This document shows positions 1 to 64,000 of a DNA stretch of 64,000 nucleotides, piece after piece. Where the stretch lies: positions 4,476,054-4,540,053 of the forward strand of contig BFEA01000003.1 in NCBI GenBank assembly GCA_003427395.1, in the 5' to 3' direction. This DNA is from Chara braunii. Taxonomy: Eukaryota; Plantae; Charophyceae. Position 1 is the first letter of the stretch, and every line of letters starts with the position of its first letter. The notes beneath the pieces were generated by a model. That model was given only the letters and a program-made list of their open reading frames with translations. It had not been told where the DNA came from and searched no databases. Both the position numbers and the translations under genes were made by a program.

Positions 1-3000
1 TTCTCTCTCTCTCTCTGCTTTTTGCGTGCCTGTTTCCCTTTCTTGATCATCTGAATCTTGGACCCGTCTCGCGCTGCTTTTCGCGCCTAGCCCCTCCTCG
101 CTCTTCAACCTCGGCTCACGAAGCCCGGTTGATCCTCCAATTACCCCTGATCACCAATCAGACGCGTTGAGCAAGATGACCTTCCTATTGCGCGGCGAAT
201 CTGATTGGCCGAACATCGGGTTCTGAAGGATCAACGTGGCTTCCCTTGAGCACCTTTCGCGGAACCTTCTCTCCTTGCACCTCGATCTCCCCTCTGACTC
301 CTCCCCCATCTATCTCCTTTCCCGCAACTATAAATTCCGCAAGCGCGCCCGCAAAATCTCTCTTACGTTTTTCACTCGCAAGCCAGCTTCCGGGGAGCAG
401 TGGCTAGGTGAGGCGTTTGATGCGAGTCAAAAAGTCCTGTCAAGCTAACTGTAGTCTGGCCGGCTGCGTGCCTGATCGCCACGACGGACTGTGGGATCCG
501 GGCGAGCCGAGTCGAGTCTGCGTCAGCGGGGTGACGATCGTAGTGGCGAAAGTTAGCACGCGACGGTCGGGATCGTCGGTGCGGGTATGAGGATTTGTAA
601 TTGGAGTTCAGTGGATGATTGGCCTGAGGCCATATTGGAATTTTACGGCGAATGCGCCTTCATGATTGCGGATCATTTTTCTGGTGTGAGTTCATGGTTA
701 TGAAGCCGAATACTCCCTTGTTGAATTTTGGTGTCGTCAGTCTTGGCTTTTTCTCGTCTATCCCTTCCATCTCTCTCTCTCTCTCCGACTTGTATAACGA
801 TGTGTTATGGGTTTGTCTCTCTTGTAACCCGAAGTGAACCCTCGTGATCTCCTGCGAAGAAGAACTGCTTCCGGAACTCTTCCATTAGTTTCCCGAGTAA
901 TCCCCAAATGCCAGGAACTCAATTTTCTTGTCTTGTGAACGGTGGATGCGTGTGTACAATCCCTTAATTGATTTCTGACTTGTGCTCCCTTACCATTTTC
1001 GCACCTTCCACAGTGGATGTATGTATAGAAATGCTTGTATTTCTGCGATTGCACCCGACGAGATTTTGTTCGACAATGCAAGAGTGTTAAGATCTGTAGT
1101 TCTGAATGAACTGCACATGCCATCTGCCTTATGCTGCACGACATCAACAGGCAGTCTGTGGGGCAGCTTCGTGTTTTTGTTAATCTGGTCTACTGAAACA
1201 GAGTCGCGGGTTTGTCCCTCGGAACTCAAACCCAATTAATGCATGATTGTGCGGGTTCCAAGGAAGGAAGATACTAATTAGTTCTTTTTCGATCGTGTTT
1301 GTTGATGACGTGTAAACTCCGTTTGATTGATTGATATGTGGACTAACGGTCGTTTCTCGGTCGGGCGCCAGCCTTCCGTATCTCCCTCGCCGACGCGCCC
1401 CTTCCCCTACAACGAGGAAAGGACACGTGTATGTGAGTGGGACGTACNAGAAGTTGTTGCACGGATCGGCGNANAATNTTATTTCCCTCCTGAAAATCGT
1501 TGTTCTGGGNTCGTGGATGCGGNCTTTGTCATTATCGATACGCACTTCCCACCCTACTCAGTACTGTTGCCATTTAGCAAGTTGATCGTCATTCCGTGGA
1601 CGGCAGTGGCGTCCCATTAGCCCCGAACCCTGTGCACTGAGTGCCAGCATTTCGATCGCTACGAATCGAAGGGCTTCCACTACNGGATACGGAGTGAAGA
1701 CGAGCACAAGGAAAGAGCCACGCGGCTGAGACCATCCACGTCAGACTAGGAATTGACCAGCGAGCGACGTCGGGACTTGATACGAAAACGGGATACGCGG
1801 AGTGTACCGAAACCCTTCCGCTCTAAACGAAGATCCGTAGCGCGGTGGGAAGCTCGACAATACTTTTTGGATTAAAGTTGGATTTTTCTCTTTTCGCGCC
1901 GTGCTGGCGCGTGCATTGTGCGACGCGCGAAAGCAACCGACAACTTGGGGGATTTCAGTTCTATCTGTGTCGCTACACTCAATTTTTCAAAAATCCTTGG
2001 CACACCCCATCTTGTTGTTTTTCTGAGCCTTCTTTCCGCACTTTTAGCACTCTGAACGAGAGACAGCACAGGGCGTGAGGTTGGCGTGTCACAAGAGTGC
2101 ATGCGAAGACAAGGCGGGAAAGAAGAAAACACAAGGTCATCAAGAACAAGAAGATTACAGTTGCGATTGCGCCCGCCAAAAGCTACAGTTACATACAAGA
2201 TTAAGGCGCGGATGGAAATCAGAGCCCAGACCCTGTCGAGGCGCAGCGCGTGCGAGCAAGAAGCGCCATGCAGCCAAATTCCAAAGTGCCTAAATTCCTA
2301 GTCTAATCCTAATTGCAAAAAGAAAATTTCGAACGAAAAACAATTTCGAGAGTCTGCGGGGGCTCGACATTAGTTCGAATTTTGAAAACGAAAATTCCCG
2401 CGCACTAATCGCGTCAAAATTCCTAGTGCTCACAGCAGAACAAGAAAGAAGCTATGGCAACCGTTATTTCTCGCGCTCGCTAGGGCGCGGTCATTCAATC
2501 GTCGGCGCGGGGCTTTCCCGGCGCTGACCCAATGAATTCCAACAAAAACAAAAAAGAAGTGAGGGCATCCATGCAACTTGCCCAACCGATCCCTGCTTAC
2601 GCCCGTCACCCATCAAAGCCCTCCCGTTTCCCCATAGCAGCCTCACGCAGGAAGTCGCGCGGTTACAGAAGATAGTTTGTCACAGGGCAGGCTCAAAGAT
2701 GCATTTATTGTTGCTGAAATGAAATGACATTGTGACAAAATTGGAACACGGGGCCCAAGCACGAGCTAAGAAGGAAGAGGGGGTGATTGGAGTTGTCCGG
2801 TGCTTATGAAGGAAGCGGCTGAGACCAACAGTGCAACTAGGAACTGGGACTGGTCATGGACTGGGACGGGGACGGGGACCAGACCACAGCGATGAAATCC
2901 TTTCACAATCCTTAGTGTAGACACCAAACAAACCAACGGCAAAAACGAAAAACGGCCACAGCCCGTACGTTTCCTAAAATCGTGGCACGTTAACGGGCAC

Positions 3001-3224
3001 GACTCAAGGAAGTACTGGTGGTTTAAAGGGTCCACCATCCCTGTTAACCACTTGTATGGCACATGGGTCCTTCATGTCCATTTCCCTCCCTCCAGAACTA
3101 AGCTCGGGAGGTTCCGTTGACTCTTGATTAGGATATCAACCCGCTGACCAGCCATAATGAAAGATGCAACATTTTTTAATTAATTTATTTATTTATTTAT
3201 TTTTCACTATAAAGCCCAGGTTGT

Positions 3225-4170
3225 TAGATTGGATCTGTCATGTAGTATTCGAAGGTTCCATTCCTCCGGCTTGGTCCACCCAATCCTGTCACTTTGCATA
3301 TAGAGTGAAGGTTAATCAAGCCATCATCAGAGTCAACGGATATCTTGTTGTGAGTGAGACCCACAAACCCTTTGATGGCCACCGCAAGTATGTCACTGCA
3401 TTGAGGTGTTTTTTGTTGAATCAGATGGCTTCTGCACTTGTGTAGACATACATGCTTGATGCACTAGACTCCAGGTAGTTGGGCGGTGACCTTCAAGTTG
3501 TCCCCTGATCCACCACCTGATACCAAAGACAGGTTGTCTCGTCCTGCCATCAGGATAGCCCTTGCTACCTTCTTCCCCCGAATACAACATACGGTCATTA
3601 TAACTGTATGCAGACTGAAAGATACCCCCAATGCAGCTATAATGGTGGAAGAAGGTAGTCTGTCAAGGATTTCAAACAGGAAATTTTTCTTTGACGGGTA
3701 GAAATCGCCCAATTTGCAAACCTTTGCAAACTGCAAACCACCCATTGGCAACGGCTCGAGCCCATATTGCCGAGCTCGTTCCGGTTTTTGGATCAGCCAT
3801 AACTCCTTGGAGTCCTTGCTTCTTCTCATCCCATCCATGAAAGTACAACGCTGAAACGGGATCGAAGGCATGTCTGCTCATGAGGAAGAATTGCAAAATG
3901 ATGTCGTCAAGCTTGCTATCGTGCAAGAATCTTGTTTGATATTCGGCATAGAACGGCTGAGCCATGTATAGTCCATCCAACCACATCTGATGGGGAGTTA
4001 TTTTTTTGTAGTAGAAGCCTCCCTCCGCAGCTGTTCTTGGCTGCATTGCCAACTGAGACATCAACAAGTCTGCTGCCTTGTGGTACTTTCCAATGACTTC
4101 AACACCACGTTCTGCTCCTCCTGCTGCAGCAGCATAATGTGGCATATGATTGTGATCAGGATCAGAATCC
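3225..4170 (-). pseudogene. GH105 (YteR-like unsaturated rhamnogalacturonyl hydrolase) pseudogene, 5'-truncated, intronless
   Basis: ORF 3672..4346 contains TPHQMWLDGLYMAQPFYAEY, HGWDEKK and IWARAVANGWF. Reading further on the minus strand gives WQDETTCLWYQVVDQ, NYLESSASSMYVY and ICKVTGLGGPSRRNGTFEYY, all recognisable GH105/YteR motifs. These are interrupted by stops, frameshifts and a MITE. Confidence 0.85.
3568..3655. mobile_element. Tc1/mariner-type MITE inserted in the GH105 pseudogene
   Basis: Imperfect TIRs CCTTCTTCC(C/A)CC flanked by TA on both sides. Removing it restores EILDRLARAIL. A sibling copy lies at 49082-49186. Confidence 0.75.
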
Positions 4171-4392
4171 CTTTTTATTTTTTTCAAGCACTGGTAACTT
4201 TGTCTGTACGGAAAATAGTGGGCCTCTTGCCTTTCAAGAGGCCGAAACGAAATGCCGCCGATCAGATTTATCAACGGCAGCCGTTGTCGGGCCCAACCTC
4301 CTAAGAGTTCGGGAGTTGGCAAAAACTTGTTGAAATCGGATGCCAATAGACCGGAGCCACCTATGAATATAGCTAGGGGTACATGCTCTTAT

Positions 4393-5006
4393 CAGCAATT
4401 GTCCTACCAACAGACACAATTGGTTTTTCCATGCCCCGGTCACCACCTGGGGGCATCGGCAGTTACCAAGTCGTTTCGGTAACTGAACCGTTTCCATCAC
4501 GACTAGTCTCACCCCACTACTCGCCAACTCTTCTTCGCAACCACGGATTCTCAACATCTACGGTTCATGACCTCCACCCAATATTATCGACATTCACCTG
4601 GACCGTGACAGCGACAATATTCACAACTCGGTTGGAGTTCGGACGAGGACCAAGGACTGCAAGGCTTTTTTGGATCAGGACTATGACATCAGCACGGCGG
4701 AGTTCAGATCGGGACAAGGACCGCCAAGCAATTGGATCAGGACCAGGGGCCAAGGAACTTACCCAGGATACATTTGGACGTCGCTGGCCTGGATAGCACT
4801 ACTCCCACTGCCCGCGAGGGTATAAGTTACCGACAGTGCCGCAGTCGACGCAGGTTGCTGAACTTGCTGGATCTGTGGGACTTCCCTTGAACCTCCCTCG
4901 ACTGCCCGTCCGCCAGCAGCACTCAGCACGTACACGAATCTGCAGTCATACAGTCATTTCCGTCAGCCAGTCTGAAAAGACTCATTACTCCTTCACCAAT
5001 TTTGGC
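4393..5006 (+). repeat. split direct repeat A1 of the YR retrotransposon
   Basis: Colinear with 24098-24689, sharing e.g. CAGTTACCAAGTCGTTTCGGTAAC and CTCCTTCACCAATTTTGGC. Confidence 0.85.
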
Positions 5007-5897
5007 CAGGGGTTGTTCCCCACTTCCAGCCTTCGGGTCCTCCTTCCCTTAGCAAGTCGAGCAAGTCGTTCTCCGGTCAGTTCGTGCAAGTCATCCGCCG
5101 GTCAGTTCGTGCAAGTGGGAAACAATGAAGAGAGTTACAAGGGGAAAAGGCGAAAGGAAGAATTGGAATGCCGCAATTAAAAATCTTCGACCTTAAAAAA
5201 AAAAGAAAAAAAAAAGGGGGGGGAGGTGGGGGAGCAAGGGAAATAATAAACGACGATAAGGGTCTTTTAGCCACCCTCGCCCTCTAGTAAGCATTGCGGA
5301 AGAATCATTCACTCCTCTCCAGGTTCGATCTCACCAACGCTCGTTCGATTCATCAATTACCCATCTGATGGCCACCACAACGTCACACCTTTGTCAATTG
5401 GCAGTGTATCCTATTTGCCCGCCTTATAGACCAATCAATCAAATCAACTGATCTATCAATCTACCCATCAACTCTAAAAAATCCCTTGTCCTTCTCGATC
5501 TTCCCCAATTCATTAGTTGACTATGTAACCTTTGATTGTCAAGCTTGCGAAATAATATAAAAAGAAAGGGGGGGGAGAAATGGTCAACCGATCAATTGAT
5601 CTGATATTCCATCCTTCTCGATCGGACATTAGCATCGCCCGCCTATTCAAACAATATTTATTCAGATCGACCGACTCATCATCCAATCAATCAGTCGATC
5701 AACCAACTGATTGCCCATTTCAAGATCTTGAATGACCAATAGATCAAATCAACCCATAAACACAAAAAATACACCTTAAACTAATCAACCATCCAGCTGA
5801 TTGCTTTGCTGAACCAATCGATCATTGCATTATCAACCCCAGGAACCCTACAGTCAATCTGTCGATTATATAGCCTATTGCGTGTTTGAAAAGTGTG

Positions 5898-5899
<2 letters not shown>

Positions 5900-5939
<40 letters not shown>

Positions 5940-6181
5940 TCACAAACAGAACTGCCCGGTAAACCATAGGCAGAGAGAGAGAAGAGGACAACAAACGAGG
6001 GGTTGTGACAAACTGTTTCGTATATATATACATATATATATATATCGTCACAAACAGAACTATATATATATATATATATACATATATCGTCACAAACAGA
6101 ACTGTTCGGTAAACCGTAGGCAGAGAGAGAGAGCAGAGGACAACAAACGAGGGGTTGTGACAAACTGTTTCGTCGGAGTTT

Positions 6182-6237
<56 letters not shown>
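5900..6237 (-). repeat. (TA)n microsatellite containing nested 3' ends of the TA-family hammerhead element
   Basis: Segments 5938-6020, 6045-6060 and 6087-6188 are reverse complements of the 3' part of the 53520-53720 element. All share the same 3' end and have different 5' truncations. Confidence 0.8.
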
Positions 6238-6238
<1 letters not shown>

Positions 6239-9200
6239 TTGCAAGGATTATCGGAAAAAAAAAGAAAAAAAAAGGGGAGAGGAGGAAGAAACTTACGAAC
6301 CAGACAACCTTTGATTGTCCGACCAAACAAGCTCATCAACAGTTCAACCAGTCGTTATCTAATTGTCGGACCAATTCGATCATTAAAAATCAATCGACAT
6401 CAACCTTACACTACCCGGCTACCAAAAAAGGGGGCACACCGAGCAGCAACAAGGCGAGAATTCATAAGGAAATCTACAACCTTCCTCAAACCAAGCCAAA
6501 ACACAATTCATCAGTGATCTTAAAAAAAAAAAAAAAAACAACAACAACAACAACAACAACAAGGGNNNNNNNNNNNNNNNNNNNNNNNNNNNNNNNNNNN
6601 NNNNNNNNNNNNNNNNNNNNNNNNNNNNNNNNNNNNNNNNNNNNNNNNNNNNNNNNNNNNNNNNNNNNNNNNNNNNNNNNNNNNNNNNNNNNNNNNNNNN
6701 NNNNNNNNNNNNNNNNNNNNNNNNNNNNNNNNNNNNNNNNNNNNNNNNNNNNNNNNNNNNNNNNNNNNNNNNNNNNNNNNNNNNNNNNNNNNNNNNNNNN
6801 NNNNNNNNNNNNNNNNNNNNNNNNNNNNNNNNNNNNNNNNNNNNNNNNNNNNNNNNNNNNNNNNNNNNNNNNNNNNNNNNNNNNNNNNNNNNNNNNNNNN
6901 NNNNNNNNNNNNNNNNNNNNNNNNNNNNNNNNNNNNNNNNNNNNNNNNNNNNNNNNNNNNNNNNNNNNNNNNNNNNNNNNNNNNNNNNNNNNNNNNNNNN
7001 NNNNNNNNNNNNNNNNNNNNNNNNNNNNNNNNNNNNNNNNNNNNNNNNNNNNNNNNNNNNNNNNNNNNCTAATATCTGTCTACACATTCTCCACCGCCCA
7101 CTTCATAGACATTCAGACTTTCTTGCAATTGCCCTTCAGCTTGATGCTGATCTTCCTTGCCTAAAGGCAGGGGATNGTAATTATACNAGGGAAGGGGGGN
7201 TTACAATTGCAATCCTANAAGTAGNAATGAGGGACCATCAACTTNAACTGTGCAATGCTCAGACAGATGAGTGGTTTCACCATCCTTCCCACATCTCNTG
7301 TACACGGACCTGGCCATCACATGGCCATTGTACATGTCTCTGACAACTGTGAGTTGTGGGACAACGGCAGCATGGTGCATGCCATGACTGATGTTGCTGA
7401 TTTCTTACATAACGATGCTGTTTCCCTGCCACACCAACCTGTCTGCACACTCTTTTATGCCGAAGATCATTCCTCTGCCCCCTTGCTGCCAGTGGACAAC
7501 ATATCAACACTCAGCAACCTTCTCCTTTGCACAACTACAAACACTGTCACACAGGGCTGCAACTGTCATTGTCTCGGTCACGATCACTCAATGACATAGT
7601 TTCTGCATGCATGTGGAGAGGGTTGTCCCTCCTTTGCTGACTGCAGGCACCTCCATCTCAGGACACTATATGTCCAATTCTCGGCCAGGGCGTTATACTG
7701 AATGCATGGTCTTCTGTGGTGCCTGTTCATCCTTCATATTGGCCTGATATTAACATGCCATTTGTAGGAAGTGTTTGGTGAGCATGCGCAGTGCCAGCCG
7801 TTGTGGCATTGTTGTATTGGGAATGATCAACTAGCTTTTCCACGTTCTCATCCATCTCATCCTTACTGTATGTCCTCTCCAGAAAAGATCGGAGCCAACC
7901 AAAGGCGGACTGTCCATCAGGCACGGGCTCTTATCCATGTCGGTCGGCCAGACGCACCCCGTGAATCCGTGATGTATCAAACAAAAAAAGTATGTCCTCT
8001 CTATCGCTAAGGACAGACTGATTCTTGAGCCTTCTCTTATGCTTTCCTATGCTTTCATCTTCATTACACAATCCTCACTTTCCCTTAACACCTCCTTGCG
8101 TTCCTTGCTGTCTTCTCTCCATCGTTTCTCTCTGTTTATCCCCTCTCCCTTTACTCTGGCTCTTTTTCACAACGTACAAGAAGGTTGGGATATGGGCAAT
8201 TTGTGCTCAACTTCATTAACATGGTGAGCCTTGTACGTGAGAGGCACAGTAAAGGGGGAGCTTGAAGAAGAAATGATCAAAAGAACAGTTTCAGTGTGCT
8301 CTTCATGTTTGACAACCCTCCAATCTTCGACCTCTTCCTCAAATTATTTTTTCCCTCAAGCTTCGCAGCCAAGAACGACTCAGTTATCTCGGATGGCAGA
8401 CTGATAACGGAGTTCACTCAACTAATCACCCCGCTAGTCAACCATAACCCCCTCCCGCATCTTCGTCCTATATCCTCCTGCTGCTTCCCTCCTCCCTCTC
8501 CATCTCTTTGCTCTTCCCCTCCTCTTACCAAGATCATTCGTGCAATTACAAGATAGACTCGTTGAGGAGAGGTTCGGCTCATCTCTAGAAGTCAATGATT
8601 TACTCGAGTTCGCTCAGAACACCGCCTTTATCTCCTTCCACAACAGCGAGCAATCATTCTTCTTTCTCAAAAGAAAGAAATCAATCGAACTATTATCTCA
8701 CTCCTTTTTCCCCAATCTGATTACCTCACTAATCTTCGTTGGCTCAAGACACCTTCCTTTTCTGACGGCTGAGGAGCATGGTCGTGCCAAGTTGGATCTC
8801 GTCGTCTTCAAGGAAGAACGCGCGCACAACCTTCGAGTTCCTTTTTACTGTTTTGTCCTCTGTCAGGCTTCCTCAAGAAGATCGTCCTTTCGATTTTGGG
8901 TTACCTCGGGTCTGTGGAGCCTCACCGAGCACCTCTTCTCCCTTGCGCTCTCCCCAGGCTTCATCACGCCTCTCACCTGCTTCTTCAAAGGTTTCCTCGC
9001 AGAGTTGGTCAAGTCAAACTTCAGCCACCTTTTCTTGCATGCGCTCATCTCCACAGGACCAGGGACCTGGTTCAGATTGATCAAGGGCGCTATTTGCGAT
9101 ACCCTCGGGGATTTCTACCCTATTCCCCAGTCCCCTAGAGAGCCTTCTTACCCGCTCTCACAACCTCCTCCGCAACTCCTTCTCAGAACCACTGAGGGAA

Positions 9201-9311
9201 CCTTCTCTTTTCCCCTTCTCGAGGAATCTCTGGACTAACCAGCATGGCACCGAAGAGATCTTCCAATACTTCCTCCTCCAGAAGAAGAAGATCAACTCGG
9301 GCCTCCGCTAT

Positions 9312-9745
9312 TAGCCGAACGCCCGAACGTATAAGACCTCTTGGGAATGCGTTCGGTCGTTCGGGCCGAATGCGGATCCAAAAAAAAAAAAAAAAAAAAG
9401 TCATCAACAAAATCTGAAAAAAATATATGTTATGGAGAAAAATAAATTAAACAAGATTTGCCCAAGCTTTACATCCGAATTCCTTACCAAATTTGAAATA
9501 AAAATAGAATACGGAAAACCAATACTAAAAATAAAAATAAATAAAAATGAAAAGAGAATTAAATTTAGTGAGTGGGCGAGCATGTTTTCGACACCGTCAT
9601 CTTTGGCGATTTTTTTTTTTTTTTTTTGGCATAGCTAAATACCCTGAAAATTTACAGATGTGTACTTCACATAATACAAAACCCACTAAAAAAGTTTCAA
9701 AAAATAATAAATTTNTTTAGACCCCGAAATAAAGTGAAACCAAAA
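9312..9745 (+). mobile_element. partial copy of the hAT-type non-autonomous element at 53842-54918
   Basis: Shares CCGAACGCCCGAACGT and the AT-rich body (ACATCC.AAT..TTACCAAATTTGAAATAAAAAT, TTT.GACACCG..TCTTTGGC) with 53860-54630. Confidence 0.65.
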
Positions 9746-10850
9746 CTAATTGTCGGACCAATTCGATCATTAAAAATCAATCAACATCAACCTTACACTA
9801 CCCTACTACCAAAAAAGGGGGCGCAACATGCAGCAACAAGGTAAGGTTTCAGAAGGAAATTTACAGCCTTCCTCAAACCAAGACAAAACACAATTCGTCA
9901 ATGATCTTCAAAGAAAAAGAAAAAAAAGAAAAAAAAAAAGGAAGAGGAATAATTATTAAAAGGGGAAGGAAGAAAGATGTAAAAAAAAACAAAAAGGGGG
10001 AGTGCAAAGAAAATGAAAAAGAACAAGGGGGGACAAGATTCTACGCTGAGCAATACGTGGATTGCTCAAACCCTCTATGCAGCGTCAGGAAGTAATACAC
10101 AGGAATACACAGGAATACACAGACTGCACGATGAACACGCAGTACAACACACTGTCAAAATGCCAAAGACGTTGTGTCATCAAAACCATCTTTAATTATT
10201 AAAACAACTCACGTTAACACGTGGTTGTTAACAGTGGTCACATGAAGCACAAGAAGATGAGTGATGATATGATGCAAAACCCCCGTTGTTAAAATGACAA
10301 CCGCACCGCTCACTCATCCCTTCGGTTCACCAACCAAGTCCCATCACCGCCACTCGGCGAAAGAGGAAATAGCTCATCAACAATAGTCAATTTATCTTCG
10401 ACTCGTTCGCCCCCTGTCTTGAAGTCATCCCATCGGTATCACACCAATCCAAAGACACATTAGTAGGCCCCTCGACGTTTCCGGAGCCCACAACAAAACA
10501 GTCGACTATCAAAACACCAGTTTGAAACTCAAAGAAAACAAGTCAAATTTGAATGTTACTACTCCGATCTCGCCCATTTGGTTATCGGTTCGAGACTCAA
10601 AGGAAAAAAGGGCAAATCAAGACAAAAAGTGTTGATGTGTCAGTCCCATCCGTAGGTTACCGGTTCGCAACCCTGCAAGTGTTGGTTCAAAGGGTACACC
10701 CTGGTCCCAATAAACTAGCACTACTCACAATCCTACAATGCTACAATTAAGTTCAACTGCTCCCTACCCCGCAACCGCATTACGAATCTAACCTAAAGCA
10801 CAACCAGAGCTAACCTACCTACTCGTTCAAGGCAATCTCAATCAATTACA

Positions 10851-13056
10851 ATCCCAATCTTGACCAAGAAGAAGAACATCGGTCAGTCAACAACATACAG
10901 AGCAATTTCCAAATCGATTTCCTTCCCTTGCTGAAGCTTCAAAGTGTCGCTCTGAACCATTGTCTGGGATCGTTACATCTGCTGAGCTCATTCCTCAGCA
11001 GAATCAGAGTGTCCAGTATCTCCATTCTCATATCCGAGTTTTGTTCAATCTGGTGCAATGCGCTAAATATGACCGTCATTTTTGCTTGCTTACCAGTCCA
11101 CGACTCAAAGTCTTGGAAGGTACGGAACAGTAAAACATCTCCACTTCGTAATTGCTTTTCGTTTTTAAATGTCTGCACAGTGCCAAGCAACGGGAAATTT
11201 TGGTTAATCGAAAGTTTACACCCCAAAAAATTTCATTCATCATCGCCCTCGTCTGTCCGTTTCAACGTAAGTACCTTATCATAACACTTCTCAAATCGCT
11301 TCAACAACTCAATTGCTTTCTTCTTGTCGCCTACCTTCCTTCGGTTAAAGGCCGCAAAAACAAACGCATTGTCGACAAAACGCAACCCTGCAAAAACTCT
11401 CTTCTGATTTTCCAAGGTAATGATGAAGTCTCATTCATGCTTCACGCACATAAGGCATGCCAATGGGGGGCTCAAACTCTTCCCCTTTGGTATGCCAATT
11501 ACCTGTTGGATTATAATTCCACATGCTCTGGTAAAGCAAAAGTCAAGTTCGAAAGCAACGAACTGCAGCAACAAGTTGAACGGAACAAAGGTGAAGCCAT
11601 CCAATCGGCTACTTTTACTCAAACAAGCAAGTTTTCCTCTTCTCTGCACAAACACTCCTTCGTAACCTCTATTAGAGAACCACCAAATCACCCATTCAAT
11701 CACAGACATGATCGCCGCATGAGGAAGGCGGCTGAACATGTTTTTGATGTTGAAGAAGGCGCCCACGATACCTGTGCTCTGCCTACTCCTACCCAAACGA
11801 TTGTTGATCGCACTTAGTTTAGCTTTCATCGACGATACCGATCTCAAATTCAGGTGGCCAGACTCAGGTAAAGAAAACAACATACAGTTGACTCCTTTCA
11901 CCACCAGCTTACATGCTCTAACCGATGGTTCGTTGAAAGTGGGGCTGATCAACCGACACTTCCATGTATCTTTATGCTTAGGCATTACGTAGGCGTTTCC
12001 ATACTTTCCTTTTGAATTCCACTTACCAAGAGACGAAAACCCGTAGGAAACGAAATTAGACTTAGCTCGTTCTACTACCTCATGTTCCCTCTCAGCACAA
12101 ACTCGATAACCATTGCTGGTCAGGAAAGTCACTTCCATACAAGTATCATACAAACGAGGACACATTACCAATGTATCCCCGAGGTTCCTGTCCAGTGGGG
12201 TCACCACGAGCCCATTCAGTTTCTCCTGCAATGCCAAGACTTCACTCAACTGATTATCAGGTGACTGTTCATTACTGTTGATAAAGCAGCCCGTAACCTC
12301 TGATGTGGATAGAGAACAGTCCTCCATTGTCACTCTCGAGGTGTCTCTCCAAATTTCAAAAGCCAAAGTCAATTCTCTACCCAACAGTTGGTATCTATGT
12401 TCTTGATCACCACGTGGTACATTCTTTGCATTGCAGACAATCCGTGGTACGTCAATCAAATCATTGATCCGGAGATGAACGTGCCCATCCCGTTTGGGAG
12501 GGGTCAGCCCAGCACAAGGACAGTTGGACGCACGCACTGAAGCAAACTGTCGGTGGTTGTGGAGAATCTCGCCCACATTCGGGCATCTCTTCCAAACAAC
12601 ACGTGCACGCCGTTTTACCATCTCCTTAATTGGTGCCTCTATCTGCATATTACCCACCTTCCTCCTTACAACTCTCATAACCTCACTCTTCCTTATCCTA
12701 TCATCAAATTGTACCTTTGCTATGATCCTAGTTCGGATATTCACGTTAAAATTATCCCGTACCACTCTGGAAATCATCGACCTCGCCTTCGGCTTACTCT
12801 TCTTCGTTGTGAAATCCTTCATTGCACAGTAGTACCTAGCTAACTCAACCAGATTCTTCTCCTTCAGGTTCATCTGCTTTCTTGGATTCTTGAACATCCC
12901 AACCATCTTGTCTCGTAAAGCCAAGACCATCGGTGACGCCACCGTAACTTTACATAGCATAACTTCCCTCTCAATTTCAAAACTCTTCTTACACTTCCGC
13001 AATGCACGTGTTCTATTTTCACACTTCACTCGGCTTTCGCCGAAAATTCGCCGCAC
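10851..13056 (-). pseudogene. Penelope-like reverse transcriptase (disrupted)
   Basis: Motifs CPC..GHVH, LVVTPLDRNLGDTLVMCP (DKG-like), YVMPKHKD..CRLIS, NIKNMF, QVIGIPKGKSLSPPLA, RFVD(N/D) and the thumb region. Stops split ORFs 11431..13056, 11233..11415 and 10939..11226. Confidence 0.85.
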
Positions 13057-13309
13057 TACCCGCCAACCATTTGCCCACGTGTTGCCCCTGTTGCAGAAGA
13101 GAACAATTTTTCCCTTTCTCTTAGTCAGTGCTCATAGTGCCTCCACAACCTTCACCGTACCAACACCCTTTCCCTCCTGCCGTTTCTCCACGATCTTCGT
13201 GCTATGCTTCTGGTAATCGCCTATACTTCTACGCTCATTATTTCGCTATTTCTTCCTTTCTTTCCTCCCTGGTCTACGCTTACTTTTCTTCGGCACCTTT
13301 CTCACCTTG

Positions 13310-13590
13310 AGTGCTCTGACATTAAGAGAAGGTGACCGGTGCCTAATCAAGGTACTTTCCACAACCCCCGGTTTCGAATGTTCTTCAATTGTAAACAAAG
13401 GTAGAGCGACATATCGGTGAGCACCTACCTTCCCAAACCGATTATACAACTTCCTCCTCCTTCTGCAATTCTTGCGACCCAAACAAAAGTGTTTCTGCCA
13501 CCTCGCCCATAGTCCCCTCTGTGTAAGACCAATGTAGTTTTTGTTATATCAGGAGGATATCAACAAATATACACAACTACGAGGTTCGGA
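13310..13590 (-). pseudogene. GIY-YIG endonuclease domain upstream of RT
   Basis: Manual translation: CVYLLISS*YNKNYIGLTQRGLWARWQKH...VVESTLIRHRSPSLN. The CVY, YIG, R, H, E and N catalytic pattern is present with one in-frame stop. Confidence 0.8.
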
Positions 13591-13875
13591 CAATTCAAAT
13601 CTTCCTTTCTCTACTTCATCATGCCAACAATCAACAAATTTCTCACCCCACTTTAGACGCCCTTCAAGAATCAATATGATAGTGGTTACTCGAAGGATTC
13701 CTTCGTCCTCTTTACATCTTCCATTCTTCCTTAGCCTTCTTTCTCACACTCGTTCAACTACACCCAGGTAGTCGTCGTGAGGACAAACACCTCAGTTAGA
13801 TTCCTCGTTGGAGTATGACACGTATGAGTCAGAGAAGTTCGTACTAGCACTCTCTTTGACTTCTTTAATCACCAC

Positions 13876-14930
13876 TCATGTGGTACTTCGGGCTCTTGTG
13901 CGTGGAGTCGACAATAGTGGAATATTAGCCGAATCATAGGCCGCGACCGATCTGCAAATAACCAGCCTCTTAATGACCAAATCTCTCTTGCCATAGGCCA
14001 CCTTCTCCCGTCGGCAAGCTTCCTTAAGCTCGTTGATGGTCAAAGAATCATAAAAGTCGTGACAGTCTTGTTCGAATCTCTCTTTCCCTCCACCGCCGCA
14101 GGATGCCGTAATATGCTTGAGTGATAAATCAATCTTCGATGGCATGTTGGTCGTCCCCGGATCAGTAGTACCAAGCTCACTCTTCAGTATCTCAATGTGT
14201 GCCTTGGATTCGTTCGTCAACTTAGTGTTCGACTTCCTTTTAGGGGTTACCATTGGCGAACTATTTCCAGCTGGTACGTCTGGACCCCGTTTCCACTTTT
14301 CGATTAGATTCATTTTTGCCGCCATCTTCCTCAGGGTCCGGAGTTCCTCGTCCTCCGCTTCTTCAGCAGACTCGAGGATCTTTGGAGCAATCAGACGCCG
14401 TAACCTCTCTTTTTCGGCCTCGATCGCGTCGTTACGCCCACTTGTTCTGGTTGTTCCCTTCTCTTTTCTCTCGTACCTTTCTCTTTCCTCCTCCCTATCC
14501 TTTCGCATCTCATTTCGTATGATTCACAGTAAACGAGTATCGCGTTCCTCCTCTAGCCTAAGTCGTTCTTTTTGTCCTAACAATCTCCGATTCTCCTTCA
14601 CCCGTTTTTTTTCTTCTTCTTTGCACATCTTCGCCTCTTCTGTTTCCCGTTCGACGTGAAGTCTCCGTTCTTCAACCATCTATAAAAAATACTCTCGCAT
14701 CAGTGAGTTCGTGTCGTCTCCCATGTCTCCACTCCCACTCCCACACTCGGTCGATCGACTTCTTCGAGGCATAGTATTCGTGCTCGGCACCACCGCTCTC
14801 CCCGTACGTGCCTGAACATTCGTCTGTACTAAAGGTACAAACGTACGTCTGAGTGTCTTTGCCTGCCAATATTCCGCGCAATCCTGAATGAAATGACCGC
14901 CTTCCCACACTTGTAACATCTTCGATTATC
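13876..14930 (-). pseudogene. upstream ORF of the PLE: CCHC zinc knuckle, coiled coil and SAP domain
   Basis: RRCYKCG followed by a frameshift into GHFIQDC gives CX2CX4HX4C near 14875-14920. An E/K/R-rich coil follows, then YDSLTINELKEACRREKVAYGKRDLVIKRL, a SAP-like motif. Confidence 0.65.
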
Positions 14931-15104
14931 GGGAGGTAATCCACCGCTCCCTCCTCCCTCCATACTCTCCTTGGATTCCGAACTTGCACTCATCTGAAAC
15001 TCCTAATGCCGAATTCCTCACCAAGAAACAACTTCACTGGTTCAACTTGCAAGCCGCCACCTCCGCTAGGTATGATTTCCTAGATGGTTACGACCCTGAA
15101 TGAT

Positions 15105-16458
15105 AGGAATACACAGACTGCATGATGAGCATGCAGTACAACACACTGCCAAAAGGCCAAAGACGTTGTGTCATCAAAACCATCTTTAATTCTTAAAACA
15201 GACTCACGTTAACACGTGGCTGTTAACAGTGGTCACATGAAGCACAAGAAGATGAGTGATGATATGATGTGAAACCCCCGTCGTCAAAATGACAACCGCA
15301 CCGCTCACTCAGCCCTTCGGTCCACCAACCAAGTCGCATCACCGCCATTCAGCGAAAGAGGAAATAACTCATCAACAATAGTCAATATATCTTTGACTCG
15401 TTCGCCCCCTGTCTTGATGTCATCTCGTCAGTATCACACCAATCCACATACACACTAGGCCCCCCGACGTTTCCGGAGCCCACAACAAAACAGTCGACTA
15501 TCAAAACACTAGTTCGAAACTCAAAGAAAACAAGTCAAAATTTGAATGCTACTACTTTGATCTCGCCCGTATGGTTATCGGTTCGAGACTCAAAGGAAAA
15601 CGGGGCAAATCAAGACAGAAAGTGTTGTTGTGTCGGTCTCATCCGTAGGTTACCGGTTCGCAACCCTGCAAGTGCTGGTTCATAGGGTACACCCTGGTCC
15701 CAATAAACTAACACTACGCATAATCCTTCAATGCTACGATCAGGTTTAACTGCTCCCTACCCCACAACCGCATTACGAATCTAACCTAAAGCACAACCTG
15801 CACTCACCTACCTACTCGTTCAAGGCAATCTCAATCAATTACAAATCCCAATATTGACCAAGAAGAAGAACATCGGTCAGTCAACAACATAGAGAGCAAT
15901 TTCCAAATCGATTTCCTTCCCTTGCTGAAGCTTCGAAGTGTCGTTCCCAACCATTGTTTGGGATAGTTACATCTACTGAGCTCAGTCCTCAACAGAATCA
16001 GAGTGTCCAATATCTCCATTCCCATATGCGAGTTCTGTTCAATCCGGTGCAATGCGCTAAATATGACCGCCATTTTTGTTTGCTTACCAGTCCATGACTC
16101 AAAGTCTTGGAAGGTACGGAACGGTAAAAACTCTCCACTTCGTAAGTGTTTTTCGTTTTTAAACGTCTGCACAGTGTCAAGAAATGAGAAATTCTGTCTT
16201 ATCGAAAGTTTACACCCCAAAAAATTCCATTCATCCTCGCCCTCGTCTGTCTGTTTCAATGCAAGTGTCTTATCATAGCACTTCTCAAATCGCTTCAACA
16301 ACTTTATTGCCTTCTCCTTGTCGCCTACCTTTCTTCGGTTAAATGTTGCAAGAACATACACATCGTCGACAAAACGCAACCCAGCGAAAGCTCTTTTTTG
16401 ACTTCCCAAAGTAATGATGAAGTCTCATTCATGCTTCACGCACATAAGGCATGCCAAT
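15105..16458 (-). repeat. pLTR (upstream partial tandem copy of the PLE 3' end, includes the GLRFVDD RT C-terminus)
   Basis: Direct repeat of 10111-11464; ORF 15831..16409. Confidence 0.85.
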
Positions 16459-17530
16459 ACAACGTCAACGGAAAAAAAAAAAAAAAAAAAAAAAAAAAAG
16501 GTGAACAGAACAGGGGAGAGGGTAAGGACGATATCAAGAAGGAAGAGGAGATGGAAGGATCGGCAACCAAAATATCCAATCAATTAGTATCTCAACTGCC
16601 CAACCAACTAATCCCCTCCATCACTAATACAAACAACCCATCATCCATTTAAAAAAAAAAAAAAAAGGCGGGGGAGGAGGAGGAAAAAAATGACGAACTT
16701 TAAGGTAGCAAGGAAGAAAAGGGAAGGGTAAGGGAATGGTCACGGATACAATTAAAAATTAAAAATTTTTAAAAAAAAAAAAAAAGTGGGGGAGGAAAAG
16801 AAAAAATCAGAAGGAGGGAGAAAAGGGAGGACGGAGGGTATAAAGAGACCAACGATTATGGAAGCAATCGAAGGTTGAAGCCACGTAGATCAAACTTCTC
16901 AACAAACTCAAGGGTGGCAACGATTTTTCTCATCATCGAAGATTCAAGAAAACATAGTCTAATCATAAGTATAAGGAAGGATCTTGCTGAATTTAAAGGT
17001 ATGTACTATCGATACCATCCTCTAAAACAAGCTGTAAAGATTAACATTATCCTCTTCATTCAACTATCTGACCGACCATATGCAAAGAAGGAGGCGGGTG
17101 GTAGTAAGTAGAGTTTACAAGTTGTTTGGATGGCGTTAACATAAATAAATCACTTGATCTTTAAAGATTATCTCATCAGCCTTTCTTTGCACTCAATCCC
17201 CCGAATTGCATTTCCTTTTCACCAACGATTGAATCAATCGGATAGTTAATCGGCTTCACCAAGAAGCGAGGGAAACAATGTGCTTCATCCTCTTCGATTT
17301 TTCACCAACCGATCAACTATCTGATCGACGACTACAATCACACTCTATTTACATCGATGTGCTCAACCTGCAGCATCTCAATCAGTTGTCAACATTCCAA
17401 AACCCCTCTTGTACTACTTATACCTAACCTTGTCATGCACTCAACCCCAGCATCTTCCAATGATTTCAATCTTTAGCATCAAGAATCTTACCAATCGCAA
17501 GGTAACAATAATATTTTGGAATCATACTTC

Positions 17531-17561
<31 letters not shown>

Positions 17562-19446
17562 AGAAAGGAGGCAAGAAGAGTAAGGGGGGGATAGAATGAC
17601 AAAAAAACAAAGAGAGATACGAAGGCAAGAAAAAAAAAAAACAATGATCGGCAAGTTTGAACAACAAAATTCCTAGATAAGGTTTTTCAATCTTTACATT
17701 TTTTTTCCACTTGTAGACATGGATGATTTTTAGTTACCTATTTTCATTAAACAAGGATCTACTCTCTGCGACAACCTCCAACATCAATGGTTAGTCATTT
17801 GTATGCTTTTCTACTCTGCTCATTGTCATCTGCTCTCAATATCATTACCTCTCACATCATTATCATTCACGTTACGTATTTTTCTGCATATCTCTGCCAT
17901 TTCATTTCAAACCATAAAAAAAAAGGAAGCAAGATAATAAAAGGAAATGATTTTATGAAAACAGAAAGGAAGGAAGGAATGCAGACGCAAGGATGCTTCG
18001 AATGAAGGAAGGTCAGAAAAGGGTTACAAAACTTCAAAATCCACATCGGATAACGTCATCTTGTAACCCCTCCTTCTCATTCACCACCCCATCCTCTCAT
18101 CTTAAAAGATTTCCAACAACTCTTATTGGCCAGAAAAAAAAAGGAAAAAAAGAGAGAGGAAGAGTTACAAAGGGAAGAAAAAGACAGGAGACTCAAGACT
18201 GGCGGAGGTAGAAGAGGAGAGAGGACAAAAATCAGAAAGTGTAACCAACGAGGATGGACTTAATCAAGGAAAGTCTGATAACCTAAAAAAACGAATGAAA
18301 TAGAGAACCGGGTGGTTAAGCTCCAAATGCGGTAAATGGGTAAATCAAACCAAGTGAGTTTCCCTTTCCCACTCTATTCTGCAATCATAAAAAAAATAAA
18401 ATTAAAACAAAATCGAGGGAAGGTGAGTCTAAAGAATTAACTAAGCAAAAAAAAAAAAAAAGGAAGAGGGGGAAGAAGGGACGGCACGAAGACGTAATAA
18501 AAGTAAAAAAAAAAAAAACGTAGAAACACGAAGGACAGAAGGCCAGAGTAAACATAATCAGGAAACATCAAGAAGGTAAATCATCTGGAATTTTTTTTTC
18601 ACCTGTCAAAAAAAAAAAAAAAAAAAAAGGAGGGGCGAGGGTGGGAAGGGAAGAAGAACAAAGAGACAAAATTTTGGGAGTACTCCCTGAATTTTACAAA
18701 ATGCATCTTATCTGTTAGGCTTCTTCCAATCTTCAACACCTCAACCTCACATAGTAAAATTTAAAAAAAATAATAATAGTAAAATAAAAAGGTCAAGAAA
18801 AATGAGAGGAACGAGAGAACAATGGAAAGGAAGGAAGACGACATCAACGGCGCAAGCTAGGGAAGGAAGAACGGGGGAAATCTTGTAACAAAACCACATC
18901 ACAGAAGGGCAGATAAATCAAGATATCATCTTCTCAACCTGTATCAAATCTTCTAAATTATTTTTATATTTACCCTCAAAAAAAAAAAAAAAGGAAAGAA
19001 GAAGGAGAAACGAAGGGAAGCAAGAGAAGAAGAGTCGATCACGGAAGACAGAGTATCAAAAAAAAAAAAAAAAAAGGGAAGGAAGAACGACATCATTTTA
19101 TCAGGCAGGTTAATCACTAAGCTGCTGTTTTTTTTATCTATTTTTTGCTTGTAGGATCTGCAATGGACTCCTCCTTTCTGGTCGATATGCTTGAAAATTT
19201 TGCCCTTCCCTTCGCTGCCTCTTTCTACGCATCTTTGTTACCTTCCCAACCAATCCCTTGCTCAAAAACTCTTTTCCCTTGAGAATCTTATCAATTTTTA
19301 TTCTCTGAGTCCTCACTCTTGGCTCCTGCTTTGCACTTCCTTTGTTAATTATCTCTTTTTTTTTTCCCAATGTCCGGGAAATCTTCAATGATGATTAAAA
19401 AAATTCAACATCGCATCTAATTGAACGAAGTCATCTTGTCTGATAG

Positions 19447-20580
19447 ATGGATCATGTCCTCTTCGGAGTCATTTCCGCCAACGGACCTCAAACCCTCATC
19501 GATGCAGATGTACTCGCCATCTCTCCTTCACCATCTCTTATTTTCTCCCTGGCCAAGGAACCTCACTCCTCCACCCTCAAGCCCCTAAGGAGGAACTCAT
19601 CTTCATGGTACAAACTACGAGGGATTCTTCTCATTCTTAGAAGGTCCACATTTCGGGCTTCAAGCTCCTTCCCCCTACTTCCCCTCCTTCACCCCCGCCT
19701 TCCCCTCCATCTCCGGCCCTCCAACCAATCCTCGGCCCTCAGCTGTTTTCTACTCATCAGAATTCCTCTTCTTCCTCCCAGCAACCCGACCTCATATCAC
19801 TTTTTGATCAACTCTGAGCTCAACTGATCTAGAAATCGAAAACCGGTCATAACAAGTTTCTTCAAAGGGAGGAGGAAAACCAGGCTCTTAATGAACTCCA
19901 CTCCAATATAACTTCCGACATGCATGAGATCTTTCAAAAGATGCTCCCCAAATCGCCCTCATCCTACTACGAATTGAAAGCTTGGAAAAAAATTTTCTTC
20001 AGTCTCTGCTATCTTTGGCAAATTCAATCTTTAATCAGATTTAAAGCAGTCGACCTCAATTACTCCTGTTACCCGTACGGAAATACCTCAACCTTGGATT
20101 TCGTCTCACGTGTCGCATTTATAGTCAAGGATTCTATGGAAAAACGGATTCCCAAGGAGACGAAGACCCTCTTGAGCAAGGCCACCCGCGAAGGAATGGA
20201 AGAAGCTCTCCCACTCATTGAAGCTGAATTCAACTACTGCCTCAATCAAGCTCGCCAGATGGAAGCAAGGTAAGTAAGGGCAGTGCCCGACGATTATATT
20301 ACTCGCCCTAGACTACCTAAAAATCCATGCCTTTTGCGTTATGGGCACCCCACTTATCTTACTCTCGCATTTTGCAGGGCGAATTGAGGAGACGCTGAAG
20401 GCAAATCCACCTATAAGAAGAAGGGTGAACCCTCAAAGCAAGAAGACAAGCGCTCATCTTCACGCAAACACTATGACGACGAGAGCAAAGAATACGATTA
20501 CAACAGGCGTCCAAGAAGTTCCGTGTCGACTCCAGTTCCACTAAATTGAAATTTGTCAGCAAGGACGACTTCAACATACC
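19447..20580 (+). pseudogene. putative gag-like region of the YR retrotransposon
   Basis: Broken ORFs immediately upstream of the DIRS-type pol. No diagnostic motif was recognised, so the call is positional only. Confidence 0.35.
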
Positions 20581-20869
20581 TTCTTAGCATTTGCGCGCCC
20601 TTTACCATACCTTATGTATCGACTACCCTTTGAAATCTCTCTTCACCACCATTCACCTACGACCTTCGCAAAACTATCTCCGCTCTCCAGGAACCCGCTT
20701 CTTGGCTCCGAGCGTCATAGGACTTCTTCGCAGTCTCTGCTTCATCATTTTTCTCCAACTGGGGACTTCTCCTCTCTTCCTCCTCCTGACGTCTTTCTCA
20801 CCCTGTTCTGCAATGGATCAAGCATAGAGCCAGACTCAACTTTGTAGGGACCACTCACTCCCCCACCTC

Positions 20870-22860
20870 CAGGATCGTGGAGGTCTGCCACATGCTCAAA
20901 GGCATTTACTCTGCTTCTCAATTTAAGCACGTTCTCATGCTTAAGTTTCCGCCCCCAATAGTCATTTCTAATCACAACCTCCTCCCTCATCACCGAGACT
21001 TCATTATCTCCTCAGTCGATCAACTTCTTGCTTCTCATGTCATAAAGCATTTCCCTTCTCCAATTGTCATCAATCCAGTGTTCGCTATTGAAAGCTCTTC
21101 CAAAACAAGATTTATTCGTACGTTTCCGGCCCCCAACAGTCATTTCTAATCACAACCTCCTCCCTCATCACCGAGACTTCATTATCTCCTCAGTCGATCA
21201 ACTTCTTGCTTCTCAGGTCATACAGCATTCCCCTTCTCCAATTGTCATCAATCGAGTGTTCGCTATTGAAAGTTTTTTAAAAATTCGTCAATCTCTTCCT
21301 CTCTTTTCCCCACTTCAACTACAAATCCTTCGACGATCTATTAGCTTCATTTTCTGGTCAATCTACTCATGATTTTTTCACCTGCTTCAACATAAATAAT
21401 GAATATTATCACATTCCTATTCGCCCTGGCCACCGCCGTTTCTTTGTATGCACTTGGAATGAAACCAACTATCACTTCAATACACTTTGCTTTGGTGTCT
21501 CATCTGTGTGCTGGATTTTTACCATTGTAACGCAATAAATCATGACTGAACTCAGAATTCGCAGCGTCCTTATTTCTTCCTATATAGATGACTCAACTCT
21601 AGAAAACTCCTCCATTCCTTCCCTTATCTGGCAAACCTTCAACTACGCCGGCCTCCTTTACAACTTAGGTTTTTTTCTCAGTCTAAACAAATGCTTCTTT
21701 CTTCCTTTTCAATCTATCAAATATCTGGGATTCATTTTGGACTCGCACCACAAGAGGATAAAAGTTCCGTCGGATAAGAACCAGAAGATCACTCAACTCA
21801 TCAATGAACTCTCATCCTACCCAATTTCAAGTAGATCCCTTGCAAGAATTGCAGGAAAATTGGCTTCTCTCTCTAAAGTCGTCCTTCCAGGACAACTCTT
21901 CATATCATCCCTCTATGGTTTCATCTCACTAGAAAATTGAAACTCTATTATCTCCATTTGCGACAACCTTACCCTCGACCTAACGTGGTGGCTTTATCAC
22001 CTACCTTATCTCCCAAACCGTCGTTCGACCATCAGAAAAACCATACTCTTCATCGCAATAAACACCTCATCTTCGCAAATTGATGCAATCATTAAACCAT
22101 TTTTTAATCATGAAATTATTTTCAACGAATGTCTTTCTTTCGAACTCTTCGAACCATTCTCCACCCACCGCGAACTGTATGATTCAAACCTTCATCTTCC
22201 TCTTTCATAACCACAAGGACCTCTTGCTATCAACCTCAATTAGGCTTCATCTCGACAGCCAAGCAACTTCATTCCTACTCGCCAACATGCGTTCCTCGGA
22301 CACAGTCTTCAATCCATGGCTCGGAAACATTGCCTCCTTCCTCGTCACTTGCGATAACTCTCACAACCCTATTTGGGTCCCCCGTGAGCTCAACCAGTAC
22401 GCCAACCACATCTCCAAGACAGAGGACAACTCTGATTGGGGTATTTTTCACACGTTTTAAATGATATCTTCTCATAAATAAATACTCCAGCAATTGATCT
22501 CTTTGCTTCAGACTATCATCACGTCTGCCCCACATTCATCTTCAGAACATGGTCAAGTAAAACACTTAACATTGAGGCTCTCTCCCTCGATCGGAACACC
22601 CTTCCAAGCAAACCCTATAGATGGATTTTTCCTTTTGCATCTTTCATTAACACCATCTTATCCCGTACTGTGCTCTCTCCAGCTTTCTACCTCCTCATTG
22701 TACCAAACTCCCTTAAGCCTACGTGGTTCCCAAGACTTCAGCAGCAAAGGATACTTTGGAAATTTAAAATTCCCCAATCTCCTTTCTCTTGCATTCCTAA
22801 TCCAAGAGTTTATCCTTTTTGTTCCAACCCGGCCTTATCTGGTTTGAAGAGCTTCATTTT
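20870..22860 (+). pseudogene. DIRS-type pol: RT, RNase H and methyltransferase-like domain (disrupted)
   Basis: RT: YYHIPIRP..YHFNTLCFGVSS, SSYIDD, IKYLGFILDS. RNase H: HLDSQA..WVPRELNQYANHISK. MT-like: IDLFAS..WIFPF..LLIVPN..PTWFPRL. A ~180-bp tandem duplication lies at ~20943-21290. Confidence 0.85.
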
Positions 22861-23973
22861 TCAAACTTGATTCTCGCCCTTCCGCTTCCAACCGTGTTTC
22901 ATTCCATACCAATACCACATAAAGGTTCCAACACTCTTCCAAGTTCCTTGCTGCATCATCTCTCCCAAACTCCATCCTTCCTCTATGCCGGCCTGAACAC
23001 CGCCTAATCGAAAATTGTGCCCCGTCTCCCCTCCAAACACCACCGCCTCCCCAAACCACTTCTCAATCCGCTTATTGAATCCACTTTCACCTAAAGCACC
23101 ACCGCCACGACGGCCTCGGATTAGGTACCCACTTCTCACATCTTGCCCTATTTGTTCATAAGCAATGATCATATCACTCATAATTCCTAAAAATGTATCC
23201 TCCCCCTCTACAGATTCACGCAATCTTATCAAGAATCTCCCACCTTGTCGATCGGTCTTAGTGTATCCCGGTCTCACCATCCTTTTTCCGATGTCGATTT
23301 CATAATACTGTAATTGTAATCCCTCACCGCACCGTTGCCAAATCTCCCATAAATAAAGAAAGATTGCAACATCCCTGTACGCCTCAGCTTTCGTCACTCC
23401 CTTTCGCGTTAAAATTTTATTCCTCATATATTGTATTACAATCCCTAACTTCTCCCATCGCAATGGTCGCACTAATTCCTCTGTCACTCCCTATTGCAGT
23501 GCATACTCTCGATATGCCTTTCGAAACGCCCTTACACGACTACTCTGGCAAGGATCATTACTCTCTCTCCCTAACAAACGAAAGTTGTTGCTCAAACAAT
23601 TTATCGCCGCATCAACGGTAGAAGGAGAAACTATGGTAGTCCCCTCGCAATCCGCTGTTCGATACCGACCCTCCTCCTCAATCAACCACTTATTGCTTAT
23701 GAAGGATAAAATATTCAGATCAATGCATCTCATGCAATCTCGCCCAACATTATTTATCTTCAACCGTTCATTCAAACGAAGTAGCAACTTCCACATTCCA
23801 TTGCGCCATTGCCGCCCGCATCCGAACTCATAAATCACATTGCTGCAACACTCTAACCTGCTCTCGTAGTCTCCTTCATGCTCCGGAGTGTTTCTCTTCT
23901 GTGGCCAGCTTCCATCGCTCATGCGTTCATTCCACCATTCCCTGCAAGACGACCAATGCCATTTGCAGGACAA
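22861..23973 (-). pseudogene. tyrosine recombinase, antisense to pol
   Basis: RDVAIFLYLWEIWQRCGEG (catalytic R), KTDRQG, GHNFRLGG (HxxR) and GTWKS...WY. The N-terminal part is in ORF 23491..23973, separated by a stop. Confidence 0.85.
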
Positions 23974-23998
23974 TGGGGGATATGGGATGGATTCAGGA

Positions 23999-24822
23999 GG
24001 TGTGTGGGCCTGCGGCCCCCAACTCCGCGACTCTCCTGTTCAATCTGGCATCATCAATGGTATGAAAATCCTCAATTTTATTTGGACTTGACCTGTGCAG
24101 CAATTGGCCTATCAACAAACACAGTTGGTTTTTCCGTGCCCCGGTCACCACCAGCGGGCATCGACAGTTACCAAGTCGTTTCGGTAACATAACCGTTTCC
24201 GTCACGACTAGTCTCACCCCACTACTCCTCAACTCTTCTTCGCAGCCACGAATTCTCAACATCTACGGTTCATGAACTCCACACAATATTACCGGCAATT
24301 CACCTGAACCGTGACATCGACAATATGCACAACTCGGTTGGAGTTCGGACGAGGACCAAGGACTGCAACTTAAAGGTTTTTTTGGATCAGGACCACGACA
24401 TCAGCACGACGGAGTTCGGATCGAGACAAGGACTGCCAGGCAATTGGGTCAGGACCAGGGGCCAAGGAACTTACCCTGGATGCATTTGGACGTCTTTGGC
24501 TCGGATAACACTGCTCCCACTACCCGTGATGCGCAGGTTGCTGAACTTGGTGGATCTGCTGGACTTCCCTTGAACCTCCCTCGGCTGCCCATCTGCCAGC
24601 AACACTCAGCGCATACGTGAATCTGCAGTCACACAGTCATTCCCGTCAGCCAGTCTGAGGAGAGTCATTTCTCCTTCACCAATTTTGGCGAAGCAGTCCC
24701 TCCCACCCTCGATTTTCCCACGGTGTATGGACCTGTGACCCCCAACTCCATGACTCTCCTGTTCAATTTGGCATCATCAATGGTATGAAAATCCTTTATT
24801 TTATTTGGACTAGACATGTGCA
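23999..24822 (+). repeat. 3' split direct repeats B1-A2-B2
   Basis: B1 23999-24099 and B2 24722-24822 share GACTCTCCTGTTCAAT.TGGCATCATCAATGGTATGAAAATCCT. A2 spans 24098-24689. Confidence 0.85.
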
Positions 24823-25244
24823 TTACCCCTAGCTGTGTTTTATGAGTGTTAAAAGAAAAAAAAATGTAGATTGTCGAACTGCTGAGGAGATAAAGCGAAC
24901 AAACCACAAGAGTAGTCCCAGTGCCAGTTATCTCCAGATCGAACCATCTGAGAGTGGGCCATCTTCTCCACCCATTGCAGAGCCGTGTGGCCATCCAACA
25001 CGCTGAGGTCACTTCTTCGCAGGGACACAGATGCAGATTTAGCCTTCTATGACATAGAATTTGCAATCCTCATCCTAGTACCGAACACAACACCAGAACA
25101 CAATGACTGTGGCATTCACCAGCTGTGTTACCGGGCTTCCCCCAGGTGCTTCAGTGCTGGCTTATCTATGACCCTCAACTACTCCACTGGCTTGGCTCCG
25201 CCAGCTCATCTGTAAACTCACTGACTAGTATAACGTATGAATCA

Positions 25245-25630
25245 GTGATGTAGCTCAGTGGTTAGAGCACCAGTTGGAAATGCGCATTGTGGTATGAGGT
25301 TGTGGGTTCAAAACTCCGCAGCCTCGCGCATGGACACCGGCAAGGCGTTAGAATGACGCACGACTGGACACACACTCCCTCAGGATAGGCTGACGCATGG
25401 TACTATTACAGACACTGCCTACGCACCACCCAGGGGGTCAGTCCATGGGTGTTGTATGCTGGTCTAGTCTTCACGTTGGTTGCTGGTTGTTGTTGGCTTT
25501 GGTCGCTCTGATGATCTCCCCCAGTCCAGACATTACACACATTATATCCACTTCCCATGGTAGTACAAGTGGTAAAACCCTCCAGTTTCATACTGTGGGT
25601 CACAAGTTCGACTCTGGTTTCAGACTTTGG
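25245..25630 (+). mobile_element. tRNA-derived SINE-like element with two tRNA-like modules
   Basis: A box TAGCTCAGTGGTTAGAGC (25251) and B box GGGTTCAAAACTCC (25304). A second module TAGTACAAGTGGT...AAGTTCGACTCT lies at ~25560-25615. A homolog is at 50917-51300. Confidence 0.6.
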
Positions 25631-25944
25631 GGGGGTCCTGTCCAAATAGACCTGTCTCTACCACATACACATACAATGAGATACTACCCCAGATAGCACA
25701 ATCCATACACACATATGTATAGCTCAAGGTACACACATACATACATGTACTAGTGGAGGTGGTAGGAGCACCTCTCACCTGTACTCAGTACTCACTTCGC
25801 AAATGCTCCATGGTGGGGAGCAGCATACAAAAACCATATATATAGCCCACGGACACACATCTATGTTACGGAGTACATACACACATACACAACCATAGGG
25901 TTGGCACATGCACAACCATACGGTTGAGAGGAGGTCACAATCAA

Positions 25945-26166
25945 CTGATAATGATGATAAGCGTTTCGATGATAAGTACCCCGCCTTAAAAATATAGCTA
26001 GGGTCTATGGTGGGAGTGTAGAGGGCGTGAGTCATTGGTTGGTTTGTTGGGTTCTGACCGGTGATGATGATAGGCGTCTCGATGATAAGTACCCCGCATT
26101 AATATACAGCTAGGTCTGTGGTGGGAGAATAGAGGGCGTGAGTTACTAGTTGGTCAACTTAGGGGG

Positions 26167-26214
<48 letters not shown>

Positions 26215-26215
26215 T

Positions 26216-26269
<54 letters not shown>

Positions 26270-26515
26270 GGGTTGGGTGGAGGTCACGATCAACTAATAA
26301 TGAAGATAGGCGTCTCGATGATAAGTACCCCGCCTTAAATATACAGCTAGGGTCTGTGGTGGAAGAGTAGAGGGCGTGAGCCACTGGTTGGTTTGGTCGG
26401 CTCCAACTGGTGATGATGATAGGCGTCTCGATGATAAGTACCCCGCATTAAATATACAGCTAGGTCTGTGGTGGGCGAGTAAAGGGCGTGAGTTACTAGT
26501 TGGTCAATTTAGGGG
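25945..26515. repeat. four related ~110-bp units in two pairs around a (CA)n tract (26168-26268)
   Basis: Repeated GATGATAGGCGTCTCGATGATAAGTACCCCGC.TTAAATATACAGCTAGG...GAGGGCGTGAG. Confidence 0.8.
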
Positions 26516-26859
26516 CCAATAGGTGATTGCTTGAGCCTGGTGTCCGAAGTACTCGTACAACGAGCCTCGTTCGACTATGCTTCAACCAGAGCTGGGTAGC
26601 TAGCCCTGGTGCCTATCACTACTGTTCGGTCCAAGTTCCCATCGCTACGTAGGGAGATGGTCCTGAGTGCTGGTCACACTGAGGTAGGATAGTAGGGATA
26701 GGGGATGCGCTAGGAGTATTGACGCGAGGATGGGATGGGTGGTGGCCTCGCCTCAGAGCGACCACGACTGACCGCTTCCGGCGATCAATGTGTGCCTAGT
26801 AAAATTTTAAAATTGGACGCGAGGATGGGATGGGTGGTGGCCTCTACAACACCCTCTAC

Positions 26860-26867
26860 GAACTCGC

Positions 26868-26918
<51 letters not shown>

Positions 26919-27029
26919 ACAACACAAAAGACAGTAATCATAGCGGTGTATCTTTCCATGTTTTAGCAGAAGATTCACTCCCGTTTTGCACATTTCGAGA
27001 GTGATCGAGTGACCGAGCGAGCGAGCGAG

Positions 27030-27103
<74 letters not shown>

Positions 27104-27245
27104 GCGGCGAGTTTATCACCGGCCTCCGTGCAGGTCACCGAACCCCTCTCTCTCTCTCTCTCGGTCGCTCCACCACTCTCGAAATGTGCAAAACGAGAGT
27201 GAATCTTCTGGTAGAACATGAAAAGATACACCACCATGATTATTT
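26860..27245. repeat. interleaved inverted repeats with (CT)n/(GA)n tracts
   Basis: 26861-26916 is inverted relative to 27032-27113, and 26935-27005 is inverted relative to 27172-27245. A related motif is at 55425-55480. Confidence 0.7.
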
Positions 27246-27578
27246 TTGTGTATGTCGAGGTAGTGAGTGTGTTTTTTCTTTTTTCCATGTTTTTTTTTAT
27301 TAATGGATTTCATCCTGTTTTATCTGTCGTATCTTTTTGCATTTTCTGTTTTTTTTTTTTTTTTTTCCTCTTTTTTTTCTCGTGTTTTTCTCCGAGTAGG
27401 TTTGGCAAGTTAGCCCCCAGTAGTTCGAGCCTCGACAAGGTTCGGCATACCGGTCGGCCGAGGCTCGGACTTGACAGCTGGGCCAAGTACTGGTGGTTTA
27501 ATGGGAAGAGGCGTGTCTTGACGTTGCATTTCATTTGATAATATGATCCTTGGGCAGTGGGCCCCACTAGTACCTCCA

Positions 27579-27899
27579 TGTAGCGGCCCCACCAGGTGTG
27601 GTACTCCGCTAGTGATAGAGATGGAGATGGAGGAAGAAGGGGGGAGCGAGATGGCACAACGCAGCTCCCCACGCAAGACTCCAACGCATGTACTCCAAAA
27701 TGTGCAAATCAAAAATGATCTCGAAAACAGACATAGGCTGGGGTATACCCCAGCGGACCGACGGGACTGGACTGGACTGGCTGGTACCAACATAGGTACC
27801 GGCCTGGACTGGACTGGACTGCCCCCAAATAAAACACAGGTCTGTGAGAACAGGCCAAGGGGCTGGTCTCACAGGCCAACCAACCAGAGGTCCGCTACA
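27579..27899 (-). repeat. 3' LTR
   Basis: Direct repeat of 38422-38747 with TG...CA ends. Confidence 0.95.
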
Positions 27900-29273
27900 C
27901 GATCCTCGGCCTGTGATGGATCGCCTAGATACAAACACGCTTCCACCAAGAAGCGAAACTCTACCAAAGAAAAGAAAACCTGAGTAGTCTAGGATGCGGA
28001 GCAAGCTCCATGCTGAGTCCATGTGATGCAACCTAGGCTAGAAAATGTCACAAAACAGCAATGTCACAGCTAACAGCCTAAGTAAAGTGGAAGCAACTAA
28101 CTAGCATACATATCATAGGAAAGCAGAAGCAACTAACTAGCGTACATGTCCTAGGAAAGCAGAAAGTAGTGACAACTAGATCCTAGAGTGTTGGAGGCAG
28201 TAGCCTCATTCTGGGAACAACTGACTAGTGTATAAGTCCTAAGAACAGCAAAAGCAGAACAACTAAATCCTAGAAATGTCAGAGGCAGTAGCCTCAGTCT
28301 GAGAGCAACAAGGCAACAACAAATCAACCATATGTCACGAGAGGAGTGTGTCGCAAACCAAAGGGTGGGATGGTCTCTGAGGGTGGCGAATGCAGCCTAG
28401 GGGTCGAAAACTCCTAAGGGCATCCACACATAGATAAAAGGGAGACACATGTCATCAGGCTCAATGAGTAGGGAACTCGGAGCGAACAGAACCAATGACC
28501 CTAACAGATAGACCATCAGGGCGGGTAAAGCTCGACTAAGGGGTGACCGCTATGGAGGGTCGACCATGCAAGGGAACAAGGGAGCCTGATATACTGGGCG
28601 CACCTAGATGAAGCATGCGGGGCTGCCTAACTATGGCGTGAGGGCCGGCAGAGGGTAAGAAAGTGATGGGTAGGGGAATCATGCAAATGACTCCTAAGGT
28701 GAGGGAAGTCGGAGCTCGATCCGTAAGCTGGGAAGCCCGAGCAACGCTACGGTCCCGATGCCTATGCGTATACCAAGGGAGAGTCCAACTGAGAGGAACC
28801 CGGCTAAAGAAAGACCATCATGCGACACAACAAGAGTACAATACAAGGTAAAGTGGTAAGAGAGTGACGACGTCTGAAGTAGGCAGAGCTGATCGTGACG
28901 AAGTCCGTGAAGCTGTCGATGACATTTGCAATGAGAAGTCCGGAATGCCGTCACGGAAGAGCCGCAACGTCGACGAGCTGAAGTAGCAAAATTGGAGTGG
29001 ATGGAGTACGGAGAAGTCAAAGACGTGGGAAGGTAAGTCATAGTCAATCGTCGTATTGAGCAGGACGACGACGAGTGCGCTGTGGACACTCAGAAGCATT
29101 CGACTGCTGCTGAAGGTCTGCCTCAGATGGAGCAGACTCGACTTCAGCGGTCTCCTCAGCCGGGGGAGAAGGAGGAGGGTCAGTGGGCTGAGGAGGAGCA
29201 GTAAACCCAGCACAACGAGCACGGTCATAGGCACGCACCAACATGCGAGCGTGCTACAAGTGCTCAAGGGGCG

Positions 29274-31200
29274 TCAGGTAGCCTCCTCATCAGGATAACC
29301 CTTCCAACGTACGAGATACTCGACGTGGGTAGGGTTGTCGTTGGTGACTCGGCGACCAATGATGTCTGAAACGAGGAACTTCTCGTGGCCGTCCACCATG
29401 ATGGGTGGAGGGCGCTCATATGGTCGTTCGGCGAAACGCTCAGACGGTCTACGGTAAGGACGCAGTAACGAGACGTGGTAGATACCGTACACACGAGCCT
29501 GGCGTAGGTAGTCAGGCAGCTTCACACGGAAGCTAACCGGGCTAGATGCCATATCAGAACGGACGGCCTGGAGGATGCGGCATGGTCCAAAGAAGCGACG
29601 CCGAAACTTGCGAAGCGTGTCCGCTTCAATTGTAAGTGGCGGGCGTCGATAAGCACATCATCACCGACTTTGAATGGGTGATCCATCCTCGATCGGTTCG
29701 CACGTGCTGCCATGCGGGTCTGGGAAGCGGCTATGTGCTCATGTGCGGTCTTCATGATCGACGTCATGTGTGCAACCCAATCATCCAGCGCGGGACAACT
29801 CGTGTCGGGGTGCATCTGTGACGGTCGGAGGAAATCCTCGGGAACACGAGGGTGATAGCCGAGGTCGCAATAGTAAGGAGACATCCCCGTGGCTGGCGAG
29901 ATGGCGTGGTTGTGGGTTATGTCCGCGTGGGCAAGATGGAGATCCCACTGCTGGTCGTCACGAACAATCTTTCGGAGAATATCTCCGAGATTCTTGTTCT
30001 TGATCTCAGTCTGACCATCAGTCTGAGGATGGTGAGACGAGGAGAAGCGGAGCTGAGTGCCGTACACCTCGTGGAGTCGTCGCCAAAATCGGCTGGTAAA
30101 GCGCGGGTGACGGTCTGCAGTAAGGACGCAGTAACGAGATGTGGTAGACATCGTACACACGAGCCTGGCGTAGGTAGTCAGGCAGCTTCACACGGAAGCT
30201 GACCGGGCTAGATGCCGTATCAGAACGGACGGCCTGGAGGATGCGGCATGGTCCAACGCCGAAACTTGCGAAGCATGTCCGCTTCGAGTTGTAAGTGGCG
30301 GGCGTCGATAAGCATATCATCACCGACTTTGAATGGGTGATCCATCCTCGATCGGTTCGCACGTGCTGCCATGCGGGCCTGGGAAGCGGCTATGTGCTCA
30401 TGTGCGGTCTTCATGATCGACGTCATGTGTGCAACCCAATCATCCATCGCTGGATAACTCGTGTCGGGGTGCATCTGGAACGGTCGAAGGAAGTCCGCGG
30501 AAACACGAGGATGATAGCCGAGATCGCAATAGTAAGGAGACATCCCCGTGGCTGGCGAGATAGCGTGGTTGTAGGCTATGTCCGCGTGGGCAAGATGGAG
30601 ATCTCATTGCTAGTCGTCACGAACAATCTTTCGGAGAATATCTCCGAGAGTCTTGTTCTTGATCTCGGTCTGACCATCAGTCTGAGGATGGTAAGACGAG
30701 GAGAAGCGGAGCTGAGTGCCGTACACCTCGTGGAGTCGTCGCCAAAATCGGCTGGTAAAGCGCGGGTCACGGTCAGATATGATGCTCAGGGGTAAGTCGT
30801 GGTCACGCACGACTCGGTCAAACACGATGTCGGCGACCTCACGGGCACTGATGGCATAGCAGCACGGAACAAAGCGTGCACGCTTCGTGAAGCGGTCGAC
30901 GACGACCAGGATAGCATCATGACCGCGAGGGGTCGGAAGACGAAGGGGACCGATAAAGTCCATCAAGATGGACTGCCAACGACCCTCAGGGATAGAAAGA
31001 GGCTGGAGCAAACCATAAGGCAGGTGGTTCGCACCGTTCACCTCCTGACAGGTGGGACACTCTGCGACGTAGGCCTTCACAAAGTCCTTGCGCTTCGGTC
31101 AGACGTACCGGCGGCTCACACGAGCCAACGTCTTGTGGAAGCCCATATGACCGACGGCTGCCTGGTCATGGAACTCTGCTACTGCTTGGACACGTAGCTG
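29274..31200 (-). pseudogene. Ty3 integrase and chromodomain, with ~666-bp tandem duplication
   Basis: CPTCQ, MDFIGPL, ISDRDPRFTSRFW and HPQTDGQTE, plus chromodomain IIGRR..EYLVRWKGYPDEEAT. 29443-30108 is repeated at 30109-30775. Confidence 0.9.
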
Positions 31201-31530
31201 TCCAATGGAGGGAACACAAATACGAGGCTCTCTGGTGCCCTGTGAACCATGTCAGTACACAAGACCGTTTCCCCCGAGAGAGTAGTTCGGGATGGTCTTG
31301 CCACTCCGAAGGGTCGCGTGGATGTCGCGATAGTCGGGGTAGTGGCGGTACTGAGTGCGAAACTCGTCGATCATTGAGTGGTGGACGGTGGTGACCGAGA
31401 TGGAAGAGAGCTGGATCTGCTCCTGGTCGTGGTCAGGGCGCCGGGATAAGGCATCTGCGACCAGGTTAGTCTCACCCTTGATGTGCTCAGTGGTGAAACT
31501 AAACTCGGATAGGTCGCGCCACCAACGAGC

Positions 31531-33760
31531 CTATCGAGGAGTGAGCTTCGGTTTTGTCAGAAAAGCCTGGACAACAGAGTTGTCCGTACGCACCGTGAAT
31601 GGTGCCCCGTGCAGGTAGTGACGCAAGTGCCGAGCAGCATAAACTACTGCGAGAACCTGACGTTCATTAGCAGTGTAGTTTATTTCGGCGGGCAGGAGTT
31701 GACGGGAGTAGAAGGCTATCGGACAATCACCTGAGCGAGACTCGACAGTGCTGTCATCGGCGATGGTAGGAGAATAGTCAATAGAAGGTTCGTCAGTAGG
31801 TGGACGAGTAGGCGTCAGTCGGGAAGCAGTGGTAGGGGTAGGTGGTGGGAAGAGAGGGATACGAGGATGAGAGGAATCAAGAGAGGAGGGAAAGACCTGA
31901 GAAAGCACTGCTCCTACAGCAAAGTCTGACGCATCGGTGGTAAGGATAAAAGGGTGATCAAAATCGGGTAGGTGAAGAACCGGTGCGCATGTCACCGCCT
32001 TCTTGAGGGCGCGGAAGGCGTCCTCGTGGAGGGGTGTCCAAGCCCAGGGTGGGTTCTTCCAGAGGAGGGTGGAGGTAAGGACGTAGGAATACCAAGCGTA
32101 TCCCCGGATGAAATTACTATAGTAGCTGGTTAGGCCTAGGAAGTTGCGAAGCTGCTTGGCAGATGTGGGAGCGGGCCACTCCGCAATAGCAGTGATCTTC
32201 GCGTCATCCATGTGGAGACCCTGGTCAGACACGTAGTGTCCTACGAAATTCACTTTGTGCTGGGCAAAGCGGCACTTGCTCAGCTTGGCATAAAAGCTAT
32301 ATCTGCGCAAGCGGTCAAGGACGTCGCGGAGGTGTCTGCGGTGCTCCTCAAGGGTACGACTGTAGACCAGGATATCGTCGAGGTAGACGAGAATGTACTG
32401 CTCCAGGATGTCCCTGAAGATGTCGTTCATCGCCCTCTGGAAGGTGGCGGGTGCATTGGTGAGGCCGAATGGCATCATCGTAAACTCGTAGTGGCCGAAG
32501 CGCGATCGGAACGCTATCTTCGGCTGGTCGGCTGCAGCGACGCGGATCTGATGGTAACCGCTACGAAGATCAATCTTCGTAAAGAAGCGGTTGCCTGCTA
32601 GGCGGTCGAACAGCTCAGCGACGCGGATCTGATGGTAACCGCTACGAAGATCAATCTTCGTAAAGAAGCGGTTGCCTGCTAGGCGGTCGAACAGCTCATC
32701 AGAACGAGGCATGGGGTAGCTGTTCTTAACCGTGTGGCGGTTGAGACCGCGATAGTCGATGCAGAGATGGAGAGTTCCATCCGCTTTGCGAGCAAAGAGG
32801 ACGAGTGCACCCCACGGGGAGTTGCTGGGTTTAATGAAACCCAGTCTCAGGAGCTCCTCAAGCCGATGCTTGAGTTCGGTGGCCTCGGGGATCGAGAGTC
32901 TGTAGGGTGCCTGGTCGTGAACACGATAGTCAGGCACAAGCTGAATGGAGTGCTTGACGTCACGCATCGGTGGGATGCCGACGTACGAGAACGACGATGG
33001 AAAAACGTCGTGGTACTCTCGGATGAGGTCACGAACTGCGGGCTCCAGGTCAACCGTATATCGTGCGAGTTCCTCAGCGTCAGCGTCAGCGCCCGACGAC
33101 GGGGTGGGCTCGACGGACGGCGGAGGGACGGAAGTAGAGATGGGAGCCATGGAGATAGAAGGAGGATCTGGCTCCAGAGGGAGGAGCTCGGCGTCGGGAC
33201 AGGGTGGATCATAGTGTAAGAGATCCGTCACGTTCACCATAAAGAAGGTGACGTCGTCCTGTCGGAGGAAGTGGGCGAACTGCCAAGGCGAAGTGACAGT
33301 GATAGAAGGAGATGGTGTGGGCACAGAAAGCTCCGGGAGAGGAGGATTGGGGCGTGGTGTCGCAGTGGTACCTATAAAAGGTACGCGATACGTCTGTCCA
33401 CAATTCGTTTTGAGAACGAGAGTGTTGGTCGCCCAATCGGCCTCAGTGCTGCGGAACAGACGAGACCACGGAGTGCCGAGAATGGAGTCGTACCCCGTCT
33501 CCATCACATCAAAATATGCAGAGGAGCGGTGGCGACGAGACGCCAGGGAACGATCAGTCGGCTCCAGAGTGAGGAAGAAAGGGAGGTCGGTGACCGTCTG
33601 ATCGAAGAAGCGTTAGGTCTTGTCATCCCCTAAGGTAACGGAGATGGGAGTCGGAGACCCTGTCGTGGGTAAGCGAGCTTCTTTCACCACGCGTGGGTGA
33701 ATGAAGTCGCCCTGAGAACCGGAAACCCACAGCGCGGAGTACACCCTCGTGGAGGTCCCG
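31531..33760 (-). pseudogene. Ty3 protease, RT and RNase H
   Basis: Degenerate protease ALW(V)SGSQGDFI. RT motifs LCIDYRGLN, KIDLRSGYHQIR, MPFGLTNAPATFQ and YLDD. RNase H motifs TDASDFAVGAVLSQ and TDN. Confidence 0.92.
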
Positions 33761-34599
33761 AGTCGTAATGGGATGATCGGGAGGGTGCGATCAGGGTCAG
33801 AGAGGATGGCGAGAAGGCGACACAGTGCAGCGACATGGAGGGTGAGTCGCTCCTGACGAGCCTGGAGCATGCTCAAGTCTAGAAGAGAGGACACAACGTC
33901 CTCGCGAGTCACGAGCTGCTCGCTGCAACGGGCTGAGCGAATGGCTCGACGCGTCGGTAGTCGCGGCGGGGAAGGAGGGGAGACGGTGGTCTGCGGAGGC
34001 GTAGACGGTACTGCGACAGAGGGCTGAGTACACTCTGTCGAGTCCTGCGATACCTCAACTCCAGTAGCGAGAGGGGCGAACNCCTGCGATACCTCAACTC
34101 CAGTAGCGAGAGGGGCGAACCGCGATGGAGATGTCGGGAAGCCCACTACTGAGGAGGGCGCAGGTGTACACTGCACCGTGGCTAGGAGGCACCGCGGGGA
34201 TGCGAGGCGCCGGGGGGGGACTGAGCACGACGCTGGCGGGAAAGGTCAGCGTAGTGGCGGTCAAGGGCGGTGGTATAAGGGCACCGCGAGGAGGTATGAC
34301 CATCTTGACGGCATCGCAAACACCCGCGTCAGCCCATAATAGTCGCGCGCTCCTCGGCGGAAAGGACACCGCGAGGAGGAACAAAGCCCTGAGGGAGGTC
34401 CTGCTGAGGGACCTCGGGGGGCGATGCGCTAGCGTGACCAGGGCGGCTGCGTGCCTGGGAAAGGGTGGAAAGGATAAGCTGGAGGCGCTCAGCCATAGGG
34501 AGAGTAGGGTCCTCCAGGTGGTGGTGGACGGCATCGCCGAGGTCGAGGTCGGCGCTATGGTCACCCTCTGGTGACAGCGGGGCACCAGCGTCCTGCTCA

Positions 34600-36263
34600 C
34601 CATACTCGAGCGCGCTGAAGCGGCGCGAGAAGTGGCGGCCCTGCTGCGTGGAACGGCGGGGGCGACCATGGAAAGGCGAACGGCGCTAGGAAGTGTCGTG
34701 AGAGGAGGAGGAGGCGTAACCATTACGCTATGGCTGGGAGGAGGAGGCGGGGTGAAGACGGGCCCGCATCCGCCGATGGTCTGTGGCGGCCTCGTAAGCC
34801 TGCGGGGCCGATGAGAACTCGTACCGCCATAGCTCGGAGCGGTACTCGAGCGGAAGGCTGGCCAAGAAACGATCGATAAGGGCCGCCTCGGGGAGGAACG
34901 CCACGTCACAAATGAGGCGGGCGTCCTAAAAGACCTGGATGTGGCGATCCAGACCGGCAGCGCCACCAGAGCCGGACCAGCGTGTAGTGACGACATGCTC
35001 GAAGGTGTCAGTCATGTCGTATCGGGCTCCGAAGCGATCCTCGAGGAACGCCTAGAAATCCATGAAGGTCGGGGTCCAACCCTCACGAAGGGAGTACGCG
35101 TAGAAATCCTCCCAGGCCTCGAAAGGACCGCCACGTAGGCGCGTGGAGAGGTGACCCACCCACGTGTCGGGTGTGGCGCCCATGAGCTGGAGCGTGCGGG
35201 TGGTAGATTGCAGCCACCTAGACACGCATATGCCTGTACCGTCATACAAGGCAATGTCCGACAAGCGGATGAGTGGTGCGCCACCGTTTTAGCGGCGAGG
35301 GGATCGAGGAGCAGGGGACTGCGCTACGCCTGAATAAGTTGGCGCAGGTCCTGGAGGAGGGGGGGCACCTGACTGTACGCCCGGGCCACATGGTGGAGCG
35401 GCATGGGAAACAGTGGCAGGCTGCGCGGGAGCTGCGGTAGAAGAGGTCGCAACAACCGAGGGGATGGGAAGGAGGTAGGATGGGGATGGGTAGGGTGCAG
35501 GGCGAGGGAAGCGAGCCTGCATGGAAGGAAGAATAGAGGAAGAAGGGGGTGCACCGGAAGGCGCGGCCACCTGTGAGGGTGGGGGTAGCTGAAGGCGTGA
35601 GAGGGCGAGGTCAGTCCGGAGCTGGGCGATCTCGTCCTCGCAACCTCGAACGTAGGTTGAGCGAGGTATGGCAGGGGGAGACGCACGAGCGGCGCGAGGC
35701 ATCCCACAAGGGGTAGAGTCAGATGGCGTTGTGGTCGTGCGAAGAGGAGGGAGAAGTGGGGCACCCGGAAAAACTGCGACCTTGGTAGTGGGTTGTAGTA
35801 CCGTGGTCGTAGTGACCGAGGTCTGGGCGGGTGCGCCCGTAGACTGAGGGAGGACCTGACTCGTGGCGGCCGTCGTGCTAGGGGCGTGGACGGTCACCAA
35901 GATGGTCGGGTCAGGGGCGGCGGAGGAGGAAACTCCACCGTGGCCACCCTGTTGGAGGACGGGGGATCCGAACTGGGAGCCAGGAGAAGAGATAGGGTGA
36001 GGAGAGGAAGGACGACCAGCGTCCTGGAGTTGCCCCACGCCGGCGACAAGGATCGCCACCTGTGCCTGTAAGGGCGCGAGGGTTGTGAGTTGCGCCTGGA
36101 TGGGGGCAAGGGTCACGAGTTGCGTCTGGATGGGCGCAAGGAGGGAGGTGAGGAGGGTGTGCAGATCCCCCTGGGGCTGATGGCCTTGGTCCGTCGGCAC
36201 GGGTGTGGAGCCCGATGTCGTGGTCATCGCCGTGTCGGTGGCGTGTGACACACCGTCGGCCAT
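34600..36263 (-). pseudogene. Ty3 gag (frameshifted), Pro/Thr-rich N-terminus
   Basis: ORF 35289..36263 starts at ATG 36263. ORF 35052..35264 (WLQS..WVGHLSTRLRG..W..F) resembles retrotransposon gag, and the region lies upstream of the protease. Confidence 0.6.
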
Positions 36264-38408
36264 GGGGAGATGACGGACCGGATTGGAGGGGGCCAGAAGA
36301 GGTCCGCGTGAGCGGAGGGCGTAGGGGGAAGTCCGAGGTAGAAAGCGGCGAACGGTGCTAGCAAGGCTAGCGCGGGCGCCGTCAAAGGGGGAGGGGTGGT
36401 TCGGGTCCAGGGTGCCCGAAGAGGACGGGGAAGTAGGGGCGGGTTTTGAAGAACCCTAAACCCTAAAAAAAACCTAAGAAAACCCTAACCGAAGTTTAAG
36501 TGGTTAGGGTAGGGTACTGGTGACCTAATCAAGAAAGTAAAATAGCGAGCATAGGGGGGGGAAGGCGGGAGAAAAATAAATAAACTGCGAGATTTCGAGA
36601 GAAAATAAAAATAAATAAGGAAATAAATAAATAATAAAAATAATTAAATAAATAAGTAAAAAGATGTGAAGGGAAAACAATATTTATTTTTTTGAAATTT
36701 TCGGCAGTATTTCCCGACCCCCCACTTGGTCAAGAATGTGCCAAGGGGAAAGGAGAGACCAAGGTGAGCACACTAGGTGTCAATATGCCGCAAAATAAAA
36801 AAAGAAATTTCAAAGAATAAATAAAGAAATAATAAATAAATAAATAAATAAATAAGTAAATAAGTGGATGAGGAGGTGGGGGGGAATGAAGTATCTAATT
36901 TGTCAAAAATTTTGGCAGCATTTCGTTACCCCCATGGGGTGGAAGTGTGCCGAAAAAGACTAAGGAAGGGAAAATCAGAAAATTTCGGCAGTACTTCGTT
37001 ACCCCCACGGGGTCAAAACGTGTGCCGAAAGCAAGAAAGACTAACACCTAATCAGATTTAGGGTTGCCGTAGAGAAAATCAAATTTTCAAAATAAATAAA
37101 ATAAATAAATAAAATAAATGAGAAAATGAGAAAAGAAGGTGGGAAAGAAGATATTTCGAATTTTTGGAAAAATATATATATTTAAAAAAAAAAAACAGAA
37201 AAATTGAAGTTGGGGGGGAAGGGGGGATGAGAAAGTGATGGAGAGAAGAAAAAAATAGGTGGGAAAGGGAAAAAGATGGAAGTGGAAGGTGGGGGAATGA
37301 TGTGGTGGCAGCTGGGGGAGAGGAGGATGAGAGAATGGGAGAGAAAAAGGATGGGGAAAGATGGAGAGTGATCAAGAAACTAATAGGACAGGAGGAGAGA
37401 AAAGAAAAGAAATGAAGAAAAAGGGGGTAAGATAGTGGTTAGTGGGAGAAAAGGTGGGGTGGGGAAGGTAAAAAGAGGAGGGGAGAGAGGCAGTGGAAGG
37501 TGGGGAAAGAAAAGGGGAGAGAGAGATAATACCTGCCCCTTGGTGTCTCCAAGGGCACAAGGTATACCAAGACCAGGAGGGTCTTGGCCTTCGCTGCAGC
37601 CAACCAACTGGAGGGTGTAAGGGGGCTGAGATCTTGATCAGCCCCTAGTTGCAGCACAACAAATCCAGGGTGTGCCGTGTGAGCATACCCTGATGGGTGA
37701 TGATGATGATGTAGGGTTGGCTGAGATCTAGATCAGCCACCCTACTGCCGCAGTCACACAGCCCCCTAGCCGGGGGGAAATCTTGAGCTGATGCGAAGCT
37801 GCTGAAAAAAAATAATAATAATAATGCTGTGGCGCAGCCCCCTAACCAGAGGGGTCTTCAGTCCACAGCAAAGTGCCACGTGGCACTGCAGGTGGCCATG
37901 TGCACAGGCAGCAGCAGCCACGGGGGGGGGGGTGGGGGTAAATAGCAGTCTCTCTCGTTACTGCCTCACTGGCCGCTGCTCGCTGCTCGGCGGGGGGGGA
38001 GGGTAAATAGCCAGCACCTCTTCAACACGAGGTTGCCGTGTTACAAGGTTATGTATAGACTGTGGCCAGTGTGTTATGAGGGTGATACACGCACGCGCAT
38101 GGCCAACAGATGCCTGGGTTCAAACCCCAGCGACAGCATGCATCTCGGATCTTAATTAATATAATTCGGGAGTGGGGCGGGGCGGGGCAGCATGGCGCGT
38201 CTGCGTGTGCGGCGGCTTTGGCCTTGGCGCTTCCACGCATATGTCATGATGACTTCCCCTTTTTTGCCACGTATCGATCTCCTGCTGCAGCACCTTTTTC
38301 CCGCTTTTTCGCCCGAAAACGCCCGAGAAACAGCCGAAAACCCGACTGTCGGGTTTTGATGTTTTTCCCTGCTGTGCAGTGTGGTGGGTGGGAGTGGGGA
38401 ACGTTTCC

Positions 38409-38420
38409 GCTCCGATACCA
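38409..38420 (-). promoter_or_regulatory. primer binding site complementary to tRNA-iMet 3' end
   Basis: TGGTATCGGAGC next to the 5' LTR (canonical TGGTATCAGAGC). Confidence 0.9.
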
Positions 38421-38421
38421 A

Positions 38422-38747
38422 TTTAGCGGACCCACCAGGTGTGGTGCTCCGCTAGTGATAGAGATGGAGATGGAGGAAGAAGGGGGGAGCGAGATGGCAC
38501 AACGCAGCTCCCCAAGCAAGACTCCAACGCACGTACTCCAAAATGTGCAAGTCAAGAATGATCTCGAAAACAGACACAGGCTGGGGTATACCCCAGCGGA
38601 CTGACGGGACTGGACTGGACTGGCTGGTACCGACAGAGGTACCGGCCTGGCCTGGCCTGGACTGGACTGCCCCCGAAAATAACACAGGCCTGTGAGAACA
38701 GGCCAAGGGGCTGGTCTCACAGGCCAACCAACCAGAGATCCGCTACA
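38422..38747 (-). repeat. 5' LTR
   Basis: Direct repeat of 27579-27899. Confidence 0.95.
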
Positions 38748-39659
38748 CTCCAAGCCTGTTTTTGCCGACCCTGAATTTCACTGCGCTCGGAGTTTGCCGA
38801 GCCTGGGTACCACTCCTTTTTCTTTCTGGTACTCACACGGGAAAAAAAAAGAAAAAAGAAAAAAAATGAAACAAAGTTTTGGCCGTGATTGCAGTTGTAT
38901 ACATTCTTGGAAGTGGCAGTGTGAGTGTGCCCTCAGTGAGGGCATCTCAGCGCCGTGGCCAGGTTATCAAATTCGAAAAAGAGAATAGAAGGGGGAAAAA
39001 ATGGGCACACGGATCCGGCCGTGAAAATGGCTGGATACATTCCCCTTAGTACCAGTGTGATGAGTGGTACAATCCTCTAACAAAACACAGCTTGAGCAGA
39101 TCACGGACGGCTTGAGCAATTCAAAGATTCCGCCCTACCTCATTGGCAGGGGACTTAGGGTCACATCCCACTAGCCCCTAATGTTCATTTCTGACCGTTG
39201 ATCTTCGTAATCAAGGGTGAAAAATGAATAATCCAGGGTAGTGGGATCTGACCCTTATAAGAAACACACGAGCAAGAAAAAAAAGAAACAGTAACATCCA
39301 GAATGTGACGGCCTTACCAGTGAGGTGCATTCTGTGGAGGAAGACTCTGAGCACGGCCTCGAAGACTACCGTGCCCGACATCATTGCAGTAGAGATAGCA
39401 TTTTCTTTTTTTCCTTTTTCTTTCACTCGCGGACAATATAAAAATCTGATTTATGGGACAATGCCGACCCTGTGCCCCACCCCCGATAGCTTCGGGAACT
39501 GGCAAAACATCGTAATTTCCCAACACCAATGGAAAAAATAAAAAATAAAAATAAAAAATTTCAAAGCTATGTTCTTCTTGCAATTTCACCTCACACTACC
39601 TACCTACCACTACTACTAATTGTAGGCATACGGGGAACCCCGTGGAATTCCTCCTGACC

Positions 39660-39858
39660 CCACTAGTACCTCCGCCAGTGTTGGGAAATTAGGGAAAACT
39701 GGCAGTTTTCCCAAACTCCTGAAAATTCGGAGGCCGGCCCCGACGACGGCTGCCATTGATAAATCTGATCGGCGGTGGTCGTTTCGCTTCGGCCATCCGA
39801 AAAGGTCGGAGGCCCTCCCGAGGCCCGCTATTTTCCCACGTGGCAAAGGTACTAGTGG
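39660..39858. mobile_element. ~200-bp MITE-like element with TIR CCACTAGTACCT; member of a dispersed family
   Basis: TIRs at 39660-39671 and 39847-39858. The internal motif GATCAGATTTATCAA.GGCAGCCGT also occurs at ~4260 and ~49975, with a partial copy at ~51775. Confidence 0.6.
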
Positions 39859-41611
39859 TCTAAGGAAAAAGGAACACAAAAGACAGAAAGATGAAAGAAG
39901 GGAAAACGCCAGCTGCCGCCCAAAAGAACCAATTCCAAATGACCTCTACCGTTTGCCATGACCCTTCTACCTACTGGTCTTAGGCGCGCCTGCGACCTCA
40001 CCCTTCCCTGGTACCCCGCTGACGCCCTCTAAACCCCGGTTCCTCGACGAAGACATTCCCCAAAGAAAGCTGCACTCAAGCGCAGCCCTCCTGGCTGCAA
40101 AATGATAATGAAAAGGCCTGAAAGGCCGTCCTGTCCAGACAGATTTGTCAGGTAATTGAGTTGGTTGTGGCCGATGATGCATGGCTGGAGGAAGAGCCCT
40201 TCGGTTGGGCATCTCCCACTGGCTGGGGGCCAACTTGCAATCTCTTCATTGTGAGGTAGCTATGCTTGCAGGGGTTCCCTCTATATGGCCTTATAGTAGA
40301 GGTAGGTAGTGAAAAGCAAAAATAATTTGGCCTTAGGAGTAGAGGTGGGCAGTGAAACGCAAAAATAATTTGCGAGAAGAGTATAGCATTGTAACTGTAG
40401 TTCTTTTTTTTTTTATAAGAAAAATTCCCAGACCGATTAGGCAGGTATGTGCGTGGGACGTTGAGGGTGCGTGCGACCTCGACGGCCTCGCTGCACTTCG
40501 CACAAAACAAACAAAACGTTTGAAATGGCGGGTGTATATCTTCGGCTAAAAAGTGGAAAAATACACCTTTTTTTTTTTTGGGGGGGGGGGCCGCCTAAAT
40601 GTTTGAAATGGCGGGCGCATATCTTCGGCTAGAAAGTGGACAGTGGAAAGATACACCCTTCGCCTTTCATACCTTTTGTCCTTTCCACATTTGGTGATTG
40701 GTGCGGCGAGGCTCCGAGCCACAGCAGGAAGGCTGCTACGTAGTGCATGCAGTTCTTTCTTTTCGTTGTGCATGCAATTCTACGTCGTGCATGGATACCG
40801 TTCGTAGATCAGATGCGACATGATTGCAACATAGGGCGGTACAGATACCACCAGATTCCACCACAGCACGGACGGAGAGGTACTGACCGTAGATTGGCTT
40901 GGTTTTCGATCCCCGACCCGGCGTCCGTCTTTCCGTTTCCTTCTCCCTCCTCTCTTGTCCACCGTCCTTTTTCCATCCCTCCTTCCTCTCTCCTCCTCTC
41001 TCCTTCTCCATCCTCCTTCCTCCTCCCCCTGGTTTCTCAACGTTCCTCCTCCTCCTGCCTTTTCTGTTGTCCTCATCTATATCCTCGCTTCCTCGCCCCC
41101 CTACTTCATTCTCCCATCTGCTACGTGCTCGTTCCCTCCCATTCCCTCTCTAAGACAATCGCTTGCGGCACGTGGCACTTTTTTTTTTTTGTTGTTCTCC
41201 TGCACCCTTTCTTCGTTGGTCCGCTCCATCCCACCGGACCTCCTCCTAAACCCAATCAAACACCCCCCCCNNNNNNNNNNNNNNNNNNNNNNNNNNNNNN
41301 NNNNNNNNNNNNNNNNNNNNNNNNNNNNNNNNNNNNNNNNNNNNNNNNNNNNNNNNNNNNNNNNNNNNNNNNNNNNNNNNNNNNNNNNNNNNNNNNNNNN
41401 NNNNNNNNNNNNNNNNNNNNNNNNNNNNNNNNNNNNNNNNNNNNNNNNNNNNNNNNNNNNNNNNNNNNNNNNNNNNNNNNNNNNNNNNNNNNNNNNNNNN
41501 NNNNNNNNNNNNNNNNNNNNNNNNNNNNNNNNNNNNNNNNNNNNNNNNNNNNNAACCATCACATCTCCCCTCCAGTGTGCTGGCAAGCTCTGCGCTGACA
41601 CGAGCAGGATA

Positions 41612-43228
41612 ATGGCTTCCGCTAGCCGAGCGCGGGCGCCGCTTTCCCGGGCGGCGAGGCAGTTCTACCGCTGCACCGCTGGCAGCGCCATTCCCACAGC
41701 TGCCGATTCCAGCGCCACCCATGGCGCGTTTCTTCTCAATGTCAACTCCCGCCGTGGATTTGGCGTTGGCGGGAACCGATTGACTTGTTTTTCGATCTCC
41801 GGCGCGCGGCACTTCGCCTCCGATCCCGCCGAAAATGACGTTCTGGTGGTTGGCGGCGGCCCCGGTGGGTACGTGGCGGCAATCAAGGCCGCTCAGCTGG
41901 GCTTGAAGGTCACATGCGTGGAAAAGCGCGGCACTTTGGGCGGCACCTGCTTGAATGTGGGCTGCATCCCTTCGAAAGCACTGCTGCAATCGTCTCACAT
42001 GTATCACGATGCCAAGGAACGATTCGCTAGTCACGGCGTTCAGGTCAGCGATGTCAAGATCGACGTGGCGGCAATGATGAAACAGAAAGAAGGTGCTGTC
42101 AGCGGACTGACCAAGGGTATCGAGGGGTTGTTCAAGAAGAACAAAGTGACCTATGTTAAGGGCGAGGGCAGGTTGACTTCGCCGAATGAAGTGACGGTGA
42201 GTCTGCTTGAGGGGGGGGAGAAAGCCATGGGCGCTAAGCACATTATCATCGCGACGGGGTCGGATGTGAGAGCGTTGCCTGGCGTGCCGATAGACGAGGC
42301 GAAGGTGGTGTCGTCCACTGGCGCGCTGCAGCTGACAGAGGTACCCAAGAAGCTGGTCGTGATTGGGGGCGGGTACATCGGATTAGAGATGGGGTCGGTA
42401 TGGGGACGGTTGGGATCGGAGGTGACGGTGGTGGAGTTTGGGGAGGCCATCGTCCCGACGATGGATAGTGAGCTGCGGCGCGCTTTTCAACGCTCTCTGG
42501 AGAAGCAGAAGCTGAAGTTCAAGCTGAAGACGAAGGTGGTGGCCGTCGACACGAGCGGCGATGGCGTGGAGTTGACGGTCGAGCCGTCGGCCGGCGGAGC
42601 GCAGGAGAAGATGCACGCGGATGTTGTGCTCGTCTCGGCGGGACGTGTGCCGTTTACCAAGAACCTTGGGCTTGAAAACCTAGGTATACAGACGGACAAG
42701 GGGGGGAGGATCCTCGTGGATGAGCATTTCCGCACGAATGTGCCCTCCGTGTATGCCATCGGGGACGTGATTCCAGGGCCGATGCTAGCGCACAAGGCGG
42801 AGGAGGATGGTGTTGCGTGCGTGGAGTTGATTGCTGGAAAAGCAGGGCACGTGAATTATGACACCGTGCCGGGGATTGTCTACACCCATCCTGAAGTAGC
42901 TATGGTGGGCAAAACGGAAGACGAACTCAAGGCCGCCGGAGTCGAGTACCGCGCCGGGAAGTTTCCTTTTATGGCAAATAGTAGAGCTCGGACGATCAAT
43001 GATGCGGAGGGAATGGTGAAGATTCTCGCAGATAAGAAAACGGATAAGGTGCTGGGGGTGCACGTGATGGGACCCAACGCGGGGGAGCTGATTGCGGAAG
43101 CCGTGCTGGCTATGGAGTACGGTGCATCGAGCGAGGACATCGCCCGAACCTGTCACGGCCATCCCACGTTGAGCGAGGCGATGAAGGAAGCAGCCATGGC
43201 GACTTATGACAAGCCTATTCACATCTAA
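41612..43228 (+). CDS. mtLPD: mitochondrial dihydrolipoamide dehydrogenase (E3 / glycine cleavage L-protein), 538 aa with presequence
   Basis: GGGPGGYVAAIKAAQLG FAD motif, GGTCLNVGCIPSK redox disulfide, GGGYIGLE NAD motif and HPTLSE catalytic dyad. The N-terminal presequence is Arg/Ala/Ser-rich. The ORF is uninterrupted; the start is the first ATG after the N gap. Confidence 0.96.
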   Translation: MASASRARAPLSRAARQFYRCTAGSAIPTAADSSATHGAFLLNVNSRRGFGVGGNRLTCFSISGARHFASDPAENDVLVVGGGPGGYVAAIKAAQLGLKVTCVEKRGTLGGTCLNVGCIPSKALLQSSHMYHDAKERFASHGVQVSDVKIDVAAMMKQKEGAVSGLTKGIEGLFKKNKVTYVKGEGRLTSPNEVTVSLLEGGEKAMGAKHIIIATGSDVRALPGVPIDEAKVVSSTGALQLTEVPKKLVVIGGGYIGLEMGSVWGRLGSEVTVVEFGEAIVPTMDSELRRAFQRSLEKQKLKFKLKTKVVAVDTSGDGVELTVEPSAGGAQEKMHADVVLVSAGRVPFTKNLGLENLGIQTDKGGRILVDEHFRTNVPSVYAIGDVIPGPMLAHKAEEDGVACVELIAGKAGHVNYDTVPGIVYTHPEVAMVGKTEDELKAAGVEYRAGKFPFMANSRARTINDAEGMVKILADKKTDKVLGVHVMGPNAGELIAEAVLAMEYGASSEDIARTCHGHPTLSEAMKEAAMATYDKPIHI

Positions 43229-44279
43229 CGTGGATGGACGGATAAGTAAGTACGCACGCAGCACAGTATCGGATCGCGTGAAGTGAAAAAGAAGAAGAAG
43301 AAGAAGAAGAAGAAGAAGAATAGTTGAAGTAGCGAGGCCAATGGTCACACACGTCCATGCTTACGAGAACATCATCGGAGCACCTGCATGGAGACGACGC
43401 TCATAAACGCGCACATTCCTCATTCCCCGACGCGTATCGCCTGCCTGCGCAGCAGGACTTGTTGTCAAGGGGCAAACCACACTCCCGCATCCACCTGTCG
43501 GACCGCCGTGAGCATAGAAGAAGAAGAAGAAGAGGAAGAAGAAGAGGAAGAAGAAGAGAAAGAGAGGAAGATTTAGGTAGGTAGCCAGCATTGGGTAGGG
43601 TGGAGGAAACCCCATTACTGCACGTCTTTCCCCGACTAGAACGCAGTTTTTCGTAATTGAATCCGAGTACTACTGTTAATTGCATGCGGTTTACGTGGAA
43701 TAGAACGCGCATCCACCAGGGCATTCAGATGGCGGATTTTGAGTGCGAGATCAAGCTCAGGCAGATAGTGCTCTGAGAATGCGGACGCACGTGTGAAGGA
43801 TGCCCGCATTTGTTGTTGTATTTTTGGGGGAAAGATGGTCACAGTTGGAATTACTCTAGGTAGAAGAAAAGAGAAAACAGAGAACTGATTGGATGGGTGG
43901 CTGTCTTTTGGTCATCATCTGTGTCGGTGCATGTCAGCAGAATACGTAGTGATCCATGCACGCACGCACGCACGCACGTGTGTGCGTGCACGCATGCATG
44001 CATGCATGCATGCACGTCTGCATGACAGGAACGTGGAGGCTGTTGTCGTCGTGGATTGCACGCAGCTGTAATGCTAATTATCAATACGCAGGTACGCTAC
44101 GTACGTACCTTTCTGACCGATAGGCTGAAGGCGAGCCCCGTCGATCACCATATTTGTCTGTCCTCGGGATACCACTGCGGGCGGTGTTGTCGACCTGTGG
44201 TACGTGATGGCTACGTACGTGCCACCAGCCGCCACGCTTGTAAATTGTTTCTTGGTAAGTTTGCGAGCGCGCTCTTGTG

Positions 44280-44323
44280 TGTGTGTGGGGGGGGGGGGGG
44301 GGGGGGTGGGGGGGGGGGGGGGG

Positions 44324-44396
<73 letters not shown>

Positions 44397-44802
44397 TTTG
44401 AAGAGGAGAGTGAAATGACGTGTTGATAGTCTTTGCTTTTGACTGCCAGGTTGGGTGTTGCTGGTTACCGCTGCAGTACTTGTGAATCCGTGTGATGTGG
44501 TGGGCGTGTGTTTGGTTTTGCCTGCTGTCTTGGTTCATCATAGTCATGCCGTTGAGGGCTAGTAGCTGTTTGATCTGTGATGAAGCCTCATGAAGAAGAA
44601 GAAGAAGAAGAAGAAGAAGAAGAAGAAGAAGAAGAGCAGGATTTGGAAGAAGAAGATGGAGGAGACGAACACGAAGGAGGAGAAGAAGAAGAAGAAGAAG
44701 AAGAAGAAGAAGAAGAGGAAGGAGAAGGAGAAGGAGGAGGAGGAGGAGGAGAAGAAGAAGGAGAAAGAGGAGGTTGAGGAGGAGGAGGAGAAGAAGAAGA
44801 AG
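44280..44802. repeat. G-run, (GA)n and (GAA/GAG)n microsatellites
   Basis: Directly visible low-complexity tracts. Confidence 0.9.
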
Positions 44803-47367
44803 AAACTCATCGTATTTGTAGTTCGTACTCGACGGTAAGAAGAACAGCAGCAGACACTGGATCGGCGTGTTATAAGCAAGGCCCACTATAATTGAGAAAT
44901 TGACACGAGCTATTAACCATGTGTGCTATAATGGGGCATAACTCTTCTTGGAAAAAGAAGAAAGAAAGAAGAAAAAAACGCACGTGATCACAAATGATCA
45001 GGCTAGACTGCCGTTGAAGAGACCGAATCAACCCTGGGCGAGTAGAGGGAGGAAAAGAAAAGAGAAAGGGGGAAAAGTATCCCCATACCGGTGTGGATTT
45101 TTTGTTCACAAAAGGGTGAATCAACTCTACCTGGTAGCAACGGGTCACGCCACGGTTTTGACTCGACTCGGCACTTTGAAGACTTTTTTTTCGAGTCAGT
45201 CGTGTTCGCGAGAATTGAGTTTCACGATTACGAGTACGATTTCTTTTCTCTTGCGTCGGTGTCTCTCTCTCTCCTCCCCCGTTTTTCTATACCTCTTCTC
45301 CCCCTCTCTCCTCTCTCCTCTTCCTCTCCTTCCCTTTCTCTACACCATTGGTCGTGTGTGTGGTCGTATTGTCGCATTGTTGAGTCATGCTATGTGCTAC
45401 TATTTGCGTTGTCGCCGACAACAAATCTATCATGGCAGTAGGCGTCGCCCTCCCTTGAAGTCTCTTTGCTGCTGCCACTGCATAATAGGTACTAACCGAT
45501 TTTTTTAATTCTAAAAATGACAAAAATCGATTATATAATCTGCATTCGCTTACATGACTGGATGATGACGGTGATCCTTTTCGATTATATAATAGGTATT
45601 AATTATTGTCATTTTTATAATAAAAAAAGAATCGAATCCCTATCCATAGGATGCCGAAGCCTGGCAGGTCAGTCCGGCCTCACAAATGATATTCCAGCCA
45701 GCCAAGTGATCAGTAGGCAGAAGCACGTTCAATGAATCTACGTCTTTCGGCCCTCCGTTTTTTATTTCTTCTTCCGTGGGGGTAATAGCAGTCCAATCCG
45801 CTCATTTCAAATGGAAAGTACGCGCTCGCTGGGTATCAATGCATAAAAGAGGGGAGAGGATGGAAAGGGGGAGGGGGTAAAGGGGAAGGGTTAAACGGGA
45901 AGGGGGACGGGGGAAAGGGGAAGGGGATGGGGGAAGGAAGGGGGGGGGGGGGGGGAATCGTTCGTCATCGTAATGACCATTATTAACAGGAGGGGAAAAG
46001 GAGGGATGAGGATGACAACGGAGACAAGGAGGAAGTGGCGTGGGTGAAAAGAGGTAGGAGGAGGAGGAGGAGGATGAAAAGGAGGAGGAGGGGGAGTGAG
46101 AAGGGGGAAATGTAGGATGAATACAAGGAGGAGGGAGGAGGAGGAGGATGAAAAGGAGGAGGAGGTGGGGGATTATGAGACTGAAATAGGAAGGGTAGAA
46201 GTGGACGAGAAGATGATCAAAAGGGGAAAGTGAATGAAGGAAAGGAGAGACGAGAAGTATAAGAGCTGCCGTCGTCACCTTAATAGAACGCCCGGTGATT
46301 ATAGCCGTATAGGGTGCAATTTTCAGTCCAGATACAGCTATAATGATCGGGCGTTCTATTCGGGTGAAGACGTGGGGAAGAGGGGGGGGGTGGGAGAGGT
46401 AGTTACAGAGACGGGACACAATATAGACGAGCATAGATAAAGCCCTCAGTACGTCTTAGCATCTCTTCTCTAGAAATCTCTATTTTCTGTACAAGGGGAC
46501 GCTGGATCCGATTTCCAGCACGTGCTGCTCCCAACCAATAGAATGGAGCCAGCAGGTGGGCCGCCAGTGGTAGGGGCTCGTATCACCACCGCTAGCGGTG
46601 CCAACTGGTGTTTGTTTCCTCCCCCCCAAAAAAAAAAAAGAAAAAAGAAGACGAAAATTATAACGGAAAAGGGGAGGAGGAGGAGGAGGAATGATGAGAA
46701 CAAATAGGAGGCCTCGTGGACACTCACCTATGATGTACCCCCATTCGCCCCCCCCCCGGTTCGTCCCGCCACACACACACACACAGAGAACACACACACC
46801 CATTGAGAGAATGAAAAGCTAGGTCCACTGATCAGGCTTTCTCTCCGGCCAACTCGTGAACTGGGCCAGCATGTGAACGGGAGACTTAGAATTGCGTTTC
46901 AGCATCTATCTGTGAGAAGGGGGCGAGAGAGAAAGAGAAGCGAAGAGAAGAGAAGAGAGTGGGAGGAGCTGGGTGGGCCGGAGGGAGCGGGTTAGAGAGG
47001 AGCAGAGGAGGGGAGATGATAACCGGGAGGAGTACAGACTTGGCTCGGGTATCCGTATGTTGAAGCAGTGGATGGGAAGAGGTGTAAGGAACAAACACAA
47101 GAGGGTAGGTGGGAACAAGGTGAGGGTAGAGAGAGAGAGAGAGAGAGGAGAGGAGGAGTCCGGAGTGGAGCAGGATGGTTGGCGGACCTTTCTGAAAGCT
47201 TCCTGCTTCCTTTGTTATCGCACCCACGTTCCGGCCGCTGATGCCCTCCCTTGTGTTGACCGGATCACATGGTGATGGTGACATGGGTGGAGTTCTGTAG
47301 GCAATCGACCTCTCAGAGGAAGAGGAGAGGAAAAGGTGCAGGGGAGAATTTCCTTTACTCTCTCTGT

Positions 47368-47424
<57 letters not shown>

Positions 47425-47427
<3 letters not shown>

Positions 47428-47755
47428 GTCATGTGCGCTATAAATGACTTTAGTAAAGAATGGTGACTGTGCCAGACTCTTTCACCGGACTTTCACCGAC
47501 TCATCAGGAGTTTGAACCCCGACAGTCAGTCTCCCCAGGATGCATGTGACTGATGCATAAGGAAGGACTCACCACATCGCCCAGAGTTAGCGACACCCAT
47601 CCCTGAGAGAGAAAAGTGGTCGACTTTACTCACACCAACCAACCCTGCAATCCTGGCAGACTGTCGGTCCAAACTCCTGACAAGAATGGAAAGTAAGTCT
47701 GAGAAGCTCATCTGTCACAGCCCCACAACCCACTGTACGCTCCCACTCAGCCATA
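47425..47755 (-). mobile_element. ~330-nt non-coding hammerhead element (CA family) between (GT)n tracts
   Basis: Reverse complement is colinear with 50405-50708 and ends ATGACAA(CA)n. Contains the HHR at 47473-47527. Confidence 0.75.
47473..47527 (-). ncRNA. type III hammerhead ribozyme (degenerate)
   Basis: Minus strand reads GACTGTC-GGGGTTCAAACTC-CTGATGA-GTCGGTGAAAGTCCGGT-GAAA-GAGTCTG. Confidence 0.75.
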
Positions 47756-47846
47756 TTTCTGTGTTTGTGTGTGTGCGTGTGTTTGTGTGTGGGCGTGTGT
47801 GTTTGTGTGTGCGTGTGTGTGTGTGCGTGCGTGTGTGTGTGTGTTT

Positions 47847-47878
<32 letters not shown>

Positions 47879-47937
47879 CTGTGTGTGTGTGACTGACCGG
47901 TAATCTGTACACACCCACTCAGCCATATCAGCCATAT

Positions 47938-47988
47938 GTTTCACGGGACTTTCACCGACTCATCAGGAGTTTGAACCCCGACAGTCTG
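47938..47988 (-). ncRNA. type III hammerhead ribozyme, partial tandem copy, stem III truncated
   Basis: Minus strand reads CAGACTGTC-GGGGTTCAAACTC-CTGATGA-GTCGGTGAAAGTCCCGT-GAAACA. Confidence 0.7.
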
Positions 47989-48129
47989 CCCAGGATGCAT
48001 GTGACTGATGCATGTGACATGCATCAGCCATATGTGTGTATGTGTGGGACCACTAATTTCGTAGTAACTGGGATTTATTGTAACTGCTGGAATTTAAGAC
48101 CAGCATTCTCGGAGGTTCATTTCGTTGTC

Positions 48130-48199
<70 letters not shown>

Positions 48200-48200
48200 N

Positions 48201-48294
<94 letters not shown>

Positions 48295-49081
48295 TAACTG
48301 CTGGAATTTAAGACCAGCATTCTCGCAGGTTCATTTCGTTGTCTTTTTTTTTCTTTTTTTTTTGTCTTCATAGTTTGGAAGCTCGTGGTTGGTGCTCCAT
48401 GAACAGGGTTTTCTTCTTGAAGATCCTCCTCCTTATGGAGGACCCTATGTGTCATGACGGTTTCGAATGTCCTGGTGGGTGCCCCATCAACAGATTTTTC
48501 CTTCCTGAAGATCCTCCTCCAGCCTCCAGGTCCTGCTTGAGGAGGACCCTATGTATCATGATGATGGTTTGGCAGGTCCTGGTGGGTGGCTCCATCAACT
48601 GAATTCGTCCTCCTCCTCCCTGTAGGAGCCTCCGTGGATACACTAAACACAATGCACAATGTTTTCCCTAATGAAGTCACGGACAGGGTAGACGGCATCT
48701 GCGGAAGGGCATGTGGTGGTCCCAATGGACGGAGAGAAGTGAAGGAAAGTGAAAGAGGAATTTATTACGTTTCAATCGAATCTCTGACAAAGTAGATGAA
48801 AAAACTGCGCAAGGGTTACCTACACACGTGTATGTGGTGGTCCCCACTGTGAGAAAAAGATGAAGGAAAAGGAGAGGCAAAGTTAGTGAGGAGGTCACCT
48901 ATGGCCACGTCGAAAATGTATATACTACATTCCAAAACAAGTCTGAACCCCCACTAGTGGGACCTAAACCCCCGGTTCCTTGTAACACGCAATCCGGCGG
49001 CAATAGGTATATGTACTTGACCAGCTCCAAGTACGGCCATGGAATTCTGATGTGAATTCGTTATCACCAACACATATACTA

Positions 49082-49186
49082 CCGTCTTCCCCCGAACACA
49101 GCGCACCCTTACTTTGGCTGCACCTGACCTGAAATATAGCTTGTATACAATCGTTATCAGGTTGCGTTATCCTCGGGGGAAGACGG
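49082..49186. mobile_element. Tc1/mariner-type MITE
   Basis: Perfect TIR CCGTCTTCCCCCGA / TCGGGGGAAGACGG flanked by TA on both sides. Confidence 0.8.
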
Positions 49187-50404
49187 TAGCTTCAAGTATG
49201 GCCATGGAATTCTGATTTGCATTCATGGTAGCAATTGCTTCAAAGCATTTTTTCATTTTTTTAATAACGCGGCACTTTGCGAATATGTTGTGCTGTCGAT
49301 GGGGGGTGGGGGAAGTAGATGGGCGGCACAGCTACTGGCAAAATNNNNNNNNNNNNNNNNNNNNNNNNNNNNNNNNNNNNNNNNNNNNNNNNNNNNNNNN
49401 NNNNNNNNNNNNNNNNNNNNNNNNNNNNNNNNNNNNNNNNNNNNNNNNNNNNNNNNNNNNNNNNNNNNNNNNNNNNNNNNNNNNNNNNNNNNNNNNNNNN
49501 NNNNNNNNNNNNNNNNNNNNNNNNNNNNNNNNNNNNNNNNNNNNNNNNNNNNNNNNNNNNNNNNNNNNNNNNNNNNNNNNNNNNNNNNNNNNNNNNNNNN
49601 NNNNNNNNNNNNNNNNNNNNNNNNNNNNNNNNNNNNNNNNNNNNNGGTTCCACCCTGCTCCCTGATCACCGCTGATTAGGGCGGGGGGGCAACATGCATC
49701 CCCTTAATTGTGAGAGGAAGATATGCTTGCAGGGGTCCCCTGTTTAGGCTCAGGAGTAGTGGTCTGTAGATAGTGGGGGCACAATTGCCAGGATTCTGAA
49801 TGCATCTGCACGTGAAACATGTCCATGTGTATTTTCAGTATTGACCGGTGGCAAGTGGTTCAACTAGGGCTTATAACTGACCGTCGATGATGTACGTTTT
49901 TCGTTTTTTTGGCAGTTCGGAAAATAGTGGGCCTCCGACGTTTCAGCAGGTTGAAACAAAACGACGGCCGCGGATCAGATTTATCAACGGCAGCCGTTGT
50001 CGGGCCCGGCCTCCTAAAAGTTCGGGAATAGGCTAAAAAAAAACTTGTCGAAACGGCGAAGGTACTACAGGTTTAAGCTATATGTTCTCCTCTCAATTTC
50101 ACCTTTCAGTACGTACCACTACTCCTAAGCCGATACAGGTGACCCCTGCAAGCATAGCTCACCTGTTACAGTTAAGGGGATGCACGTTGCCCCCTGCCGT
50201 AATAGGTGGTTGTCGGGGAGTAGGGGGGGTGGGTGCCTGTGGGGGTGGTTGGCTAATGCCAAGAACGAGCGCATTTTGTCAGTAGCTGCTCCTCCCAACT
50301 ACTTCCCGCGCCCCCATCAAGTAACAGTCGTGTCTATGGCCAGCACTCTCCAACACACCTCACACAACCTACCCACCCACACACACACACACACAAGCAC
50401 ACAC

Positions 50405-50708
50405 ACAGTGGGTGTGTAGAGTGGGTTTTATGACTGTATCAGATCAGTTTCTCATACTTACTACCGATCTTGTCAAGGGTTTGGACCAGGTTCAGACCTG
50501 CTAGGTAAAGTGTTGTGAGTAAAGTGGGGACCACTTTTCTCTCTGAGGGGTATTGCTAATTGTGGGCAATGTGGTGAGTCCTTATCCATCGGTCAAATGA
50601 ATCCTGGGCAGACTGTCAGGGTTCCAACCTCCTGATGAGTCAGTGAAAGTCCGATGAAACAGTCTGGCACAGTCGTACTCTTTTTGAGTGTATAGTGAAT
50701 ATGACAAC
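50405..50708 (+). mobile_element. ~300-nt non-coding hammerhead element (CA family) between (CA)n tracts
   Basis: Homologous to 47425-47755, bordered by (CA)n on both sides, with an HHR at 50609-50666. Confidence 0.75.
50609..50666 (+). ncRNA. type III hammerhead ribozyme
   Basis: CAGACTGTC-AGGGTTCCAACCTC-CTGATGA-GTCAGTGAAAGTCCGAT-GAAA-CAGTCTG. Confidence 0.75.
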
Positions 50709-50721
50709 ACACACACACACA

Positions 50722-50759
<38 letters not shown>

Positions 50760-50768
50760 CAGACACAC

Positions 50769-50816
<48 letters not shown>

Positions 50817-50916
50817 CACACCTGTGATGGTCAAAGACCCTACCAATACCGAATGGGGGGAGCAAGCCAACTACCTCAGTTGGTTACTACCAAGAGTGCT
50901 GCAGGTGGTGCAGATG

Positions 50917-51300
50917 GCGTGTGGCGCGGTGGTCAGGGCACCTTTTGGAAATGCACATTGTGGTTTGGGGTTGCGGGTTCAAAACTCCGCATCCATGCAC
51001 ATGGACACTGGCGGACGTTTACATAACGTACACCCATCTGCAATCCCCCCTGGGTCGATGCAGGTAAGCTATTACAGACACTGCTTGCCCACCACCCAGG
51101 GGTCCTAGTCCATGGTTGTTATATGTTGGGTCCGGGCAATGAGGGTTTTCCCCAAGGTTCTTGGTCTGTGGGTTGTTCAGATGATTGTTCACTTGTCTTC
51201 TAGTCCACTATAGCGCACAAAATACACTAGTTTCCACAGTAGCTCAATGGGTTTGATGTGGGGGCTGCACGTTTGAGGTTGCGTGTTTGAATTCAATCAG
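50917..51300 (+). mobile_element. tRNA-derived SINE-like element, homolog of 25245-25630
   Basis: TGGCGCGGTGGTCAGGGC A box and GGGTTCAAAACTCC B box. Shares the body CTATTACAGACACTGC..CACCACCCAGGGG with 25245-25630. Confidence 0.6.
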
Positions 51301-52064
51301 GTATAATGGGATGCAGGCAGGAGTAAAAAACCCTAGGGCTCTGCTTAGGGTGTCGGTAGAGGTGGGATGCGAGGGATCCTGTCGCTTGCGGGGGATCAGG
51401 GCGTGAAGTTTTCAAAAAAAAAAAAAAAAAAGGACAGGATCTACAGCTGGCAACGGGAGGGGTTAGATAGGAGAGTCCTGAGAGAAGGTCCTGTTAGGAG
51501 GTAAGCTGACATAGAGCCTGCCCATAGGTTGAAGTAACAGGAGTGGTCGGGTGGCCTAGTGCGTATTGCTGATCTATGGCCCTTGTTGTCTGAGATAAGG
51601 GCCTCAGTAGGGGTCTTGTGCTGAGGGCTGCACCTTAGTAGGGATCTTGTGCTGAGGGCCCCCTTAGGCATCAAATAGGGTAGATAGTCTGCCTCCCGCG
51701 TTGAAGCACCAGTACATGGGCACCTGGGCCGTGGGTCTGACACCTCGAATTCTGGAGGTGCAAAACGAGGCCGCCGATAGAATTTATCAACGGCGGGCCC
51801 AGCGTTTCACGTTTCGGCCTTGTTTTCTTGTGGCGACAAGTTTCGGACTGCAAGGCTGGGGCCGTGTACTTGTGGTTTAACAAAATAGCGCACAACCAAC
51901 AACGATTACCGCAAAAAACAACAGAACAAGTAGTCATAACAACAGTGTGCACAGTGAACAACCTGACAACAAGACCAGTTACTGTAGTAACAAATAACTG
52001 TGCAGTGTGTACACAACTGTAGGAACAAGGAATAGGTCCACCTATGAGACTTGTAGAGAATGTC

Positions 52065-52970
52065 CATAGGCTCCATACCTAGCGCCTGAAGTACCCATGC
52101 GACATAGGCTCCATACCTAGCGCCTGAAGTATCCATGCGACATAGGCTCCATACCTAGCNNNNNNNNNNNNNNNNNNNNNNNNNNNNNNNNNNNNNNNNN
52201 NNNNNNNNNNNNNNNNNNNNNNNNNNNNNNNNNNNNNNNNNNNNNNNNNNNNNNNNNNNNNNNNNNNNNNNNNNNNNNNNNNNNNNNNNNNNNNNNNNNN
52301 NNNNNNNNNNNNNNNNNNNNNNNNNNNNNNNNNNNNNNNNNNNNNNNNNNNNNNNNNNNNNNNNNNNNNNNNNNNNNNNNNNNNNNNNNNNNNNNNNNNN
52401 NNNNNNNNNNNNNNNNNNNNNNNNNNNNNNNNNNNNNNNNNNNNNNNNNNNNNNNNNNNNNNNNNNNNNNNNNNNNNNNNNNNNNNNNNNNNNNNNNNNN
52501 NNNNNNNNNNNNNNNNNNNNNNNNNNNNNNNNNNNNNNNNNNNNNNNNNNNNNNNNNNNNNNNNNNNNNNNNNNNNNNNNNNNNNNNNNNNNNNNNNNNN
52601 NNNNNNNNNNNNNNNNNNNNNNNNNNNNNNNNNNNNNNNNNNNNNNNNNNNNNNNNNNNNNNNNNNNNNNNNNNNNNNNNNNNNNNNNNNNNNNNNNNNN
52701 NNNNNNNNNNNNNNNNNNNNNNNNNNNNNNNNNNNNNNNNNNNNNNNNNNNNNNNNNNNNNNNNNNNNNNNNNNNNNNNNNNNNNNNNNNNNNNNNNNNN
52801 NNNNNNNNNNNNNNNNNNNNNNNNNNNNNNNNNNNNNNNNNNNNNNNNNNNNNNNNNNNNNNNNNNNNNATACCTAGCACCTGAAGTACCCATGCGACAT
52901 AGGCTCCATACCTAGCGCCTGAAGTACCCATGCGACATAGGCTCCATACCTAGCGCCTGAAGTACCCATG
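52065..52970. repeat. 38-bp tandem minisatellite spanning an N gap
   Basis: Unit CATAGGCTCCATACCTAGCGCCTGAAGTACCCATGCGA is seen on both sides of the gap. Confidence 0.85.
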
Positions 52971-53304
52971 CAAAGGGGCTCGTACGACTATATGTTTCGA
53001 TTAGGGCTGAGTAGGGTAAGTGGGACTCTGCTTAGCCCTGCCCATGCGACGGGGCTCGTACTGAGTAGGGTAAGTGGGACTCTGCTTAGCCCTCGTAGCC
53101 GCAACTGCCATCCGGTCAAGGTCGCCCCTGAGCGGGTTGATAGTCCTGAGAGGTAGACACTGAGTTAGGATCGTAGTAGGGGTGCGCCGGGGAGAAATTA
53201 CGAGAGTGGAAGGTTGGGAGGGAGTCTCAGGGGGCGTCTATCGATTGTCTGACTGTCGTATGTTCAGAATCCGACCACTACAACAACCTGGGCTTTTTGC
53301 TGCA

Positions 53305-53378
53305 GGTGGGCAGTGGGGATTAAACCCACGACGTCCTGAATGCCACTTGGGTGCCTTAACCAACTAAAGCTAGGCCGC
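53305..53378 (-). mobile_element. tRNA-like Pol III head (SINE head or tRNA pseudogene)
   Basis: Minus strand GCCTAGCTTTAGTTGGTTAAGGCAC...CGTGGGTTTAATCCCCAC has A and B box-like motifs at tRNA spacing. Confidence 0.55.
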
Positions 53379-53586
53379 TTGCTCCACTACTGTCATTTTG
53401 ACTGGATGAAATGCTCTGATCTTAAAATATATAACCGTAGGCAGAGAGGGAGAAGAGGACAACAAACGAGGGGCTGTGGCAAACTGTTTCGTCGGAGTTT
53501 ATATGTATATATGGGTGAGTGATAGTCTACTTTGATTTTGGTTAAGGTAGATTATCATTTACAGTGTAATCAGTGAGGGGATTCTG

Positions 53587-53644
53587 CAGACTGTTGAGGG
53601 TTCAGCCTCCTGATGAGTCGGTGAAACTCCGATGAAACAGTTTG
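53587..53644 (+). ncRNA. type III hammerhead ribozyme in TA-family element (53520-53720)
   Basis: CAGACTGTT-GAGG GTTCAG CCTC-CTGATGA-GTCGG TGAAACT CCGAT-GAAA-CAGTTTG. Confidence 0.8.
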
Positions 53645-53841
53645 TCACATCCCCTCGTTTGTTGTCCTTTTCTCTCTCTCTGCCTACGGTTTACCAGGCA
53701 GTTCTATTTGTGACGATATATATATCATATATCTCTGTTTGTTACGATATATATATATATATATATCGTCATATATATATATCGATATATATCGTCATAT
53801 ATATCGTCATATATATATATATCGTCACAAACAGATATATA

Positions 53842-54918
53842 CAGGGTTGCCGGCATTCGGGACGGGCCGAACGCCCGAACCCGAACGCCCGAACGTNNNN
53901 NNNNNNNNNNNNNNNNNNNNNNNNNNNNNNNNNNNNNNNNNNNNNNNNNNNNNNNNNNNNNNNNNNNNNNNNNNNNNNNNNNNNNNNNNNNNNNNNNNNN
54001 NNNNNNNNNNNNNNNNNNNNNNNNNNNNNNNNNNNNNNNNNNNNNNNNNNNNNNNNNNNNNNNNNNNNNNNNNNNNNNNNNNNNNNNNNNNNNNNNNNNN
54101 NNNNNNNNNNNNNNNNNNNNNNNNNNNNNNNNNNNNNNNNNNNNNNNNNNNNNNNNNNNNNNNNNNNNNNNNNNNNNNNNNNNNNNNNNNNNNNNNNNNN
54201 NNNNNNNNNNNNNNNNNNNNNNNNNNNNNNNNNNNNNNNNNNNNNNNNNNNNNNNNNNNNNNNNNNNNNNNNNNNNNNNNNNNNNNNNNNNNNNNNNNNN
54301 AAAATTCTGAAAAAAAACTATGTCATGCAGAAGAATAAACTAAACAACATTTGCCTCACCAGTACATCCAAATGCATTACCAAATTTGAAATAAAAATCA
54401 AATACGAAAAATAAATAATATTAATGAAAATAAGAAAAAATAAAACGGGAATGAAATTATTGCGTGGGCCAGCAAGTTTTTGACACCGCCGTCTTTGGCA
54501 ATTTTTCTTTTTTTTTTGGCTTTGTCAAATGCCAGGAAATTTTATACACATGTATCTTACATAATAGAGAACCTACAATAAAGTTTGAAAAAATAATAAT
54601 TTTGTTCAGGCCCCGAAATAAAGGGAAAACAAAAAGTGAAAAGAGAAAAAAAACAAATTAGTAAGTGGGAAAGCAAGTTTTGACACCACCCTCTTTGCCG
54701 ATTTTTTGTTATGGTTTGGCTCCACAGAATGACTTCAACATTGATAGACAGGTAGCTTACATAATAGAGAACTCACACAAAAAAAATCAGAAACAAATAA
54801 TAATTTTTAGGTACCAAAATAATGTTTTGCGGGGTCCGAACCCCCGTACGGGAACCCGAACGCCCGAACGTTCGGGGGTCAGCTTAGGGGCCTCCGTACG
54901 TTCGGCCTGGCAACTCTG
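53842..54918. mobile_element. non-autonomous hAT-type DNA transposon
   Basis: TIRs CAGGGTTGCC / GGCAACTCTG and an 8-bp TSD GATATATA at 53834-53841 and 54919-54926. Subterminal CCGAAC repeats and an internal N gap are present. Confidence 0.8.
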
Positions 54919-55157
54919 GATATATATATGAGTCGGTGAAACTCTGACGAAACAGTTTGTCACAGCCCCTCGTTTGTTGTCCTTTTCTCTCTCTCTGCCT
55001 ACGGTTTACCAGGCAGTTCTGTTTGTGATGATATATATACATATATCTCTGCCTACGGTTTACCGGGCAGTTCTGTTTGTGACGATATATATATATAAAA
55101 TCTCATCTCTTCCTGGATAGGTGCCGTAGAAAAGAAGATTTGGGTCACACTCGTACA

Positions 55158-55440
55158 AGGCCCTCGAAATCACAGAATCACAAAATCAGCGGCCGGATTG
55201 AGTCCCTGTGAAATGAGGACTCGGTCTGGCCGCTCATTTTGCGATTCTGCAATTTTGAGGGCCTAGTGTGAGTACAAGGGTGTTGCTCCACTACTGGGCA
55301 AATGTGCAAAATGAGGGCCCAGTGTGAGTACAGTCTGAGGGCGTTGCTCCAGTACTGGGCAAATGTGCAAAATGAGGGCCTAGTGTGCGAGTACAGTCGA
55401 AGGGCGTTGCTCCACTAGTCAGCAAATGTGCAAAATGAGA
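55158..55440. repeat. 48-bp-arm imperfect palindrome followed by three ~60-bp tandem units
   Basis: AGGCCCTCGAAATCAC...GAGTCC pairs with GGACTC...TTTGAGGGCCT. The tandem unit is GGGCCTAGTGTGAGTACA...GTTGCTCCA.TACTGGGCAAATGTGCAAAATGA. Confidence 0.75.
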
Positions 55441-56699
55441 ATGAATCCTCTGCAGGAGCACGGAAAGGTACACCGCCATCCGAAAGTGGGAACAGCGGAG
55501 GAGGTGTCTGCTCTTATTAGCACCTCCCCCACACCCATCGTCGATGTTTCTTAACAAAAAAAAAGAAAAAAAAAAGGAAAAAAAAAAGAAGGATATACTG
55601 CCATATTTTGTATCTTTTGTGCATGTAATGAGTAGTGGAGCGAGGCCCTTACATGTGTCCATTGGTTCCTTTTTTTTCTTTTCCAAGAACCAGCCCTAAC
55701 CGCGCCAGTTGTCAGACCATCTGTGATTGAAGAAATATCCAGCATCAATTCTACTTGCTGCCTGGCTTTTGAGGAGTAGAATTGGTGAGGTCATTGACAA
55801 TGAATCGGCTTCTTGGGGGGGTCCCCGATAGGGCTGGTGATGACGAGGGGGGGGGAGGNNNNNNNNNNNNNNNNNNNNNNNNNNNNNNNNNNNNNNNNNN
55901 NNNNNNNNNNNNNNNNNNNNNNNNNNNNNNNNNNNNNNNNNNNNNNNNNNNNNNNNNNNNNNNNNNNNNNNNNNNNNNNNNNNNNNNNNNNNNNNNNNNN
56001 NNNNNNNNNNNNNNNNNNNNNNNNNNNNNNNNNNNNNNNNNNNNNNNNNNNNNNNNNNNNNNNNNNNNNNNNNNNNNNNNNNNNNNNNNNNNNNNNNNNN
56101 NNNNNNNNNNNNNNNNNNNNNNNNNNNNNNNNNNNNNNNNNNNNNNNNNNNNNNNNNNNNNNNNNNNNNNNNNNNNNNNNNNNNNNNNNNNNNNNNNNNN
56201 NNNNNNNNNNNNNNNNNNNNNNNNNNNNNNNNNGTGGAGAAGTAGCGGGAGGGTTAAGGGGTGGGAGGTTGTTGGGCAACGGTGAAGTCCTCGTCGTGGA
56301 TTGTCAGGGGGTGGGTGAGGGGGTGGGGGGGGGGGGGGGATGGTGGGGTAGTCGGAGGCACGGGGGTCGTAAGGACCGGGATGGGGGGGTCGAATTCGTG
56401 CCCCTTCAGTCTCCACCAGAGGATTGAAAGGGGGCCTCGTGGATTGTCAGGGGGTGGGTGATTGGGTGGCGCGGTGGTAGGGGATGGTGGGGTAGTCGTG
56501 GGCAAGGCGGTCGAGTTGGAATAAGGAGTGAGATGGGGGGGTCGAATTCGTGTCCCTTCAGTCTCCACCAGAAGATTGAAAGGGGGCCTATCCTGATCGG
56601 GGCTTGCTGCTGGACAGGGCGGCTGGTCCCCTTGCATGTGCACTGTGATTGGCTCTCCCAGCACTGGCTGGAGGAAGGTCACCTGTGGTCGCCATCGCC

Positions 56700-58330
56700 A
56701 CTGGTGCTCAGCTTGCCACCACGGTTTCCAGAGGAGCTACTGTGAGTTCGGCCAGTTTTCGGTCTGGGTGAAGACATGCAAGCTTAAAGGCTTTTCTTTG
56801 TTCCTCTCTCCGGACCTGGTCTGTTGTTGTTGTGAAGGTCTCTTTTAGCGGGCACCAAGCGTTTTGGGTGTTTGATCTTATTGTCTATGATATGCTATTT
56901 TGCTTGGATGTAGCCAACGTCGCGCTCTTTATATTTGTGAGAGCAGCGAGTGCGTCGAACGTCGCGCTCTTTATATTCCTGAGAGCAGCGAGTGCGTCAA
57001 GCTGTTACGAGGACTTCCAGTCGTGTGTAACGAGGATAGATTAAGCTGGAAGGGTGTGCACATGGTTGGGTTCTTGGTGTGTTGGCCAAGCAGGAGTATG
57101 GCTAGGTCCCATGGCAGGGCTACCTCAGTGAGGTGGTGCCATGTTGCGCTTCACCACTGCCAGTTTTGTCTTGCTAGTGGACAGAACAGCAGGCAGCGTT
57201 CCATGTCTACAATCCGTGGTGGAGATTATGAGCCGCCGTAGGAGCAGAGGGGTCTACAATCTGTGGTGGAGATGATGAGCCGCAGGAGGAGCAGAGGGGT
57301 GACAAGCACTCCTCGCTGTTCCGATCGTGATCTGGACACCAGCCATTCCGGCGTAGGCAAGCATTGATAAATAAATCTGCCATTGGAGCATTCACTGGGA
57401 TGTGGGCCCTAGGCATGCATATGGAGACCAGTGAAAGTGTTGTAAGTCCATCTCTTTCGATTCAGAATCTCGCAGCCATCGGCTTTTTATAATGTCGGTG
57501 GTAGTGATGGGCTTATGGATCTTCCTATAGCAATCTTTGACATAGAACTTCCACGGTGGGAGTGGTTTGGCCCCACCTCATTGCCACTCCGCCGGTTCAG
57601 AGGGGAGCAATCGTATTGCGATCGATGGTTCATAGGCCCACCATAAATTTGTATCGTCCCTTGCCACCCTGATTCGGATGAACTCGTCTAGTTCTAGCTG
57701 GGAGAACCTCGCTCTGGGCAGCTCTGGCTCGTATGCTTCTAATTCTACCTCGGATCCTGTGTCCTTGCAAACCCGATAGACTAACATGGGGAGGTAAAGT
57801 GAGTCCGTCGTGATCACCCACTCCCTCTCAAGGATATGGGGTCCTCATTTGAGGACTTGTACCCAAGCCATGGGGATGACCTCATCTTAGAGTCGTTGTA
57901 GTTTTTTGTGTAGGTTGTGGATGTTCTTTAGTTGGTGCCAAAGTTGGACTGTCGTTTTCCATCGGCCTGCCTGGTCATCCCACAAATCTCGCAGAGCGAA
58001 GACCCTCTTTTTGACCCATGAGAGCCAATGAGAGTCTTGCTTGATTGAAAAGGGCTCTCCACGTGAGTTGAAAGACTTGGGGGTGTTCCCGAAGCAGGGC
58101 TGCCTCAAGATCTCATGCCAGCGGGTGGGGGGGCGGATCTTTTCGGGACCAATCTCTCTTCACGGAGCTAGGAGGGAGGTCCACAGGGGCCCGTTGGCCA
58201 AATCGCCCTTTGCTGCTGCCGTGGGGGAATCCGAACTCCGTATCTTGGGGTAGTGAGGATAGACCAGGCCGGGTTTGTGAGCCAGGTTAAGGGGTAGACT
58301 GGTTTGTCCCCCGGTGTTTGTGGAGCGAGG
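56700..58330 (-). mobile_element. L1/Tx1-clade LINE ORF2 3' remnant
   Basis: RQPCFGN..GEPF..W...LRDLWD..WK, plus a degenerate C-terminal zf-RVT LCSSCG...CLLFCPLARQNWQW across frames. Confidence 0.65.
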
Positions 58331-61300
58331 CAGGTCAGTTGAATGTGGGCCAGGGGAGCTCAGGAATGGGAATCCGTGCGACCGCCAGATTCGCTCTATG
58401 ATTCATGCTGCTAGGCCCTCCATAACAATGACAAGGAAAAGAGGGCCCATCGGTTCGTGTAGCGAACGTTTTTTTTTTCCCGTTTTGTGTCCAGGGTTCG
58501 AACTCGTGTTATCTGTTTGTGACCTTTTTTTTTTAAGCCCAGGGTGTTGTAGAGGCCAAGGACCAGACCCACTGTGATTGCTGGTAGCGGCAGCCAATGG
58601 TTGTCCTGACAGGATAGGCCACCTACCCCACCCATCCCCACGTTAATACTCCCAGCGCTCCCCCTGTCCCTACTATCGTACCTCAGTGTGAACGTTTACA
58701 TGTGTGTCAACAACCACGAGGCAGATATCATTCACATTTTTGCTCAACTTTCGAAGCAAGGTCCCCAGGACAGAAACAGAAAAGGATGAGGTTGGCCTAT
58801 TAGCACAATCGGTACACCAACCAACTTTTGGAATACAGACCTGAGTTCGAGATCCAATTGAACCAGATGAGTAAAATAACTTTGAATTAACCTCGGGCCA
58901 GTCGGCTCGAAGTCTCAAAGATGATATCTCATGTCTGTCACTCTTTTCGAAAGAGGGGAAAAAAAAAGAAGAAGAAGAAAGGGACGAGGTACCAACGAGC
59001 CTAGCTCAGTAGGGACACCCACAAACTCTTGAAATACCAACCCGAGTTTGCATCAAATGCAATCAGATGAACAGAAGGAAAAAAAAGAAAAACTGAATTA
59101 CTTGAAGCTGATCAGTTCAATGATATTATCTCAAGGCCTTTGCTTCTGAAATAGGAAATCAGAAAACAAAGGGACGATTCAGGGTGCGCCATGAAATTGG
59201 AGTATGTCGGGCGATGTGGACGACGGGGCAAGGCGATCGTCATCAACATAATAGATAATTAGTCCACACCCTTATCATCATTACATCTCTATAGGTGTTT
59301 AGTCATTTCTATAGTGATTTTCACCATCTGTAGTATCACTATCATCAACACTATCATCCTCACAGCTACCATCTGTAGGTGAAGTTGATCGCCACCACTA
59401 TCTTTAGGCTACCGATTCACTCAAATAGTCATCTATAACATTTCAATCATTATCACTACCATCATCAATATTAAATATCAATCTGAAAACCTTTTAGTCT
59501 CAGGGTACCGTTTTCGGCTACCCAATTATCCAATAGTCATAAATATTTACACCCTGATTAGCTGTATCTTGATTACCAACATCTAGATTACCTATATCTC
59601 GACTACCTATATCTCGATCACCTATTTCTTGATTACTTACTTATTGATTACGACTATTTGTAGCAGAAATTTCAGACATAACGTTTTCATGCTGGGATTG
59701 TTTAGCAATTTCGCCACTGGATTTTGCCTTGCATGTTCCCCCTTTGTTTCATTTTTTTCATGAGCTTTTGCAGACGCTGTAGTGGGGATAGGACTTCGGA
59801 GGTTATGGCTGGAACTTTGGTAGGCAGGGGGGTTTTGAGACTCCAGGGTAGATCTGTCTGGCCTAAGTTAGGGGACAAGCCAGGGGAAGGACGGTAGGAC
59901 TTTCAGCCTGGGCTCCGCCTGGCCTTGGGTAAGCTAGGGGAAGGAGAGATAGGGCTGGCCAGTTGTGGGTATAGACTACTAGTTAGCTGTCCCCGAAAAA
60001 TTAACCCTGAGGTCTGTTATAGGGGAGCCTTATTCTACAAGGGTGTTGCATGGTGGGAGGCAATAGCCCTATAGGGAGTAGGGCAGATTGGGGATTGTCT
60101 GAGTCTGGGGTCGGGGTTGGAGAGTTGGTCGCCTTCAACCCCAGCGGGGGCAGATAGGGACAAGGGGTGGCCAAAGGCAGCCTCTAGGAGGGGATTGGTT
60201 GTCGTTGCGGAGGTGGTGGTGGGAGGGGAGGGGATCTGTTTTATGTTGGGGCCGAGGGATTTTCCTCGGTGGAGGCAGCATGAGACAAGGTATAGTGGGT
60301 AGGGATTGGTTTGAGCTGTGACCAATGNNNNNNNNNNNNNNNNNNNNNNNNNNNNNNNNNNNNNNNNNNNNNNNNNNNNNNNNNNNNNNNNNNNNNNNNN
60401 NNNNNNNNNNNNNNNNNNNNNNNNNNNNNNNNNNNNNNNNNNNNNNNNNNNNNNNNNNNNNNNNNNNNNNNNNNNNNNNNNNNNNNNNNNNNNNNNNNNN
60501 NNNNNNNNNNNNNNNNNNNNNNNNNNNNNNNNNNNNNNNNNNNNNNNNNNNNNNNNNNNNNNNNNNNNNNNNNNNNNNNNNNNNNNNNNNNNNNNNNNNN
60601 NNNNNNNNNNNNNNNNNNNNNNNNNNNNNNNNNNNNNNNNNNNNNNNNNNNNNNNNNNNNNNNNNNNNNNNNNNNNNNNNNNNNNNNNNNNNNNNNNNNN
60701 NNNNNNNNNNNNNNNNNNNNNNNNNNNNNNNNNNNNNNNNNNNNNNNNNNNNNNNNNNNNNNNNNNNNNNNNNNNNNNNNNNNNNNNNNNNNNNNNNNNN
60801 NNNNNNNNNNNNNNNNNNNNNNNNNNNNNNNNNNNNNNNNNNNNNNNNNNNNNNNNNNNNNNNNNNNNNNNNNNNNNNNNNNNNNNNNNNNNNNNNNNNN
60901 NNNNNNNNNNNNNNNNNNNNNNNNNNNNNNNNNNNNNNNNNNNNNNNNNNNNNNNNNNNNNNNNNNNNNNNNNNNNNNNNNNNNNNNNNNNNNNNNNNNN
61001 NNNNNNNNNNNNNNNNNNNNNNNNNNNNNNNNNNNNNNNNNNNNNNNNNNNNNNNNNNNNNNNNNNNNNNNNNNNNNNNNNNNNNNNNNNNNNNNNNNNN
61101 NNNNNNNNNNNNNNNNNNNNNNNNNNNNNNNNAGCTGGATGGAACTACCATCTTCCCCCGAACACAGTGGCCCTGATTATGGCTTTTTTTTTTTTTTTTT
61201 TTGGATGATGTATGTATACGAGGCTATAACGAGCTAATTTTCCGGTCCTATGCATTCATGATGAGGGTGTGTTGTGTTTGGGGGTGGAAAGACGGTATCC

Positions 61301-61409
61301 CATCCTGGACTGACTTGTTGCCAATGAGGGAGTTGCTCATTTTGGCTCGACAAATTAAGGGTTTCTCCCCTTTCTTTTTGTAATTCATTTTTTTTTTAAA
61401 TCTATTTTT

Positions 61410-61533
61410 AAAGTGGGATCATTTTTTCTGGATTTATGCATGTCATCCTTGTCACAGGGGCCATGCTGATTACTATTTAGCAATTATACCCTTTTCTGTA
61501 TCATTCTGATTTTAGATGGATCCCACTAAGGAC
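61410..61533 (-). pseudogene. U6: diverged U6 snRNA copy with 20-nt insertion
   Basis: Minus strand GTCCTTAGTGGGATCCATCTAAAATCAGAATGATACAGAAAAG-[20 nt]-ATCAGCATGGCCCCTGTGACAAGGATGACATGCATAAATCC is colinear with plant U6. Confidence 0.75.
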
Positions 61534-62182
61534 AGGGGTCTCAGCCCTTTTGGAAGGGGCTACCAAGGGGGTGCCTTTTTTTTGTCCGGGTAAACGCTAA
61601 AGCCAGGGGTCCACTCAAGTTGGCAAGAGACATAAAAAGGCTTTTCTGAAGGTAATGGTACGTAGACAACACCTAGAATCAGGTGCAGATCATGCACTTG
61701 CAGACAGAGAAGGTCAAGTACATCATGGACTTGCACAGCGAGAGAGAAGGGTGTTCTCTCCCTTGCTAACCTGATCAGGCTATTTACATGTATGTGAATT
61801 GCGTCTCCGTGTACTATATTTTAGAAGAGGGCCCATGTTAGGCCTGTCTTCACTGCATGTGTGGGTGCGTGTTGCGGGTAAGAAGGGGGAGGGGGAAAGG
61901 GAGGGGGAGGGGGAGGGGGGTGGGTAGGGCTGGTTTGAGGACGCCATGTATGATGTGATTCATCCCCGCAGCTGGATGAAGATTCTCCCAAGTGTGACAC
62001 GTAATGATGCCAGAGTCAGCCAGACCTATTCTATCTTGTGCTGCAAGAAAAGCTCTGTTGCTCCCGACCAATAGATGGAGTCTCCCCAAGAACAGCTTGA
62101 TGTGTCTGCTCCTACTAGAGCACCTGCCTCCGGGGCTGTTACAAAAAAAAGAAGGAAAAAAAAAGCTCTTTCTTACATATTT

Positions 62183-62235
62183 CTATTCTGGGGGATATCG
62201 TGCTTCCATGACAACCCTTCTCCTTTCTGTGTTTA

Positions 62236-62281
<46 letters not shown>

Positions 62282-62700
62282 GGTGTTTACGTAGGGCGTT
62301 GCTGCGAGCATGCACAAGTAAATATGTGATGACGACCTCAGCAATTGGATTTTTGGATTCTGGGGGATATCGTGCTTCCACAACCACCCCATTCTCTGCT
62401 GTGCAAAGACTAGAGCTGGCTGTACAATGCGAGGTACAAGCTTCTCCTTTCTGCGTTTACATTTCTTTCTTTCCTTCTTTCTTTCTTTTTTTTTTTCCTT
62501 TCGTTTTTAGCGTTGCCAGCACGCACAAGTTTGTTTTTTTCCCTTTCGTTTTTAGCGTTTACGTAGCGCGCTTCTGCCAGCACGCACAAGTAAACATGTG
62601 ATGACGACCTCAACGATTGGACTTTTGTATTCGGGGGGATATCGTGCTCCCGCAACCACCCCATTCTTCTCTGCTGTGCAATGACCGGAGGTGGCTGTGT
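62183..62700. repeat. ~270-bp imperfect tandem duplication with poly(T) tracts
   Basis: GCACAAGTAAA.ATGTGATGACGACCTCA...GGGGGATATCGTGCT occurs at ~62310-62400 and ~62585-62680. Confidence 0.75.
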
Positions 62701-63263
62701 GCAATTGTTCGCTACATATGCAGAACATGGTCCTCCTGAAGGGTTGTGTTTCCCTACACTTATAGAAATCGCTATTCGGCGCGCAGCGTTTGGCCCGCCC
62801 GAGGCCTACCGGCCGACGGCCCGGATTTCCGCGCGATCTTAAGACTTTAAGACTTTAAGACTAAGATCGCGCGGCGATCCAGGCCGTCCGCTTTGACAAA
62901 CTTCCTGGATCGCTGCGCGATCTAAGAGTCTTAAGATTCAGATCGCGCGGAAATCCGCCGGCCCGGTACCAGTTGGCCAACGGCCCAGATTAGCCAGGCG
63001 TGGGAAAAAACCGGTTCCAGGGGGGCTGGTCTCCTATAGGGCGCAGCGGTTCGGCCCCCGCGCATGTCTTCGGCGGCGCACGGAGCCTGTGTATTGCGAA
63101 CGAGACAGCACTCACTCACACGGCCGCCCGCCCGCCGGCCCGCCTGCCCGCGTGAACAAGCACATGCACAGACTCACGCATATGCACACATGCACGCGCA
63201 CACACGCACATGCGCTCACGGACGGACACGCACACACGCACGTGCAAGCAAATGCATCATGGG

Positions 63264-63320
63264 CAGACTGTTGGGGTTCAACCTCCTGATGAGTTGGTGA
63301 AAGTCCAACGAAACAGTCTG
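63264..63320 (+). ncRNA. type III hammerhead ribozyme, best-preserved copy (GUU site)
   Basis: CAGACTGTT-GGGG TTCAA CCTC-CTGATGA-GTTGG TGAAAGT CCAAC-GAAA-CAGTCTG. All three stems pair, and the copy is flanked by CA-rich repeats. Confidence 0.85.
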
Positions 63321-63380
63321 GCAGAGTCGTGCTTTTTTGGGGGGGTTCACACAAACGCACGAACACAGGTGGGTGGGTGT

Positions 63381-63457
<77 letters not shown>

Positions 63458-63964
63458 CAAGCACCCCACCATGACGACGCTGACTGACGAAAATGAGTAT
63501 GAAGATGCCGATTAAGATGAAANATAAGGANCACTATNTGCGAGGACAAGGTANGATGATAATGGCGTTGAGAAAGGGGGCCGAAACAGGCTATGGTGGT
63601 TTTGTTTTTTTTCCTACTGACTCTGATCGCAAAAGGGAGACGAAGCGACATGAAGGGGAGGACGAGGAAGAGGAGTGGAAGGGCGAGGACGAGGAAGAGG
63701 AAGAGGAACACGAGGAGGAGGAGGAAAAGGAAGGCGAAAGCCTAAAAGGAGGGAGGGTAGGGAGGCAGAAAGAGATGGAACGGGAGGAGAAGGGGGAGGA
63801 GGACAAAGGGGAAGGACGAGAAGAGGAGGGGAAAGTACAGAGGAGGGAAAGTAGGGAGAATAGGAAAAGTTAGGGGGAAAGTCGACGGGGTGGGGGGGGA
63901 TGGTAAAGGTGTGAAATCGCACCACATAAATTTTTTGTTTCCTCTCTTTTCCGTTATTTGTGTT

Positions 63965-64000
<36 letters not shown>

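Follow-up and report, generated by a model that had tools for sequence, protein, structure and literature searches.

Short non-coding elements with type III hammerhead ribozymes in (CA)n and (TA)n microsatellites of Chara braunii

Introduction

The hammerhead ribozymes (HHRs) of eukaryotes are sorted by type, with type I found in Penelope-like elements (PLEs) and the tandem retrozymes of animals, and type III in the LTR retrozymes of plants. Chara stands near the base of the land-plant lineage. Plant LTR retrozymes comprise two LTRs of ~350 bp, each with an HHR, together with a primer-binding site (PBS), a PPT and 4-bp target-site duplications; their enzymes are believed to come from Ty3-gypsy elements (Cervera et al., 2016, PMC4918200). 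In metazoan non-LTR retrozymes the HHRs are of type I, the units are arrayed in tandem, head to tail, and circular RNAs are produced (Cervera and de la Pena, 2020, PMC7229834); a non-autonomous origin from PLEs has been proposed for them (bioRxiv 10.64898/2026.07.22.740005). In C. braunii itself, Chlamys/Naiad PLEs are coding elements of 3–8 kb with pLTRs; HHRs occur in some of the Chlamys elements, a 'canonical 3′-HHR' was described in two PLE subclades, and Chlamys elements were reported to have (CA)n as a target (Craig et al., 2021, PMC8557442).

We analysed a stretch of 64,000 nucleotides of C. braunii (contig BFEA01000003.1, positions 4,476,054–4,540,053; hereafter the window), in which five near-complete type III HHRs had been predicted from the sequence, in microsatellite-associated units interpreted as retrozymes. 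The five motifs are genuine, though for the most part decayed, and belong to two short non-coding elements of very high abundance, which are neither plant-type retrozymes nor tails of the PLEs that we sampled.

Results

All five HHR motifs were present where expected, four being detected with the Rfam type III model RF00008 (24.9–46.7 bits; best E-value 1e-7) and the fifth with our own model, R1, from whose training set that motif (47931–47990) was absent (Table 1). Both core boxes and the type III layout, read as stem III, H17 cut, stem I hairpin, CUGAUGA, stem II hairpin, GAAA and stem III, were seen in 5/5 motifs, with the four RF00008 scores all below the gathering score of 48.5 bits; Rfam run at the gathering threshold gave no matches, and the window motifs emerged at E-value thresholds only. 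The condition of each copy was judged by inspection, and only the motif at 63265–63319 had an intact core and three intact stems. Covariation among 11 copies was not above that of shuffles because the copies are too alike, and support for the HHRs therefore comes from their match to the HHR consensus rather than from covariation. Most differences between copies were CpG-type transitions, as predicted, and transitions also predominated in the read and contig data. No HHR was detected in positions 1–46100 of the window, and the HHR core had no match in the JGI metagenome contigs scanned. The assembly gap nearest to any unit, at 53897, lies 181 nt past the end of one of them; no unit touches a gap, and estimated gap lengths affect only the spacing between units.

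Table 1. Elements and HHR motifs in the window.
Feature	Position	Strand	Description
CA unit A	47426–47757	−	332 nt, full-length-like; 5′ ATATGGCTGAGTGGG ... ATGACAA 3′; (CA)n on either side on the sense strand; HHR degenerate
CA copy B	47891–48032	−	Rearranged; (CA)n end; HHR 47937–47990, 3′ strand of stem III absent
CA unit C	50407–50707	+	301 nt; ends ATGACAA(CA)n; (CA)n on either side; HHR stem mismatches
CA copy E	63249–63338	+	Old, 5′-truncated, inside decayed (CA)n; best-preserved HHR; predicted cut after 63272 (U17)
TA copy	53512–53716	+	5′-truncated; HHR 53588–53643; predicted cut after 53595; tail GTGACGA(TA)n
TA fragment	53433–53500	−	5′-truncated in loop 2; last ~25 nt absent; loose ends 53433 and 53500
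TA 3′-end micro-copy stack	53733–53834	both	Pieces of 6–15 nt inside (TA)n
Two stacked 5′-truncated TA copies	54928–55085	+	54928–55031 (start inside CUGAUGAG) and 55047–55085
Three stacked 5′-truncated TA copies	5937–6187	−	6187–6087, 6060–6045 and 6020–5937, in one (TA)n
Chlamys-type PLE	10100–16583	−	Partial copy then full copy, pLTR layout; frameshifted zf-CCHC, GIY-YIG, RT with stops
HHR	63265–63319	+	RF00008 46.7 bits, E 1.2e-7; core and all stems intact; U17
HHR	53588–53643	+	RF00008 40.4 bits, E 7e-6; U17; G-U closing pair in stem II
HHR	50610–50665	+	RF00008 35.9 bits, E 1.4e-4; stems I and II mismatched
HHR	47474–47528	−	RF00008 24.9 bits, E 0.18; stems I and III broken
HHR	47931–47990	−	R1 only, 59.9 bits; stem III without 3′ strand

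Positions 47425–63320 contain decayed, truncated and stacked copies of two families, with one full-size type III HHR per family. The CA family forms discrete units of ~300–330 nt that terminate in ATGACAA(CA)n, with the HHR 90 nt from the fixed 3′ end. Units A and C are ~75% identical, the start of C falls 11 nt inside the 5′ end of A, and their arms complementary to the HHR ('anti-HHR'; 47651–47701 in unit A) have derived changes in common, all of which argues for a discrete unit of ~300 nt; with two such copies, the full length of this family is well supported. In copy B, repeats of the motif that begins the unit, TATGGCTGA, are joined straight onto GAAACA.

The TA family is at least 355 nt long and terminates in GTGAYGA(TA)n, with the HHR 121 nt from the fixed 3′ end. 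The two families have the HHR module in common (~87% identity) with unrelated flanks, and both end in TGACRA followed by the element's own microsatellite. ATGACAA(CA)n and GTGACGA(TA)n, the two predicted termini, were both confirmed; the apparent TA unit in the window is two truncated copies. A reading of 53433–53716 as one rod-like monomer was rejected, since the two copies lie head to head in opposite orientation; the fragment at 53433–53500 merely looks like a 5′ arm of the adjoining TA copy. Other TA members extend upstream of 53512 (loose-end consensus, agreement 0.92). A long TA copy at another locus, L004, begins at a TA-rich repeat that no ORF precedes, and the 5′ end of this single copy weakly suggests a discrete full length.

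Fifteen TA-type 3′ ends were found in 273 kb of C. braunii DNA, all at (TA)n, the smallest copies being 6 nt long; TA copies in the window and in assembly GCA_003427395.1 were 92–97% identical. The 5′ starts fell 5–36 nt past the predicted cleavage site in 11/15 copies and within the preceding 88 nt in none, and (TA)n preceded each of the loose ends in reads at 53597, 53601 and 53604. Heavy 5′ truncation with a fixed 3′ end is the pattern left by target-primed reverse transcription. The majority base at position 17 of the TA family is U (GUU), and GUU is a weaker HHR cleavage site than GUC. One stack of TA copies (5937–6187) falls outside 47425–63320.

The units are non-coding and, as predicted, lack LTRs: no LTR-like direct repeats flanked any unit, no match to a tRNA-Met PBS was found in or near them, and the three weak PBS matches elsewhere in the window were no more than expected by chance. 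TA copies contained no ORF, LTR or PBS. ARAGORN reported no tRNA in 46000–64000, and runs of T5–T6 within the units make it unlikely that Pol III transcribes them in full. Target-site duplications are unreadable, as the units sit inside microsatellites. The summed DNA depth inside a unit was thousands of times that of its flanks, although summed contig depth is not copy number. Absence of an ORF, a common 3′ end, variable 5′ truncation, high copy number and a discrete full length, the last weakly supported for the TA family, together agree with non-autonomous, SINE-like retroelements that use target-primed reverse transcription. In some LINE/SINE pairs, too, the 3′ end is typically fixed, the 5′ end severely truncated and the tail a microsatellite. 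Mobilisation by a LINE (non-LTR retrotransposon) whose 3′ end is a microsatellite, rather than by a PLE, would suit the finding of no PLE with the same tail. No LINE reverse transcriptase was seen, however, in the window or the loci, where the reverse transcriptases were those of Ty3/gypsy elements and PLEs, and Chlamys PLEs are very numerous in the genome with reported (CA)n targeting; we regard a LINE as an improbable source.

Predicted RNA folds differed between copies. Positions 47425–47745 (−), most of unit A, gave a rod fold (z −3.75) and the long TA copy from L004 a long hairpin (z about −7), with the HHR hidden within the long hairpins in both; the rod fold was lost in unit C (50409–50707; z −0.1). 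For the HHR of copy E the canonical fold had an energy of −18.3 versus −20.6 kcal/mol for the MFE structure, and in a better-kept HHR copy (L004:8430–8490) the MFE structure was the canonical three-way junction. The elements are transcribed, the sense strand being 2- to 5-fold above the antisense strand in oligo-dT RNA. Sense RNA depth was about 270, then 960 and then 2100 on passing the predicted cleavage site, with summed DNA depth steady at 1.6–1.9 million. Antisense depth also rose 2- to 3-fold at the same site, which means that mapping or copy structure accounts for some of the step, and RNA reads showed no sharp pile-up of starts at the cleavage site. The 5′ ends of the copies and the rise in sense depth suggest that the HHR sets the 5′ end of the template, although 5′ ends clustered inside the HHR could also arise from stalling of the enzyme on structure.

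The units had been called retrozymes. As true retrozymes they would have RNA between two HHRs excised and circularised by tRNA ligase, the circle serving as an intermediate in transposition or replication. Their type III HHR, like that of plant retrozymes, their rod folds and the two same-strand HHRs of A and B ~460 nt apart (47474 and 47937) are compatible with such a cycle. Each unit has a single HHR, however, the 5′ half of the ribozyme is missing from most stacked copies, and no LTR or PBS lies near the units. RNA read joints of the 'goes back' class were rejected as evidence of circles, identical joints being present in DNA contigs as stacked copies; if a circle were joined at the HHR site, it would look like linear DNA in the joint analysis and hence be invisible to it. 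Nor did the copies form head-to-tail repeats of 150–450 bp with a type I HHR, as in metazoan retrozymes, but occurred dispersed, singly or in irregular stacks of truncated tails. A linear template fits a 3′ end that stays fixed and a 5′ truncation that is graded, and we give a circular intermediate little probability; the label is not supported for these elements.

The Chlamys-type PLE in the window has a GIY-YIG domain matched at a Pfam E-value of 0.006, and 11/11 of its homologues came from C. braunii. No HHR or shared tail was detected in it (10100–16583), and it is unlinked to the units, though it falls in the candidate class of mobilising enzymes. Such PLEs are very numerous, with 375 cluster representatives at E < 1e-30 (10/10 checked were from C. 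braunii). Mobilisation by PLE reverse transcriptase/GIY-YIG had been proposed, with a search for autonomous PLEs sharing the 3′ ends of the units as a check. Elements with these domains do exist in the genome and may mobilise the units; none of 12 Chlamys-type PLE loci had a type III HHR (model R1) or a CA or TA tail at its ends. These loci represent the zf-CCHC/GIY-YIG/RT clade, the PLE-X and Josephin-type families being outside the sample. A total of about 320 kb yielded no autonomous element with the HHR or tail of the units. With this HHR missing from 12/12 loci, the units are not truncated pLTRs of the sampled clade, an identity that the original prediction had named as fatal to its own reading.

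Three of the 12 loci (L012, L007 and L006) carried a different HHR-like motif in their pLTRs. Its layout is that of type I, its helix III is a tiny palindrome, and its sequence is unrelated to that of the type III units. These motifs were recognized by inspection and by identity between paired pLTRs; Rfam did not report that of L012 and matched that of L007 weakly (12.7 bits). The terminus of the young PLE at L012, TTGAC(TC)n(CA)n, is likewise TGAC followed by a microsatellite.

The units might nevertheless be 5′-truncated 3′ tails (pLTR fragments) of a described autonomous HHR-bearing PLE of C. braunii, of the Chlamys-2_cBra or PLE-X type, and not a separate non-autonomous family. The 3′-HHR of two PLE subclades and the (CA)n targeting already reported (PMC8557442) would fit this origin, as would the preponderance of tail-only fragments among our copies and the extension of the TA family upstream of the window copy. 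We consider it unlikely, given the absence of the R1 HHR from all 12 sampled element ends, the unrelated motif of type I layout in three of them, the common 5′ end of CA units A and C flanked by (CA)n, and the start of the long TA copy at a TA-rich repeat without an upstream ORF.

Discussion

We propose, as the probable explanation overall, two SINE-like families of non-coding retroelements that are mobilised in trans into (CA)n or (TA)n tracts from templates consisting of HHR-cut tails. A reverse transcriptase/endonuclease supplied in trans, the likeliest supplier being a Chlamys-type PLE, would nick a (CA)n or (TA)n tract; the microsatellite at the RNA 3′ end would pair with the nicked strand, and the RNA would be copied in by target-primed reverse transcription. 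In a type III hammerhead nearly the entire ribozyme lies 3′ of the cut, so that self-cleavage would free from any longer transcript a tail module of 90–120 nt with a defined 5′ end. Copies of this module would lack the 5′ strand of stem III and so undergo no second cut. In full-length RNA, the upstream complementary arm would fold with the ribozyme into a long hairpin that could hold it off, allowing complete master copies to propagate. That such elements constitute a distinct, microsatellite-homing SINE-like 'retrozyme' class, with a type III HHR of plant/viroid style gated by a complementary arm and a tail of ~100 nt as the template for PLE-type integration, is a tentative suggestion.

Novelty is limited, because HHRs in C. 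braunii Chlamys elements and their (CA)n targeting were already reported (Craig et al., 2021, PMC8557442); new here are the 12 Chlamys-type PLE loci without this HHR and the three with a motif of type I layout. Chara has both arrangements: PLE terminal repeats contain a motif of type I layout, and a type III HHR is found, in far more copies, in short elements that appear to integrate in the manner of PLEs. This bears on the origin of plant retrozyme ribozymes and on the suggestion of Craig et al. that hammerheads are parasites of PLEs (PMC8557442). The 5′ ends of the copies offer a testable role for an HHR in a retroelement, that of fixing the 5′ end of the template. Copies of these families probably number in the tens of thousands and probably start or lengthen (CA)n and (TA)n tracts, which is relevant to annotation and assembly of the Chara genome. 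If the distinct class is real, it would bridge the PLE-derived type I retrozymes of animals and the type III LTR retrozymes of plants.

Metazoan non-LTR retrozymes, which have no LTR, PBS or PPT, resemble the Chara elements as short (about 170–400 nt) non-coding units with one hammerhead and no LTR or PBS, whose RNA folds compactly, whose copy number is very high and which are suspected to depend on PLE enzymes. The Chara elements, in contrast, have a type III HHR and occur as dispersed copies or irregular stacks within microsatellites, fixed at the 3′ end and truncated at the 5′ end. Plant LTR retrozymes have in common with them the type III hammerhead, the green lineage, the lack of coding capacity and transcription, but a search of the Chara units found neither LTRs nor a PBS. 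The Chlamys/Naiad PLEs of C. braunii occupy the same genome and are similar in their insertion bias to (CA)n and (TA)n, 5′ truncation, stacked or inverted partial copies and, in some subclades, a hammerhead near the 3′ end; unlike the units, sampled copies have a motif of type I layout and share no sequence with the type III units. R2 and other non-LTR retrotransposons have HDV-like ribozymes at their 5′ ends. There, as proposed here, a ribozyme lying almost entirely 3′ of its cut would free the element RNA from an upstream co-transcript and set the 5′ end of the template; the R2 ribozyme belongs to another class, whereas that of Chara lies near the 3′ end of the unit and would therefore leave a tail-only template.

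Hammerhead motifs

An Rfam scan of the window at gathering thresholds gave no match. Once E-value thresholds were used, four of the five predicted hammerheads (HHRs) matched the type III model RF00008 (gathering score 48.5; best window copy 46.7 bits), and the fifth was recovered with a covariance model built from the other four. The five type III HHRs of the original prediction are therefore present, four of them below the gathering score; none was found when window positions 1-46100 were searched. Assembly gaps touch none of the units. Only at 63265 are the two core boxes preserved together with the three stems; the other four copies have a G-U closing pair, mismatched stems or no 3' strand of stem III. 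Most differences between copies are CpG-type transitions, confirming the decay originally proposed. Covariation across 11 HHR copies was not above shuffles, so the case for the HHRs rests on the consensus match. Taken alone, the HHR of L004, a fetched C. braunii locus holding a Penelope-like element (PLE), has a canonical three-way junction as its predicted minimum free energy fold.

Features of the window and of fetched C. braunii PLE loci (L numbers)
Feature	Position	Strand	Details
HHR	63265-63319	+	RF00008 46.7 bits, E 1.2e-7
HHR	53588-53643	+	RF00008 40.4 bits
HHR	50610-50665	+	RF00008 35.9 bits
HHR	47474-47528	-	RF00008 24.9 bits
HHR, fifth motif	47931-47990	-	59.9 bits, covariance model
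PLE	~10100-16583	-	frameshifted zinc knuckle (zf-CCHC), GIY-YIG motif, then RT
Type I-layout HHR-like motif, L012 pLTRs (twice)	9569-9599 and 15071-15101
Type I-layout HHR-like motif, L007 pLTRs (twice)	10079-10107 and 14839-14867
Type I-layout HHR-like motif, L006 pLTR	8633-8661
U6 snRNA-like sequence	61411-61539	-	20-nt insertion; 41.5 bits vs gathering score 44
U6 match, L011	581-685		strong
U6-like sequence, L001	5626-5724		degenerate
Dihydrolipoyl dehydrogenase ORF	41603-43228	+	unbroken, 541 aa; TIGR01350, E 2e-173
Ty3/gypsy pol	29500-36500	-	RVT_1 + RNase H, E 6e-40; ORFs adjoin
Tyrosine-recombinase-like ORF	22864-23490	-	weak; PF00589, E 3e-4
Unit pair	48074-48154 and 48288-48368		91% identity; long T runs at ends

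Among the other features, the window U6-like sequence is probably a pseudogene, and the U6 sequences of L011 and L001 each lie some kb away from the PLE. The dihydrolipoyl dehydrogenase ORF, which has a ~77-aa N-terminal extension and starts directly after an assembly gap, may represent either a retrogene or a gene that lacks introns. The opposite strand of the unit pair reads as poly(A)-tailed retroposon ends.

Two microsatellite-inserted families

The CA and TA families have the HHR module in common (~87% identity) and nothing else. CA-family unit A (47426-47757, -) shares 75% identity with unit C (50407-50707, +). The 5' ends of the two coincide within 11 nt (ATATGGCTGAGTGGG), and both terminate in ATGACAA(CA)n, as had been claimed. 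(CA)n surrounds both on the sense strand, and each carries, upstream of the HHR, an arm of complementary sequence in which derived changes are common to both. From the matching ends, (CA)n embedding and complementary arms, we infer that it was a discrete unit, some 300-330 nt long, that propagated. Of the other two CA copies, B is rearranged; E is old and truncated. The bulk of unit A (47425-47745, -) is predicted to form a long hairpin burying the HHR (z -3.75), a fold stronger still in the long TA copy (z about -7 vs mononucleotide shuffles); decayed unit C gave no long hairpin.

Positions 53433-53716 were considered as one TA unit, a reading we rejected: they hold two truncated copies head to head, and read loose ends reveal other TA members running on past both inner boundaries. 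L004 holds a longer copy, whose start, a TA-rich repeat, lies 230 nt upstream of the HHR; judged from this copy, a full-length TA element measures 355 nt or more. We counted 15 TA-type 3' ends across 273 kb of C. braunii DNA, all 15 at (TA)n, with frequent stacking and micro-copies as short as 6 nt. Identity between TA copies of the window and those of assembly GCA_003427395.1 is 92-97%. An element with inverted termini (CAGGGTTGCCGG...) within (TA)n, at window 53835-54918 (across the gap 53897-54300), L001:15883 and L004:14320-14398, adjoins TA-family copies in several loci and probably represents a DNA transposon or MITE that targets TA.

Abundance, transcripts and predicted cleavage

The HHR-bearing short elements of C. 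braunii are real and very abundant. Summed DNA contig depth in the TA unit exceeds that of unique flanks by a factor of thousands, and in two oligo-dT RNA runs the element sense strand was 2-5 fold above antisense for both oppositely oriented copies. Immediately ahead of the predicted cut (after 53595), sense RNA depth was ~270; past it, depth rose to ~960 and then ~2100, while summed DNA depth across the cut was steady at 1.6-1.9 million. Antisense RNA depth also climbed 2-3 fold there, and no sharp pile-up of RNA read starts at the cut was reported in the read data; as a sign of cleavage, the step is suggestive only. Read joints that 'go back' were rejected as evidence of circular RNA, because stacked copies in DNA contigs match them. 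A second high-copy transcribed repeat, of tRNA-like look, lies at 53308-53361 (summed DNA depth up to ~1000 times immediate flanks); ARAGORN called no tRNA in it.

Eleven of the 15 TA copies start 5-36 nt past the predicted cleavage site and none within the 88 nt preceding it; (TA)n precedes each of the best-supported read loose ends (53597, 53601 and 53604). The 3' cleavage product, slightly trimmed on joining, may often serve as the template. Alternatively, the folded ribozyme may make reverse transcription stall, and the 5'-end pattern fits both.

Relation to Penelope-like elements

The window PLE is Chlamys-type, decayed with stops and frameshifts, and a partial copy precedes the full copy, the layout of PLE terminal repeats (pLTRs). 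No HHR was detected in it, and its 3' end, GCAGTCTGTGTATTCCT, lies outside any microsatellite. All 11 of its homologues were C. braunii proteins; a PLE profile search gave 375 cluster representatives under 1e-30, and the 10 checked were all C. braunii.

It had been envisaged that the short units might be merely truncated pLTRs. Craig et al. 2021 (PMC8557442) report HHRs in some Chlamys PLEs of C. braunii. In 12 loci of the zinc-knuckle/GIY-YIG/RT PLE clade (PLE-X and the Josephin type fall outside this sample), the type III model gave no match at element ends, matching only scattered TA-family copies. Young PLEs with 97-98% identical pLTRs bear a distinct HHR-like motif of type I layout (stem I strand, CUGAUGA/CUGAGGA, stem II, GAAAC, tiny palindromic helix III, GUC cut, stem I strand), with a sequence unrelated to the short units' type III HHR. 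Rfam Hammerhead_1 matched the L007 motif weakly (12.7 bits); Cervera and de la Pena 2014 (PMC4209133) described this style of HHR in PLEs. We therefore rejected the short units as pLTR fragments of that clade. The L012 PLE terminus, TTGAC(TC)n(CA)n, resembles the TGACRA plus microsatellite ends of the short families, which weakly supports related integration machinery.

Comparison with known retrozymes

A literature search found no paper describing these short Chara families. Unlike plant LTR retrozymes (PMC4918200), the units have neither flanking LTR-like repeats, in line with the LTR-less structure first proposed, nor an accompanying tRNA-Met primer-binding site. Animal non-LTR retrozymes (PMC7229834) carry type I HHRs and are tandem, whereas the Chara units carry type III. 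Functionally, the Chara elements, with their plant-style ribozyme, would come closest to SINE-type partners of a retroelement that targets microsatellites.

What the first reader, a model, noticed from the sequence alone, without database searches (positions are those of the whole stretch)
47651..47701. Built-in anti-hammerhead strand: viroid-like rod that can switch the ribozyme off
Seen: in HHR polarity, the upstream segment CAGACTTACTTTCC..CTTGTCAGGAGTTTGGA-CCGACAGTCTGCCAGGA is complementary to almost the whole hammerhead. The differences in CTTGTCAGGAGTTTGGA versus TTCAAACTCCTGATGAG are all G-U wobbles in that polarity only. A homologous segment is at ~50445-50500. Inference: selection on RNA structure, giving a rod-like monomer or circRNA in which the catalytic core is sequestered, as in viroids and retrozyme circRNAs. 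It could alternatively be a relic of an opposite-polarity hammerhead.
Basis: partly seen in the sequence, partly recalled or inferred. Interest (0 to 1): 0.75.

Follow-up and report, generated by a model that had tools for sequence, protein, structure and literature searches.

The report
Algal repeat masks its own ribozyme
A short, many-copy repeat, likely from a streptophyte alga, carries a self-cutting "hammerhead" RNA motif and, upstream of it, a worn inverted copy predicted to fold back and mask it; such masking is already known from plant retrozymes and viroids, and this repeat is likely a variant spread by Penelope-type jumping genes.

Summary
The complementarity is real. In hammerhead polarity 47651-47701 pairs with the type III hammerhead at 47474-47528 (-64.8 kcal/mol; shuffles -33.7 +/- 4.5, 0 of 1000). 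It is part of a longer arm (about 47640-47724), a decayed inverted copy of the whole ribozyme, so the ~325-nt element folds as a rod. The homologue at 50428-50506 is real and the arm occurs in hundreds of contigs (281 and 259 in two DNA runs). The G-U bias is suggestive only: 3:0 in the quoted core (p 0.125), 7 versus 2-3 for family-majority letters (p 0.09-0.17), no preference in the second copy, and a plain inversion nearby is also 4:0. No covariation, circle junction or piled cleavage ends were seen. This locus's own hammerhead is broken, and the minus-strand 'hammerhead' lacks G8 in nearly all copies. Best reading: a non-autonomous, (CA)n-embedded, Penelope (Chlamys)-type retroelement with a type III hammerhead held shut by a fold-back arm. 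Masking is published for plant retrozymes; the type III plus Penelope-like combination was not found in my searches. New variant of a known kind; interest 0.45.

The parts
47428..47755 (-). Element copy A, about 325 nt: 5' leader, anti-hammerhead arm, inner stem and apical hairpins, type III hammerhead, short T-rich tail ending ATGAC against (AC)n
   Evidence: 76.6% identity over 286 columns to copy B; common 3' end; 5' limit approximate, from read depth and loose ends
47640..47724 (-).
   Evidence: duplex -64.8 kcal/mol, 0 of 1000 shuffles; scored as a degenerate hammerhead on + at 47650-47684, E 5e-5; consensus rod of A and B
47537..47640 (-). Inner stem and apical region closing the rod
   Evidence: folds; inner arm of A 26 WC, 5 G-U, 1 A-C type, 5 transversions; the apical part alone is no more stable than shuffles (z +0.4)
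47474..47528 (-). Type III hammerhead of copy A, cut site predicted after 47521; damaged (G at 15.2, G-U at 10.1-11.1, weak stem I, 4-nt insertion)
   Evidence: Rfam RF00008 24.9 bits, E 0.034, below gathering 48.5; family-majority letters at 47479, 47484, 47485, 47511 are the canonical ones
47892..48034 (-). Rearranged, 5'-truncated copy A' upstream of A: 18-bp fold-back at its 5' junction, hammerhead without the 3' strand of stem III, then a piece of the element's 5' leader
   Evidence: (inverted repeat I2)
47760..47891 (.). (TG)n/(CA)n tract between A' and A
47365..47426 (.). (TG)n/(CA)n tract at the 3' end of A
47743..47753 (-). tRNA-type A-box-like 11-mer at the element's 5' end (lead only)
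   Evidence: 2 of 6 window matches are here and in A'; 2.8 expected by chance, 5 of 100 shuffles reach 6; consensus recalled
50408..50705 (+). Element copy B, between (CA)n tracts
50428..50506 (+).
   Evidence: duplex -46.6 kcal/mol, 9 of 1000 shuffles; 54 WC, 7 G-U, 5 A-C type, 5 transversions
50610..50665 (+). Type III hammerhead of copy B, cut site predicted after 50617; three transitions at CpG sites weaken stems I and II
   Evidence: RF00008 35.9 bits, E 2.7e-5, below gathering
63249..63338 (+). 5'-truncated copy of the same family: intact-looking hammerhead (GUU triplet), no arm
53586..53718 (+). Sister (TA)n-embedded family with a near-identical type III hammerhead and a different tail
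53433..53500 (-). Inverted 5'-truncated fragment of the sister family just upstream of its hammerhead copy: a fresh example of how an anti-hammerhead arm arises
   Evidence: 63 WC, 4 G-U, 0 A-C, 1 other over 68 ungapped pairs; raises the cost of the hammerhead fold from 2.3 to 31.7 kcal/mol

Best explanation
The segment is one arm of an imperfect inverted repeat in a short repeat family with a type III hammerhead; it is predicted to pair with the whole ribozyme and would keep the full-length RNA uncut, so that a Penelope-type (Chlamys) reverse transcriptase likely copies the element whole into (CA)n tracts. Shown: the inverted arm, the rod fold in silico, family-wide presence of the arm with differences from the hammerhead fixed before the family spread, (CA)n flanks, 5' truncation, a shared 3' end, and hammerhead-bearing RNA that crosses the cut site. 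Inferred: the arm arose by a fold-back or Penelope-type inverted insertion of the element's 3' part; its ribozyme core decayed while pairing was kept, largely through G-U; because it is transcribed before the hammerhead it would capture each strand as it emerges; arm-less (5'-truncated) transcripts or templates entered from a tandem neighbour would be free to cut. Mobilisation by Chlamys is inferred from resemblance. A circular intermediate is possible but not needed and not shown.
For: Duplex far beyond shuffles. One rod fits copies A and B, 45 arm pairs all kept as standard pairs. Arm in 281 (X2) and 259 (X8) DNA contigs. Family-majority letters at 47655 (A, 6812 of 7567 depth) and 47675 (C, 6633 of 7229) add G-U pairs in hammerhead polarity; by-hand tally 7 G-U against 2-3 A-C type, two of which are at CpG sites. 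Family-majority hammerhead is canonical (47479, 47484, 47485, 47511), so there is a ribozyme to mask in the source copies. Copy A folds better in hammerhead polarity (z -4.8 against -2.9). All 4 window copies of this family span the cut site, whereas 4 of 5 hammerhead-reaching copies of the sister family begin 3' of it (Fisher p 0.04, copies not independent). Penelope-like traits: microsatellite flanks, 5' truncations, adjacent inverted fragments, 3' ends in TGAC like Chlamys-1/-6 and PLE-X1 consensus ends (PMC8557442), and a Chlamys-2-like RT frame at 11431-13131. Same masking published for plant retrozymes (PMC4918200).
Against: G-U bias not significant (p 0.125 core; 0.09-0.17 family) and 4 of the 7 G-U differences sit in two CA/TG doublets that CpG decay could give. 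Copy B shows no polarity preference (z -2.4 against -3.2; 7:5) and its arm adds only about 2.4 kcal/mol against the hammerhead fold. No double compensatory change in the arm (0 of 45 pairs, 2 copies). Minority variants break pairs about as often as they keep them. A plain inversion in the sister family is also G-U only, 4:0. Known Chlamys hammerheads are type I, and the two stem II/loop 2 motifs of this family had 0 hits in that supplement. No piled read ends at the cut site. No genome was available to check ends, target duplications or an autonomous partner.
Confidence: 0.55

Rival explanations
1. The arm is a passenger: an old inverted duplication in the master copy, of the kind Penelope-like insertions routinely make, that decays without selection for pairing. 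Masking is then a by-product.
For: Inverted 5'-truncated copies are typical of these elements (PMC8557442). The window holds a fresh example, 53433-53500, that also blocks the hammerhead in silico and differs by G-U only. No significant G-U bias, no covariation.
Against: The arm's differences are fixed across the family, about a quarter of positions including gaps, yet the core-facing block 47651-47684 has 5 G-U and 0 A-C (p 0.03, block chosen after the fact). The sister family has a 22-bp hairpin with 6 G-U and 0 mismatches in hammerhead polarity (z -8.4 against -2.8; one copy), which suggests these elements evolve as folded RNA.
Confidence: 0.25
2. The element is the DNA copy of a viroid-like circular RNA with opposed plus and minus hammerheads (pelamoviroid-type hammerhead arm or carnation retroviroid); the minus ribozyme died after the RNA came to spread by reverse transcription.
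For: Size (rod about 265 nt), type III hammerhead and full opposed copy match the hammerhead arm and the 275-nt retroviroid (PMC8865084). The opposite strand keeps CUGA, GAAA, stem III and a 4-bp stem II that tolerates its one C-to-U change; copy B reads U3-A8, a natural core variant (PMC4209133). The stem II/loop 2 module occurs in 46 viral and metagenome loci.
Against: Any inverted copy keeps those motifs. G8 is replaced by A with C3 kept in the family majority (no variant row at 47682 at the 2% threshold, 40 of 43 rows shown), stem I is 2 bp, the minus arms do not fold better than shuffles (z +1.4, -0.2). The 46 loci match only the 28-41 nt around the core. No junction read.
Confidence: 0.1
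3. The element is a solo LTR of a plant-type LTR retrozyme, whose 300-400 bp LTR is known to hold both the type III hammerhead and its blocking strand.
For: Length, hammerhead type, position near the 3' end and blocked fold all fit (PMC4918200). Gypsy elements are in the window.
Against: No tRNA-Met primer-binding motif near any copy; copies are 5'-truncated, lie in microsatellites and have adjacent inversions, which fits target-primed insertion rather than integrase.
Confidence: 0.1

Closest known systems
Plant LTR retrozymes (Cervera et al. 2016, PMC4918200; passages and supplement search seen)
   Same: [quoted passage not shown]
   Different: No primer-binding motif, no two-LTR layout and no 4-bp duplication seen here; copies are 5'-truncated and sit in (CA)n; circular RNA not shown.
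Metazoan non-LTR retrozymes, non-autonomous derivatives of Penelope-like elements (PMC7229834, passages; bioRxiv 10.64898/2026.07.22.740005, first 10,000 characters and passages)
   Same: Short (150-450 nt) hammerhead repeats that depend on Penelope-like elements.
   Different: Those have type I hammerheads in tandem arrays and, per PMC7229834, are probably blocked by something other than self-pairing; here the hammerhead is type III, copies are dispersed and the block is a full inverted arm.
Chlamys and PLE-X Penelope-like elements of Chara braunii (Craig et al. 2021, PMC8557442; passages and supplement rows seen)
   Same: (CA)n and (TA)n targets, 5' truncation, adjacent inverted copies, 3' ends in TGAC, 3' hammerhead in some families.
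   Different: Their hammerheads are type I with a minimal stem III and other sequences; they encode RT; this element encodes nothing.
Hammerhead arm of pelamoviroids, ELVd central domain, carnation retroviroid (Flores et al. 2022, PMC8865084; passages seen)
   Same: Two opposed hammerhead copies base-paired to each other, inactive in the monomer; copy-back origin proposed.
   Different: There both polarities cleave and the RNA replicates as RNA; here the minus copy has lost G8 and the element is a dispersed genomic repeat.
Schistosome hammerhead SINEs (as reviewed in PMC6765202; passages seen)
   Same: Short retroelement with a hammerhead; this element has an A-box-like 5' motif and a T-run after the ribozyme.
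   Different: Those have type I hammerheads (type recalled) and a tRNA-derived promoter; no tRNA found here and no B box at the usual distance.

Membership tests
Type III hammerhead ribozyme (RF00008) | Core CUGANGA and GAAA, NUH triplet, three stems, open at stem III | tested here: met
   Complete in the 63260 and 53586 copies (17 of 17 pairs) and in family-majority letters; copies A, A' and B are damaged
Type III hammerhead ribozyme (RF00008) | Rfam gathering score 48.5 bits | tested here: not met
   0 gathering hits in the window; 35.9 bits (B) and 24.9 bits (A); the two best-preserved copies were not scored in E-value mode
Type III hammerhead ribozyme (RF00008) | Self-cleavage | not testable with these tools
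   No piled read ends in oligo-dT runs; needs an assay
Opposite-polarity hammerhead (viroid / retroviroid type) | Intact core and stems on the minus strand | tested here: not met
   A at position 8 with C3, stem I 2 bp, no stable fold
Opposite-polarity hammerhead (viroid / retroviroid type) | Circular RNA and multimeric minus strands | tested here: inconclusive
   No end-to-start joint among those shown (25 joints not shown); oligo-dT libraries and contigs are unsuited
Plant LTR retrozyme | Type III hammerhead in a 300-400 bp unit, blocked by a complementary strand | tested here: met
   (prediction only)
Plant LTR retrozyme | Primer-binding site after the 5' LTR | tested here: not met
   tRNA-Met-type 12-mer absent from the window; the one 8-mer match is at 3525; other tRNA types not tested
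Plant LTR retrozyme | Two LTRs around a 300-600 bp interior, 4-bp target duplication | tested here: inconclusive
   Only a rearranged partial tandem A'-A; flanks are microsatellites; no genome held
Non-LTR retrozyme | Type I hammerhead | tested here: not met
   Type III topology
Non-LTR retrozyme | Head-to-tail repeats with a complete hammerhead in each unit | tested here: not met
   A' and A are 459 nt apart but both damaged and the spacer holds a 132-nt microsatellite; holds for this window only
Non-autonomous Chlamys / Penelope-like element | Microsatellite targets, 5' truncation, adjacent inverted copies | tested here: met
Non-autonomous Chlamys / Penelope-like element | 3' end shared with an autonomous partner | tested here: inconclusive
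   ATGAC and GTGAC ends resemble published Chlamys-1, -6 and PLE-X1 ends by eye; only 4-8 nt
Non-autonomous Chlamys / Penelope-like element | Hammerhead of the pseudo-LTR type (type I) | tested here: not met
   File S2 rows against this family
tRNA-derived SINE | A and B boxes 30-60 nt apart in a tRNA-like head | tested here: inconclusive
   A-box-like at the 5' end; the only B-box-like match is hammerhead loop 1, about 225 nt downstream; no tRNA called

The most novel reading that the evidence does not exclude
The family descends from a viroid-like circular RNA with a pelamoviroid-type arm of two opposed type III hammerheads, captured by Penelope-like reverse transcriptase in a charophyte alga; the minus ribozyme survives as a pairing-only off-switch, making this a genomic intermediate between viroids and retrozymes in the algal relatives of land plants.
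Probability: 0.1. Interest if true: 0.8.

Novelty: new variant of a known kind. Interest (0 to 1): 0.45.

Why it matters
Retrozymes are currently split into type III/LTR (plants) and type I/Penelope-linked (animals). A many-copy type III element with Penelope-like insertion traits in a streptophyte alga would cross that split. A sister family shares the ribozyme but, in this window, has no family-wide arm, which offers a natural comparison for why hammerheads sit in these retroelements and whether masking decides which RNA gets copied. The masking itself is known, and this locus is a decayed copy.

Tried and rejected
Rfam at gathering threshold: 0 hits. No whole genome held, so no genome-wide alignment, R-scape-type test or target-site analysis. 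Family-specific 24-nt pattern: 0 hits in viral and 0 in metagenome contigs; a looser stem II pattern gave 4 and 42 loci that share only the core module. Run search: no RNA holder listed on record (not evidence either way). No piled read ends; no end-to-start joint among those shown. An apparent double change in stem II of the 63260 copy and in the apical hairpin sits at CpG sites and is not counted as covariation. A profile of five window hammerheads finds arm A but not arm B. Active minus-strand ribozyme rejected for present copies. Excision of a 459-nt monomer between A' and A rejected as unlikely: it folds as a rod (-137.3 kcal/mol), but both ribozymes are damaged. Literature searches for a description of this family found none; subscription journals and bioRxiv supplements were not seen, and the supplement table of PMC4918200 has no Chara row. 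Earlier-finding look-ups near this place, by sequence (twice) and by one word set returned nothing.

Full report
Setting. The window is eukaryotic and repeat-rich. It holds a Gypsy pol frame, a tyrosine-recombinase fragment and a dihydrolipoamide-dehydrogenase-like gene (the last name is my reading of the domains), and an RT-like frame at 11431-13131 with no Pfam hit whose nearest Atlas clusters are streptophyte and whose motif region resembles Chlamys-2_cBra. I infer a streptophyte alga, probably a charophyte. No genome is held, so family evidence comes from the window and two read lays.

Hammerheads. A core scan and a profile of five window copies find complete or near-complete type III hammerheads at 47474-47528 (-, A), 47933-47998 (-, A'), 50610-50665 (+, B), 63260-63328 (+) and 53586-53649 (+), and fragments at 54928, 6187, 53500 and 6020. 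Rfam scores A and B to RF00008 below gathering (24.9 and 35.9 bits against 48.5). They fall into two families by tail and flank: A, A', B and the 63260 copy lie in (CA)n-type tracts, and A and B end in ATGAC against (AC)n; the others end in GTGAC/GTGAT against (TA)n. Copy A is damaged: G at position 15.2 (47479), G-U at the base of stem II, a weak stem I and a 4-nt insertion. In DNA run X2 the majority letters at 47479 (134,535 of 142,677 depth), 47485 (168,820 of 174,335), 47484 (116,957 of 169,047) and 47511 (337,477 of 340,969) are the canonical ones (both families pile up there). A' lacks the 3' strand of stem III. B has three CpG-type transitions.

The observation. In hammerhead polarity 47651-47701 pairs with hammerhead A at -64.8 kcal/mol (shuffles -33.7 +/- 4.5, 0 of 1000) and with A' at -64.0 (0 of 1000); the B arm pairs with hammerhead B at -46.6 (9 of 1000). 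Among 11,925 windows of 51 nt it is the best partner that is not a hammerhead copy. A and B align at 76.6% over 286 columns and share one predicted rod in which the arm faces stem III, the cut site, stem I, both core strands, stem II and the 3' flank. Read on the other strand, the arm is a degenerate hammerhead (E 5e-5 for A; B not found). Complement of the whole ribozyme and relic of an opposite-polarity ribozyme are the same sequence statement; only the pattern of change can tell function.

Conservation. On 47640-47759, 281 contigs of X2, 259 of X8, 35 of X3 and 85 reads of X23 were laid; on the whole element 2980 contigs of X2 and 1933 and 4347 reads of X21 and X22 (6% and 12% of those runs read). 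Depth is no copy number, but the arm is plainly a family feature. The features that separate it from the hammerhead are nearly fixed: C at 47669 (T in 296 of 8662), C at 47681 and A at 47682 (no variant row at 2% for 47682; 40 of 43 rows shown). The arms diverged before the family spread.

G-U bias. Under a strand-neutral alignment the quoted core has 16 Watson-Crick, 3 G-U and 0 A-C-type differences (p 0.125). Whole arms: A against its own hammerhead 5:0, against A' 5:3, against B 5:2; B against its own 7:5; inner arms 5:1 and 3:1. Family-majority letters add two wobbles, 47655 A (6812 of 7567; 96 contigs) and 47675 C (6633 of 7229; 93 contigs). My by-hand tally for majority letters, using loose-end consensus of 0.63-0.66 agreement for the part beyond 47686, is 7 G-U against 2 or 3 of the opposite type depending on one gap (p 0.09 or 0.17); the block 47651-47684 is 5:0 (p 0.03, chosen after the fact). 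Against: four of the seven lie in two CA/TG doublets that decay of ancestral CpG could give; minority variants in X2 break pairs (47650, 47653, 47676, 47677: 6, 10, 7, 7 contigs) about as often as they keep them (47651, 47669: 7, 18 contigs; 47664: 16 contigs); and the inverted fragment 53433-53500, which looks like a plain insertion by-product, differs from its partner by 4 G-U, 0 A-C and 1 other in 68 pairs. Folding z-scores favour hammerhead polarity in A (-4.8 against -2.9) but not in B (-2.4 against -3.2). Of 45 arm pairs in two copies, 40 never vary, 5 vary on one side and none on both (no power). For: a 22-bp hairpin upstream of the sister-family hammerhead has 6 G-U and no mismatch (z -8.4 against -2.8), in one copy.

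Can it switch the ribozyme off? Forcing the hammerhead fold costs 37.4 kcal/mol in full A, 20.4 without the arm and 19.7 for the damaged ribozyme alone; in B 11.4, 9.0 and 5.9; in the arm-less 63260 copy 3.0; in the sister copy 2.3, rising to 31.7 with the upstream inversion (tertiary contacts not modelled). So the arm masks in A, adds little in decayed B, and any inversion masks. The minus-strand copy is not a ribozyme now: A at position 8 with C3, 2-bp stem I, no stable fold (z +1.4 and -0.2). B alone reads U3-A8, a natural variant (PMC4209133, passage), but its stems are broken.

RNA. In three oligo-dT runs the element is read on both strands. At 47658-47669 first mates on + against - are 37:28 (X21) and 104:86 (X22); across the arm in X23 about 49:8. 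If the library follows the usual convention, + mates mean hammerhead polarity; I did not calibrate this. Hundreds of reads run across the cut site (251 in X21, 639 and 255 in X22), no place shows piled ends and no end-to-start joint is among those shown (25 joints hidden). These libraries would miss circles, so this neither supports nor excludes them.

How it spreads. Microsatellite flanks, 5' truncations, an 18-bp fold-back at the 5' junction of A', adjacent inverted fragments and TGAC ends match the traits of Chlamys elements (PMC8557442). No tRNA-Met primer-binding motif is near. All 4 window copies of the arm-bearing family span the cut site; 4 of 5 sister-family copies that reach the hammerhead begin 3' of it, and 345 and 678 reads in X21 and X22 run from loop 1 into A/T-rich, (TA)n-like sequence (low agreement, 0.45; Fisher p 0.04, not independent, and the sister tail is longer). 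This fits protection of the full RNA by the arm, but weakly.

Mechanism. Most likely (0.55): an inverted copy of the element's 3' part was fixed in a master copy; transcribed first, it would capture the hammerhead strands as they emerge, leaving uncut RNA for target-primed reverse transcription by a Chlamys-type RT; its core decayed while pairing was largely kept. Rivals: unselected passenger inversion (0.25), captured two-ribozyme viroid-like RNA (0.1), solo LTR of an LTR retrozyme (0.1).

Known context. Current classification ties type III to LTR retrozymes and type I to Penelope-linked ones (bioRxiv 10.64898/2026.07.22.740005; PMC7229834; PMC7761336). The Chara Chlamys hammerheads listed are type I, and the two stem II/loop 2 motifs of this family had 0 hits in that supplement. 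Five paper searches found no description of this family. The stem II/loop 2 module is common in unrelated contigs (46 loci, matches of 28-41 nt). An earlier AI note from another piece of this genome reports a type III pair 272 nt apart from an abundant transcribed family; I could not link it by sequence.

Verdict. Real feature, known principle, apparently undescribed family and combination, function untested, this copy decayed. New variant of a known kind; interest 0.45.

Noticed in passing
window 53433-53718; fragments at 5931-6187 (-) and 54928-55091 (+): Sister family with a near-identical type III hammerhead, an extended stem III, a pyrimidine-rich tail ending GTGAC/GTGAT in (TA)n, and many copies truncated inside the hammerhead 3' of the cut site. 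It supplies most hammerhead reads in the RNA runs (loose ends of 761 and 1692 reads).
   Followed up: partly
window 53515-53562 (+): Unbroken 22-bp hairpin with 6 G-U pairs and no mismatch in hammerhead polarity (z -8.4), just upstream of the sister-family hammerhead; one copy only.
   Followed up: partly
window 47743-47753 and 47915-47925 (-); 47508-47518 (-): A-box-like motif at the element's 5' end, B-box-like look of hammerhead loop 1 about 225 nt downstream, and a T-run after the ribozyme: possible RNA polymerase III unit, lead only.
   Followed up: partly
window 47502-47563: A rearranged form skipping 60 nt with 9 other letters is seen in RNA (15 and 18 reads, almost all one direction; depth 818 in X1) but not in DNA run X2; likely one expressed variant copy read antisense to the hammerhead.
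   Followed up: no
window 10111-14523 and 15105-16458 (-): Chlamys-2-like Penelope element with a partial tandem duplicate (91% over 1357 nt); no hammerhead core found at its end by the motif scan.
   Followed up: partly
window 40835-43228 (+): Long uninterrupted frame for a pyridine nucleotide-disulphide oxidoreductase (dihydrolipoamide dehydrogenase-like) with an N-terminal extension, among repeats.
   Followed up: no
window 3672-4388 (-): Glycosyl hydrolase family 88 fragment (E 4.7e-29) in repeat-rich DNA; origin not examined.
   Followed up: no
window 22861-24039 (-) and 29522-36455 (-): Tyrosine-recombinase fragment (weak, DIRS-like by inference) and a decayed Gypsy pol region.
   Followed up: no
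window 49650-49763 and 50115-50228: 115-bp inverted repeat pair, 81% alike, about 350 nt apart, just upstream of copy B; possibly a small DNA transposon.
   Followed up: no
L008, L010, L012, L013, L015, L016, L017, L025, L040, L046: Metagenome contigs of 1.2-3.1 kb with a type III-like hammerhead and a second core motif on the opposite strand about 675 nt away; others near 1.8 kb carry the match twice in one contig (L034/L035). They look like viroid-like circles unrelated to this element.
   Followed up: no
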